DNA of 64,000 nt from Amphiscolops sp. MND2022 (Eukaryota). Position 1 is the first letter of the stretch. Each line of letters opens with the position of its first letter. This document shows, in pieces, positions 1-64,000 of this stretch. The position numbers and the translations under genes are program-made. The stretch spans positions 15,068,001-15,132,000 of the forward strand of contig OZ076409.1 in the NCBI GenBank assembly GCA_964187785.1. Reading direction: 5' to 3'. The notes beneath the pieces were generated by a model. The model was not told the origin of the DNA. It saw nothing but the letters and a program-made list of their open reading frames with translations, and did not search any database.

Positions 1-1437
1 TTTTGTGTTATTTCCGCGACAACTTCCCATCTGAACTGTGAGCCTTCATCTGATAAAATTAAGGTTAGTAGGTATGCATGTCTTGTCATGGCGTCGACAA
101 TGCAACGTCCGATTGTCTTTGCTGTGACATTCTGTGTTGGGTATGCAAATAGGTATCGTGAGAATACGTCAATCATTGTGACAATGTTCTGGTATGCTGC
201 AGAATTTGGTAGGTTTGGCATTATGTCGATTTCGAGTATGTCTTTCGGTCCTAATACATGTTCTGTATTGTTAATCATTTTCGGCCGGATTTGGCTATTG
301 TTGATTCTTTTGTACTTGATGCAGTCTTCTCATTGCATTACCCATTGTTTGCTTCTTTTCGCTAATCCCGGGTAGTAGTATTTTGATCTGCATTCCTGGA
401 TCATCTTTGTGATTCCAGGGTGTTTTCCCATTTGTCCATGAACTGCTGTCAGTAGTTCGGTAATTAGGTGTTCGGGTATGAGTATCTGGTGGTGTGTGAT
501 CTGTCCATATTCCCCGTAGTATTTGCGCATTAGAATCCCGTCCTTGACAATTATTCTGTTTTCATAGACCAAGAGACGTTTTGCTTTCGGGTCTGTTTGT
601 AAGAGGTATTTGTCATATTCTTCGCAAATGAACTTTCATTTGATTGCTTGAAATACGGGGTCTGAGTCTTGTTCAACTCTAATTCGTGCATTTTCCTTGA
701 TTGCTCCGAAGGTATAATGACGCTTTGTTGATTGGTATTGGTGCCGTTTCTAAGATGAGTTTGATTTTCCTTGTTCTGCTTCAGATGCGTTTTGTCTTGC
801 TTGTTTCTTTTGTAATAGAATCTCCTCTTCAATCTGGAGTGTTTCGTCGGGAAGGAAAAAGAGTTGTTCTTCATCTGCGACGTCTGTCGATTGTAAGTTG
901 ATTTGTGTTGGTCTGATTGTTATGTCATCTCGTAGTTTCAACTCAATTCGCTCCTTAGGATTTAGGTCGATCCTTGATAGAAAGTCGGCCGCAGTATTTT
1001 GTGTCCCTGCTACGTGCATTATGTGGAAATTAAATTGTAGGACGTAGTCACAGGCATTTCATAGTGTGGGGGGATGGCCTTTGTTTGGAAGAATCGTGTT
1101 ACTGATCAGTTGTCAGTCATTACAAGTGTTTGCAAGGTTGCTTCCCATAGTACATGGCTGTATTCGTGTATTCGAGGAAAGCATGGAAGATTGCTAGGAA
1201 TTCTTTAATTGTGCTGGTGAGAATACTTTCGATCCGAAGGCGACGGGCGCGAAGGTCTTTTTCTTTGAATTAAGTTTCTTCTCGTTATCTTCTTCCATCA
1301 TGAGCGTATCCTGAGGCGCGGAAGCTGGCATCCGTGGTTAGGACGTATTGGCGACCTGTGATCGGTTGTTTAAGGGCTAATCCGCATGCTTCCGCTAACG
1401 CGGCGTTAATCGCTTTGTAGTTATCTAGCAGGTCTTC
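1..1437 (-). repeat. Tandem duplicate of the RNaseH-integrase segment at ~2212-3665
   Basis: Position 2 onward matches 2212 onward. The ORF track shows paired ORFs (88/2298, 330/2540, 750/2963). The match ends at GGTCTTC (1431-1437 vs 3659-3665). Confidence 0.95.
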
Positions 1438-4400
1438 CTGTATTATTACTTGTTGGTTAGTTTCCGTATCTCTTGATGTCTCGTTTTCGTCGATCTGCGT
1501 TCCAAAATCCATTTCCCATTATACTGCATACCATTCATTGTGGGATACGTTAACGTCTTGGTCTGGCAGATAGTCATTTCATCGTACTGTGACGTCAGGC
1601 AAGCGTTCGTCAGGTACGTAGGGGCGTATTCGGGTTCTATTTATTGTCTGTGTGTATCTCGTGCCGAGTTTTCGTATTGTGTAGTTGTTATTTGATTGTT
1701 ACTTTTATCACGATATACGGTCCTGTCCAGATGCAATCTTGGAATGCGAATTTCGTCGATTGATTGTCGGCTTTTGGACTAAGGATGTAGCAGTAATCAT
1801 TTATTTTGAGCGGAGCTGCCGACGCTTTGCGGTCGTTGTACTTTTTGTAATTGAGGTAAGACAGCATGATGTTGTCCTTTGCTGTCGCTCGCACTTCGTC
1901 GAATTGCTTTTGGAGCTGTTCTGCTAAATCCGAGTTAGGCGTGGTTTTCCACTTTGGCTTGATGCCCAGTTTTAAATCGAGAACATAGTAGGGTATACCT
2001 CCATGGAATACTGTAGATGGTTCACAGCCCAAAGTTTCATGATATGTTGCATTATAGTTCATTACTTCAATTTGGACACATTTGTGCCACACTGAGCGTC
2101 TTTCTCCCGTTGGGATTTTTAGGGCAGTTCTAATTGAAGCGTGAGTTCTTTCTAAGTTTCCGATCGTTTTTGCATGCTTCGTAGACGCGTGGCTGATTTG
2201 GATTTCGAGTATTTGTGTTATTTCCGCGACAACTTCCCATCTGAACTGTGAGCCTTCATCTGATAAAATTAAGGTTGGTAGGTATGCATGTCTTGTCATG
2301 GCGTCGACAATGCAACGTCCGATTGTCTTTGCTGTGACATTCTGTGTTGGGTATGCAAATAGGTATCGTGAGAATACGTCAATCATTGTGACAATGTTCT
2401 GGTATGCTGCAGAATTTGGTAGGTTTGGCATTATGTCGATTTCGAGTATGTCTTTCGGTCCTAATACATGTTCTGTATTGTTAATCATTTTCGGCCGGAT
2501 TTGGCTATTGTTGATTCTTTTGTACTTGATGCAGTCTTCTCATTGCATTACCCATTGTTTGCTTCTTTTCGCTAATCCCGGGTAGTAGTATTTTGATCTG
2601 CATTCCTGGATCATCTTTGTGCTTCCAGGGTGTTTTCCCATTTGTCCATGAACTGCTGTCAGTAGTTCGGGAATTAGGTGTTCGGGTATGAGTATCTGGT
2701 GGTGTGTGATCTGTCCATATTCCCCGTAGTATTTGCGCATTAGAATCCCGTCCTTGACAATTATTCTGTTTTCATAGACCAAGAGACGTTTTGCTTTCGG
2801 TTCTGTTTGTAAGAGGTGTTTGTCATATTCTTCGCATATTAACTTTCGTTTGATTGCTTGAAATACGGGGTCTGAGTCTTGTTCAACTCTAATTCGTGCA
2901 TTTTCCTTGATTGCTCCGAAGGTATAATGACGCTTTGTTGATTGGTGTTGGTGCCGTTTCTGTTAAGATGAGTTTGATTTTCCTTGTTCTGCTTCAGATG
3001 CGTTTTCTCTTGCTTGTTTCTTTTGTAATAGAATCTCTTCTTCAATCTGGAGTGTTTCGTCGGGAAGGAAAAAGAGTTGTTCTTCATCTGCGACGTCTGT
3101 CGATTGTAAGTTGATTTGTGTTGGTCTGATTGTTATGTCATCTCGTAGTTTCAACTCAATTCGCTCCTTAGGATTTAGGTCGATCCTTGATAGAAAGTCG
3201 GCCGCAGTATTTTGTGTCCCTGCTACGTGCATTATGTGGAAATTAAATTGTAGGACGTAGTCACAGGCATTTCATAGTGTGGGGGGGGATGGCCTTTGTT
3301 TGGAAGAATCGTGTTACTGATCAGTTGTCAGTCATTACAAGTGTTTGCAAGGTTGCTTCCCATAGTATATGGCTGTATTCGAGGAAGGCATGGTAGATTG
3401 CTAGAAATTCTTTGCAGTAGATAGACATCTTTAATTGTGCTGGTGAGGATACTTTCGATCCGAAGGCGACGGGCGCGAAGGTCTTTTTCTTTGAATTAAG
3501 TTTCATCTCGTAATCGTCTTCCATCATGAGAGCGTATCCTGAGGCGCGGAAGCTGACATCCGTTGTTAGGACGTATTGGCGACCTGCGATCGGTAGTTTA
3601 AGGGCTAATCCGCATGCTTCCGCTATTGCTGCGTTAATTGCTTTGTAGTTATCTAGCAGGTCTTCTGTTACTTTGATTTGTTTATCTATCTTTAGTAGTT
3701 CGTAAAAACTGAGTAGTTTTTCAGAGAGGCGCGGTATGTAAGGACGATAGTAGTTTACGAACCCAATGTATCGTTGTACCTGTTTTTTGATTTTGGAAAT
3801 CGTATGTTCTTGAGAAACTTTTGGATTTTGTGTGTTTGTGGGGGGACTCCTTGTGGTGTTATTGTTCTCCCAAGGAATTTAATCTCGGTGACTCCGAAGT
3901 GGCTTTTTTCGATGGTCAGTTTGAGTCCCGCTTACCGGATGCATTCGAAAACTGCGCGTATGTTGCGTATTAGTTGCGTCACTGTGTTGGCGGCTATTCC
4001 AATATCGTCTTTATATTGTGCGCATTGGTCCGCTTTGATTACTTCGTCCAAGTATTCTCGCATAAAGCTTGAGAATGCCGAAAGTGCCCTGCTCAATCCT
4101 TGGGCCAAACGTTTGTATGCAAACGTCCTGCTTGCGAAGTTGAATGCCAACATCTCTATTGATCGCTGGTCTGCCATCTGTAGACAATGGTATGCTTGTG
4201 AGCAATCTAATTTGCAGAAAAGTTTCTTCCCGGCTAGGTGTTGAGCCGCATCTGACAACGTGCTCACTGGGTGGTTGTTGTTGATGTAATCATTCGATAT
4301 CAGTGCGTTGATTTTCCGTAGGTCGACGAGTAGGCGTAACTTGCCGTTTGGTTTACGTTGTGCAAAGATCGGGCTGGCATATTTTGAAAACGGCAAAGTC

Positions 4401-6069
4401 GTTATGATGCCATATCTGTGCATTAATGCTAATTCGACTGTTAGGTCTTCTTTTAGGTTGATTGGTACTGGTAGGCTTTGTGTGTATCTTGGGCGTTCGT
4501 CTTTTGGAGTGAGTTTTACTTTAAAGCTGTTATTGATACCAATGTCGAGCTGATGACGAGCAAAAATATCATTGTACTCAATTATTGTTTGTTCGAGGCG
4601 TTTCCTGTCGTCCCCTTCAACTTGTGATCCTTCCCATTGGAACATGTCGAGGAATTTCTTACTTGACTGCGTCTTTGGTTGGATCAAGTTGTTCGCGCTT
4701 GATGAGTTCACGGATTTCTTTCAATATGCGGCGTTGTATAGGCGTATGTTCAGTTTCATTTCCTGGGTTTTCTGGTGTGGGAAACAAGAAACTGTCTTCG
4801 TTGGGTTCGTGTTCGTTGGATTTCATGAGTTCGTTGACGTACATATGGGTATCATCTGGGTCATTTAATATTGACAGTGCGGCAGTGTCGATTGGGCGTA
4901 TTTGTTTGGTGTCTTCAGGTTTGAGTATTTGAAGCTCAGCTATTTTAGTGTGGCTTTTTATGGTGTATGGAAATTCGGTTAGGTTGACTATCCTGATACT
5001 GATGCGTTTGTTATGAGCTGAAGCTAGCGCTGGAGCGACGATGATGTTTGCTGTTTCATCGAACTGTGGCAATGGCTGTATTGCTCCTGTGATATCATTC
5101 GTGTTGGTAGTAACTACTATTGCGTTCACTGTTGTAGTTTGTTGTGGTGGTTTCGTCTGAATTCCGTCAGTAACGATTTGTAGGGGTTTGGGGTTGCATT
5201 TTTTCATTTCGTCTCCCATTGCTCGCGTCATTTCAACGTGCGAGAAATTGATGGTCCCGTTGGCCGTATCAATCACTGCCTGATGGTTTCTCATGAAGTT
5301 CAGTCCTATTATTGGGAATGACGTTTTCGATGGTATGACGCATGTATCTGTGAAGATGTATGTCCCAATGTTGAACTGGATGTCAGCTGTGGCTATTGGC
5401 TGTTCTATTGTGCGTTTGCACATTCGATTTTGAAGGGAGGTTGGGGGTATTCCTTTATAACGCAGCTATCACTATTCATTTTAATTGCATTATAGTTTGA
5501 CCAGGACATGGCGTTGATGAACGCTCCTGAGTCGACAAGTCCATCCATTGTTATTTCTCCAAATTCGAGTGGCAAGTACAGCATTCTTCTTCTGCTCTTG
5601 AGGACTATGGTGGAGTGGAGGGGTATATATGTCTCTCCATCCTTCCCGGCTACTTACTCTCTGATTGAGTAGAGTGAGGTGGGGAACTTGTCTGAGACGA
5701 TAGGTACCTTAGTGGAGCCGTGGGTATCCTCTTTGGTCTGTTGTGACGATGGGCGGTCCTCAGGGGCGTTTTCGTTTGGTTCTATCTGGTTTGCGATGGA
5801 GAGTTCTCTGTTGATGAAAGGTGGCTGGGAGGGAAGATTTACGTGTTGTTTAGGATTGTCCCTGTAATCCTTGTCTTGGGCGTATATTTCGTCTTGTTCA
5901 GTTTGTGTGTATGGCCTTTTTATAGAAGCGAGTGCTTGTCGTCTTAGCCAGTCCTCTGTTGGGGTACCGTCGCACTCTATTGTTGAGTTATTTGTGTAAA
6001 TAGTGGGGGGATCTTCTGATGAGTACGCCCTCGCGTCTACGACTTCCCCGAAGCGCAGGCGCGGCGTGT
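1438..6069 (-). pseudogene. pol: Gypsy-A pol (protease, RT, RNase H, integrase), frameshifted and with stops
   Basis: Protease DGLVDSGA (~5525-5546). RT ASPIFAQRKPNGKLRLLVDLRKIN...LAQGL...YKDD (YVDD in the related element). RNaseH TDAS...KEFLAI...TDN. Integrase H-H-C-C remnant and IDVFSRYLFAYP...SDEGSQF...LERTH. Confidence 0.93.
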
Positions 6070-6072
6070 CTA

Positions 6073-6079
6073 GTTTTTT
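6073..6079 (-). promoter_or_regulatory. Putative -1 ribosomal frameshift heptamer A_AAA_AAC with downstream hairpin
   Basis: GAA TCA AAA AAC TAG ends gag. It is followed by CGCGCCTGCG-CTTC-GGG-GAAG-T-CGTAGACGCG, which can base-pair. The same heptamer is at 40793-40799. Confidence 0.75.
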
Positions 6080-7112
6080 GATTCATCGTCTATTTGGTTC
6101 GTCTGTTGTTGAGCAGAATTATCGGTTTTCCTCTCGCGTTGGAAAGGTCGTTCGGGTCCCGGATCATGTGCCGAGTTGGCTCTATTCCAGCAATCCTCCG
6201 TTTTGTGAGGTTTCCCGCATGTATCACATTTGAGGGTGGTGCCAGTGGTGTGTTTTGTTTGGCCGTTGTTTTTCCTTGTTTGGTGCCACTTGTCTCTTCG
6301 CATTTTTTGGCATTCTGCCTTGAAATGCCAAACTTATTGCAGTAAAAGCAGTATCCCTTTTTGGAGTTCTGGGTACGGTTTTTGGCTTGTTTGGGCTCAG
6401 TCTTTGTTGGGGCTGGTTCTACTTTATTTAGGGGTACCAGAGTTACCTCGTCTGGCGTGCCAAGGCCATTAAGCCGCATTTCTTTTTCCAGGTGTAGCAC
6501 GATGTCGTTATAGGGTTTGTTTTATAGGGTTCGTTATAAGGTACGCCCCATTAAGTATTTTCTTTACATGGTGTGGCATTTTCGCATAAATTGCCTTGTC
6601 GATGAATTGTTGAGCTTCCGAACCGAAAGCTTCTTCTGCGATTTTTTGGAGGACGTCCAAGAATTCATGGAGTTTTTGCGTCGAGGGGTCAAATTTAAGC
6701 GCGTCCCATTCGCATCTGGCTTTGGCCATTGACAAGTAGTCTCCGAAGCGACGTTTAAAAATCGTCATGATTTCGTCTAGTGAATCTGTTTTCGAGTCCT
6801 CAATATTGCGGAACGCTTGTAGAGCGTCCCCTCTGAGTAAGGAATGAAAATAGTTGATTTTCTGGATTTCAGTAAGGTGCGGGTACATTTTTATGTTGTT
6901 TCGGAAAAGATCTTCAAATAGTTCAAATTTTTCCGATTTTCCGTCAAAGGTTGGTAGTGATGCTGTTAGGGCTTTTGGCATCGGCAGCACAGTGCTGTCA
7001 TTCTTTTCTGGTGCGAACAGAATTCTCGCTACTACTGGACGTTCTTTTGACGTCGGCTGGCTCTGAGACCGTACTTTGGTTCTTTTCGGCTGATTTGTGG
7101 AGTCGGTTAAAA

Positions 7113-7124
7113 CTCCTGTCACCA
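7113..7124 (-). promoter_or_regulatory. Primer binding site TGGTGACAGGAG (tRNA-Leu-like)
   Basis: Directly follows CA and is identical to the PBS at 39664-39675, whose position is fixed by an LTR pair. Confidence 0.75.
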
Positions 7125-8667
7125 TGTTACGACTTATGTTCAGGTCGTTTTGTGTTGAAGTTATTCTAACCAACTTGGTTGGGGTGTAGAAACTCCTGGT
7201 TTCATTTTCTATTTCCTCTGCAACACTCTCTCTAACGTTCTCTCTTGTAGTAGGCTTTAAGAGTTTCAACATTTCTTTCTGGGATTCGATCAGGAGGTTC
7301 TTAATTTCAGAGGTTATTTCCTCCTTCAAAGAGACTCGTAAATTTTCTAGGAGACTATTCTCAACTCTAGGAGATTTCGGGTTTGAGGGACCCGCAACGC
7401 CAACGTCTTGTTCCGAAGAACAGGAATTTCCTATTATCACTGGTGAAACAAAACCTTCACTAACGTTTTCATTGTTCTCTTGCTGAATATTCTTTCTCTT
7501 CTGGCTTCGAGTTGTACACATTTTGATGGAGAAAAAATTTTTCCGGAGAATTGAATTTCTTTCCAAAGATTTTCAACTAAGTTGAAATGAACGAAGTTGA
7601 GACGAACAAGTTAAGGCAACTGTTTATCACAGAAGGCAAAAGACTGAGTCCCTCAGCCAACTAAAATTACCGTAAATATACCATCCTAGCGTCATTTGAT
7701 CACAACCAAAGCCCCTAATTTTCCTTGAACAATTAGTAATTTCCTGTTTTATCGATGAAAAAATCATCATTGCCTCAAATTTACGTCAATATTTCGTCAA
7801 CTTTTAAGACACGATGATCTCAATATCATATTAGTCATCAATCAGGACCACATCATTTCATTCCGGCGTCCCTTTATTTCCTCCCAAGCAGGAAGTAGAT
7901 TTTACTTCAGTCTGGCAAACCGGAAGTTATTCCCTGTTTTACTGCTTTGGTTCGCGGGAAAATTGACGCTGAGATGACGCTGACGTGAACAACTAATCCT
8001 CAGTTTTCAATTTTTCCTAAAAAGACATGACTAATTCACGATTGTCTTTCTAATCGATGCTAAGAGAGGATAAATCACCGGCCAGATGTGATGTTTCTAG
8101 ATTAAATCAAATTACCACTAAACATTGAATTATAGTACATATTCGTCAACACAACGTATCATTTTGCAACATAATTATTGATGTATGAAATTGTAGCAAC
8201 TTTTATTGAGAAACAACAGTAATATACGATACATCTTGGTAACAAACAGGGATGATGAGGCTTAGAAGATTACCCATAAAACATTCATTTAGTGATTGTT
8301 ATGTTATGTGAGGATACTGCCACATTTTCCAAATTGACACGACACAATGCCGTCAATCCATTCATACAACATCTTCGAAAGAATATAAATGCAAACATAC
8401 GAAAATATACTTATAGCACGAAAAATACGGTAGATCCGTTTCATTTTGATTGTGATCATAAACTGTGACTTTAATAATCTTCCAGTATTAGAACATTCTA
8501 ATTTCCCTAAATCCATTGAATATAAAAATGTTTTACTACTTACTAAAGCATGACGCAAATACGACGTGAAGAATTTCATGTTTTCCCTAATTTAATCACC
8601 GTTGCGTTTATTCGAAATGCCTTATTTTCTTAGCATCTCCTATTGGGATTTACAATTCTTTTAGAAT

Positions 8668-9618
8668 TGGAACGGCTGCTTGCCCTTATCCTGCGCTGAG
8701 GCTTGACAAACTTTACGCCGCCCTGATCCGTTGCTTAGTACTGTGGACCGTTACTAAACAAATCCTGGTTTTCTTGTTTTAAAGGACTGTATCTTTTGGC
8801 TGGTGGGTCCGATGGGACCCGTGGAATCTCCTGCGATTCCGCTTTGCACTGATTTGGATCCGATGTGATCCTTAACACACTTCCCTCACAGTATCTTCAC
8901 GCGCTCCGGCTCTCCAACTATGAGAGTAGCTACTTAGTCGCTCTAACTCTAGCGAAAAGTTGTGAAGATTGAGAAGTTGATTTATTAGTCTCGCGGTCCT
9001 GAGACCCAACTTGACTATAGCTATTCAGTGGAGAAAATCTCTATCTAATAATGGTATACATATCGTTTACAATTCTACAGTAAATATAAGCAAATATCAG
9101 TTGAAATATGTTGTATAAATAAATGACATTTAAAGCATAAAATGAAGTTATTGGCTAAGTAAACAAACGATGTGGTGGTTTTGGCATGTTGGTCAGGTGG
9201 GGTAAAAGGTATGTTTACACAATGTAAATATCATTAATTTCAACAGAGTTACATTTCCTTTAAGGTCATATGAGAAAATAACATAATAATTAATACATCA
9301 AAATTGGGTAATTCATGGGGTCCGACCTAGGTCACTTTGGGTGTTAATTGCTCGGAACCCAGAGAAGATACGGGGTTCGGTGTATCGAGTGAAAAGTTAG
9401 CGTAGCACCACTACTATACGTGTGCCAAGTTTCAAGGTGATTGAATGAGTGGTTTACCGGGACGGGGGGGTGGCCCTTTTTTACATAGGGTCATTTTTGC
9501 TAAGACTTGTATTTTTCCAACTTAAATCTTGATAAAGTTTCTAAGTGTTTTGAGTTATAAGTTTCATCAGTCACGTTCGAGTTTGAGTTTCTGATCTCGC
9601 AATTGACTGGCGCCAACA
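8668..9618 (-). repeat. BEL-A 3' LTR (951 bp)
   Basis: Direct repeat of 16246-17194 with about ten differences by eye. Preceded on the minus strand by the purine-rich GGGAGAAAAACAGGGCCGGCAA (PPT). Confidence 0.96.
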
Positions 9619-12600
9619 TTGCCGGCCCTGTTTTTCTCCCGAAAAACACTTTTGTAGAACATGGGTGCCAGTTTCACTACTGGTCTTTTGAGTTTTCCAT
9701 CTTCAGTTTTCACCAGCGCTGATCTCACTCGCCCATCGCTTCCATGATAGACGTCCAACACTCTACCCATCTTGTAGTGTGCTCTTTTCACATTCTCATC
9801 TACTATCCAAACCAAATCATTGACTTCAAGTTGTCTAACTTCTTCTTTATTCCATTTAGATCTCTCGTTCCATTGGGGTAAATATTCTCTATTCCATCTG
9901 CTCCACAGCATATCTGCGTATGCTTGTGATACTCTGAATACTCTTCTCAGATCTGTATATCGCTGAGCGTCAGGAATAAATGGGGTTGCTGGACTTGCGC
10001 GTCCTAGCAGGAAGTGGTTTGGAGTCAAAGCTTCCAAATCTTCAGGATCATCACTGACACTAGTCAGAGGTCTCGAATTCAATATCTGCTCGACCAGGCA
10101 CATTGTTGTGAATAATACATCATCTGTCAGTGTTCTGTTTCCTACAATTGCCATCATAGCTTTCTTGCAGCTTCTGACCATTCGCTCCCAAACACCTCCA
10201 AAATGCGGAGCTCCTGGGGGGTTGAACTTACATTTTATTTGCTTTTGAGCCAAAGACTGCTCAATGTCTGATTGATTCCAAGCTTCTATCCATTCTCGCA
10301 TTTCCCTTGCTGCACCCACAAAATTTGTTCCATTATCACTTAGAATGATATTCGGTTTTCCTCTTCTTGCGATGAATCTCGTAATTGCAGCAAGACATGC
10401 GTCGGCTTCCAGGCTGGTCACAACTTCAACATGCACAGCTCTTGTTGTCAAACATGTGAATAGACAACACCACCGTTTCATTGATTTCCTCATGAATCTC
10501 ACTTCGAATGGTCCAAAATAGTCTACTCCAGTATTGGCAAAAGGGAAAATTCTTTCTTCCAATCTTTCTTTAGGTAAGTCTGCCATGAAAGGTTGAACTC
10601 CTCCAACTTGTTGCTTTCTGCACTTAACACACTTCAACTTCACATTTCTGAGCGCGTTTCGGAGTCCAATTATCCAGTAATTTTGCTGCAAAATGCTGCG
10701 AACATACTCTGTTCCTTCGTGATAGTTACTTTCATGCGCATCTTCAATCAATTTCCTCACTATTGGATGCTTCGCAGATAGCAAAATTGGATGTTTCATT
10801 TCATAACTCGCATCAGCATGACGTAGTCGTCCTTTTAATCGCATTAGGTTCTGATCTTCCATAAAAGGTGACAGTTTGTTCAAGTGATCAGATGCAGCCA
10901 TTGGTTTACCTGCGGCCAATGCTTGATATGTTGGACCAAAACTTTCCATCTGGCTCTTCCGCAGTAACAGTCGGATCACTTGCTGCATTTCTTCTGTTAT
11001 CACCACCTTTCCTTTGATTTTTGATTTGAACCGAAGGCAATTGGCGAAGATCCGGGTCATTCTTCTAAAAGAACCGAACTTCTCCCAATCAATGTTCTTT
11101 TCTTCTGGCACGACTTCAAATACTTGCTCTATGTCTTCTGTTTTCTGCTGAAACAACTGTGGTGAGGTTTGTGGCCAAGCATCTTCTTTCTCTCGAAGCC
11201 ATGCCGGCCCTGTGAACCACTCGCTCTTTTCTAATTCATGGACGGATTTTCCTCTTGTTCCGATGTCGGCAGGGTTTAAGATTCCTTCGACATATCTCCA
11301 CTGATCAATGGTTGAACTGTCAAGGATTTCGGCGACTCTATTCGCTACAAACACCGGTTGTTTCTTGTCAGCTCCATGCAACCATTGCAAAACAGTTGTC
11401 GAATCCGTCCAAAAGAAAGTTCGTTCAATTTGAATGTCGTGTTCGTCTACGATCAGTTGTTTTAATCGGGTTCCATACATAGCTGCTTGTAGCTCTAGTC
11501 GGGGAATTGATTGTTGCTTCATTGGCGCTACTCGGCATTTCCCTACCACATAGGCAAGCTCTCCAGTTTGTTGATCTCGAAAGTAGGCAACTATGCACGT
11601 TGCTTCCAGGGACGCATCGGCGAAAATATGCAAGTCCACTACTTCAGCATTTTTCGATAAATACTTTCTTCTGATAGCCATTTCATTCATGTGATTCAAC
11701 TCCGATGCCCAATCCTTGAATGCTATCCCGTCTTCTGGAGATAACTCTTCGTCCCACGATTGCCCATGTTTCTTCCAAATTCCTTTGAGTAACAATCTCA
11801 TCCTGACTGTGAAAGGGGAAAACAGTCCCAACGGGTCAAACACAGAGGATACGTGGGATAGAACAATTCTCTGAGTGATCTTGGCCGGCACCTCTTTTCC
11901 CGTACCGCGGCAAATCTCAAGATTGTCTGACTCCACATTCCACTGGAGTCCCAAGATAGAGGGCGCCAAGGGTTCAGCTTCGAATGTTTTGCTTAGCGCG
12001 ACTGATCTATCTTCCGGGGATATTTCTTCCATCACATTCTCTGAGTTGCAAATCCATTTGGTTAGTTGGAATCCACCATCTGCTAAGGACTTTCGCAAGC
12101 ATTTATACACTTCCGCAGCTTCTTCCTCTGAAGCTACTGACTTCACAAAGTCATCCATATAGAAATTTCTGTTGATCAAATTTGCAACCATCCCATTGCC
12201 ATCTCTGCTGTCTCGTCCGACTTATTGCAAAGCGTAGCTGACACATGTTGGCGAACTCTTAGCTCCAAAAATGTGTCTTCCATACACAGAGATAGGTTCA
12301 GTGTGGTTTTCTCTCCACAAAAATCTGAGAACTTTGCAATCAGTAGGGGGTACTTTCACTTGGAGAAACATCGCTTCGACATCTGCTGTCAGGGCGATTT
12401 CCTTTTCCCTGAATCTGAAGATAATTCCTATCAGCGATTGTAGGAGGTCTGGACCGGCCATCAAGTTATCATTAAGTGAAACACCTCCGAACTTTGAGGC
12501 AGCGTTGCAAACTCGTCTCACTTTGTCCGGCTTGTTCGGGTTCAGCACAGGAAGATGTGGAACGTACCACTGAAGGTCTGATTTAGTGTTTTCAAGCTCT

Positions 12601-13130
12601 GCTTCATCCAGAATTCTCACAAATCCCTTTTGTACGTCCACATCAATTGTCTCTTTGTAGCGTTGTTTCAAGTTCGCATCCTTTTCCAGTCGGCGCTCGA
12701 GAGACTTCAATTGACTTACTGCTGAACTGTAATTGTTTGGCAAATGCGGCTTTGCATTTTTCCAAAGTAACCCGACCTCGTATCTCTTTCCGTCGAACTT
12801 CGTGGTTGCTTTGAGCATTTCGAGGGCTCGCTCGTCTTCCTTGGACCTTCCGGATACGCTGCAGTTGGAAGCATACGATTCCATGCTCCACCAAGAATTC
12901 ACTTGATCCGCTAACGGCTCCACTTCTGCTGCAACTAGACTTTCAGTTGCGAGCTTTGCTGTCTCTTGTTGAGGCAATGGTCCACTGATCATCCATCCCA
13001 GCTTCGTTCGCACTGCCCAGGGCTTGGCGTTTCCACACTTTCTATAGTCGATTGCTCTATGCAAGTGGTAGCAATCTTGGACCAAGATGACTTTCACTTC
13101 TCCCAAGTTGATGGTAGAATCCCTCAACAC
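9567..13130 (-). pseudogene. pol: BEL-A pol (RT, RNase H, integrase) with an in-frame stop at 12222-12224
   Basis: ORFs 12222-13130 and 9567-12191 are in the same frame. Motifs: SLNDNLMAGPDL, FGAKSSP, FYMDDF, LHIFADAS, SIPRLEL, NPADIGTRG, GVDYFGP, SDNGTNF, PHFGGVWERMV. Confidence 0.95.
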
Positions 13131-15892
13131 TGACAGTGAGGATATGCTTCCTTCAATTTCTTGATGTTGTACGTTCGATTTCCTGCATTCACGTTGGGAT
13201 GACTATATGCCATGATATCTTCTTTGACCTTTCCGGCTTGATCTCCAATCTTGACTCGAAGTCGTTTGCTACTAATATCTGACGTTCCATGAATCCCTGC
13301 AACATTCAAATCCACTGGCTGTCCCGTCAGATTTAGCGTTTTCATAAGGCTCTCGTCCACAAAGGACAGGCTTGCTCCAGAGTCGCACAAAGCGAACGTT
13401 TTCAGAGTTTTGCTCTCACTCCCTATCGTTACTGGAATTACTGGAAGCACTCCACTGCTTTTCATTGATGACAAATTGGAGACCTCTTCGACATTTTCAA
13501 CATTTTGCTTTTGTTCCACGTTCTTGTATGGTCTGTGAAGCAATCTGTGATGAGGTTTTCCGCAACCATTCACGTCACAGAGTCTACCAGAGCAATTTCT
13601 CATCTGATGCGCGTCTGACAAACATTTGAAGCACAATTTCAACTCTTTCGCCTTTTGTCCTCTTTCTTCGACGTTCATCTTCTTGAACTTCTCACATTTC
13701 CATATTGGATGTTTGCCATCTTTCAGCGCTGCCTTTTCTTTGTAGCTCGACTTCGCGCGATCAGCATTCGGGTTTGAAGACAAAAGCAATTCATCCTGCA
13801 CATCTGCTATATCATTTAGCCATTCACTGAACACAGCGAGTCCAGGTTGATACAGGTTCATTTGCCTCACATGAGTGAGCCACTTCGTTTTCATGTCTAG
13901 CGTTAACTTCCTTGTGGCACTGCCCAGAACTCCTTCTGAGTTTAGGTCTCCCACGTAGTTGAATTGTGTCAAAACATTCACGCAACTCGACACTATTCTC
14001 GCAAACTTGATCAATGCGGCTCCATCATACGGTTTCATCGGTGGAAAGGAGTATATTCGCTTCAGCTGAGCATTCACAACCATTTGAGGTTTTCCAAAGT
14101 TTCGAACTAGAACGTTCCACGCCACATTGTACATCTCAGCGGTGTACCCAAGGCCAGCAATCGCCTCTTTGGCTTTGCCCGTTACCATTGTTTTTAGGTG
14201 ATTCATCTTTACACTGTCGTCTATGTTTGCTGCGTGGACGGTTGCTTGAAACAGTTGTGACCACTCTGGCCACTCTAATGGGTCACCTGAAAACTCTGTC
14301 AGCTTCAGTTTTGGCAAGCTGGATCTGATGAAATAGTCATCTCTTGCATTTGACACTATGTTATGCCCTTGACGAGGCAGATACGGCTTCTGCGTGTTCG
14401 CAAGCTGTGGTACTTGAAATGCACCACTCGGAATGCCTCCAAACTTAGGTGGTAACCGATTCTGGTCTGCACTGAGAGTCATCGACGGCTTCGATGAGGC
14501 GAATTTCACTTCTGGTTGTGCTGTTGCTCTTTGACTGCCCACATCTATGACAGTCTTTGTTCTGTCCTTTCCAATATCTCGCAGAGCGGTCTCTGTGGAC
14601 ATGACCGGTTTCAATGAGGACTTCAAGTCCCTCACTTGCGAGGAGCAATGTCCTCCTTGCATCGATTGTCCTGTAGTCACTGGTGCTGAGACGGACGTTT
14701 GCTGGTATACAGATGGCACGTTAATCGGCGATGCCACGTTTTCAGCTTCTTCGGTCTTGTCCATCCAATCTGAGACTTTCGTCAGATTGTCGTCTGGAGT
14801 CTCGACTGGTGAGATACTTCTGAAACTAGACCCACAACTACTCGGAACTTTCGCCATCTCTATTTCCTTTTCAGCAATTCTGGCCCTGCGGGCCACCTCT
14901 TCTTGCAAGTCTGCTATCTCCTTTTCTTTCGCCTCTCGTTCCAGTTGTTTTGCTTCTCGTTCCAGTTTCTCCAGGCGCTTTTGAAGTTCTTCGTGCTCTT
15001 TCAGAGCTTTCAGTTCTAAATGCATAATTCGTCTTGCACTTGATGTTTTTGAAATCACTGAGGTTTTGTTGCTTTTGGCTCTTTCACTTCGCGAATGTAT
15101 GCTCAATTCTTCTATTGGCAATGATCTAGCTCCATTTCTTGGCTCTTGACTGTCATCCGCGTTGTGACCATCATGTTCGTTTTGCTCATCGTCTGGTTGC
15201 GGCTCCTTTTGTGGTGAAGTGCCATTTTTACTTGATTTGTCTGCGGCTACGCTTGCGCGAACGTCTGCTAGTCTTTGTTCTGCGTCTTCAAGGCTTCGCA
15301 AAATGGCTCCAGTTTCTCCTGACTTCAGGAGAACTTCAATTTTCAGTTTGAGGTCAGACCTCTCTTGAAGCAATTCCTGACATGCTGCTGCATAATCTTC
15401 TTCGGCGTCCTCGCCGTTTTCAATTCGTTCGTCGCGCAACTTTTCGTTGTGGGCGATTCTTTCATCAATAGCACGTTTCTTCTCTTCAAGATCCAAATAG
15501 TTTAGTATCTGATTTTCATCTTGCAATGCTGACATCAGTATTATCACCCTTCCAGTGTTAGAGTCTTGTCGCTGCAACTCAACAAATCGGCTCTTCATCG
15601 CTTGGATCACTGTTGAGAACATTTCGGGTATCTGGGGTTGGTACTTGATTTTGATTGCATTTTGGATTGCCTTAAAGAGTCGTTCTCGCCTGTTTATGAC
15701 ATCTATTCGTCGTAACAGTAGCTCTGCTGTCTGTTTGTTGTCATCATTCCTAGCTAGGTTTTCATCAATTGCTCTGATCGTCTTGCCGTGCTCGCAAGCT
15801 GCATTCCAATGACTTACAATTTGGGCCGCGTCTGCAGAGTTCTTCAGAAAGTTTTCAACTTTGTTGATATCAAACCGTTTTGGTTGAGCCAT
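13124..15892 (-). CDS. gag: BEL-A gag-protease (922 aa), frameshifted relative to pol at ~13130
   Basis: Coiled-coil N-terminus, LPKLKLTEFSGDPLEWPEW, BEL triple knuckle (H-x4-C...CFKCL...H...C...CDVNGCGKPHHRLLH) and protease ALCDSGAS. Confidence 0.92.
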   Translation of the reverse strand: MAQPKRFDINKVENFLKNSADAAQIVSHWNAACEHGKTIRAIDENLARNDDNKQTAELLLRRIDVINRRERLFKAIQNAIKIKYQPQIPEMFSTVIQAMKSRFVELQRQDSNTGRVIILMSALQDENQILNYLDLEEKKRAIDERIAHNEKLRDERIENGEDAEEDYAAACQELLQERSDLKLKIEVLLKSGETGAILRSLEDAEQRLADVRASVAADKSSKNGTSPQKEPQPDDEQNEHDGHNADDSQEPRNGARSLPIEELSIHSRSERAKSNKTSVISKTSSARRIMHLELKALKEHEELQKRLEKLEREAKQLEREAKEKEIADLQEEVARRARIAEKEIEMAKVPSSCGSSFRSISPVETPDDNLTKVSDWMDKTEEAENVASPINVPSVYQQTSVSAPVTTGQSMQGGHCSSQVRDLKSSLKPVMSTETALRDIGKDRTKTVIDVGSQRATAQPEVKFASSKPSMTLSADQNRLPPKFGGIPSGAFQVPQLANTQKPYLPRQGHNIVSNARDDYFIRSSLPKLKLTEFSGDPLEWPEWSQLFQATVHAANIDDSVKMNHLKTMVTGKAKEAIAGLGYTAEMYNVAWNVLVRNFGKPQMVVNAQLKRIYSFPPMKPYDGAALIKFARIVSSCVNVLTQFNYVGDLNSEGVLGSATRKLTLDMKTKWLTHVRQMNLYQPGLAVFSEWLNDIADVQDELLLSSNPNADRAKSSYKEKAALKDGKHPIWKCEKFKKMNVEERGQKAKELKLCFKCLSDAHQMRNCSGRLCDVNGCGKPHHRLLHRPYKNVEQKQNVENVEEVSNLSSMKSSGVLPVIPVTIGSESKTLKTFALCDSGASLSFVDESLMKTLNLTGQPVDLNVAGIHGTSDISSKRLRVKIGDQAGKVKEDIMAYSHPNVNAGNRTYNIKKLKEAYPHCQC

Positions 15893-15917
15893 TTCTTCTC
15901 TTCTTGATTGAACTCAG

Positions 15918-16157
15918 TTCCCAAAGTCACAATAGCCCAAACTCCCAGAGACACAATAGCCCAATCTCCCAGAGACACAGTAGTCGAATCTCCCAGAGAC
16001 ACAATAGCCCAATCTCCCAGAGACACAGTAGCCCAATCTCCCAGAGACACAATAGCCCAAGCTCCCAGAGACACAATAGCCCAATCTCCCAGAGACACAA
16101 TAGCCCAATCTCCCAGAGACACAGTAGCCCAATCTCCCAGAGACACAGTAGAGACTC
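15918..16157. repeat. 24-bp tandem array (~10 units, CTCCCAGAGACACAATAGCCCAAT) in the BEL-A 5' leader
   Basis: Directly visible. It produces the 8-aa-periodic ORFs in the track and lies between the PBS and the gag ATG. Confidence 0.95.
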
Positions 16158-16227
16158 CAAGATCCAGACACTTGTTCTTCTTGGGCAATCTTCTCAGTTG
16201 TCCACCAACGAGTCGTCTTCTTCTAGT

Positions 16228-16243
16228 CCGGGTCGGCGGACCA
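16228..16243 (-). promoter_or_regulatory. BEL-A primer binding site TGGTCCGCCGACCCGG
   Basis: Begins 2 nt after the CA end of the 5' LTR. TGGTCC start is typical of BEL/Pao. Confidence 0.75.
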
Positions 16244-16245
16244 AA

Positions 16246-17194
16246 TGTAACGGCTGCTTGCCCTTATCCTGCGCTGAGGCTTGACAAACTTTACGCCGCC
16301 CTGATCCCTTGCTTAGTACTGTGGACCGTTACTAAACAAATCCTGGTTTTCTTGTTTTGAAGGACTGTATCTTTTGGCTGGTGGGCCCGATGTGACCCGT
16401 GGAATCTCCTGAGATTCCGCTTTGCACTGATTTGGATCCGATGTGATCCTTAACACACTTCCCTCACAGTATCTTCACGCGCTCCGGCTCTCCAACTATG
16501 AGAGTAGCTACTTAGTCGCTCTAACTCTAGCGAAAAGTTGTGAAGATTGAGAAGTTGATTTATTAGTCTCGCGGTCCTGAGACCCAACTTGACTATAGCT
16601 ATTCAGTGGAGAAAATCTCTATCTAATAATGGTATACATATCGTTTACAATTCTACAGTAAATATAAGCAAATATCAGTTGAAATATGTTGTATAAATAA
16701 ATGACATTTAAAGCATAAAATGAAGTTATTGGCTAAGTAAACAAACGATGTGGTGGTTTTGGCATGTTGGTCAGGTGGGGTAAAAGGTATGTTTACACAA
16801 TGTAAATATCATTAATTTCAACAGAGTTACATTTCCTTCAAGGTCATATGAGAAAATAACATAATAATTAATACATCAAAATTGGGTAATTCATGGGGTC
16901 CGACCTAGGTCACTTTGGGTGTTAATTGCTCGGAACCCAGAGAAGATACGGGGTTCGGTGTTTCGAGTGAAAAGTTAGCGTAGCACCACTACTATACGTG
17001 TGCCAAGTTTCAAGGTGATTGAATGAGTGGTTTACCGGGACGGGGGGTGGCCCTTTTTACATAGGGTCATTTTTGCTGAGACTTGTATTTTTCCAACTTA
17101 AATCTTGATAAAGTTTCTAAGTGTTTTGAGTTATAAGTTTCATCAGTCACGTTCGAGTTTGAGTTTCTGATCTCGCAATTGACTGGCGCCAACA
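16246..17194 (-). repeat. BEL-A 5' LTR (949 bp)
   Basis: Direct repeat of 8668-9618 with TG...CA termini. Confidence 0.96.
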
Positions 17195-17744
17195 AGAATC
17201 TTGAACTTTCCGATTCCCTCCTAATGAATTCATGATATAAGAACAACTGGGATTAGTTAGTCAACGTGGTCGCGACGTAGCGTTGACCAGAAATTTGGAA
17301 AGAATCTTAGCTAGCTAACGTAGCTGTGACGTAGTATTGACCAAGAATTTGGACTGAACTCTAGCTAGCTAACGTAGTTTTGACGTCACGGTTATTTGCA
17401 TACACTGGTTACTACAGTCATATTTGTTTGTTTAACGACGCAAAGACGTCTCATTTGGCGGCCCAAGAAGCTATCGCTTTGTGTGCCATCTCAATGCATT
17501 TTATTTTAGGTTTCGATTGAGGTTTTGCTTTGATTGGAGTTCGTCTCCATTTCGGAGTATGCTTTAGTTTCAAACTTCAGGTGGTGAATGTTTCAGAATT
17601 ATGACAAGACTTAAACGTCTTGATAGAAATACGTGAAAACATTTTAGCTTAAGTCAGTTTCCGGATTTCACTTCTGTTTCAAGGCAATTTAGATTGGAAG
17701 ATATTTTAGTTTTAGTCACAGTCTATGCTTTAATATTGTAAGTT

Positions 17745-18377
17745 TTAAAGTCCAAAATACCTTTTCGTTAGCTTCGCAGTGCATCCGTGACCTCTGCCGT
17801 AGCCAATCCGTCTACATCCGCATTCCAGTCCGGGAGCGGACTGTGACAGGGCAACTGTCATGGGTCGAGCAGCATACCCAGGTTGACGAACTTGGAACGA
17901 ATTGCGTAGGAGATGGCTGCAGCTGCTCTTTATTGGAGAGATGTTCACTGTTCTCTTTGCTTCTAGATCATTTAGCGGGCTCACCGACTTCGGGACTAAT
18001 TTCTTTAGCGGGCCCGGAGGAAAGACGAAATAAGAGATTGAGTCTTCTCGTGCTATTTGTTCTAAGTATTCTGTTACGGTCTCGCTAGTTACTGAGCGTG
18101 GGTTGGGTCGTTTATGATTTTCAACTATGAAGATTTCCGAATTAGTTAAGACATCCGTTCTGGCTTCTTCGATTTCTTCATCCGGGCTTTCCGGGCTCTC
18201 AACTATTTCGCCGTCTTCGCAACTTTCGGTAGACGAAGGGTATTCGCCAGATTCTACTGATACGAAACTATTACTTAATCTGAATCGTTTACAATTCGTT
18301 TCAAGGGAATCAAGAGACGAGTTGATGTCTTCCCCATAGTCAGCGTTGGCCTCGACGGAAGAATGGGATATTTCCAA
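17745..18377 (-). CDS. Unknown acidic/Ser-rich 210-codon ORF, probably a Gypsy-A LTR-associated accessory ORF
   Basis: Open frame in Gypsy-A orientation, upstream of gag once BEL-A is removed. No ATG at the 5' end and no recognisable domain. Confidence 0.35.
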   Translation of the reverse strand: MEISHSSVEANADYGEDINSSLDSLETNCKRFRLSNSFVSVESGEYPSSTESCEDGEIVESPESPDEEIEEARTDVLTNSEIFIVENHKRPNPRSVTSETVTEYLEQIAREDSISYFVFPPGPLKKLVPKSVSPLNDLEAKRTVNISPIKSSCSHLLRNSFQVRQPGYAARPMTVALSQSAPGLECGCRRIGYGRGHGCTAKLTKRYFGL

Positions 18378-21213
18378 AGTTACCCTGAGATTTGGTAAAA
18401 CGGATTTCCGGAACTCTGAGAAGCAGGATTGTGTGGGTTGGAGTTTGGCACTGAACCAAAGTTGTTAATGCTGACAAAAGTATAGTGGAGACCAAAGGGT
18501 CCCCCGTTGGGTGTTTTGGTCACTATGCCACTTTTCAAGATTTTTTGAAACCTAAATCCCCTCATCGATTTTCAGCAGGAACAAAGCAATTTGCGAGCTT
18601 AGATGGGCACGTTAGGTTTTTCGGCACTATGTGGCTTACCACCGAAGTAAAAAAAATCGAAAACAATTTTCTTCACAATTTTTGGGTTTACTGAGTTTTC
18701 AGTTTTGAAAAATGCTTCCTGAGCCTTGGGGGAACTCTTTGTTAATTAATCCTGTGGAGTTGATGCGTTTTCCCAATTATTGTGGAAAAGACACTTTTCC
18801 AACTTTTTTCGGCTTTGTGCAACTCTTTTCCCGAAACTTTCATTTGGTTTGAGGGTACCCCCTCAGATTCCTAACTAATTTCGACTTGAAAAAAGTAGTT
18901 TTGCGAGATAAAAGCTCCCTTTTTCGCACTTCGAGATTTTTTCCAGTGTTTTTTGGCATTGTAAATTCGATGAACTTTTTGCAATTGTGTTACTTCCCAG
19001 GTTTAAGGAAACTATTTTTTCAACCTTGAACGGGGCGCCGAATTGGGTCATTCCCGGCCTGTTTCTGAATTTAAAAATTAAGGATGGCTAGCAAAGATCA
19101 CGAATATTTCTGTTTTGTGCTTGGCCAAACCGTATTGGGTCTGGAAATAACGTCAAAACTTCGTTTCAAGTTAACTTTCGCCAGGAAACAACTTCGATCA
19201 GAAAACAATTTTGATTGTGAAACTAGATACTTTTTAAACTCCTCTTTTCCTGGCGAAACGTATACAACTCAACACGGGCTTAATATGAATAGTTCGTGTT
19301 CAACTCAATTTTCATCGTTCAGTAAGTAACTTCAGAACAGCTCCAATAAAATTTTTTTGAAAAAATACCAAAGTTTAAGGGCAAGATCGATTTAGGGGAT
19401 CGCGGTTTACCCAGCGGTCGCGCGTTGGAATCCTTCCTTCAGCCAGCAATTTTTTCGTTCTTTTGCATTTCACTAAAAAAAGAGGAGACGGAGTTTCGAA
19501 AATATTACGCTAAACCCGATATACATCCGAACTATTTTGCGTTTTACTATGCGACTACCTTTCTTAACGAAAGTACGAAATCTTTGGCCATGACGGCTTC
19601 AGACTAGGAAATCTCTGGACCAGGCTTGAACCCTGCCTGTGAAATCTCTCACCAAGACCTAACCCCAAACTACGAAACGTCTGATAACTAAATTGTTCAG
19701 TCATCACTTGAAACCGTTTTGCTTAAGAAACTGAGAACTATAAAACTAGCAAGACTTTGAGCGAGAATCAATGAACTCCAAGCTTCCTCTTCTCGTGCAG
19801 TAATGCTTGTCCCGGTCACGGGGAATGTTCGGCACAGGTTATACATGGCACTTTACTTCCATTGCACTCGAACTTTCCAGGTGTGGTTTTTGAACTCTGA
19901 GAGGCTCGTGTGTCAAATCTACCTTGTTTTGACGAAAGAAGTTAGAAAGTGCTGGTAACCCGGAATGCTCTAATATAATGTATTGGTGTTTCTGCATGTA
20001 GAAGGATGTTGCTGGAATTTTCCTTTTTCCAACCTTGTATTGAGCTCTGTAGTTGATTGGCGGGTTGTGAGGCAAGTTGGATACTTTTGGGTACAAAATA
20101 CAAACGAATACAAACAATAAATCTGAAAGATTTATTTGATTGGAATTGATTTTTTTTCGATTGTTGAATTAGTACTACTAATGGAAATGTCCATTATATC
20201 TAATGTTTAAAATTTCCTCAAATTGTACAAACGATGCAACTTTTGTGAGGATTTTTTTGATAAATTCGCATGATTGGAGAAATTGTCTAATGTTTGTCGC
20301 AGGCTGCTGCCTGTGACGGTAACGTTTATCAAATTCCGGCTGAAGACGACCTAACAAACCCCCCACAAGGAGTATAGCCTATTTAAACCACGCAAACACC
20401 CTGTTCTTGCAGCTACATAAAAAGTGAGTCCCTCCTGGAGACGCCCTATTTAAACCGTGTGGACCTTCAGTCCGTAGGGTCACACTAGAATTAGTATTTT
20501 TGATTTTTCAAAACTGCAATTTATTCCCTAATATTTCTTACTGTGCCTTATGTAATGTTGAATTAGTGTGGATGAGTAACGTGATTAATTTAATTACAGA
20601 AGGTATTTAAATTAGATTGAATGAATTTTTAAACAGTACTCAGTTATACTGTGAGAAGGAAACTAGTTCATGTATTCTACTGCTGTTGAATATTGTAGTC
20701 GCTGTCCAACTCTAAACAACCAATGAGAGTGGAGCTATTTTAGGTACTTCTTCTGGCCGGACAGACTTAACGTCCGTCACGGAATTATTACAACGCTCAT
20801 TGTTTGCTCTAGTATTTAACTGACATGTAGTGTTGCTACCAGTAAAATAAATATGTAATTAGTGCATTTAAGTTTCCATGTGAACTTCAGGCCTGTAGGC
20901 CAAGCCACTTTTCCATCTATACCCTTTGATGCTATTTCTATATCATGACCACGCGGTGACGTACTTCTTACGTCACCCCAAAAGGGCTATTTTTCAGAAG
21001 ACTGACAAGCATAAATTTGCTTGTCATGGTCCGCTAATGATAAATATCGGGAACTGATTGTCAATGGAACAGAATTCTGATTTGCGATAAACAAGTCAAA
21101 TGCTATTGATTCCACTGCTATCGTTTGATTATCTATCTTCTCTTAGCACCTTTTGATTGATACGATTACTACAATGGTCCTACAATAAACTATTGAAATC
21201 AACACTATCACGA

Positions 21214-21790
21214 ATGCCCTCTGTCAGGAAGCAAAGGGCAAGAGAAAAGCGCTCTAGACAATCGGACGTAATGTCTGATTTAGAAAACGTAGATTTAATG
21301 CTGGAAAGAACTGATGTGAGAATTGAGGGGAGAATGAAAGTAATGTAAATTTGGACCTAGAGTCTAATAGACTACAGCGAAAAACAAATTCAGTAAGTGA
21401 TGGTTTCAGATCACTACTTAGTACAACTTGCAGAGAAAGAGTGAAATGGCTATTGAAACAACTAAATTGATTGATCAACAGATTACAAATCAAGTTACTG
21501 GAAGACTTGATAAGATAGGATCTGGTTTAAATTCTCAAATACTAGAAGGAATCGATTCCACAATCACTGAGAAGGTACTTCCAGGTATTCAAGATACGCT
21601 TTGTAGGCAGGAAAAGGAAATACCACCTTGGTGGACCGTCGGTACGGTGGGCTACATACGATTCCCAAAGTCAGAAACGCCCAGGAAACACTAGAATACC
21701 GTCCTCGAACTAGACCTAAACTCAGTAATCGGATTAACTCAACCAGAGATTACTATGTAGAGTCCCAGAGCAGTGAAATTGATTACGACA
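21214..21790 (+). pseudogene. Degenerate LTR-encoded gag N-terminus of the same Gypsy lineage (probable solo-LTR remnant)
   Basis: MPSVRKQRAREKRSRQSDVMSDLENVDLML aligns with MPSTRRQKAKARKSREMDMLSDIENMDVML (39114). Similarity ends near GATTACGACA, with no PBS following. Confidence 0.65.
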
Positions 21791-22199
21791 ATAGACAATG
21801 CTCCAATCCAAAAAATACAAACAAAAGTCCGCGACAACTTTGTTCGATCAACAGTTGCGAGATTTTTTCACTTTGTTCTGAATAATAGCTGTGCTCAAAC
21901 TGAGAAATCTTTGGCTCTTTTGGGCTCGACTACAAAATCTGTGTTATCTTTGTGCTCCAGCACTGACGCATGACGAAATGTTTGATCTACCTCTTCCAAA
22001 AATCCATCCTTGTCAAAAAGCTTCCGGTGTAAGACCTTCTGGGCTCTTCCTGTCTGCAAAAATAAAAATTGGTACTTACGTACTCCTACTGCTGACCCGC
22101 GCATGCTAACCACTTGATGCAGAGAAAATTTCCATGATTTGAGTGAAAAATTGAGAGCGGTCGTCAATGTGGGAGTTTTTAAGGCAAAAAATACTCATA

Positions 22200-23600
22200 A
22201 GTTTACCATGAAAAACTTGGAAGAATTGGCTTTAAGACAAACCTGGAGCTATACTCAGGGAGAGACGATTGAACGAAAATGCTTCTACAGTGACAAACCC
22301 GAGATTCGACGCAAATGATATGCATAACATGGGTCCTTCCGTATTCAAAACTGAGCAGTCTAGCGGAGTTCACGCATCATATATTGAGAATGTGAACTCA
22401 AAAATCGAAGGTTTCCCGCTCCGTTCCTGTCAAAAGAAAGTGTTTAGTCAAACTATAAACCCGGTTACACAAAAAGAACTAGTCTTAGGCGACACCACAT
22501 TCATAAACGATCAAATGGAACATAACTATCATATTGTGAGTGGAGCCAACAACCAACAACGGCTTAGACAGGGATCACATAACTCATAGCTTCTAAATGA
22601 AACAACACAGCCCCTTTTGCAGCTGACAACACAGAAACACAAGTTAACCCAGTGAACAAAATTGCTATGGCAACAGTGAAACTGGACAACAAAACTTCTC
22701 GAACACCATTTTTGCACCCAAAAACACTAACACTCAACGGGAAAAAGACAAAAACGTTAACGTTGAAATTTTCAAAGAAATGTCTCATAAAAACCTCTGT
22801 ATGCAGTCCAAACAAGCCGATTAAGTGAAAATTATTCAAATCCACACACAGCTCAGAGATTTGACGCTTAAATCATTCAAAAACAAACTAAAAATCTCAC
22901 CATTTCTTCAGAAGGCATTCTAATAATCAGTTGGAGATAAGACGTGTAACCGGAATAAAGTGCCTCTTTAAAACACAGACTCCACTAACTAACCTTTGAC
23001 ACCAGGAAATCAAATCTGCTACATTGCACCCAAGCTCAATCAACCAAGCCTATGTGAACACAGCTCATACGATCAAATAGCTAGACGTCTAGTATCAAAA
23101 ATGAACTCAATGGACTCGAAGCAGATAAAATCTCAGTTAAAACGCTGGTGACCTCCACGAAGAAACAAATAAACACTGAAAAACTCACAAGCAATGAAAA
23201 AACGCGAAGCACAACTTATGAAAGCTGTACTAAAAAACACTGCAAGACGACCAAAGTCGCTATTGTTAAGACACTGATCTAAACATTTTACTAATGATTA
23301 CCATAAATGAGCACAACAACTAAATTTTGCAGAAGATCCCAGTACATCGAATAGTTTAATTTGAATAACAACAGAGCTTGAAGCAAATCAAAACGCTATT
23401 AAAGGACTCATATGGAACTCCAGCACCAAAATGGAATTTTATTGGAGCGCTAAAGAAAACTTTCAAGGCGCAAAGAACAAATACTCTCAAAACCGAACCT
23501 CATTTGCAATCCTCATCAAAAGATTCGAATCAGAATCGTCAGACCTTCACAAAAAACATCAAAAACCTTTGAATCAAAATCCTCATATGAAGTCTGGTTG
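22200..23600 (+). pseudogene. Highly decayed gag remnant of the same Gypsy lineage
   Basis: HNYHIVSGA resembles SHYMVTGA (LTR/PBS junction). VNPVNKIA resembles QDPLNRLA and TLTLNGK resembles PMTFDGK. Confidence 0.5.
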
Positions 23601-23959
23601 CGCCTGATGGAAACAATACATATTCAAGTTAAACATCTTACTAGATAACTTGGGTTACCAAACCCACCAGCAGACAACTTTTTGGTACAGGAAAGTCCCA
23701 AAACACGTACGCAGACTTCATACAGAAGCGCACACATAAGCAAATCACCACAAAACACCAACCAACACTAAAAATTATTTTCTTATTAAAGCTAAAAACA
23801 TGACAATTCTTATTAAAGCAATGACAGGTTTTTGCTTCTGTATATGTTTCTAGCGCTGTTTTGAACGGTTTATTCATTCCGGCGATATTCACTTGCATTA
23901 TGGCCTCATTCATGGATGAGTTGATTTACGCTTACTAGTTTCGTTTGCATTGGTTGCGA

Positions 23960-25400
23960 TGGTGTCAGAGGTCTGCTCTTGTAAAATTTGTCAGTAGTTT
24001 GTAGGAAGACCGGACAATTGCAAGACGATGCGAATTGGTTTTCATAGCAGTTAGCACAAATTTCTTCGTTAAAGGTGTTTGACAATCTTTGGTGCTGTGT
24101 TGTTGTGCACTCTTCCCGCAATTTGTCGCGAGTTTACAAGAACTGGCTATGTGACCATTTTTTTGTCATTTAGAGCATCTAGTCACTGTTAGTTCTTCAT
24201 TCATAATTTTTTGGTCGGAAGAATTGGTTCGCGATGAATAACCCAGTTGCAATTGCTCGTTGTTGAACTTCCTTTGTGGTGAAGACGGCTTTAACTGTAT
24301 TAAGAATTTTAACGTCCTTTTTGATGAAGCGTTTTACCGTGAGTTCGTCTTTCTGGATGTTGAGTTATTGTCCGATCCTATGTCTTCTTCGCTCCATTTG
24401 GGATCTGTTTTTTTAATATTCGACGGCATTTGATACTTGCCATTTGGTCTATCCACTTCAGCGGAAGAATGAAGGGTTCCAGTTTAATGATATGTTTTCA
24501 GCCACTTCTGCTGTCTCAAATTTGAGGTGGATTTTTCCACGATTGTTCCTGAAGGCATGGATTGAATGTTGCTTGGGGAAACATCTTGCGAACTCTCTTT
24601 TGATCTCCATGCTATTTGCGAGTTTAAATTGGTCCGTGTTGTCTAGAAGGAGGATCTGGTCTTTTGTGGTGTTGTTGCTTTGGAGGACTGGTCCATTGTT
24701 TCCTATGTTTCTACTCGGCACTGCAGTGAAAGTGCGAATTCCGTTGTCTGTTTAGCCAGGTTCTCTGAGGCTCCTGATTTGGCTTAGGTTCATGATTATT
24801 TCGGCGAACATTAGTTTCTTCTCATACACTCTCCACTTGAACGTAGTACAGGCATTTGAAACTTCGTCTACGTTTTGCATAGTGTTTTTGGACGTTTCCT
24901 CGAAATATGAGATGCAGTGAGACACCATGCTTTTCATGGCTGTGGTGTTTTTCTCTAGTTCCGATCTGACGTTATGAACACCACAGGTCAATAACGTCTT
25001 TAATTCAGGTCTGCGTTGCGAACAAAAGCACATAGCTCCCTCCCTCTTCTCGATCGTTTTTACTGCAGTGTTCAGGATGCCTGCACATGTTGCATGATTC
25101 CATCTTTCACAGCGTCGCAATATATTGATTGTTCAGTTCCGATAATGTTGGTGCAGGGTGCACGGGCTATGTTTTTGTGTACCTTTGTTTTCTCGTCTGT
25201 CCATTTTTCCAACCGAGTCAGGCAACTCCGGGATAGATATATCCCCTCAGAGTCAGCAGTTCGGCCTGAGAAAAAAACTTCCGAGCTTCCTTTGACTTCT
25301 TGTTCTTTCGTCCAATGCTGTTGTTCTGGTTTGCCTGATTCAGGCAACTTTTATGTATGAGGCTCTTCAAGTTTTGATCTCGTCTAGAAATCATTGGTAA
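23960..25400 (-). mobile_element. Decayed non-LTR (LINE) ORF1 with PHD finger
   Basis: PHD remnant CERWNHATCAGI...MCFCSQ. GKIHLKFETAEVAENISLNWNPSFF is similar to GKMHLEFLSPEEADEVLDNWRPNYF at ~28800. Confidence 0.7.
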
Positions 25401-25559
25401 GCTTGTATTCGATCGTTACTTTTGGGTGGGTGTTGGTGAGTTTCTTCACGATTGTGTAGTTTTTAAGGGTCCTTTTTGTCAATGGGTTTTTGCGAACTTG
25501 AACAACCAAGATTTTTGAGACTGTAATAATTTCAGAAGATTCGGGGATAGTTTTTCTGC

Positions 25560-26800
25560 AAGTAAACTATGGCTGAGATCTGTTCCTTCAGCTATACGAG
25601 GTCTTGAATTAGGTTAGCAATGGGATAGGGTTTCAGTTTGGGCTTTCTAGGATAAACCGAACTGAGTTATTGATACAGTCGTACCACAGGAACACTTTTC
25701 ATTTGGCTGATGTATTATATTGCTTCGCCCTTTGCTTTGGCTGACAAACAGGGTTGAAAATTAATCCGGGACTGCGATGGATCTAATTTTGATGTGTTGT
25801 TTGAAATTATCAGGTATCTCTCTGTGCCTGACTTTGATGAGGATTGATAGAGAGCTAGCTCCAAGGATAAGAACCATAAGGGAAACAGGTATCAGAATGA
25901 AGGAAAGAAGTATCCTGGGTGGAGCTTTTCGTAGGGTGTAGGCTCCTCGATGCTGCAAACAGTGATCAATGTATGGGAGGTAAAACTTCAAAAAAGATTC
26001 GGAAAAGGTGGAATGGAATGCTCTTAAAGTTATTACCTTCATATCTGCATAAACGCACCCAGCAAGATATCTTGAACGACATTTTACGATCAGTTTCTAA
26101 CGTTACCATTGGTATCCCACAAAGATCGATTTTAGTGCCATTACTCTTTCTACCTTTTATTGATGACATTGCAGACTTATCGGACTATAATATGATTTTG
26201 TTTGCTGATGATACGAAGATCTATTCAGATAGTTTAAAAATGCTTCAAAACGCGAGTATGTGAATGCACACTTGGTGAGCAGAAAATCATCTCCCCTTTA
26301 ATGCTGAATAAACCCAACCCCTCTATTTTACAAATCAGAAAAATACCTATTGCGATCTTGTACTTTTATTTGAGCACAAAGTTGTATGCTTCAGTCCTGA
26401 AGCAGTAAGAGATCTTGGAGTTTGATTTTCGTCAAATCTTACCTGGTCCAAGCATAATACGAATCGTATTAAAATAGCCTTTAGTCGATACATATCTATC
26501 AGACCATGTATTCCGAATTGTGTTCCTGCTTTCGGTAATTTAAAATATACAAACTCTGTATTCTACCTGTTCTTCTTTATGTTTCTCAAGTTTCGTATGC
26601 TAACCTTACCGCTATTGAAAAACAGAAACTCTTTTAAGTCGAATTCTCAAATGGGCGTTTCCTGCACAAAACTTCAAACTATAAAGACAGAACAATCAAA
26701 GGAAATCTTCCAATTTCTTTATACTTAAAATATTTTTCTTGAAACTATGAACAGTAGACTTTGAACAATAAACTATTCAAAAACATTCGATTTGAGGTGT
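25560..26800 (+). mobile_element. Decayed CR1/L2-type LINE reverse transcriptase fragment
   Basis: GIPQRSILVPLLFLPFIDD and LFADDTKIY, followed by a VRDLGV...LTWSKH-like thumb region. Confidence 0.75.
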
Positions 26801-27058
26801 TATGTGTATGTAAAGGAAGCTGTGGAAACCTCAAGGATTTACAGTTTCGATATACGATATACAGACAGGAAAACTATGTACAACATTTTCTTTAGTTTCT
26901 TTGAAACTGACTATTACCGTTACTCATTGGAGACGCTTTTCGAATGTCATCATTCAATTTCAATCACTCAATGTATCTAAAAATTATAAATACAATTTTC
27001 AGTTGAAGAAACAGAAACATAGATCACTGAATGATTACCAGGACAGTCAACTGCCACA

Positions 27059-27350
27059 CTAGAACACATAATTCAGTGTGTGGCTTCGGAATTCGTCTCG
27101 CGCATTGGGGGCCGGTTTTCTTCGGCGAATAAAAACTGCTTCAAGGGCCAACAGCAATCTCGGGTTCTGTTCAGTTGCCAAAACTCGAACATTTTCATAA
27201 TCTAGGCTGGCACCGCATTGCAAAAGATGTTGGCCGACTGGTGACTTCTTGTCCCTGTGTTCACGCAACTGTGAGTCTAAATTTGTGACTGTTTGCCCGA
27301 CATAGCAACCACAGCAAGTGCAACAACTAATATATTAAAACCAAGTGACT
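27059..27350 (-). mobile_element. Penelope-like GIY-YIG endonuclease C-terminal fragment
   Basis: C..CYVGQTV...LREH...SPVGQHLLQC...LALEAVFIRRRKP..NARDEFR. Confidence 0.75.
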
Positions 27351-27510
27351 ACGGAGGAAATTAGGAACAGAAGCTTACGATTCACCCAGATGCGATTTTA
27401 GTTTGCTGGTTGTAAAATATACACTGACAGATCCCAAAGTGGCAAAGGTCTTTTTCAGATTTGTACTTTTTCAGATCACAAGACGAACAACAACAACAAC
27501 AATCAACGAG

Positions 27511-27648
27511 ATGGAACGAACGAAACAAACACCAAGAAAGAGTACTAGTGGTAAAGCTCCTAGAAAGCAACGGGCAACCAAGGACGCGAGGAAGAGTGCA
27601 CCTTCAACTGGCGGTGTGAAGAAGCCTCACCGATACAGACCGCGAACA
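27511..27648 (+). pseudogene. Histone H3 (H3.3-like) N-terminal tail fragment, no histone fold
   Basis: [46 protein letters not shown] versus canonical H3. APST (S31) is the H3.3 signature. Confidence 0.9.
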
Positions 27649-28249
27649 ATTCCTGAGCTTTTGTCATAAAAATCGATTCGAGAATGTAATACATCTTCTT
27701 ACCTGTGGCTATTTGAAACCTGGATCCAATGTTATAAATTGGCACGATATCATCTACAACACGATTACCGCACACCCCTGTAACGACAACACACCCTGGT
27801 TCACTGAACAACTAATCTCTACGCTCGCCACTTACAAAGATCGTCTTGCTGCTATAATTTACTGCAATCGTTTCGGAACAACAGACATTTTCGAGAAACT
27901 ACTTGCAAGTGGTATTCTTGTCATCAGTCTTCATAAACATATTTCATCCGGCCGGAAGAGAAACAACGACTGATGTATAAAAGAGACTGAGAAGATTCAC
28001 CAGAGTGTCAAACTAGAAACAGGCTTACTGTTCATAATTTTGAAGCACAGCAAACATCTTCCGCGACTCGTTATTCAAAAACGATCAAAGACAAGGAAAC
28101 GCAAGTCAAAAAGAGAACATCGACTGCTCGGCGGAGAAACAAAAATCAAAGTGGCTTCTTTCAACTGGGTAGTTTTCTGAGTCTTTATTGACTTGGAGCG
28201 GTCCGGAAGGGCCTTTCCAGAAAATGACCGGAACTAGAAAAAGGAACCA

Positions 28250-31200
28250 ATCGATTTCCGATGGCACGTGCCCTCAATGTAAAGCCAAGATACCTGAAAA
28301 CAAAAAAAACTTGATCTCATGCAACGGATGACTTGGCTGGTGGCACGGGACATGTGGAGGTATAGAAGTTAAAGACCTACCAATCCTATCAAAATACTCA
28401 GCTGTCCATTGGTATTGCTCCAAGTATGAAAACAAAAAGCTCCAAAGTCAAAGTGCAAACATATTGAAAACGCTGAAAACATTGAACCAACAACAAAACA
28501 ACGAGTTTGAAAACAGAAAACAAGAACATGAGGCTTTGAATTCCATGAAGAAAGACATTCAAACTATCAAATCGAACATGGAACAAAACGTGAAACCTTT
28601 ACCCACATTTGCCGATAATGTCAAACTTGCTCCTGATCAATAATTTACGAAAAACAACGAAGAAAATTGAAAGAGATGTGAATAAAATAATGATCGGTAG
28701 TGGAAATTATAAGTTCAAAGTTAGTGTGGAATTAAAAAAAGCGTTTGCCAAAGATGGTCCAAAGAAAAAGTTGGTATTGCCCTTCAAAACAGCTCGGGGT
28801 AAAATGCATCTGGAGTTTTTGTCGCCTGAGGAAGCAGATGAAGTCCTCGACAACTGGCGGCCAAATTACTTTGGAACGGGAACAACCATTCGGAAAGTTG
28901 GTGAAAGAAGTGATTGCTGAAGTGCGGTAATCAAAGGTGTACTAACGGAGCTACAAAATGAAAACTTAGGCCTGAACATTAGATAGTTTTTCCTGGTGTG
29001 CAGGCTAAGCGTTTCATAAAAGCCGATGGTACCCTACTTCAAACTTTAAAATTGACGTTTCAATGTGAAACACATTTTGTCAAAGCAATAGATGAAGGAA
29101 TTTTCCTTGATTGCCTGTTTTTTCAACCGAGAGAATTTGTACAAAAGGGTATCAGAATCATTCGCTGGAACAACTGTCTGAAATTGCGACATCTCAGTGC
29201 CAACTGTCATTCAAAAACTACTTGCAAACACTGTAGCGAAGTACACACACTCGGAGAGTGCTCGAATACAGAAACCGACAGCATATCTGCCAATTGCATA
29301 GGAAACCATGACGCAGATTCAATTTATTGCCCCAAATACAGAAAAGAACTGAAGAGAACAACGAACTGTGTATGGAAAGCAAGGGCTAGCACCACCTGGA
29401 CAACAGAACTATGGCCTTCAAAATACGTCTCGATAATAGAGATCAGTATCTGCGCACTCAGCGACCACTGCAGAATTGCATTTGACCGATACCTAGGCCA
29501 ATGTAAACCCGAAGTCGTTATTCTCAACGAAACCTAAAAAATGTATACCAGAAAACACTTTCACCAACTCTACATGACTTTGAGCAAAACTTCAACTCAT
29601 TCCATGGTCGAGGTAACAATTTTTTTTCGGAATGGCTCATCATTCGCTAGTTTGGAGGAGTTAGAAATTAGCAACAGGGATAAACTAGTCATTTCGATAA
29701 ATTGTGGGGGGTTGACAGCGGTAATGACAAATACATACGTGAAACCGGACAATAGAGATAAACTTTGTTATAGAGATAAAGCGGCGCCTAATTCAAGGTT
29801 TCGTTGTCTGCAGAAAATATGCTGACTCAAACGAATTAGATGGAGTTGTCTTCTTTGGTGACTGAAATGCCCGACTATTCTACTGGGGCGATCACTTCTG
29901 CAATCAACTTTGACATGACTTCAATAATGTTTTACTCATTTTAGCATCTTGAACGACGGAGAACCAACCTTCCACTCGATCAATGGAGATAGCGTTAATG
30001 ATCTCTGCATTTGCTACGGCAATTTCATCAACAAATATGTCTGGAACTTGACCATCGACGAAGAAAACGAACTTTTCACTGGTGCACCTTCGAGAAAACA
30101 TTTTTCAGTGAAACTAACACCGCAAATATTTGTTAAATTGAAAGTAAACGAGAAACCATGGATCGAGAAAACTCTCTGGGATGAAAGGACAAACCACATG
30201 GAAATCAAAATTATGGATTTTTCTGAAAAGAATCCAGATGCATCGTGCATGGGGGAATACGTCAGAAGATCAATGAAAGATGCGACTAAACTGTTTATAC
30301 CAAACAAAAAATTACAAATCATAGTAAACCGTTCGGGTGCCACGAACTAACATATGCCAGAAAAGAGCTGAGAAACTTGAGGTGAAAGTTTAGGTGCAAC
30401 TCCAATTACAGGAACTTGTTCAAACCTAACCAGGCTAAAGAATATTTCAAAACACCTCTGAGTGAAAAAGCATCAAACTGGATGAATTAAAATTCACTCA
30501 ATCTGGGGAACAAACGTGGCAAAGCCTTTTGGATGTCATACGAGAAGCTCTTCAATGAAAACAAACCAAATGTTGGAATAAATTAAAAAGTTGTCTACAC
30601 TATGTCGGAGACTAGTAAGGATTTGCAGGAAACATTCTTTGAAAGCAAGCATTTACATAAACAAACTTTCGACGAATCCAAAGAGAAGACAGTAAATTCT
30701 TTCCTCCAACAACCTGAAGAGACTTCAGAGCATGATATGGAAATTTTCCAAGACATTTTCTCTTCAGAAGAACTGAATGACGCATTGAAGCAACGTCCTA
30801 GTACAAATTCCTTTGACCCCGACGGGTTGCGTATCCAGATTATGTAGAAACTTGGCAAATACGCCAGGACATCTCCTCTGGAAATCTTCAATAAATGTTG
30901 GAACGAAGCGGTTTGGCCATGGACCCAATCACGAGTGATATTCATCCGCAAACCCAATGAAGCAAAATACGTAAGCAAAGATTCGACTGTTCAACCTACA
31001 GATCACTCACTATTTCTACTCGTTTTGGAGAACGTTTCCAGCGGATGTTTCGTACGCGTGAGAATAGCCACCTTTAGACCAAAAATCTACTAGCAGCAGA
31101 ACAAGAAGGCTTCCGCAGAAGCCGAAAAACACTTAGATCTCTTTACCGACTGCACCTGAATCGTGAAAAAGAAAAATTATGAAAGAAACCCTTTGCCCTA

Positions 31201-33060
31201 CTTAATATTGACCTGGAAAAAGATTTTGACATCGTTTGGATTGATGGTTTGCTTTTTAAACTGAAGGAATACAAAATCACAGGTAAAATTTTCTCTACCT
31301 TGAGAACAATTCTGAAAACGCGCGAAGCTTTCATTGAACTGCCTGATTACAAGTCGCCTACAATCAAAATACATATTGGAGTTCCGCAAGGCAGTGTCTT
31401 GTGTCCACTTTTGTTCCTAATTTATCTGAAAGACTTTCTAGACACAGAACCATGCCACTTTAAAGTGGCAGATGACAGTGCGGTCGTCCTCCAGGGATCC
31501 GATACTAATGACTTAGTATCCAAATTACGCCCTTTTTCCCGAAACGTTGAAAATTGGTGCAAACAATAGAGAATGGGTGTAAATGGATCTAAAATTGAAC
31601 TATCCCTATTGAATGTGAACGAAAGCTCTTTCACACCACCGACCCTTATCAACGAACTATCACTAGTCAAAAGAGCAATTAAATCATAAGGACTCCAAAT
31701 CAGGGCTGTTCGAAACAAAACATGAGTTGTTTACAACACTGTTTTAAACAATTGTTTTCTAATTATAAAAGTACACATTTGTATAGTTCTTGAGAACCCA
31801 GTGAAAGTGCGGAAAGTTTGACTAAACACTTGTCCCATGTACCGAAGACCTACTTATTCTCTGTATGTCAAGTGCGGGATCAAAAAGAGTTTTCGGTACC
31901 ATGGAGTGAATCCACGATGACTTGAGGAATTGAAACTGTAAACAAACTAACATTTTACTCAAAAAATTTGAGAAAAAAATTTTTGTTGCATAGGTTTGTT
32001 TTCGAAAAATTACCTTTTTTATTTAAAACAAGCAAAGTTTTGAATAAAAAACGTTTGAAACGTTTTCATTTGAAAAAAGACGTTTTTCGCAGCCCTGCTC
32101 ACAGTAGACAAAAAACTGAATTAGAAAGAACACTCTGAAAGACTTGTGAGAAAGTGAAAGGGAGCTAGGACAGGATCTCACGCGTTGGTAGCTCAAATGG
32201 AGCTTTTCAATTCCGACCCTACTGATGCTTTACATAACTATTATCATTCTCGAGTTGATTCACGCATCAGCTGTTTGGTTTGAACAGAACAAGACCTTTG
32301 ATGTCAAAACCCAGCATCATTTAATTAGATCTGTTTTCAGACTTAGTTGGACACCAAATTCAAGCACCAGCGAAGTACTACTAGGATTTGGCCCACTCGA
32401 CTTTTATAATAAAGGAATAGAGACATAATTCATATAAAAGACGCTATGGAAAGACTATCTTGTACAAACAACTCACCTGAATGCCAAACTGAATAATAAA
32501 AGCGAAGCAGCCTCTCTATAAAACAAATTACTGAAGTTCCAAAAGTTTATTATTGATATGAATTTGACAAACTACACCAAAGATGATATCAAGAATTACA
32601 CCCAACACGGATTGCGAGGAAGGTGGTTGTGTTCACAAAACAACGGCATCCTATCATATCTACCCCAAACAAAACCCACAGTAAGTTCATGCAGCCCTTC
32701 AATAGACTGCCAAACATATCCTGCAATCAAAATATGCGAGCTCATAACTGGTAACTCTTTTGCACTAGCTGAATGTTCGTGGAAAATATGGAAGGCTGAA
32801 TCACCACTATGTCCCAGTCAACAACCAGACGAAAACGCTTATCACTAATTTTTAATTTGCAAGTCTTATGAAGAGTTTCGACCAGAAGTACAAAACATCA
32901 AAATCCACAACGAAAAAGACTGTGAATTCCTGGAAAACTTCATATCAAGTAGACAAAAACAAGCCCTTTGGTGGCACAATCCCCACAGCCGTAAAATACC
33001 ATGTGACCAAACTGCAATAACAAATATCCTCCCGCAAATAGGGGTTTTCAAGAAACTATA
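28250..33060 (+). mobile_element. Near full-length decayed LINE: ORF1 (PHD + CCHC knuckles), ORF2 (APE endonuclease, RT, C-terminal Cys/His motif)
   Basis: PHD CPQC...SCNG..GWWHGTC...WYC (~28260-28420). Knuckles NCLKLRHLSANC...CKHCSEVH...NCIGNH...CP. Endonuclease ILNET and PTF. RT GVPQGSVLCPLLFLIY and ADD. C-terminal SPLCP...H.F..C. Confidence 0.88.
31701..32097. mobile_element. hAT-like MITE inserted in LINE RT
   Basis: Terminal inverted repeats CAGGGCTG(TT)CGAAA...TTTCGCAGCCCTG around an AT-rich non-coding interior. Flanks CTCCAAAT and CTCACAGT resemble a decayed 8-bp TSD. Confidence 0.7.
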
Positions 33061-33089
33061 TCTTTAGCCGGTATAGGGACTGATAGAAG

Positions 33090-34336
33090 AAAAGTGCTAC
33101 AAATCATCCAGTCTACAAAATTGGAAGAGGATGAAATGGTGGTCAGTCTTGACATTGCAGGACTTTTCACTATCGTACCTTTCGATAAATCCATTGAACT
33201 CACAGTAAACTTGGTACATCAAGACGATGACCGTGAACCTAATTTCACCGGATCAACATTCGAAAGCTTTTACAAATGGTAGCAAAGGACGTTGTGCTCC
33301 ACACTTACCGAGGTACTTTCCAGCAGATAGACGGTTTAGCAAAGGGGAGTTGGGCCATTACTGGCGAGTATTTTTGTCTCCCGGTTGGATGCTGAATTGG
33401 GATCCTTCAGCAAAGCAACTTCCGCTATGTCGATGATGTAATACGGACATTACGGGTAGGAGGGATACAGTATCTCCTTTTTTGTAAACTCGATGCATCC
33501 AAACCTAAAATTCACTATCGAGTTATCCGATGAAACAAATGGGCTACTAGCGTTCCTTTATTTGAAAATCCGTCGACTTGCTGATGGATCGTTATCGTCT
33601 GAGTGGCACAGAAAAAATACTGACACTGGTATGCTGCCTCAAATTTCACGCCCTTGGGCCGAAGATTTAGAAACGAGCATTGGTCTCTGGTTTTATACAT
33701 AGAACCTTCAGCACCACGAGCTGTTGGTTATCATTCAACAAACCGCTGAAAGAAGACCAAGTTGTTCTACGAAATAACTAGTATCCAAGGTCTATCGTTG
33801 AAAATGTCACAAATTACAGCCTCAGTAAGCTCCAATGTATTACAAATGTCACTGCGAATAACAACAAAGAGAAACAAAAAAACAGGGGGTATAGCTAATG
33901 ATGCCGGTTGAATACAAAGGAAACGTGAGTGAAGATTTCATGCCCAAACTGAAGAAACTGCTCCCTGGCTCATCGTTTTACTATTGCACAGCAAAATTGC
34001 GGATCCAAGTATGTCAATTGAAAGCGCCTTTTCGTTATGTTTATAAAAGTAAAGTGGTCTGAAATAACATGTCCAGCTTGCTCTGGTGTCAACATTGGCC
34101 AAACAACCAGACATCTTGCCACAAGACTCAAAGAACATGGGACGAAAAGCGCTCCAGTCTTCGAGCATTTTCAGGCATGCAAAGAGGAACTAACGCCTGA
34201 TCACGCCCGAATTCTTGACACAGTGTCTGAGAGCAAACCTCTTCTGGCACTCGCAGCTGTCTATAACAAAGGACAGAACCCCTCTCTTAACACCAAAGAG
34301 GAATTCAAGACTCCCCGCCTACAATATGCCTTTTAG
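33090..34336 (+). mobile_element. Decayed Penelope-like element (RT + GIY-YIG)
   Basis: MVVSLDIAGLFTIVP, R-YVDD, HPNLKFTIE...LAFL, WHRKNTDTG and CPACSGVNIGQTTRHLATRLKEH...PSLNTKEEF. Confidence 0.88.
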
Positions 34337-34418
34337 CGCACGAGCCGCCAACCCCTATTACCACAAAGATGGTTCTAGTTTGTATGGTAGCATCTACCTT
34401 TATCCTGAGAACTCTATA

Positions 34419-34618
34419 NNNNNNNNNNNNNNNNNNNNNNNNNNNNNNNNNNNNNNNNNNNNNNNNNNNNNNNNNNNNNNNNNNNNNNNNNNNNNNNNNN
34501 NNNNNNNNNNNNNNNNNNNNNNNNNNNNNNNNNNNNNNNNNNNNNNNNNNNNNNNNNNNNNNNNNNNNNNNNNNNNNNNNNNNNNNNNNNNNNNNNNNNN
34601 NNNNNNNNNNNNNNNNNN
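34419..34618. other. Assembly gap (200 N)
   Basis: Run of N. Confidence 1.
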
Positions 34619-35159
34619 CGAAGCCGGACACTATACCAGATATTAGTGAATACTGGGCCGATTCACTGTTGTAGTTTATATAAAATTTTTTGAGTTTGTG
34701 TTCAGTAGCAGTTGGGCTCAAACAAAATTACCCCTCTGTGAGACCTTGGTTACTGACTCTGTCGCAATACTCCAAAAAAGTCGCGAAGGCGAAAAAAAAC
34801 TCAAAGCGGGAACCCTTTAGTCTCGTCCGGTATTGTATGTTACGCGGGAAATTTTTTTGGTTCAGTTCTTTGGGCCAACAAGTACAATTTGGCGTCCTCT
34901 TGAAAAATTTTGTAGAAGTTTTGGTAGAACTATTTTGGTCACTTCAGGTGTATCGAAAAAAAAATTAAAATGTAGGTAAATCATTTCGAAATGTTGCTCC
35001 ATCCATCTCGTCTTTCGCTGCTTTGAGAGCAAATCTATGGAATTTCGCAGTTTAGTTGATAGCCTAATCGTTTTTAGGAATCGGAAACAAATTCGACTTT
35101 TTATCCAATTGTGTCTTTTTTGTTTTTTTTCTCCCGATTTTTTTTCATGAAAAATTCAA

Positions 35160-35680
35160 TTTCCTCAAAAACTGTTCATACGACTCGAACGAATTTTTTT
35201 TACAGTCATTTTACACCAGATTAGAGTCCTATATGTGCAATGACATCAAAATCGATTGCTTTGTGAGTGGGGGAATCCCCAAAAATTGTCCCGAGGGATG
35301 GGTAGGGCCCCTATCCCGAGATCGAGGTGAAGTTTAATAACCATATCCAAAACACGCACTTCTGAGTACGATCTCGAAAACTGTTCGTAAGATTCGAACG
35401 AAATTTTCTACAGTCATTCTACACCACATAAGAGTCCTATATGGGCAAGGGCATCAAAATCGCACAGCTGGGATTTGAAAAACATAGCCAAAATTAACCT
35501 AGAAAAGGCCAAAAAAGTCATTTTTTGACTTTATTAGAATTTCTCAAAAACTGTACAAACGATTCGAACGTAGTTTCTGACAGTCTTTCTACACTATAGT
35601 AGAATCCTATTTGTAGAATGGCATCAAAATCGGATGGTTGGGATGTTAGAAACATAGCCAAAATTAGACCAAAAATGGTT
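35160..35680. repeat. Three diverged copies of a ~170-210-bp unit (partial fourth near 36540-36620)
   Basis: AAAACTGT..A.ACGATTCGAACG...CAGTC.TTCTACAC...AG.GTCCTAT.TG...AATGGCATCAAAATCG recurs at ~35168, ~35377 and ~35547. Confidence 0.75.
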
Positions 35681-36799
35681 TTGAAAAAGCCATGTTTGGA
35701 CTACAAACTTCGCCCAACTTTACAAAGATAGTTAAAATGGGTAAATTCTGCCCTAATTCGGACCAATGAGACCATTTGGTCCTTTTGTTGCTGTTTCAGC
35801 GTTGCAGCATTCCCCCGTTTAAAAATGACGAGACTTCAGATATTCAAAAAAACTTTTTCAACTCCAGGCCTCCTTTTTTCCCAACTTCAGGCCTCCCAAA
35901 GTTAAGAAACTTCTCTACAACCAGGATTAGAAAAGGATGCATGTGGAAAGTACTCGAACAGACGAGAAAAATGCGTTATAGTAGGTCTCTGTATCCTAAC
36001 CTGGAGTTGACTTATGATGTTTTGAGTGTGAGCTGGATAAGGGGTTAAAATGCCAAAATTGAAAATGGAAATGTAAGTCTCATCCAGAACTCATCGGAAG
36101 ACGTTCAATTAACTCCGAAGCTGTTCAATTGACGTTGTTTAGCGCACCAAAACCATGCAATGTTCTTTCACTCATTCTGAGAAGTATTGAATGCTGTATT
36201 AATTATCAAATAACAAGAAATACCCATGTACATTCTCATCACCATCCTCGGGGGAGATGAGAATGGAATCTTCAAAAGCCAAACGATATTACTTTCCCAA
36301 ACTCTTAAACATCGATTGTCACGGCCCACGCGCAGGAAAACACAAAATTGTTTCCAGTACTTCCATGATTTTTTGATGTGTCTTCTGTAAGAAACAGGTG
36401 CAGGAATTGCAGTGCTGCTAATAAGTGATCATCCAGAACTGAGAACTTATTCTAAAGCATGGAGGAACACGTTAAGACATTTGTCGTCAAACCATCCACT
36501 AGCCTATCCTGCGAAGAGGTGCATCTGTCTTGGATGTGAGAAACATAACCAAAATTAGCCCACAATTGGCCAAAAATTAGTCATTTTTCAATTTTTTCCG
36601 ATTTTCTCAAAAACTGTCCATGGTGTAGTATCTTGATCTGATGTGGCTTAGCAGTAAAACAACATTCACGAACACATTTATTAAGTAGTCCAAACATGAA
36701 ACCTAATTAACAATTTTATCACAACAATTAGGCTTCGAGTAGATCTTCGTAAAGTCGTTGGGGAAGGTTGAGACACTTGAGGTGAAGAATCATCAAAAC

Positions 36800-37913
36800 T
36801 CACAGTGTGATCCTCTTGATCTTGTACAGTTTGACTTTCAACAGTTTCGTGGGAGGGTTTATCACGTTGTGAAATGTTATCGTTACTATCAATACGTTTT
36901 TCGTGTGGTGATTCTCTGGGAGTAGAAGATTGTTGGCTTCGGCGATTGGTGGCGGAGAGAATGATACACTTCTCAAGAATGATCCATTTCTCACGACTTT
37001 GTTTCCATTCGTAGCGCTTACAATCTCGTATGTACGTTCCCCTTTAATACCAGTTACTACCCAATCAGTACATGGGAAGGTAGGGTCATTTTTGTTGGTA
37101 GGAGGAACGAGAGACCAAACCAAATCTCCGACGTTGAAATCCGTGACTAATGTTCCAGGACTAAAGTTTACCGTCATGGCGTAATTTCATTTGATTTTGA
37201 CATTTCGAATTATCGATATCCGTTCCTTCGGACGTTTTTAACTTTTTAACGGTATATCGGTATTTATTTCGCTATACTGTAACAATAACTCGTTTGTTCG
37301 GCCGGTTGCTGCATGAGGTGTTGCGCGGAAAAATTGTAAAATTTCAGGCAAACGTTCGTGTGTTAAGTCTTTGCAATTTAGCGGCACGAAAAGTGATTAA
37401 GGTAGCTGTGAAGTCGCTCGATTTGACGGTTGGATTTTGCATGTAATGGTGTACAACGTATATGTTCGACATTAACTTTTTCAAGAAAATCACGAAATGC
37501 ATAGCTGGAGACCGTTGTCGGAAACGAGTTTTTGTGGATTTCCAAAACGTGCAAAACAACTTTTGAGGCTTGCATCAACGGCTCTAGTAGCTGCTTCTGT
37601 CAGTTCCTAAACTTCGGGCTATTTTGAGTAGTAGTTTTCAATTGTAAGGTAATGATCGAACTCGAACGAATAAAGATCGATTCCAGTTTGTAACCAAGGT
37701 CCTTCGGGGCGTGTGACGGGAGATAGAGGTAACTCGTCTTGTGGCAAAAGTTTTTGGCAAATACAGCAATCTTTGCACATTTCTTCTACCTCAGATGACA
37801 TTCCGGACAGAAAGACAACGTTTCGAAATTATTGTTTAGTTCGAACAATACCTTGAGGTGAACTATGGGCTTTGATTAGAAAGTCTCGACGAATAGATTA
37901 AGGGATTACTATA
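36800..37913 (-). mobile_element. Older Mag-like Gypsy, integrase half (split by the 37914-53858 insertion)
   Basis: KAHSSPQGIVRTK...GMSSEVEEMCKDCCICQK, PWLQTGIDLYSF...YYSK and TPLHAKSNRQIER. Confidence 0.85.
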
Positions 37914-39663
37914 TGTCGCGGGCTGCCGCCTGCGACGGCAATTGGTACTCAATCGGATACAATTACAATACTCTCCCTGGTACCCTCCCAATGAACTGAG
38001 GAATGGACTATTAGTCCAAAAGCCTAAGAAGACAAACTACAAACTTATCTTGTTATGATTGATTTCGCATATGTTAATATAAGTATATCATTTTATTCGG
38101 GGCTTTTATATTACTGAAATTTGAAATGCTTTGGAATAATTATCCGGAATTAGCCATGTAAAGTATAAAGTTGAAAGTTGAATATAGTGTATTAATACAT
38201 GTATAACAGTGATAGATATATACCACGGTTGAGAAATTGGACACCAAGGCGTACAGGTAAAGGAAACGAGTTCAAATATTTCCTCTCCTGTCTCGCTAGA
38301 CGCGCTGTCCGTCCAATTTCTCAACCAATCACAGTGCACTGTTCAATTGCTCGCTTATTCACTCCTGTGCTGTATTCTAAATTAAAGGACTCAAGGGCCA
38401 CACGCCGCCACAACGACACTACTTTTGTATTAAATAAAAGCGCGTGGACACTGAGTCCAAAGTAGAATAAAAGAGGTGCGTATATCGAAATTAATAATGT
38501 ACTATCTCAGGAGCGGTATATTTACTCTGATTGGAGATCTGTCACCTTGATTACAAAAGGACCATTAGTCCTTTCCCCCCTCTTTTTGTGTTCTCCTATT
38601 TTCCAGAACTTCCTGGATAGAAAGTCAAAATGAGCTGTTTGTATCTTAAGAAGCCACAAAGGACAGCTCAATGTTCACACACCATCTTTGCATGTATTTA
38701 TTCCATATGATTTAGCATGTATTGTTTTACATGAAGTGTTGCTACTGAAACTCAATTGGATGGCCTGAAGGGGCACATGTACATCTTTGAATGTAACTAC
38801 TTCATATATGTAGAAGCACGTAAATCAATTACGTCATGGTTGTTGCTATTTTTAGTATTACGATAATATACTTGTAAAGACACGTTGTATGTTGTGTCTA
38901 TTTTTAGAATACCTGTTACTAAAATTAGACTGATGACTACCACTATTATACATGTCATGTTTGGTTGATTATAAATAACCGGGACCCGTTGTCCCGGGGA
39001 CATAATTTTCCTATGACAAGTCACAGTCAGTTCGCTGTTAAAATACCGAATACAATACTGTTTGCAAGCTTAAAGATTCCAATTCAAATTCTTTCCTCTT
39101 GCAACAATCTCTTATGCCTTCTACGAGACGTCAAAAGGCGAAAGCTAGGAAATCTAGAGAAATGGACATGCTGTCCGACATAGAAAATATGGACGTAATG
39201 CTAGGCAATGGGAGTAATAACCCCATAGAAAGGGAATTAGTCGATGCCATTGAACAATCATCAGTACAAGGAGATATTGAGGCGAATGAATACCTGGGAA
39301 ATCAGTATACTAGTTTTCCTCATGAAAATAATCTTCCTGGACAAGATGACATAAGGCAATCCCTTGAGACCTTTTCAAACGAGTTCAATCTTAGACTGTC
39401 ACAGGAAATGGATTCAATGATGTCTATGGTGCATAGTCAGATAAACAGGGCAATTAGCAATGCTATTTCTGAGAGAGTCATTCCTGAAATCCAGAACATC
39501 GTGAGTTCTATGTCTTCCTCAGGAAATAGGGACACTGAGGCTAGTGTTTCTCCAAATAGCCAGGAAAACAGGGAATGTTCATCCGGGTTCAGACCTAAAT
39601 TTACAAAAGGAGACTCACGGTCCGTGTGTGATTTAAGAGACACAACAGGTCGTAGTCATTACA
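37914..39663 (+). repeat. Gypsy-B 5' LTR (1750 bp)
   Basis: Colinear with 52109-53858. Roughly 20-25 substitutions by eye and equal length. Confidence 0.97.
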
Positions 39664-40802
39664 TGGTGACAGGAGCTGACGAAACCCAACAGCCAATTCC
39701 CGAATTCCTGACTGGACGAATCCACTCAATCCCAAACCTGGAGAGGCAACAATCTAACCACAATGTCTCTCTGGACACGACTCTGCCAGCCCCAGACCCT
39801 GAGGTCCCACAGACACCTCAGGACCCGCTTAACAGATTGGCTGATGTACTAGTCAACTTGCAAAACAAACCCCAAACGATGACCATCCGACCGGTCCAAA
39901 CCACACCAATGACATTTGACGGAAAAAGCGAAAAGTTTGAGCTTTTCGAGGACTTGTTCCACACAATGATCAAAATGCAACCGACCATGACAGAGCAAAT
40001 GAAAATCAACCACTTTCATTCTTTGCTCAGAAAAGGAGCATTACAAACCTTCAGGAACATAAACTCAATTAATCGTCAAACCCTTGAGGACGTGTTGATC
40101 ATATTCCGGAGGAAATACGTCAAACCGGAAGCCCAAGCAACGGCAAAACACAAATGGCATCGGTTAACCTTTGATCCGACCACCATGAAACTGCCGGATT
40201 TCTTGGAGGAACTCAACCAGGGGGCAGAAAAAGCATTTGGTGAAAATGCCAAAAACTTGATTGACAGCTTATTGTACGCAAAACTGCCTCCAAAACTCAA
40301 ACGATCTGTCAACATGGCCCGCTTGGAGAACGGTACATACGAAGAGATCGTCGCTCATCTCGAACGAGAGCTTGAACTCAATGCGTTGGAAGAATCAGAT
40401 GACTTACCAATGGCCACAATGGCCTCTGCGTCCACCAGTAATAATAACCTAATATCTAATGGCATAAACACCAACAAGGACGCACAATGCTCTTATTGTA
40501 AAGCCACAGGCCACTTCTATAAGAGTTGCCCCAAATTGAAAAAGAAGAAGGAAGTAGAGGACAAAAATGGCAAAAAGCCCCAACGCCCTACATACCCAGA
40601 ATGCCCTACTTGCGGAAAGAAAAATCACCCCGTTGAGAGATGCTGGAAAGGGGCTGGAGCACATTTACGTCCCAAAAGGACACGTCCTGAAAATAAGGCT
40701 GATGACACCTCTGGAGATGAAAAATCATCCAAGAAGTCAACTAGCCCCGAAACCACATCTTCAAGTCATTCATCTTCTCGAAAAACCGATTCAAAAAACT
40801 AA
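39114..40802 (+). CDS. gag: Gypsy-B gag (562 aa from ATG), first ~183 codons inside the LTR
   Basis: Intact ORF with MTFDGKSEKFELFEDLF and knuckles CSYCKATGHFYKSCP and CPTCGKKNHPVERCW. Confidence 0.93.
   Translation: MPSTRRQKAKARKSREMDMLSDIENMDVMLGNGSNNPIERELVDAIEQSSVQGDIEANEYLGNQYTSFPHENNLPGQDDIRQSLETFSNEFNLRLSQEMDSMMSMVHSQINRAISNAISERVIPEIQNIVSSMSSSGNRDTEASVSPNSQENRECSSGFRPKFTKGDSRSVCDLRDTTGRSHYMVTGADETQQPIPEFLTGRIHSIPNLERQQSNHNVSLDTTLPAPDPEVPQTPQDPLNRLADVLVNLQNKPQTMTIRPVQTTPMTFDGKSEKFELFEDLFHTMIKMQPTMTEQMKINHFHSLLRKGALQTFRNINSINRQTLEDVLIIFRRKYVKPEAQATAKHKWHRLTFDPTTMKLPDFLEELNQGAEKAFGENAKNLIDSLLYAKLPPKLKRSVNMARLENGTYEEIVAHLERELELNALEESDDLPMATMASASTSNNNLISNGINTNKDAQCSYCKATGHFYKSCPKLKKKKEVEDKNGKKPQRPTYPECPTCGKKNHPVERCWKGAGAHLRPKRTRPENKADDTSGDEKSSKKSTSPETTSSSHSSSRKTDSKN
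39664..39675 (+). promoter_or_regulatory. Primer binding site TGGTGACAGGAG (tRNA-Leu-like), within gag coding sequence
   Basis: Immediately after the LTR CA end. One mismatch to the tRNA-Leu-type PBS TGGTGTCAGGAG. Confidence 0.8.
40793..40799 (+). promoter_or_regulatory. Putative -1 frameshift heptamer A_AAA_AAC at the gag/pol junction
   Basis: TCA AAA AAC TAA. The -1 frame is open from here into the pol ORF at 40832. Confidence 0.8.
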
Positions 40803-43800
40803 TTTCGCCACGACTCCAAGTTTCCAACCAGATGTCAGTGCGACAATATGTCATATCTGACCCACCAAACATTATTTATAAACAAACCCAAAACGATACC
40901 ACAGGAATGCCATCGACTGTCTGGCAGCAGCAAATGGCCAACGCCCGCATGGAAACTCAACATATTATCCATAGCGACCACCCATACTTATATAGACGTA
41001 CTAGCTACGACAACGACTCGGAAACTCACTTTCGCCCCTTACAAACTGTCGAAGATTATAACCCTCAATACTATGACCCCGAGTATGGCAAAGACCCGTA
41101 CTGGGACGAAGAACTATATGACAAAACCAATTTACAATTTCGAAATGAAGATTACCCTCCAACTGACGACGAGGACGACCCAGACATTGAAGACAACACA
41201 CTGTCTCGGGCCCTCATTGATCTTTGGCAGCCAAATTTTGATGCAAGAAAACAAGGAGTAGACTCCACTCAACAACAGGAAGGCCACAAAGCCTCTAACA
41301 GCCTTTTAGATGAAACGGCCTTCCTGCATCTCTTAGTGGCCAAGGAAGGAGAGCCGTCCTACTTTCCCCTTTCAACAAACCTTGGGCTCAAATTTAAAAG
41401 ACGAATGCTCTATTTCCCAATGGATTTTGGAGAGTTAACCCTAGACGGCCTAATCGACACTGGAGCCCACTCCAGTGCAATACCGGAAGCAGACCTTAGA
41501 AAGATACGCCTATTGGCCCCCCAGTCGATAGTGAAAGAAGGCCCTGCTCCATCTTTATTTATGGTCCATCCAATTTATGGTCGCAAACGGAGACTTAGAA
41601 ACCCCGAAGAGTACCGTCGAACTAAAGTTTGAAGTGGGTGACATAGAATTTCATGAAATTTTCATTGTAATGGAAAAATTGTCTAGCCCCATAATTGGAT
41701 TGATGTTCCTCCAAAGGAACCACACCGTCCTGGACATGCGCCAAGGTATACTCAACTTTCCCTACTTCTCGATGCAACTAAAGACGGCTGACCATAAATA
41801 CTCGAATGTATTGGAACCCATACTCAACCCTGAGGATATCACATTGCCGCCAAATGACCACGTAGTCATACCTATCCAATCTCAAATCTACGCAGAAAAT
41901 GCAGTTACGGGCATACTACAACCTAGCGATCTTCTGCATGAAGAGGGCGACATAACCTTTTGTGCAGCCATAGTCACACTACATGAAGGAACCATGAAGA
42001 TCCATGTCAACAATTTCACCGATCAACCCTATAAACTCAAGAAAGGGATGCATATTGCAAACTTCTCAGTGATGACTCCCGAACAAATGAAACATGTCAG
42101 GCCAATAGACCCAGTGTCCACTTGGCATTTACTGAACGAAAACGAAGAGGACGCTATTTATTACATTAGTAGCCTCCTTAAAGCCAATAGAAATAATGAC
42201 CAATACCAACAATATTGGTTCCCAACGCCTGAAAATCCCGGGGACGAAACAACTCATACCCCAATACAACAAAGAATTCTCAAAGAATTACGAAATCTGC
42301 AAACTTTAGAACAACTCAACCCACAAGCCGATGAAGAATCTCGCCGAAGATTCCTCAGCAATTTCGATTGGAAAGACTCAATGCTACAACAGCATGAGAT
42401 CAGACAAATAGAAACCCTATTAGTGGAATTCCATGATATCTTTGCGCGCCATAGATTTGACATCGGCGTCAACGAGGAGTTCACGGTCAAATTGACCCCA
42501 AAGGACGAATCACCCGCTTACAGCCAGAGCTTACCTACTACGGTCCACCTTAAAGAGGATATACTGGTCGAACTGGCATTACTCCACAAATATGGAATTA
42601 TTACGACATTACCATTTTCAAAGTATGCCAGTCCCATATTTGCGCAGAAAAAAACCCAATGGTAAACTGAGACTGTTGGTGGATTTGAGGAAAATTAACA
42701 ATCTGATTTCGGATGATTATATCAATAACAACCACCCAGTCAGCACCTTGACGGATGCCGCGCAACATATGGCCGGGAAAAAACTTTTTTGCAAGCTCGA
42801 CTGTTCCCAGGCTTACCACTGCCTACCCATGGCGGACCAGAAATCCATTGAAATGCTGGCCTTTAACTTTGCCAGCAGGACATTTGCATATAGAAGATTG
42901 GCCCAGGGACTCAGTCGAGCCCTGTCGGCCTTCTCCAGTTTTATGAGGGAATATTTGGACCGTGTTATCAAAGCAGACCAATGTGCTCAATATGTAGACG
43001 ATATCGGTGTCGCGGCGACAGACGCTAACCAACTTATCGTCAATTTAAGAGCAACATTTCAATGTATCAGAGAAGCAGGATTGAGACTATCCATGCACAA
43101 GTGCCACTTCGGCGCTACTGAAATCGACTTCCTTGGAAGAACCATTACCCCTGAAGGTGTAAAACCTCAAAAAGAAAGAATTACTAACTTCTTAGAAAAG
43201 ACGAAATTTCCAAAGTCCAAGAAGGCCCTACAACGCTATCTTGGTTTCCTCAACTATTACAGGAATTACATACCAAGATTATCCGAAAAATTAGTTCCTT
43301 TCTTCCAATTACTCAAAAAAGACGAAAAGGTCCTAGTGACTCAAGAATTAGTCGAACAATTTAACGAGATCAACCGAGACCTAGATAAATGCAGTCAACT
43401 AGCATTGAAGCAACCACTGCCCAATAAACAACTAGTCCTCATGACTGATGCAAGTTTTACGGCAGCTGGTTACGCCATACTGACGGAAGATGACCCAAAT
43501 CAGAAATACACTTCTGTCAGAAAGTCCTATGCACCAATTGCGTATGGATCTAAAACTTTTGCCCCTTCTCAACTCAAAATGTCAATATATGCAAAGGAAT
43601 TCCTAGCCATATATTACGCATTCAAGGAATTTGGACACATTTTTTGGGGAACCCCTCAACCCGTGATTATCCTCACGGATAACAAATCGGTCACAAGGTT
43701 CTTCCAAACGAAAATAATCCCACCGCCACTCTAGAATGCCTGTGATTTTGTAATTCAATTCAATTTCGTCATAGCTCACATTCCGGGAAAAAACAATACA

Positions 43801-45915
43801 GCGGCGGATTACCTGTCCAGAATGGAAATGGACCCTACTGAAAAGTTAGTCCTGAAAATTCGCGAGGACGTCGAAACTAGGCCCATAGAAGTCAATGTCC
43901 AATCCGCAGGGGTATCCGAAGAAGAACAAGTCTTCTTTACCGGAGAAGATAACGAAACAGAACAACAGATTTGGGAACGAAAACAGCAATCCAAAAAAGG
44001 ACTCATGGTCCCCGAGACTGTAATTCAAATCGACGCTATATCGGAAAACACCGTCGAGGAAATCACTAACTTCACACAGAAATTACGAAGAACGAACCAA
44101 ATACTGCTCGAACAGTCAAGAGATCCGACTTTGCTCCAACTGAAGGCGAAACTTCAAAAAGAAGAATACTCTGAAGAAATCCTTCAACAAGATATTCGGT
44201 ACAAGTATTACCTCAATAATATCGACCGAATAGTCCTCAAAAACGAAATAGTCACGCGACAGTACTACGACGAAACCGGACAAGTCAAATACCATCAAAT
44301 TTTACTACCAAAGCATCTGCTTAAAGAATTATTACAAGCAATACATGGCACGGCACATCGACACCCAGGCATTTCTAAAATGCTCCAAGAAATTCGTCAG
44401 AAATACTACTACCCCGGAATTGCAAAACACGTCAAAAAATGGGTGGAAGGTTGTGAAACCTGTGCTAAGGACAAAAGGGTCCCCGACAAAGTAATTACCC
44501 CTGAATTACTAAATTTGCCTGAATGGGACCTAGGCCCAGAAGATGCCATGCAGATTGATTTACTACCAAATTTGCCAACCAGCGGTGGATACCAAACAGT
44601 GATGACGGCCATAGATGTATTCTCAAGATATTTATTTGCCTACCCGCTAATTGAAGCAACAGCCACAAATGTAACCAAGGTGATAATTGATATTATGACG
44701 AAACATTCCTGTCTACCGAAAACCCTCATCACCGACAAAGGGTCCGCGTTTACGTCAAAAATTTTAGAAGAAATTGCTAAAATACTGGGCATTACACTAA
44801 AATGCGCCACAACCAAGCATCCGCAAACTATTGGCAAACTTGAAAGGACACACGCCTCTCTAAAAACCAACCTGAAAATGGCCTCAGGGGAATATCGCCG
44901 TCAATGGCACAAATATTTACCATTAGCTGTGCTCAACTATAACACTACTTATCACGCTAGCATTGGTTGTGAGCCTAGCAAAGTATTCCACGGCAGAATT
45001 CCCTACAACGTCCTTGATCATAAATTGGGAAACAACCCTAATAAAAATTTCCTACCGACAACTGAATTTGCGGAAGAATTGCAGCAGAGGACGCAAATCC
45101 TCATTGATCAGACAAAAAAGAATATTATGCAATCGTATTTAAAATACAAAGAGTACTACGACCGCAAAGCCAAAGCAGCTCCGCTACAAGAGAAAGACTA
45201 CTGTTTTGTTCTTCAACCGAAAGCGGATAGTCAAGGCTCTAAGATACCATTTAGGGACTTCCGATGGATTGGTCCCTTTGTCGTTCAAAAAACCTTACCA
45301 AATAACAATTACATAGTGCGTCGTTTAAATACGAATAAAACGCAGATCTTGCACAGGATCAGGCTCAAAAAAATTGTTCCAAATACCCCATTAGAGGACA
45401 AATACAAAGAAGAGAAATTACAGCCTGATGAAGAAATAATAATACCGCAAGATGATTTGTATACCATTTCATGGGACGCGGACTTTGAGTACGAGCTGTT
45501 CGAACAGAAGAAAAATGATTGGCCAGACACGGCCATGCGTCTGCCGCAAGACGCCACAAACAGCGAAGTCGACTATTACGTCACCGAGAATGAAAGCAGC
45601 AGCGCAACCGAAAGTGAGCGCAGCAGCGAAAGAATGAATGATAATGACGTCAACACGAATGAAGTACGGCCGAGATCGGCCAGCAACCGTGACGCGTCGT
45701 CCCCGCTGAGCGAAACGCCACGTGGGACGGAAAATCAAAATGACGTCACAAATGATTTAGAGAATGCGGAAATTGCTTCAGAAAGAGGCGTAGATATTAC
45801 CGTGCCCGGAATATCGGAAAAAGGAAAAAATGAAGAAAATTCTAGCCCTAGAGGAGGGAAATATAATCTTCGACCTAACCCCACCCCCAACTTCACTGAT
45901 GAATACAGATACTAG
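40799..45915 (+). pseudogene. pol: Gypsy-B pol (PR, RT, RNase H, INT) with three lesions: insertion at ~41557-41575, frameshift in the A-run at ~42650, TAG at 43732
   Basis: Motifs LIDTGA, YVDD, MTDAS...AKEFLAI...TDNKS, H-x6-H...CETC, IDVFSRY, TDKGSAF, LERTH and WIGPF. Confidence 0.95.
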
Positions 45916-46140
45916 TCAGACATGTAAATTAAAGTCCCATAAGTCTCTTGGACTAAATTAATATTTTTTACTGGGACTACTCTGACTCTGAACTTTTCAA
46001 ATAAATACAATAAAAAACAACAAAAGAGACCCACTGGTCAACAAGCAATCCACAAAATGCTTCAATAAATAAAAGGAAGATCAGTTGGTTCATGTTAAAT
46101 ACAAAATAACAGACTAAAGAACAAATGTACATATGTACAT

Positions 46141-49100
46141 TTAAGATTTAGTGGCCTTCTGTCCAGCTTCTTGGCCGTCTGTGGTATCCTTCACAGCAAT
46201 GGAGCCATCAAAAGAAACTTTCTTTTTTCCTTTCCCAGGAGAAGATTTACGCCGACCACCTGCAGCAGGAGAACTAGAACGCGAACCAGTCTTACTCGAG
46301 GAAGCTGACCTCGACACTCGGACCACAGATTCGTAAGCGGCATGGAGAGTCTTATAAATATCAGCTCGCCCAAAAGTGTCGACGCCCAAAAGTGTGACCC
46401 AAGGGTCACCAGCCACATTGCCAGAATTGAATTGCTGCTCAACCTCACGATATTTACACAAAGAGACATCGTTAGTGCAAACCGAGATGGCGTCAGGGGC
46501 TCGTGCTAGGAAAGACTGAGCAGGAAGCAACACGTCACCCAATCTACACCGAGGACTCTGTGCGTCAACATCCTGGAAACGGATAGCTGGAAGCAAAGGA
46601 GTGTCCTCTGTCAAGCACAAGCAGCACAATCGAAATAAACGATACAAATGAGGTCGACTTCGGAGCTCAGTCATATTAGACAACAATTCCACCATATCAG
46701 TAAAACCATCAGGCGAATCTTCCAGGGTAGCATACTTTTCGCGAAATAAGTCGACAAATTCGAGGTACTCGTCCCGACAGTCGTCTTCAGAGGATCCTTC
46801 CAACCATCCACGGAGATTGAAGCTTTTATACAGTGCCCGGTAACAATAGGTCGCCTGGTCTCGAGGCAGACTCAAGAGGATGTGCGAGTCAAAACTGGCC
46901 ATTCCCTTCACAATCTCAGCATTGATGCTGTGATGCGCTAGCAGCTTCTCAAGAAGGTAGACGACGTAACCCCTTGCTTTTCCAGCGAACTTCTCCTTGC
47001 ATTCCTCAACGAGTTTGGGGAAATTAGGTATTGGCCCTTCCTTGTCACTGTAGACCCGCTTGACCTTAGAATTAGCAGCTCCATCTAGATCTTCTTTCAA
47101 TTTCAAGCGGTGAACAAAGTCCCTGGAGGAGAGTTGTCGCAATTCAGCAGTTCGCAGAATGGGAAGTTGAGTCCAATCAGTTTCGCTAGGATGGTGCTTG
47201 GGGAGCAAAGAGCGATAGCATAGCTTGCGGGCAAAATTGTTCAACTGCCCAAAGGTGAAGAAACCAGCGTCCCTGTATCCAACTAGACTTCTCTCAAAGC
47301 AACGAATATCTAAACAGAGAAATGGACCTCTGAGCACAAAGCCTTACCCAGTGAGTCCCTGCAAAGAAACTACGTGAACGATCACGAGTAAATTCCCTCC
47401 GAAACAAAAGCAATACTCACAATCATAGATGATCTTTCCAAAGAATTCCAACTTGACTAAGAAGAAGTCATCGGTGATGATAGTCCACTCAAGACTCTGC
47501 GGCTAAAAAGGAAGTCAAGCAATTAATGGATAGTGATCCTGGGGTCGTACGTCATGAGGAGAAAACCGAAACAGGTACAAGGAAAAATTGAAACCTTATT
47601 TTTAACTCCTCGCATTTCGTAGCCAGGGGCAAGTCTAGTCAGGTGGTCAAGAAGAGGCTGCCAGTTACTGATCAGTTCAGTACAAATAGTCGGAATGCAC
47701 CGTATCTTCAATTCAAAGTTGATTATAGCCTAAAAGGAACACTCTGTGCTGTGAGATGCACAAACAATGTGCAAAAATGTGAGTCCAGCAATATTAATTC
47801 AAACCTTGGTCAGTTCTGGGCAAGAAGACATCCAAGGCTCATCTAGACTGTTGTTGAGGAAGGCCAGAAGGTACTTCAGCTGTGTGAAGAAGTCAATTCG
47901 TCCAAACACGCTCCTTTCAAGCTGATGCATTAGCTTGGGAAGAGAAAAGGCATTGAAGCGGAATGGGTACTCGATGCCCTTCTTGAACAGCCCGGAACGC
48001 TCAACTGATCGCAACACCTCAGAAGTACAACCAGATAGACAGGCAATTTGTGGTAGCGTGGAAAGAAAGGACAGTAGACGTGAAATCATCAGCAACTGAT
48101 TGGGGCCCGGGTCCGAAGGCAGAGGGTACTTACACAATTGAACCTTGGCCAGGGTACCCGCCTTCCAGTATCTGATTGAAAGGATGCACTGATTTCCGTG
48201 TGGTTCAAACTCCAGAGAGTATGCGCCGCAGGAATTCACGGACTGGGCTATATCCTCCATTCCGCGCAAAAAGACGTGGTGAAACATGGCCTAGAACAAA
48301 ACGAAATCACCAAAAAATTGGAAAGGACAAACTATGGCTCAACGGACTTAGCGGATTAAGTTACACCTTCAAAAATCATACGCTTGGTGGTCCTAATTTG
48401 TAGAAAGAATGAAAAGACTTACAGTGAGCGTGAGCGAACTCCAATCAAGCTGTCGGAAAGAGTCTTGATGATTGGTGAAATTCCCAACCTCGGCCCACAG
48501 TCCCTCCAGTATAGTCAAATTGTCGAAATGTGGGACCGCTCGTCCAATCAAAGAAAGTTGAGTACCCAGTCTCAAATCTTCGGGGCATGCAATTCCCCCA
48601 GCACTGGCCATATAGTCGTCGTAAAAGGGAAATCTAGGGCCAATATCCACTAATGGAGCCGATTCGAAACGTGGCTTCTCCTTCTCTAGTTCTAGAGCGG
48701 AAAGGAGATGTCCGTCCTTCCCTCTAACTGCATGGACGGTCTGTCCACTGATTTTGTCCACACTACTAAGGTGTTCGTAGCGCCATCGTTGGTCTTTGCG
48801 CAGATGGGTCTGGTAGTGTCACTCTGGTAGTGTCTCACGATTTCTCTGGCCCCTTTGGAATAGATCGACACGTTCGCCTTGCAAATTTGGCAGTAGAATT
48901 TGTGCTTGTTATGCACAGGATCTAGTGGTCCAGTTACGAAAACTTTGGTCCACGGAATACCTTTGAAATAGGCAGCCTTCATGACTTTGCCCGGTCTGCC
49001 TACGAACCTCCGCTTCTTGCGTGGCGGACTGCCTCCAGGTCGTCGTGGTTGGTCTTCTACCCGTATGGCACTTAGAGGTTGATAGTCCCCCTCACTGTAG

Positions 49101-50161
49101 CCTGGACTAGGGACTGTGGTGTGGCTGGTACTAGGAGTCCTGTCCATCTCTTCATCGGAAGTATTTGGGTAGCCAGAACGTTCTCTTGGTAGTGGCGTCC
49201 CACAGCGTGGCCTGGCTGCAACAACGAGCTCATCATCAGGGGTGAGGGCTCCGCTCGTATAATCATCTGTCATTCCTCCCTCACTTTCTGTATCAGCACC
49301 TGAGCTATTGGGACCGCCTCGTGTAGGGACCACGCCTCGAACCATTGATTTCCGGAACTGTCCAGGAGTTTGTTTTCCTGCCCCATAAACAGCATGTAGG
49401 ACAAGGGAGCGCATGGCATGGATGGATGATTTCACAGTTTCATCCGATATGGTTTTGAGGACGGCATGTATCTGCGGCTCACTGAATGAAACAGTACTGT
49501 GACCTTTGGGCAATTCAATTGGGGCAGATGAGGAAAAGTGTTTCCTTAAAACAGCCTGTCCATTAGCCGAGAATCGTTCTGGTAATTTCACCTCTCGGGA
49601 CCCAGACTTTGCGGCTCCAGACGTTGCACCATCTGTATCTTGGCCGGCGGCACCTTCGGTTGCAGATGGCAATTCAGAACAAGTAACGCTTGAGGTAGGA
49701 CGTTTACGTGTTCCTTCCGTACCCATCTCGTCAAGCAGTTCGCCAGCCTCGCTAGTATCAGTGGCAAAGTACTCCTTGCTCTTGTCTCGTGACTCAATTA
49801 AGCTGCCAGTCTCTTTAGAGGTCCCTGGTTGCATTCCGTCGAGTGAGAAGGCTTCCTTTCCTAGACGTTCAAAACCTATCGACTGGGAAACCTTTATGGG
49901 CCCTGCTGTTCCATCTTCAGGTTGTGCCGGTGCCGGGAGAAATGAAATATCCAGAGAAGGATCATCACTAGCCAGTGTCCGTAAAGTTTTCTCCGCATAT
50001 GTGGTTATGCTCTCTTCAGTGTTTCCACTACTGGATGACTGGTTGGAGTCAGGACGCGTTATCACTACTGGCTCCTTTGGTGCTGTATTGGTCTCTTCGG
50101 CAACCCCAGGATTCTCTGATGTTGGAAGAATTGTGCTGGTGACCTGTTCTTCAGACGCCAT
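46141..50161 (-). CDS. Spliced antisense gene inside Gypsy-B, ~1200 aa, BED zinc finger + hAT-transposase-like; coding exons 50161-48423, 48290-47805, 47729-47595, 47502-47421, 47309-46141; one frameshift near 48815 in this copy
   Basis: Four GT-AG introns (48422-48291, 47804-47730, 47594-47503, 47420-47310) with pyrimidine-rich acceptors. Phases 0, 0, 0 and 1 join the separate ORFs without stops. BED-like motif FYCQICKANVSI...GAREIVRHYQS..HL. Confidence 0.85.
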
Positions 50162-51376
50162 GTCTAAATAGAAAGAAATGAATTCAAGCGGCAAGCTTCC
50201 TGAGTTAAAATCCATTAGCCGCGTTAAAAAAATCTTCCGGAAGTAGATTAAATTGAACACTTGTGAACACTTGTGTTACGTGGACAGGAAGTACTTGAAC
50301 GAAAAGAGTGCCCTGATCAAGCCTCAAATTAGTTCAAAAATCTAGCCTAGCTAATGAAAATGTATGAAGAACAACTGACCTGTTAGTATTCCAATGCGGG
50401 GGAGTTGGTTGATGATATTTGTGACAGTAGGTCGTGCCGAACTGACAGCTAGATGGGGACGTCCAAAGTTGGGACTGGATGTCGATTTTCCGGGAGAAGC
50501 TGAGGAAACCCACGGGGATGAGGACGAATGTACACTGAGTCCTGAGTTGAAGACGAATGGAAAATATAAATAAAAATGACTCAAAGACTAAATAATTGGC
50601 TGAATATACGATGAGTAAATACGTTGGTGATTAGATACTGGATAATGCAAGAAGTGAATAGTACAACTAAATGATAAAGAATTGAAAGAAGAATTGGCGA
50701 TGTGACAAGATGTCAAGATTGGAGTTCGTGGCTATACAGTTTGGTGTCCAATTTATAAGTATTTACAATTTACGGTAATACGTGGATAAAGTCTGCCAGC
50801 GATATCTACACTTTCCATTTATTTCGAAAACTTACAAAATTATTTTACAAAATTATTTCATTATTTTATGTTATTTTATTTTATTTTATTTTCAAGGTCA
50901 TTTTATATCATTCCTTATATGGATTCACGACCTTGAGAAGCCATTTTAACTTGGTAGAAATTTTGCTGCAATCTTATTGGTTGATCATATTGATGAAGGC
51001 CGGCGTGGCTGACTGCCATAACTTTACCTCCTTGAGACTCTCAAGTACCTGATGAGTGTTAATAAACACTTGAGGTAACTCTCCTAACTTAGAAGTATTA
51101 GCCTAGCTGATGATAGTCAATAATTTGATGATAGTTTGTATTTGATGTCGGCAATTACAAAGTGTCTTGGCGGCATGATAAAAGAACTCGAGAAGTGGAA
51201 TCAGTTATTGTAGAGTTACTTGCCGGGAAATGTGAAAACCCGGGAAAGGAGAAACGAAGAGACTCGTGGTCGAAGGAAACTGAGATCGCCATAATCTCAA
51301 TTTCTCTACTTAAAATCAGTTGAATTCCAACAGGAAAATAATCAAAATTGCAAAGAAAATCTTCAAAATCCGAGCT

Positions 51377-52189
51377 ATGTCAGACATCTCTGAGACTTTC
51401 CCGATGGACTTCATCGGAGCAGCAAGATCAGAAGGGGAACCGGCAATCATATACATCTCTAGTGACGAAGAGGAAGCGATGGACTCGAATTGTGGGTGCT
51501 CTGTGGATGACTTGTACTTGTCGTCCGAAGACGAATCAGACGAGGTTAGGCTCATGGCTAAATGCATTGAGAGACAACTTGCAGAGCCCATATCAATTCC
51601 TTCAACCTCAGCCAGTCAGACGCAGAAATGACCTGTGACGACCAGACCAAGTGTGCCACCATTTCCTACCTTTGGGGAGAAGTACTTCGACTTGGCAAGA
51701 GGAAATGGGCCTGTAAGTCGGGACAACAGGATCAAATCTAACCACCCCATAAATATCTGCCGAAAACTAGTGCCGCAAGTGGACACCCCGCTATCTCCGC
51801 CTGAACAGGACAGAGGACTTCAATACCTATGTGAGCCTCATGACGATTCACCATCCTCCATGAACACGTCAATGGAAGCGTTGGCAAGTCATTTCGACGA
51901 GATGGTCCTTGCCGAGCCACCCTCCTTAGTCAACTACTCAGACTGCATAATATGCGGGAAACCAGTGCAACAAATTCAAGAAGAGACCGTCAACGAATAC
52001 CTGGACAAGACAGTAACTGTAGGAGAGACTTTAGCTGAGACTCAGGCAAGGAGGAGGGCATTCCTAGATGGCATGAACGCAGGCGCTTTTCTACTTATGC
52101 CAGGGGAGTGTCGCGGGCTGCCGCCTGCGACGGCAATTGGTACTCAATCGGATACAATTACAATACTCTCCCTGGTACCCTCCCAATGA
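51377..52189 (+). CDS. Gypsy-B sense accessory ORF (~270 codons, one in-frame TGA at 51629) crossing the PPT into the 3' LTR
   Basis: ORFs 51320-51631 and 51635-52189 share a frame. Acidic N-terminus IIYISSDEEE and a CIICGK motif. No transmembrane or Env features. Confidence 0.6.
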
Positions 52190-53858
52190 ACTGAGGAATG
52201 GACTATTAGTCCGAAAGCCTAAGAAGACAAACTACAAACTTATCTTATTATGATTGATTTCGCATATGTTGATATAAGTATATCATTTTATTCGGGGCTT
52301 TTATATTACTGAAATTTGAAATGCTTTGGAATAATTATCCGGAATTAGCCATGTAAAGTATGTAGTTGAAAGTTGAATATAGTGTATTAATACATGTATA
52401 ACAGTGATAGATATATACCACGGTTGAGAAATTGGACACCAAGGCGAACAGGTAAAGGAAACGAAATCAAATGTTTCCTCTCCTGTCTCGCTAGACGCGC
52501 TGTCCGTCCAATTTCTCAACCAATCACAGTGCACTGTTCAATTGCTCGCTTATTCACTCCTGTGCTGTATTCTAAATTAAAGGACTCAAGGGCCACACGC
52601 CACCACAACGACACTACTTTTGTATTAAATAAAGGCGCGTGGACACTGAGTCCAAAGTAGAATAAAAGAGGTGCGTATATCGAAATTAATAATGTACTAT
52701 CTCAGGAGCGGTATATTTACTCTGATTGGACATCTGTCACCTTGATTACAAAAGGACCATTAGTCCTTTCCCCCCTCTTTTTGTGTTCTCCTATTTTCCA
52801 GAACTTCCTGGATAGAAAGTCAAAATGAGCTGTTTGTATCTTAAGAAGCCACAAAGGACAGCTCAATGTTCACACACCATCTTTGCATGTATTAATTCCA
52901 TATGATTTAGCATGTATTGTTTTACATGAAGTGTTGCTACTGAAACTCAATTGGATGGCCTAAAGGGGCACATGTACATCTTTGAATGTAACTACTTCAT
53001 ATATGTAGAAGCACGTAAATCATTTACGTCATGGTTGTTGCTATTTTTAGTATTACGATAATATACTTGTAAAGACACGTTGTATGTTGTGTCTATTTTT
53101 AGAATACCTGTTACTGAAATTAGACTGATGACTACCACTATTATGCATGTCATGTTTGGTTGATTATAAATAACCGGGACCCGTTGTCCCGGGGATATAA
53201 TTTTCCTATGACAAGTCACAGTCAGTTCGCTGTTAAAATACCGAATACAATACTGTTTGCAAGCTTAAAGATTCCAATTCAAATTCTTTCCTCTTGCAAC
53301 AATCTCTTATGCCTTCTACGAGACGTCAAAAGGCGAAAGCTAGGAAATCTAGAGAAATGGACATGCTGTCCGACATAGAAATTATGGACGTAATGCTAGG
53401 CAATGGGAGTAATAACCCCATAGAAAGGGAATTAGTCGATGCCATTGAACAATCATCAGTACAAGGAGATATTGAGGCGAATGAATACCTGGGAAATCAG
53501 TATACTAGTTTTCCTCATGAAAATAATCTTCCTAGACAAGATGACATAAGGCAATCCCTTGAGACCTTTTCAAACGAGTTCAATCTTAGACTGTCACAGG
53601 AAATGGATTCAATGATGTCTATGGTGCATAGTCAGATAAACAGGGCAATTAGCAATGCTATCTCTGAGAGAGTCATTCCTGAAATCCAGAACATCGTGAG
53701 TTCTATGTCTTCCTCAGGAAATAGGGACACTGAGGCTAGTGTTTCTCCAAATAGCCAGGAAAACAGGGAATGTTCATCCGGGTTCAAGCCTAAATTTACA
53801 AAAGGAGACTCACGGTCCGTGTGTGATTTAAGAGACACAACAGGTCGTAGTCATTACA
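52109..53858 (+). repeat. Gypsy-B 3' LTR (1750 bp), carrying a second copy of the gag N-terminus (ATG 53309)
   Basis: Direct repeat of 37914-39663. ORF 53294-53944 matches gag up to GRSHY and then reads into the flank. Confidence 0.97.
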
Positions 53859-53863
53859 CTATA

Positions 53864-56560
53864 GCCCCGTCCTTTAATGATATGTCATCCACTATTGTTA
53901 ATGCGTCCCTAAAACGGTACCCAGTTCAAAAGTTTTCTTTATAATATGTGTTTTACAATTCATTTTGAATAGCTGCTGTCAGTGATTGGATTTCTTTGTC
54001 GGCTAATGTGGCGTCACGAAATTTTCTGGAAGAATTCGACCCACATGATCTGACGAGGCCAACCTTGAATTCGTTTTCGATTTCTGACTCATCATTCAAT
54101 GCGGATTTGTGAAGCCTTGAGAGAACGTCAGCTATACTAGCGGGACCAGGTTGGAATGTCAGTTCGAAGTCGTAGTCGGCACAGTGGTCAACTATATTGA
54201 CCGTATATATATATAAAGTATTTTCGTAAGCAGATCCTGTTTGCTTATTAAATACTCCGAGTAATGGTTTATGGTCCGTAACAACTGTAAATCGTTTCCC
54301 ATAAATATAGTTATGACATTCGATGAGTCCGTTATATATTGCTAATGCTTCAGGTTCGATTTGAGCATAACGCTGCTCTACTTCGGAAAATACCTCAGAA
54401 CTGTAAAATGCGGGTATCCAGTTGTTTCCATCCTTCTGCAAGGAAACTGCACCGGATGTGCAGGGCGATCCATCGACAACTAATCTCTGCTCAGCTTCTG
54501 TTCTACAGAATGTGAGGGAGGGTAAACTAAATATCACAGATTTGGCCTTCCGAAAAGCACTTTCATGCTCTGGTTTCCACGTCCAATTCGTATTCTTTTT
54601 GTTGAGTTTCTGTAATGGTTCTCGAATTGATGCCATGTTTGGTGCTTATTGCTGCAGAAAGCTTATCGAACTAAGGTATGAACGTAATTGGCTTAGATTT
54701 TTAGGTTGCAACATATTAGTAATGGCTTCGACTTTTTGGGGGTCAGCACGTACGCCTGAATCTCCAACGACATGTACCAAAAATTTGATCTCACGCTTTG
54801 GGAATTCGCATTTCTTCGGGTTAAGTGTTACACCATCTTCTGCCATACGTTCTTAGACAGCGTGAAGTCTCCTATTGTGTTCTTCTTGAGTTCTTCCATG
54901 AACGACGACGTCGTCTTGTAGTTTGCCGACACCTTCCAGACCCTGTTATACCAAATTCATAAGCGGATCCATCGCGTCGGATGCGGCTTTCATACCGAAC
55001 TGTATCTTTTGAATCTGAAGAGGCGTGCAAATACAGCCAAAGTTGTGTTTTAACGGGTTTCTTAATTCAATTTGCCAGGAACCTTTTTTCATTTCCTGCT
55101 TTGAGAAGTATTACTGCCAGAGAATTGTGTTAGCAAATGTTCAACTTTCGACAGTGGGTAATGATGACGTATATTGGCTTTGTTGACTTGCCGCAAATCT
55201 ATTGTCAACCGCGGTTCCTTGGATTCGTTTAACACTTTTTAAACTGGACTGATCCAGCGACTTTCAGAACATTCTTCAATAATGTCCATAAACAACATCT
55301 TTTTAATTTCGTCTTTAGTCCAAGATTGAACGGCAGAGGCGGAAACACATTCTTTCTGGGCAATAGTTGTTGCATTTGTGTGAATCTGTTAATCGTAGCT
55401 AAATTTCTTGATGGGTTCGAGATTTTCGCGAAACAACTGCAGATAGTTCTTGAGTACCTCGACCGTCTGCATTGTGTTTGCAGAATCTGGGGCGCTAGAT
55501 TTAGCTGAGGTGTGCAATACTTTTATTGCGCCGTCGATTAATGCCCAATCGCGTGCGGCAACGAGTGCCATCAGTGGCTTATCATCTTCATCCATGACGT
55601 AAAAAACCGTTGTAATATGGCGACCAGATAGTGAAAGATTCGCATGACCGTATCCTTTGAATGTCATCGCTGGCTAAAGTTGGTGCTTTGCTTTACCAAT
55701 TCCCGGTGAAAAAGATAATGGTATAATAGAATATTTCGAACCTGTGTCAACTTGCATTGGTAGTTCAACTCCGTCGATTTTGGGTGATACAGACCATGAG
55801 TCAGAATGATGATTATCAATTTTACCAACAACCTCGTAGAACTGGTCGCTAGTATATGGTTCATCGATAATTGTCGAGAAGCTCGATGATTCTATTTCTC
55901 TTGTGCCAGTTTCTTCCTGCAAACAGAATCGAAATGTCCTTTCTTATTGCAGAATCGACAGGTAGAAATCTTAGCCTTACATTCAGCAGCTCCACGAAAA
56001 TGTCCTGCTTTACCGCAAGCAAAGCATTTGTTGTCACTGCTCGTCTTTTCGGAATTTGGCTTCGGAAGTGGCACTTTTTCGAATGCTTTGTAACGCTTTT
56101 CGATATTGTTGAGGTCTTCGGGTTCATCATTGCAGCACTTTTTTGAGTTTGTTCGAAGGTACGAGCAATCGTCATTGCCTTTTCCAATGTCAAACCGTCG
56201 CCTTCCGTGAGAAGTTATTCTCGAATTTTTGGATTATGACATTTTTCAATGATTCGACTGATAATCTGATCCTTTCTGTCAGCGAAACTGCATGTTGTTC
56301 CCAGCTTTCGTTGTTCTGATACGAATTTGTCGGTACTCTACTGAGGCTGTTGAATGCGACATTTAAATCGATATCGCTCTGCCCAATCGTTGCCTTTGGG
56401 AGCAAAGACTTCGTGCAGTTAATCTTTCACATGCTTGACGGTCGTTTTGTCTCCGGCAAGGTTATCAAGAATTGACTGAACAGCTGGACTTGCTAGAAGG
56501 CGCACGGTTGCGCGTTGGACTTTAACAGCTTCGTCATTGAAGGAACTGTAAGTTCGGCGA
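53864..56560 (-). mobile_element. Older Mag-like Gypsy: gag, PR, RT, RNase H half (decayed)
   Basis: TLEKAMTIARTFE, double knuckle CFACGKAGH...CRFCNKKGHFDSVC, MQVDTGS, LNPKKCEF, VDGSP...RYAQIEPEALAI...TDHKPL. Joins 37913 as LKDGAI|VIP once Gypsy-B is removed. Confidence 0.9.
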
Positions 56561-56964
56561 AGTCAGTTCGTATGTTTGGAAGAGATCAGTCAATAAGGTA
56601 ACAGTTGTATTGCATCATCTTCGATAAACAAGATTTCGAGATAGCAAAGCCCCTTTTTTGTAATGCTTGGAAAAAACCATTGATCATTTTTCAGTTTGCG
56701 GGAACGTTTTTGCTAACCAAGTTTTCTTTGTTTCACAATATCAAAAAACTGACTCATGCTTTTCATTCAGGCCTTTTTTGTTACGAAACATTCTCCGGGC
56801 CCAAGAAAATGTGAAAACAAAACGTTAGAAACGAAAAATGAAACTTAATAAACGTTTTGTTCCTCGAAGCACAGCTTACATTATTTTTTTGATATACAAG
56901 TTACATGGTATTCCCTGATACGTAGGGTTACGAGAGAAACAAACAAAGAACAAAGTATTTTAGA

Positions 56965-59900
56965 TTATTGACTACCCGGAGAATCAGAAGGTGGGAGAAC
57001 GGGTGCAAAGTTGACGATGGGTCGAACCAGGTTTCCTGTTGTTGTCTTCAGTTCTGCAGAGCAGGCGACTGAGTCGGGTCCGTAGTTCAACTTAACCACA
57101 CGTGCAAGTAAGTATTGTCCTCGTGGGCTCGTGTGCTCGACAATCCAGACAAGATCTCCGGTCTTCAGGTCTCGATCTGATTGGGCAGACCACTTTGAAC
57201 GACGATTAAATAAAGGGACGTATTCTCTTAACCAGCGTTCCCAATTAGCATCGGAGTATGCTTGAGCACGAACGTAGCGCTTACGGTGGTCAATGTCGGC
57301 TCGTTGGTGGGAAGGCATACTGGAGCCGCCCGCCAACAGGAAATGGCTCGGGGTCAGAGCATCGAAATCAGTTGCATCTAAACTTACCGGTACAAGTGGA
57401 CGGGAATTAGGACTCTGCTCGACTAAACAAAACGTTGTTGCCAGAATTTCATCAGTTATTCGACGGTTTCCAAGAATGGCGTAGAAGACGTGTTTAAAAC
57501 TCCTAACAATACGTTCCCAAACACCTCCGTGGTGGGGAATACCGGGAGAATTAAACTTCCATTGGTTCCGTTTTTTCACCAACGTTTCTGACAAGGCCTG
57601 TTGGTTCCAAAATGAAACTTTTTGTAACCACTCCTTCTCACCGGCGAAAAAATTTGTTCCATTTTCAGACCACAAGACCGATGGAGTGCTCCTGAGGGCA
57701 ATGAAACGCTTTATTCTCATCACACAACTACTGGTATCCATCGATGGGACAACTTCAAAGGTAACAGCTCTAGTATAGTAGTAAGACAGATGAAAAGGAA
57801 ACCCCATCGTTTTTCTGTTGACCTTTTAACAGAAACATAGAAAGGCCAGAAGTAGTCGATGCCAGTATTAGTGAAAGGAGGTTCTCTTTAAGCTAGTCTT
57901 TCCGACATGTTACACACTTCGAGACTACTGTCCGCAGGGCTGCTCCAAGTTTGACGATAGCGAAATAATGCTGCACTAACGCCCTCAAATAGTCAACACC
58001 TTGGTGACAGTGTGTTTGATTGAGATGTTCTAGGAAAAGCCGGATAACAGGATGTCGGCTATCGAGTGGAACTGGAGATTTGGCATCAAAGTTGGACACT
58101 TCGAGTTGCTTCGTTCGACCTGTTGCTCGCAAGAGTCCATGCGGCCCAATGAAGGGGGATGATTGGAGGATCTTGGAAACACAGCGAAGTGGGGACCCCC
58201 GCAATAGACTCGTCTTATCCGTATAGAAAGACTCTTGTTGCACATGGTAGAAAAGTCTGCGTTGAGCATTCTCTAGTTCTCAAGGATCAGTGATAGAACC
58301 CGATATGGAACGGTATGTTTTATTTTTGGCAGTAAACGCAAAGTGTAGGCAACAACGCGCAGGAGTTTTTCATAGGAGCTGTACGTTCAAGCTGCCAATC
58401 AAGAGTTGATTCGCTGTTGGCTACTGTTACACTCAACGCAGTCTCAGTTTCAAAAGTAATGTGATCGCTTTTAAGTCTCAGTTTCAAATGTAATGCGATC
58501 GCCTTCGAAAAGGTCTGGCGTTTTTGCTTTCAGTTGGAATCTAACGTTTGTTGGTGGTTCAAATTGCCAGTCGGATGTTTTCAAGAACGTGGGTCCGGTG
58601 AGCCAAGGGCTATCACGAGAAGACTTGACCCAAAATCCGCGTGTCCCAGCATCGGCCGGGTTATCGCTTAACTTCACCTCGTTCCATTGTTGACCGTACT
58701 AAGTTCCAGGATCTCTGCTACACGGTTGGTAACGAAGACCGGCTGCTTTTCTAACGAGTGCAGCCAGTGCAGACCCGTTGTGCTGTCAGTATAATGAAAA
58801 TCGTGTCGATCTGCATCGTGAGGGCGTTTTGAATATCTCTTCGGAGCCGTGCTGCAAGCAAGGAGGCTTGTAACTCGAGCTTGGGTATTGTAAGTGATTT
58901 CATAGGTGCCACTCGCGCCTTCATGTAGACGAATGCTAGTTTGGTACTGGTACAGTTACCATTCGTTACTTTTCTTTTCCTCGTAAAAAAGCGACAGCGC
59001 TGAAAAACCTCTTGTGAACTATCAACAAACATGTGAAGCTCCAGTGATTCCACACTGCCTTCGAAATAGCTCTGGGAATTCCAATTTTGCCCAATGTTGG
59101 TAACTCTTTGCTCCATTCAATGAACTTGGTTAGGAGTTCATCGGGTAGGTCACCGTCCCATTGTTGACTCACTTAATCTCCAGATGTCTTTCAACAATAC
59201 CCTGGCTTGCACGGTGTAAGGAGCACGAGGCCATTTGGGTTGTCTTTTTGGTAGTGCCTCGACTCACTACAAGTGTATCAGATGAGTGATTCCACTCAAG
59301 TCCCAAAACATGGGAACACTTGTCAGCACTCGGTATCGCTTTTTCTTGATTCGGTGTCGAATTTGGTTCGAGCTCGGTTGGAAGCTGATCTACGTTTGAA
59401 ACGAACTTGGTTAAATTGAATCCACATTTGCCTGTAGTTTTACTAGATTTTTCGCTTCGTTGCTGGCTTCTTCCACGGTAGGACTTGATTCCAAGTAGTC
59501 GTCCATGTAGAAATATCTGTGGACACTTAGAGCTGCTTGCGGAAAGTCGCTTTGATAGTCGGTACCAGTGCATTTCAGGGCGTAGTTGGCGCACGTAGGC
59601 GAGTCTTTGGAACCAAAGATATGTCGGGTATATTGGTAGACAGCCATTTCGGAAGCTGGACCTTCCCGCCACGAGAAACGAAGTGACGGTCGATCGCGCG
59701 AAATAACTCCAACTTGCATAAACATTCCCTCAATGTCTGCGCAGACGGCACACTTTAACTGCCAGAAACGGAGTGAAATGTGGATTAAACTTTGCAGCGA
59801 ATCCGGTCCGGTTAACAAGGCGCTGTTCAGAAATTGAACCTGAAATTTTGCTGCTCCGTTCAAAACTCTTCTGACTTCGCCAGGTTTTTGAGGGTGAACA

Positions 59901-62900
59901 ACTGGGTGGTGCGGCAAATACCACTCTCGGGGGATTTTAACTTCTAGGCAGTCTGTTTTTTTCAATTTTCTAGATGCACCCTTTATCCAAGTCATCTTGG
60001 ATTGTTTTCCCGTATTTCTGTTTCAACTCGAGGTCTTTTCTGAAACGTCGCTCCAACGATTTTAGCTGTACCAGGGCAGGAAAGTAGTTATTCGGCAAGC
60101 TACTTCCGTTTTCTGCCCACAACATTCCCACTTGGTACCGTGAACTATCGTGGTATGTTGTTTCTTCAAGTATTTTCGACACACTGGCATCGGCAGCGGA
60201 ACGCGAATCCACTTGTTTATACGTTCCGTACGATTCCATATCGTACCAGCAACGTAGTTGGTCAACAACTTCTCAATCCTTTTCTTTATCACAAGTAACA
60301 GCTCTAAGCAAGTTGAATAGAATCCAGAGGTCGCCGCTAGTGGTCCATCCAAAACTCAGCCCAATGGTAAACGAACGGTAGCTGGAGTAATTTTGCGGTC
60401 GGAAACGAAATACTCCAGCGGACAGATCAACTGAATTACATTCTGACCAAGGTCATTTCAACTTCAGCGTAACTGTACTTTTTCAAAGCGATTTGTTCGA
60501 GGTGCGGGTACTTTGTTTTCAGCATTTCGACACTAATGAAGTCGGTTCCAACACTAAGATCTTTCCTGACGTACGGTTTTACAGCAAAGGGAGAGCAAGG
60601 GCCACCTGAATGAACGGGTGTCAACTTTAGCTCTACCATTTGTGTGTCAACAACTTGGTTAGAATTAATCCCGTGGAAGGTGAGTTGTGTTGGTTTACCA
60701 GTAACTCTTAACCTTTTCGCCAGATTTGCGGAGATCCAGGAGTGACTACAGGTAGAATCACACAAAGCTAGAACCTTTTCCGACTTACCATGTGCCTGAA
60801 GTTCGACTTCCGTTACTTGTAGTAATCCTTTGAGCTCTGTGACCGAACACATGCCTGAGCTTTCTTATGGTTTCTCGCTGCTTGTCTTTGTGCCAATGCA
60901 GCCAGATGTTTCCGGTTTCGCTTTGTTTTTCGTGAAAATACGCTCATCACCGCGCAAAAGTGTGTTGTGTGAGTTCCCACATTCCTCTTTTGTACATTTA
61001 CAGGGCTGAGGACACTGTCAAAACGAGTGATTGGGGTTGAGGCATGAAAAACAAAGCTTGTTGTCAGCCACAAGTTTTGCTCTCTCTGTGGGTGTCTTTT
61101 TCCTGAAAAATTGACAACTCCACAAAGGATGCTCGTCTTTACAGGCAGCGCAGGTCGACAATTTTTTCATTTTTTTCAACTTTACCCTTGGAACTTGAAC
61201 TTTGTTGGCTAGACGAGGCTATCAAGGCGAAAACTTTGGAGACACTTTTGGTCTTGGTTGTCGTCGTGTTGATACTGTCCTCGGTTTTCGTTTTGAGGGA
61301 CGCAGATTTCATGCGCTCATGCGCGTCTGCTTTGTCTCTGAGCCAATCGTTAAAATCGATCAGTGTCGGTCTGTACAATATTCGCTTCACCGTGTGCCTC
61401 GACCATGCTTCTTTCATGTTCGGTGGAAGCTTTTGCACTGCTTGTCTCAGCAGTGATGCACTGGATAGATCTTGAAGGTAATACAGTGACCGGAAGACTC
61501 CGACGAGAGAACATATGGTCTCCGAGTAACTGGTGATGCTCTCACTGTTGTGCATCTTTACAGGTGGGAAGTTCGATAACTTGTCCAGGTACGCAGTCAC
61601 TACAGTCTGGGGCTGACCGAATTTCCGTTCTAAAGTTTTCAGGGCGTCTTTCTACATCGGTCCACAGCATACGAATTCGGAAATTGCAGTTTTGGCTTCA
61701 CCGGTTACGGTGTCTTCAGGTACGTTAGCTTGACATCGTCTGTTAGATGTGCCAAATCGATAGCGCTTTTGAATTGACCGAACCATTCGTTCCATAGTAG
61801 TGGAGCGCCGCTGTATTGTGCTAACTTCCACTCGAGCAGGAGGTCTTTCTTAGTTGCAGCTAACAAAAGAGCAAGATCTTGAATGGAAACCCCTGTTGTA
61901 TTTGGTTGCTGTATCAACGTGAATCCTGTAGGCACAAAAGTTGCAGCTGTTGGACTTAAGGACGTTGTTGGTTGCGTTGTGTAAACGATGGGGGTACTAA
62001 CAGTCGCTGGCGGAAAATAGTACACAGTTCCCCCACTAGTCACAGGTATCGGTTGTACGTTGCTGACCGGTGTGAGAACACCCGGATTTGTAAACACGCT
62101 CGTCGGCGGCGGCCGGGTTGAAACTGTTGTGACAATCGGTGTCGTTTTAAAAGTTGAGTTCGGGAACGTCCATGCGGATAAGTTAGGTAGGATATGGTTC
62201 ACCGGAATTAAGAATGTTGGCACCCTTGGCGGTATCCACGGCTGCGGGACGTGTGACAAAGTACTGGTTGACGGAAGGGTAGGCAATTGTTGTGAAATGG
62301 CCGATGTTGATGGTCTTGGGACCGACACGGTGTTGTCCTGAAGTATAAGTGATGTTACAGCCTTTGCTACAGTAGTTGTACCCGCGGTTGTTGACGGAAC
62401 CAAAGTTGTGGGTACATCAACTGTTGTGAACGCTTGGTTCGTACCGTCTGGTCTCAGTGTTAACATGTCGACAATACCCCGTGGCTGTAGAGATGTCACT
62501 GCTGTTGTGGTAGCAATGGGCGTCGCAATGGCCATGGAAACCACTGCTTCCGGTTGACTGTTTTCGATAGTTACAGCCGGCGAGTTGTTGATCCATTTGC
62601 TTATCCTTTGATTCTCTTTGGCTGCGCTTGCACCACTCAGTCGTGACAAAACTTCGTTCAAATCCTCGTTGGAGTCGGAAAGGTCATCTTGGAGTTCTAA
62701 CTCCACAAGGTGAGCTTTTGCCAGTCGTTTCCGGTATTCCTCATGTAGCTGCTCTAGTTCGAGCTCTTGCTTCTGCTTAGCAAGTCGTAAGGCGCTTCGC
62801 TTTGCCGTTTTTATCTCCTCTCGCTTATGCTGAGCAATAAGCGATTCGCTTTGCCTTTGACTGGATGACGTAGACACTTTGCTACTAGAAGCTTTACTGG

Positions 62901-63290
62901 ATATCACCGTTCTGGAAGTCTTAGCTGACGATTGTGATGACCTTTCAGTGGTAGGGCAAAGGTTCTATGTACTCCCTTGCACTGATGAGAATTTCGTTAT
63001 TTTGGGCAGTGATGACGTTCAGCGATTTTTCCAAATCAGCCTTCACAGATTCAGGGTCACTTGTTTTCTGAGCCAGTTCGAGGGGCTGTTCATTCTTGAA
63101 GAACGCTTTAGCCATTGCATCTTCGCAGTAAGTGACCAACCCTTCGACGCGGACACTGACTTCAGTGTTGTTCACTGACTTCTTGACATCTTTATGAAAC
63201 TTAATAAGGTCGGCTTCAGCTTTCGCACGACTTTCAAACAACTTCTGTATTTTTCTCGCAAAATAGAGCAGACATGATGTTATCAATATT
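56965..63290 (-). mobile_element. Old decayed BEL/Pao element (BEL-B): gag, PR, RT, RNase H, INT; LTRs not resolved
   Basis: YSGAPLLWNEWFGQF, ALCDSTCS, LNSALLTGPD, FGSKDSP, FYMDDY, TIPKLEL, NPADAGTRG, ENGTNF and PHHGGVWERIV, with many frameshifts. Confidence 0.92.
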
Positions 63291-64000
63291 TGAAATAGGT
63301 AGGCGTTTTTATCTTTTCAGACATCAACCAAACGATTAAATTTGGACACAGTTCAAGAAAAGGTTCGGTTGTAGGAAATATGGTGGTAATCGATGACAGC
63401 GCAGTATCCGAACCTTTTTTTCAGAGTATCAACCAGTCTGTCAAGACTGGACCCAACTGTAAAGAAGGAGAAAGAGCCGAAGAGACTTCAACTCATCAGT
63501 GAAGTTCGGACACTGTCTCTTCATCTAGAAGAAACGGAGGGGGGTTACTTACTGAGACGAAGACAGCGAGGAAGCCTTCTTTATAGCGTTACGTGCACGC
63601 TTGCTAGGTCTTTTGGGGAGACTTTTATCAGTTATTGTAGTAAGTGAGTTTTCTTAACGAGCTCTTTTCCCCCAAGCTCTGGGCTCTAATGCAACGCCTT
63701 GATTCAACGCCGAACGAATCTCGCGATCCTTTTGTTTTTTTTCAGAGATATGAAATCTTTGACGATATTGAACACTTTGATACCATGATCAGTTTGCAAT
63801 ATTTTCAGTTCTTCGAAAATGTACGGAGTGCGGTTATGTTGGCAATACACCAGAGCACAAAGCTTGTCCTGAAGGTTTTTCATTTTTTCAATTAGATCCA
63901 ACACTGATAAAGCACGGAAGTTAATGCTATCATGTTTCGAAATACTATTGTTCAAAACATCGTGCCAGATTGCAATGTCTTTTTCATACTTTAGATCTTT

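Follow-up and report, generated by a model that had tools for sequence, protein, structure and literature searches.

The element and its predicted antisense gene

The window, as the whole 64-kb stretch of DNA analysed here is called, contains a complete LTR element of 15,945 bp (37914-53858) with 1750-bp LTRs and a 5-bp target duplication (Table 1). The LTRs differ by 23 mismatches in 1750 bp when compared without gaps, identity collapses at base 1751, and a PPT-like polypurine tract ends the stretch ahead of the 3' LTR at 52109. In Pfam, RVT_1 (1e-23) and RT_RNaseH (1.8e-16) fall in the ORF at 42496-43734, and Integrase_H2C2 (9.6e-16) and rve (8.8e-12) in the ORF at 43735-45915; the ORF preceding RT matches only dUTPase (1.7e-5), no protease family was matched in the Pfam scan, and the DUF1759 match of the gag region lies under its Pfam cut-off. 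By its LTRs, its target duplication and its pol domains in the order RT, RNase H and integrase, the element is of Ty3/Gypsy type; the Pfam families PF17917, PF17919 and PF17921 are usual for Gypsy-type pol. The pol of the window carries an in-frame stop at 43732-43734, a position that is a sense codon in seven of seven other copies. BEL/Pao elements (Peptidase_A17, DUF5641) are present in the window as well and, since this group is not known outside Metazoa, the host is very probably an animal.

Table 1. Features of the element and of the predicted antisense gene (window positions)
Feature	Position	Strand	Basis
5' target-site duplication CTATA	37909-37913	.	same 5 bases directly flank both element ends
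5' LTR, 1750 bp, TG...CA	37914-39663	+	ungapped identity to 52109-53858
gag-pol ORF set: gag (DUF1759-like), protease region with dUTPase-like domain, RT, RNase H, integrase	39042-45915	+	Pfam
Primer-binding-site-like sequence, starts TGG, directly 3' of 5' LTR	39664-39680	+	read from sequence
Spacer between the two convergent stop codons, 225 bp; probable 3' UTR of antisense gene	45916-46140	.	AGTAAA on minus strand
Exon 5 with stop; helical C-terminal domain	46141-47309	-	ORF joining, relatives, AlphaFold
Intron 4, 111 bp, GT..AG	47310-47420	-	same length in 20/20 copies; homologous position used in divergent families
Exon 4, 82-nt micro-exon, 27 codons	47421-47502	-	recognisable peptide between AG and GT in 5/5 divergent loci
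Intron 3, 92 bp, GT..AG	47503-47594	-	junction motifs, kept in 20/20 copies
Exon 3, 45 codons	47595-47729	-	ORF joining, divergent families
Intron 2, 75 bp, GT..AG	47730-47804	-	kept in 20/20 copies; 66-125 bp in divergent families
Exon 2, 162 codons; first half of putative RNase H-like fold	47805-48290	-	model of homologue P0268
Intron 1, 132 bp, GT..AG	48291-48422	-	kept in 20/20 copies; 70-128 bp in divergent families
Exon 1: start codon, disordered N-terminal half, KKRR, C2H2-like zinc finger, conserved region	48423-50215	-	alignment of homologues
Non-coding stretch, 1.9 kb, gene start to 3' LTR	50216-52108	.	no long ORF
3' LTR, 1750 bp	52109-53858	+	LTR self-match
3' target-site duplication CTATA	53859-53863	.	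flank comparison

A predicted gene of five exons lies in the interval from the end of pol (45915) to the 3' LTR (52109), on the opposite strand and tail-to-tail with pol. Its position within an LTR element had been proposed in an earlier note made from the letters alone, and the LTRs, target duplication and pol domains bear this out; the four introns stand where that note had placed them, with all nine of its quoted junction motifs found once each. From 48818, with these introns spliced out, the minus strand runs without a stop for 755 codons until 46143-46141, and retention of any single intron leads to an early stop. The single frame of about 1200 amino acids that had been proposed holds for other copies, in which it measures 1192 or 1196 codons from the ATG at 50161, and fails for the window copy, where the sequence spliced from that ATG is 3611 nt long (2 mod 3) and meets its first stop at codon 490 because of an 8-bp tandem duplication in exon 1 (48819-48812) that is absent in 11 of 11 other aligned copies. 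A further splice acceptor ahead of the same ATG has to be given up: the region is coding, and the start codon is the ATG at 50215, which opens an 18-residue peptide with the pattern MDxxSGSxPxxFISFxL, conserved in distant homologues. Splicing, promoter and polyadenylation site are all predictions from sequence. The stretch at 50216-52108 presumably holds the 5' UTR together with a putative antisense promoter, and AGTAAA at 45972 on the minus strand, kept in 14 of the 20 copies, is a candidate polyadenylation signal.

The predicted product has about 1210 residues. Its N-terminal half is disordered and rich in acidic residues and serine; also recognisable are a basic KKRR motif, a C2H2-like finger and an RNase H-like core, and the C-terminal domain is helical. 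Both the KKRR motif and the finger pattern, C-x2-C...H-x5-H, are conserved, and zf-C2H2_ZN292 gives a sub-threshold Pfam match in 40 of 50 family members; no Pfam family reaches threshold in the window's exon ORFs or in the 92 relatives scanned. A named relative was found in none of the sources searched. The protein belongs to a large family without a name in the sources reached, exon 5 having 454 HMMER relatives at E<=1e-3 (counted as representatives of 50%-identity clusters). The AlphaFold model of exon 5 is all-alpha, with pLDDT >90 for residues 11-230, and exon 2, modelled in the homologue P0268, has the order b1-b2-b3-a1-b4-a2 with pLDDT 77-91. For the middle part, whose model has a mean pLDDT of 54 and was built on the ORF of a homologue in which intron 1 is read through, the top Foldseek match is Hermes transposase (E 5.2e-3, probability 0.95). 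The best structural matches, namely Hermes, retroviral integrase cores and RNase H, are all weak, with Z at or below 7.0, and suggest an RNase H-like core in the exon 2 region. Where its first two carboxylates would be expected, the 11 sequences covering exon 2 have LEFE (strand 1) and SG(C/F) (after strand 4), a mapping made on a partial model in which the third residue is unplaced; on this model the core appears to be without the DDE carboxylates.

Copies, selection and divergent gene types

The stretch from pol to LTR (45916-52108) is listed at 26 places, the window and 25 others, with 87-99% identity; two of the 25 are pieces of one copy on one contig, and the 25 are those scored among 2343 candidates of a first look. 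Sister elements thus share the segment at no fewer than 25 further places, and a one-off insertion, which the earlier note had allowed for, is not what they suggest. Twenty copies were aligned, 12 of subfamily A (the window included) and 8 of subfamily B; the pol and LTR flanks both align in the 12, and the pol flank in the 8. Eleven of the 20 have an unbroken spliced frame, 3/12 in subfamily A and 8/8 in subfamily B, the window copy being among the nine broken ones of subfamily A. Between the subfamilies, overall dN/dS is 0.12-0.13; it falls to 0.04-0.08 across codons 400-1000 and is highest, at 0.36, in the first 200 codons. Given the overall ratio, and given GT..AG at all four introns in 20/20 copies, the conservation of introns and frame at the level of sequence exceeds chance. 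Both splice-site conservation and dN/dS below 1 in the exons had been anticipated, as had faster-evolving introns. The last of these expectations is borne out in part: introns have lower nucleotide identity than exons between subfamilies (83-91% versus 88-94%) but do not outpace synonymous sites (K of introns 0.18-0.24 versus dS 0.36-0.45). Multicopy pol-gene-LTR order, kept introns and purifying selection together support the proposal that the gene is stable cargo of an animal Gypsy lineage. Copies are also found nested within other retroelements and in arrays that repeat every ~14.1 kb; first-look candidates in this one genome run into the thousands, and many of its families have open frames.

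Five much more distant families of the same genome, at 35-67% protein identity, have the same four intron positions with differing intron lengths, intron 1 always lying immediately after a conserved exon end. A convergent gag-pol, 72-97% identical to that of the window, lies beside the gene in four of the five (L022, L024, L025, L028). The L021 locus is without pol, being disrupted there by other repeats, and a second copy of its family, L028, has pol. In the remaining family (L023/L029) only the last ~45 codons of integrase are left and the exon-5 frame is open at both copies; L023, the one locus where the whole gene was fetched, has E1, E2 and E5 in collinear order. Measured from the window copy, integrase dS is 0.50-0.60 to subfamily B, L022, L024 and L028 alike, while the gene stands at dN of about 0.05 from subfamily B and at 40-67% protein identity to L022, L024 and L028. 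The 1.1 kb upstream of the gene (50700-51800) has the opposite pattern, with 90-99% identity to elements in which the gene itself reaches no more than 40-67%. On these comparisons the gene comes in deeply diverged types on very similar gag-pol backbones, which points to exchange of cassette types by recombination and to a type-specific function.

A probable resident accessory gene and its alternatives

The explanation that we favour, and hold with good though not complete confidence, is that the five-exon gene is permanent Gypsy cargo, spliced from an antisense transcript, encoding a non-catalytic accessory protein that acts in trans and comes in exchangeable cassette types. The four introns would function only in the antisense transcript; the sense genomic RNA would carry their unspliceable reverse complements, and reverse transcription would therefore copy the whole exon-intron gene into each new insertion. 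Transcription would start either in the LTR or at a separate promoter within the 1.9 kb that part the start codon from the 3' LTR, and the transcript would be spliced four times and end in the 225-bp spacer before pol. The protein itself would bind nucleic acid and serve the life cycle of its own element, for example by controlling transcription or by shielding the element from silencing. By analogy, it is probably a regulatory or accessory factor acting in trans, in parallel to retroviral regulatory genes and to the antisense genes of the plant Retand and Grande elements; the DNA-binding and regulatory role is argued in this way because no Pfam family reaches threshold.

Two more specific roles deserve consideration, each of them unlikely in our estimate. 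The protein might be an integration-targeting or tethering factor, with its finger and RNase H-like core contacting particular chromosomal DNA or chromatin and its helical domain binding integrase or capsid; the cassette types would then differ in target preference. The gene adjoins integrase and is kept on otherwise alike gag-pol backbones, its deeply diverged types would suit differing specificities, and the nested and arrayed copies would fit; the pol-less L023/L029 family with its open exon-5 frame, however, suits a factor acting in trans and is silent on targeting. About equally improbable is a counter-defence factor that blocks small-RNA or repressor-based host silencing of its own element, with an arms race keeping many old cassette types, as a parallel to the VANC anti-silencing proteins of plant VANDAL transposons. 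The gene does differ far more between lineages than does gag-pol at the same synonymous distance, its N-terminus is the fastest part, and the abundance of candidates and open-frame families in one genome is what such a contest might leave behind, but selection between the close subfamilies is purifying rather than diversifying.

Very improbable is the capture by the retrotransposon of an active DDE transposase (hAT-like or of a new superfamily) that would offer it, or some other DNA, a second, cut-and-paste route, even though Hermes leads the Foldseek matches of the middle part and the order of zinc finger, RNase H-like fold and helical domain recalls a hAT transposase. The residues at the first two catalytic positions, as placed on the model, speak against it, as do the want of flanking terminal inverted repeats and the hhalign comparison (alignments A3 and A2) with four full-length hAT transposases of the same genome, which gave a probability of 0.3-0.4% against a hAT profile that is thin at 4 sequences. 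Dimer_Tnp_hAT (PF05699) and zf-BED are likewise absent from the Pfam scans of exon ORFs and relatives; PF05699 has at least 150 matches elsewhere in this genome. Scarcely credible at all is a one-off, be it a host gene or foreign element with a retrotransposon fragment on either side by accident, or ORFs that arose by chance. The window copy is indeed broken in gene and pol, and its protein has no Pfam family; yet the whole unit is enclosed by matching LTRs and a target-site duplication, the same pol-gene-LTR order recurs in the further copies, and there are hundreds of relatives. The one-off or chance-ORF reading is contradicted by these, by the kept introns and by dN/dS.

Accessory genes are what sets complex retroviruses apart from simple retrotransposons, and antisense accessory genes outside vertebrate retroviruses have so far been described mainly in plants. 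If the resident accessory gene is accepted, an animal element family keeps a five-exon antisense gene under purifying selection and provides a natural instance of the rule that antisense introns outlast reverse transcription, and the cassette-like variety seen over a conserved gag-pol suggests a testable role in specificity. Since gene predictors will report copies as host genes, those who annotate invertebrate genomes should know of such elements. More broadly, and quite tentatively, one may imagine an old and very abundant animal Gypsy lineage of retrovirus-like complexity, in which a spliced antisense regulatory gene has been built on a dead RNase H-like/DDE scaffold with a zinc finger, and in which ancient interchangeable cassettes each set specificity. 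The cassette type might then decide, for example, which LTRs are switched on or kept from being silenced, or the site of integration. In that case the protein family would be new, and so would the class of accessory function that it represents among animal retrotransposons.

Comparison with known systems

In the literature searched, antisense extra ORFs were found in plant Gypsy elements only, with no animal case. According to the main texts of PMC11963269 and PMC7264820, plant Gypsy elements of the Tat lineage (Retand, Grande, RIRE2) carry in most copies, in the region from pol to the 3' LTR, a conserved ORF that runs antisense to gag-pol; its product is regarded as a nuclear or DNA-binding regulator, and non-autonomous derivatives exist. 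The long stretch from pol to 3' LTR with such a conserved ORF is common to these and to the present element; here, however, the host is an animal and not a flowering plant, and the gene has four conserved introns, a word that occurs nowhere in the main texts of PMC11963269 and PMC7264820. Neither the exon ORFs of the window nor the 92 relatives scanned matched Transposase_28 (PF04195) at E<=1. Among animals, bdelloid rotifer LTR retrotransposons have likewise captured genes in addition to gag and pol (env, DEDDy, GDSL and other ORF3 types), and the available text of PMC5408684 has 'antisense' once, for small RNAs only, has no 'intron', and describes no antisense multi-exon gene. With hAT transposases and their domesticated derivatives, the protein shares the order of zinc finger, RNase H-like fold and large helical region, although its finger matches only zf-C2H2_ZN292, below threshold, two aspartate positions appear on the model not to be kept, and the gene is carried by a retrotransposon.

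HBZ of HTLV-1 is a minus-strand regulatory gene near the 3' LTR, expressed from a spliced antisense transcript; it encodes a small bZIP protein of a vertebrate retrovirus and has one intron, its first exon lying within the 3' LTR. The gene described here is similarly a minus-strand gene of a retroelement near the 3' LTR, with predicted splicing, but it has a predicted protein of about 1210 residues, four introns and a Gypsy-type retrotransposon as its carrier, and no bZIP family appears in any Pfam scan of the window's exon ORFs and relatives. Finally, the antisense-intron indicator cassettes of retrotransposition assays are engineered reporters, whereas the present gene would be a natural one that uses the same principle to keep its introns.

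Architecture of the antisense gene and its host element

The Gypsy-type element is bounded by a direct repeat whose two copies differ by 23 mismatches and beyond which similarity is lost entirely. The LTRs start with TG and end with CA, a TGG... primer-binding-like sequence follows the 5' LTR, a purine run lies just before the 3' LTR, and CTATA stands on both sides of the whole 15,945-bp unit. Plus-strand coding sequence between the LTRs comprises gag (with a sub-threshold DUF1759-like match), a dUTPase-like domain, reverse transcriptase (RT), RNase H and integrase, and the antisense gene is placed tail-to-tail with pol, 225 bp from the pol stop. Given the LTRs, the CTATA flanks and the gag-pol between the LTRs, the antisense gene lies inside a complete, slightly damaged element. 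The pol of the window copy carries an in-frame stop where all seven other copies compared have a sense codon. The dUTPase match (PF00692, E 1.7e-5, 25 bits against a cut-off of 22) falls upstream of RT in the pol ORF at 41535-42665 (+), an ORF in which no aspartic protease family was matched. The stop-to-stop ORF containing gag, 39042-40802 (+), starts within the 5' LTR, about 620 bp in, and crosses the LTR end at 39663, and its start recurs in the 3' LTR at 53237-53944 (+).

Other retroelements crowd the window (1688-7572, 9567-15913, 53953-54645 and 56965-62964) as one Gypsy-like gag-RT-integrase set and two BEL/Pao-like sets (Peptidase_A17, DUF5641, DUF1759). BEL/Pao elements are known only from animals, and the host is therefore very probably metazoan. 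A Gypsy-like RNase H fragment adjoins the insertion of the studied element, and an assembly gap of 200 N occupies 34419-34618.

Coordinates of the host element and of the antisense gene in the window
Feature	Position	Strand	Basis or remark
5' LTR	37914-39663		direct repeat, 1750 bp
Stop in pol, window copy	43732-43734	plus	in frame
Exon 5	47309-46141	minus	junction strings; stop 46143-46141
Exon 4	47502-47421	minus	junction strings
Exon 3	47729-47595	minus	junction strings
Exon 2	48290-47805	minus	junction strings
Exon 1, from ATG 50161	50161-48423	minus	junction strings
Duplication in exon 1, window copy	48819-48812	minus	8 bp, tandem
3' LTR	52109-53858		direct repeat, 1750 bp

The earlier note had proposed an antisense gene with four introns joined into a single frame. 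The introns are where they were placed: each of the nine quoted junction strings is found a single time on the minus strand, where expected, giving introns of 132, 75, 92 and 111 bp. The frame holds in part, as 755 codons are open from 48818 to the stop once the four introns are removed and retention of any single one brings an early stop, but the window copy as a whole (spliced length 3611 nt from ATG 50161) is broken, with a stop at codon 490. This is because of the tandem duplication in exon 1, which is absent from the other 11 aligned copies of subfamily A, the closer of two sets of copies. What had been taken for a further acceptor ahead of the ATG is coding sequence, ATG 50215 opening 18 more codons, whose peptide (MDxxSGSxPxxFISFxL) is kept in relatives only 30-40% identical overall. 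Judged from the sequence, splicing at the four introns is likely to proceed as predicted. A plus-strand open frame of 222 codons opposite exon 1 (49503-50171) is probably a by-product of exon 1 composition.

Copies, selection and the wider family

In the window's own genome (1.07 Gb), a search with 45916-52108 gave 2343 first-look candidates, and among the 25 scored at least 26 matching places, window included, could be counted. At least 15 further places are full-length at 94-98% identity, at least 8 match at 87-88% over the first 5350 bases, and one copy lies in two pieces on a small contig. Sister elements thus carry the segment, with at least 25 other places matched, the pol end aligned in 20 copies and the LTR also in 12. 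Those 12, window copy included, form subfamily A, in which the segment is flanked by an alignable pol end and LTR; in the 8 copies of the more distant subfamily B alignment extends to the pol end but fails over the 0.85 kb leading up to the LTR and over the LTR. Exon-5 matches recur every ~14.0-14.3 kb at C9:14566428-14623317 (five units) and, with the same spacing, at C11:38662439-38692071 and C5:3368640-3398013 (three units each), a step close to the length of an element less one LTR (14,195 bp for the window copy), which suggests tandem arrays of elements with common LTRs.

Conservation of the splice sites, as had been expected of a stable structure, is complete among the aligned copies: GT..AG is found at all four introns in 20 of 20, with intron lengths the same or off by no more than two bases. 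An uninterrupted spliced frame is present in 3 of 12 copies of subfamily A and in all 8 of subfamily B. Between the subfamilies dN is 0.047-0.054 and dS 0.36-0.45, an overall dN/dS of 0.12-0.13 that bears out the expected constraint on the exons and ranges from 0.36 in the first 200 codons to 0.04-0.08 in codons 400-1000. The companion expectation of faster introns is borne out by identity (83-91% in introns, 88-94% in exons at the nucleotide level) but not by rate, as intron K (0.18-0.24) lies below dS (0.36-0.45). Neutral introns would not be expected to show this; possible reasons are a constraint acting on the genomic RNA of the sense strand and a methodological bias. That the antisense gene is real and element-borne can be held with high confidence; it is a stable cargo, inherited with its introns and under purifying selection.

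Beyond these copies the gene belongs to a much wider family. With exon 5 as query, 454 relatives were found at E<=1e-3 and 71 at E<=1e-30 (representatives of 50%-identity clusters), and the conserved end of exon 1 retrieved 196 clusters at 90% identity. All the relatives found derive from ENA assemblies, and none bears a name, accession or Pfam family, names and accessions having been looked up for ten clusters. Most are ORFs the size of an exon, with a start close to the acceptor of intron 4 or an end shortly beyond the donor of intron 1, and no longer, fused or annotated form was found among them. A scan of JGI metagenomes with the exon-1 alignment gave 342 pattern matches, of which none was confirmed. 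Two relatives used as own-genome queries yielded 7620 and 7721 first-look candidates (105 and 108 scored); the genome holds many further families of the antisense gene, most scored matches having open frames of 390-426 codons. One database relative, P0181, has a 100% match in this genome and comes from it or from a near relative, whereas the best match of another, P0214, among those scored is 52%, which suggests that it comes from another organism.

Five divergent loci fetched from the same genome, 35-67% identical in protein to the window's type, show how far the exon plan is kept. Exons 1, 2 and 5 are collinear in all five; exon 3 was found in four by a first search, that of L023 appearing only with a more sensitive one, which alone also recovered the 27-codon exon 4 in all five. 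Donors and acceptors lie at homologous positions while intron lengths vary (intron 1, 70-128 bp; intron 2, 66-125 bp). A convergent pol stands directly after the gene in L022, L024 and L025, with protein identities to the window's of 90, 95 and 72% for integrase and 96, 95 and 90% for RT, respectively. L021 was considered as a pol-less family and rejected, its pol side being broken up by other repeats and the second copy of the family, L028, having gag-pol (integrase 97%, RT 95%, protease region 95%, gag 92%). Within the window's own genome, the antisense gene is thus linked to gag-pol across deep divergence. The two copies L023 and L029 of the fifth family keep only the last ~45 integrase codons after the gene, followed by short tandem repeats at L023 (places of this pol-poor family: L023/L027, C1:35.41-35.43 Mb; L029, C2:29.33 Mb). 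The exon-5 frame is open at both copies, and exons 1, 2 and 5 are collinear at the one locus fetched whole. This family is probably a non-autonomous derivative that keeps the antisense gene without pol, a retention consistent with a factor that is of use even where other copies supply gag-pol.

Discordant histories of the modules

Divergence within the element differs from module to module. Compared with the window copy, integrase dS is much alike across the lineages, at 0.58-0.60 in subfamily B, 0.57 in L022, 0.50 in L024 and 0.50 in L028, with dN/dS of 0.03-0.06 throughout; yet the antisense gene of subfamily B is nearly the same (dN ~0.05), and that of the other lineages compared has only 40-67% protein identity. 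The non-coding upstream module at ~50700-51800 (1.1 kb), which might serve as a promoter or cis element, shares 90-99% identity with L021, L022 and L024, but over 51709-51165 only 54-65% with subfamily B, even though the gene of the latter is ~90% identical. Given these opposed patterns, integrase, gene and upstream module must be regarded as three modules, each with a history of its own. On the simplest reading, co-existing elements recombined and old types of the gene survived as cassettes, deeply diverged types carried on similar gag-pol. Lineage-specific bursts of fast evolution may be another account of the same divergence.

The protein, its possible working and known parallels

Features of the protein were read from the undamaged exon 1 translation and from alignments. 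An N-terminal half that is variable, acidic and rich in serine is joined by a conserved SPPRKxRR motif, a putative nuclear localisation signal, by a C-x2-C-x16-H-x5-H finger with conserved aromatic residues ahead of it, and by a highly conserved stretch up to the exon-1 donor. Pfam gave a single signal, a sub-threshold zf-C2H2_ZN292 in 40 of 50 members; no Pfam family reached threshold in the exon ORFs or in 92 relatives, and PDB gave no match by sequence or profile. A model of exon 5 found nothing at E<=1e-3 with Foldseek against PDB or against a viral structure library, and the ESM Atlas gave weak leads (zf-BED and zf-C2H2_12 at 0.88; the middle part at 0.75). For the middle part a model of P0268 was used, a database ORF that reads through intron 1 (mean pLDDT 54). 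Its exon-2 part, at pLDDT 77-91, has the order b1-b2-b3-a1-b4-a2 of an RNase H-like fold, and Foldseek placed the Hermes transposase first (E 5.2e-3, probability 0.95), followed by HIV integrase cores and MLV RNase H. These modest scores may be read as showing the fold class, RNase H-like, and not the family. With LEFE and SG(C/F) at the expected places of the first two DDE aspartates, a conventional active site appears unlikely on this partial model. An origin from hAT transposases was rejected (hhalign against four full-length hAT transposases of the window's genome, probability 0.3-0.4%), as was one from the element's own integrase (0.7%), and no inverted repeats flank the antisense gene.

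Antisense introns are not recognised in the genomic RNA of the element and so pass through reverse transcription. An antisense promoter would lie inside 50216-52108 or in the 3' LTR, and polyadenylation would take place in the spacer beyond the gene; an AGTAAA at 45972 is kept in 14 of 20 copies. The product would be nuclear, nucleic-acid-binding and non-catalytic, acting in trans on the transcription, silencing or integration of the element. That this action is regulatory or anti-silencing, and not targeting or of some other kind, can be put forward only tentatively.

The interpretation as cargo made in the earlier note is upheld with two corrections, concerning the frameshift of the window copy and where the start codon lies, and is extended by a modelled RNase H-like fold, by a very large family with conserved intron positions and by a cassette-like discordance with gag-pol. 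Among known systems, HBZ of HTLV-1, a spliced antisense gene, is a second parallel. A search of the full-text literature, whose coverage stops short of subscription journals, Repbase reports and bioRxiv supplements, returned no antisense extra gene in an animal. For rotifer LTR elements with extra ORFs, no antisense or intron-containing extra gene was found in the available portion of the source, where the single mention of 'antisense' concerns small RNAs and 'intron' is absent (PMC5408684); an annelid survey merely cites the plant work on antisense ORFs (PMC8220671). In the plant elements Retand, Grande and RIRE2, as far as the available portions of the sources extend, introns go unmentioned and the protein is TRP28 or none, unlike the one described here, but their antisense ORFs are the closest counterparts, with the same position, the same orientation and the same suspected role (PMC11963269, PMC7264820).
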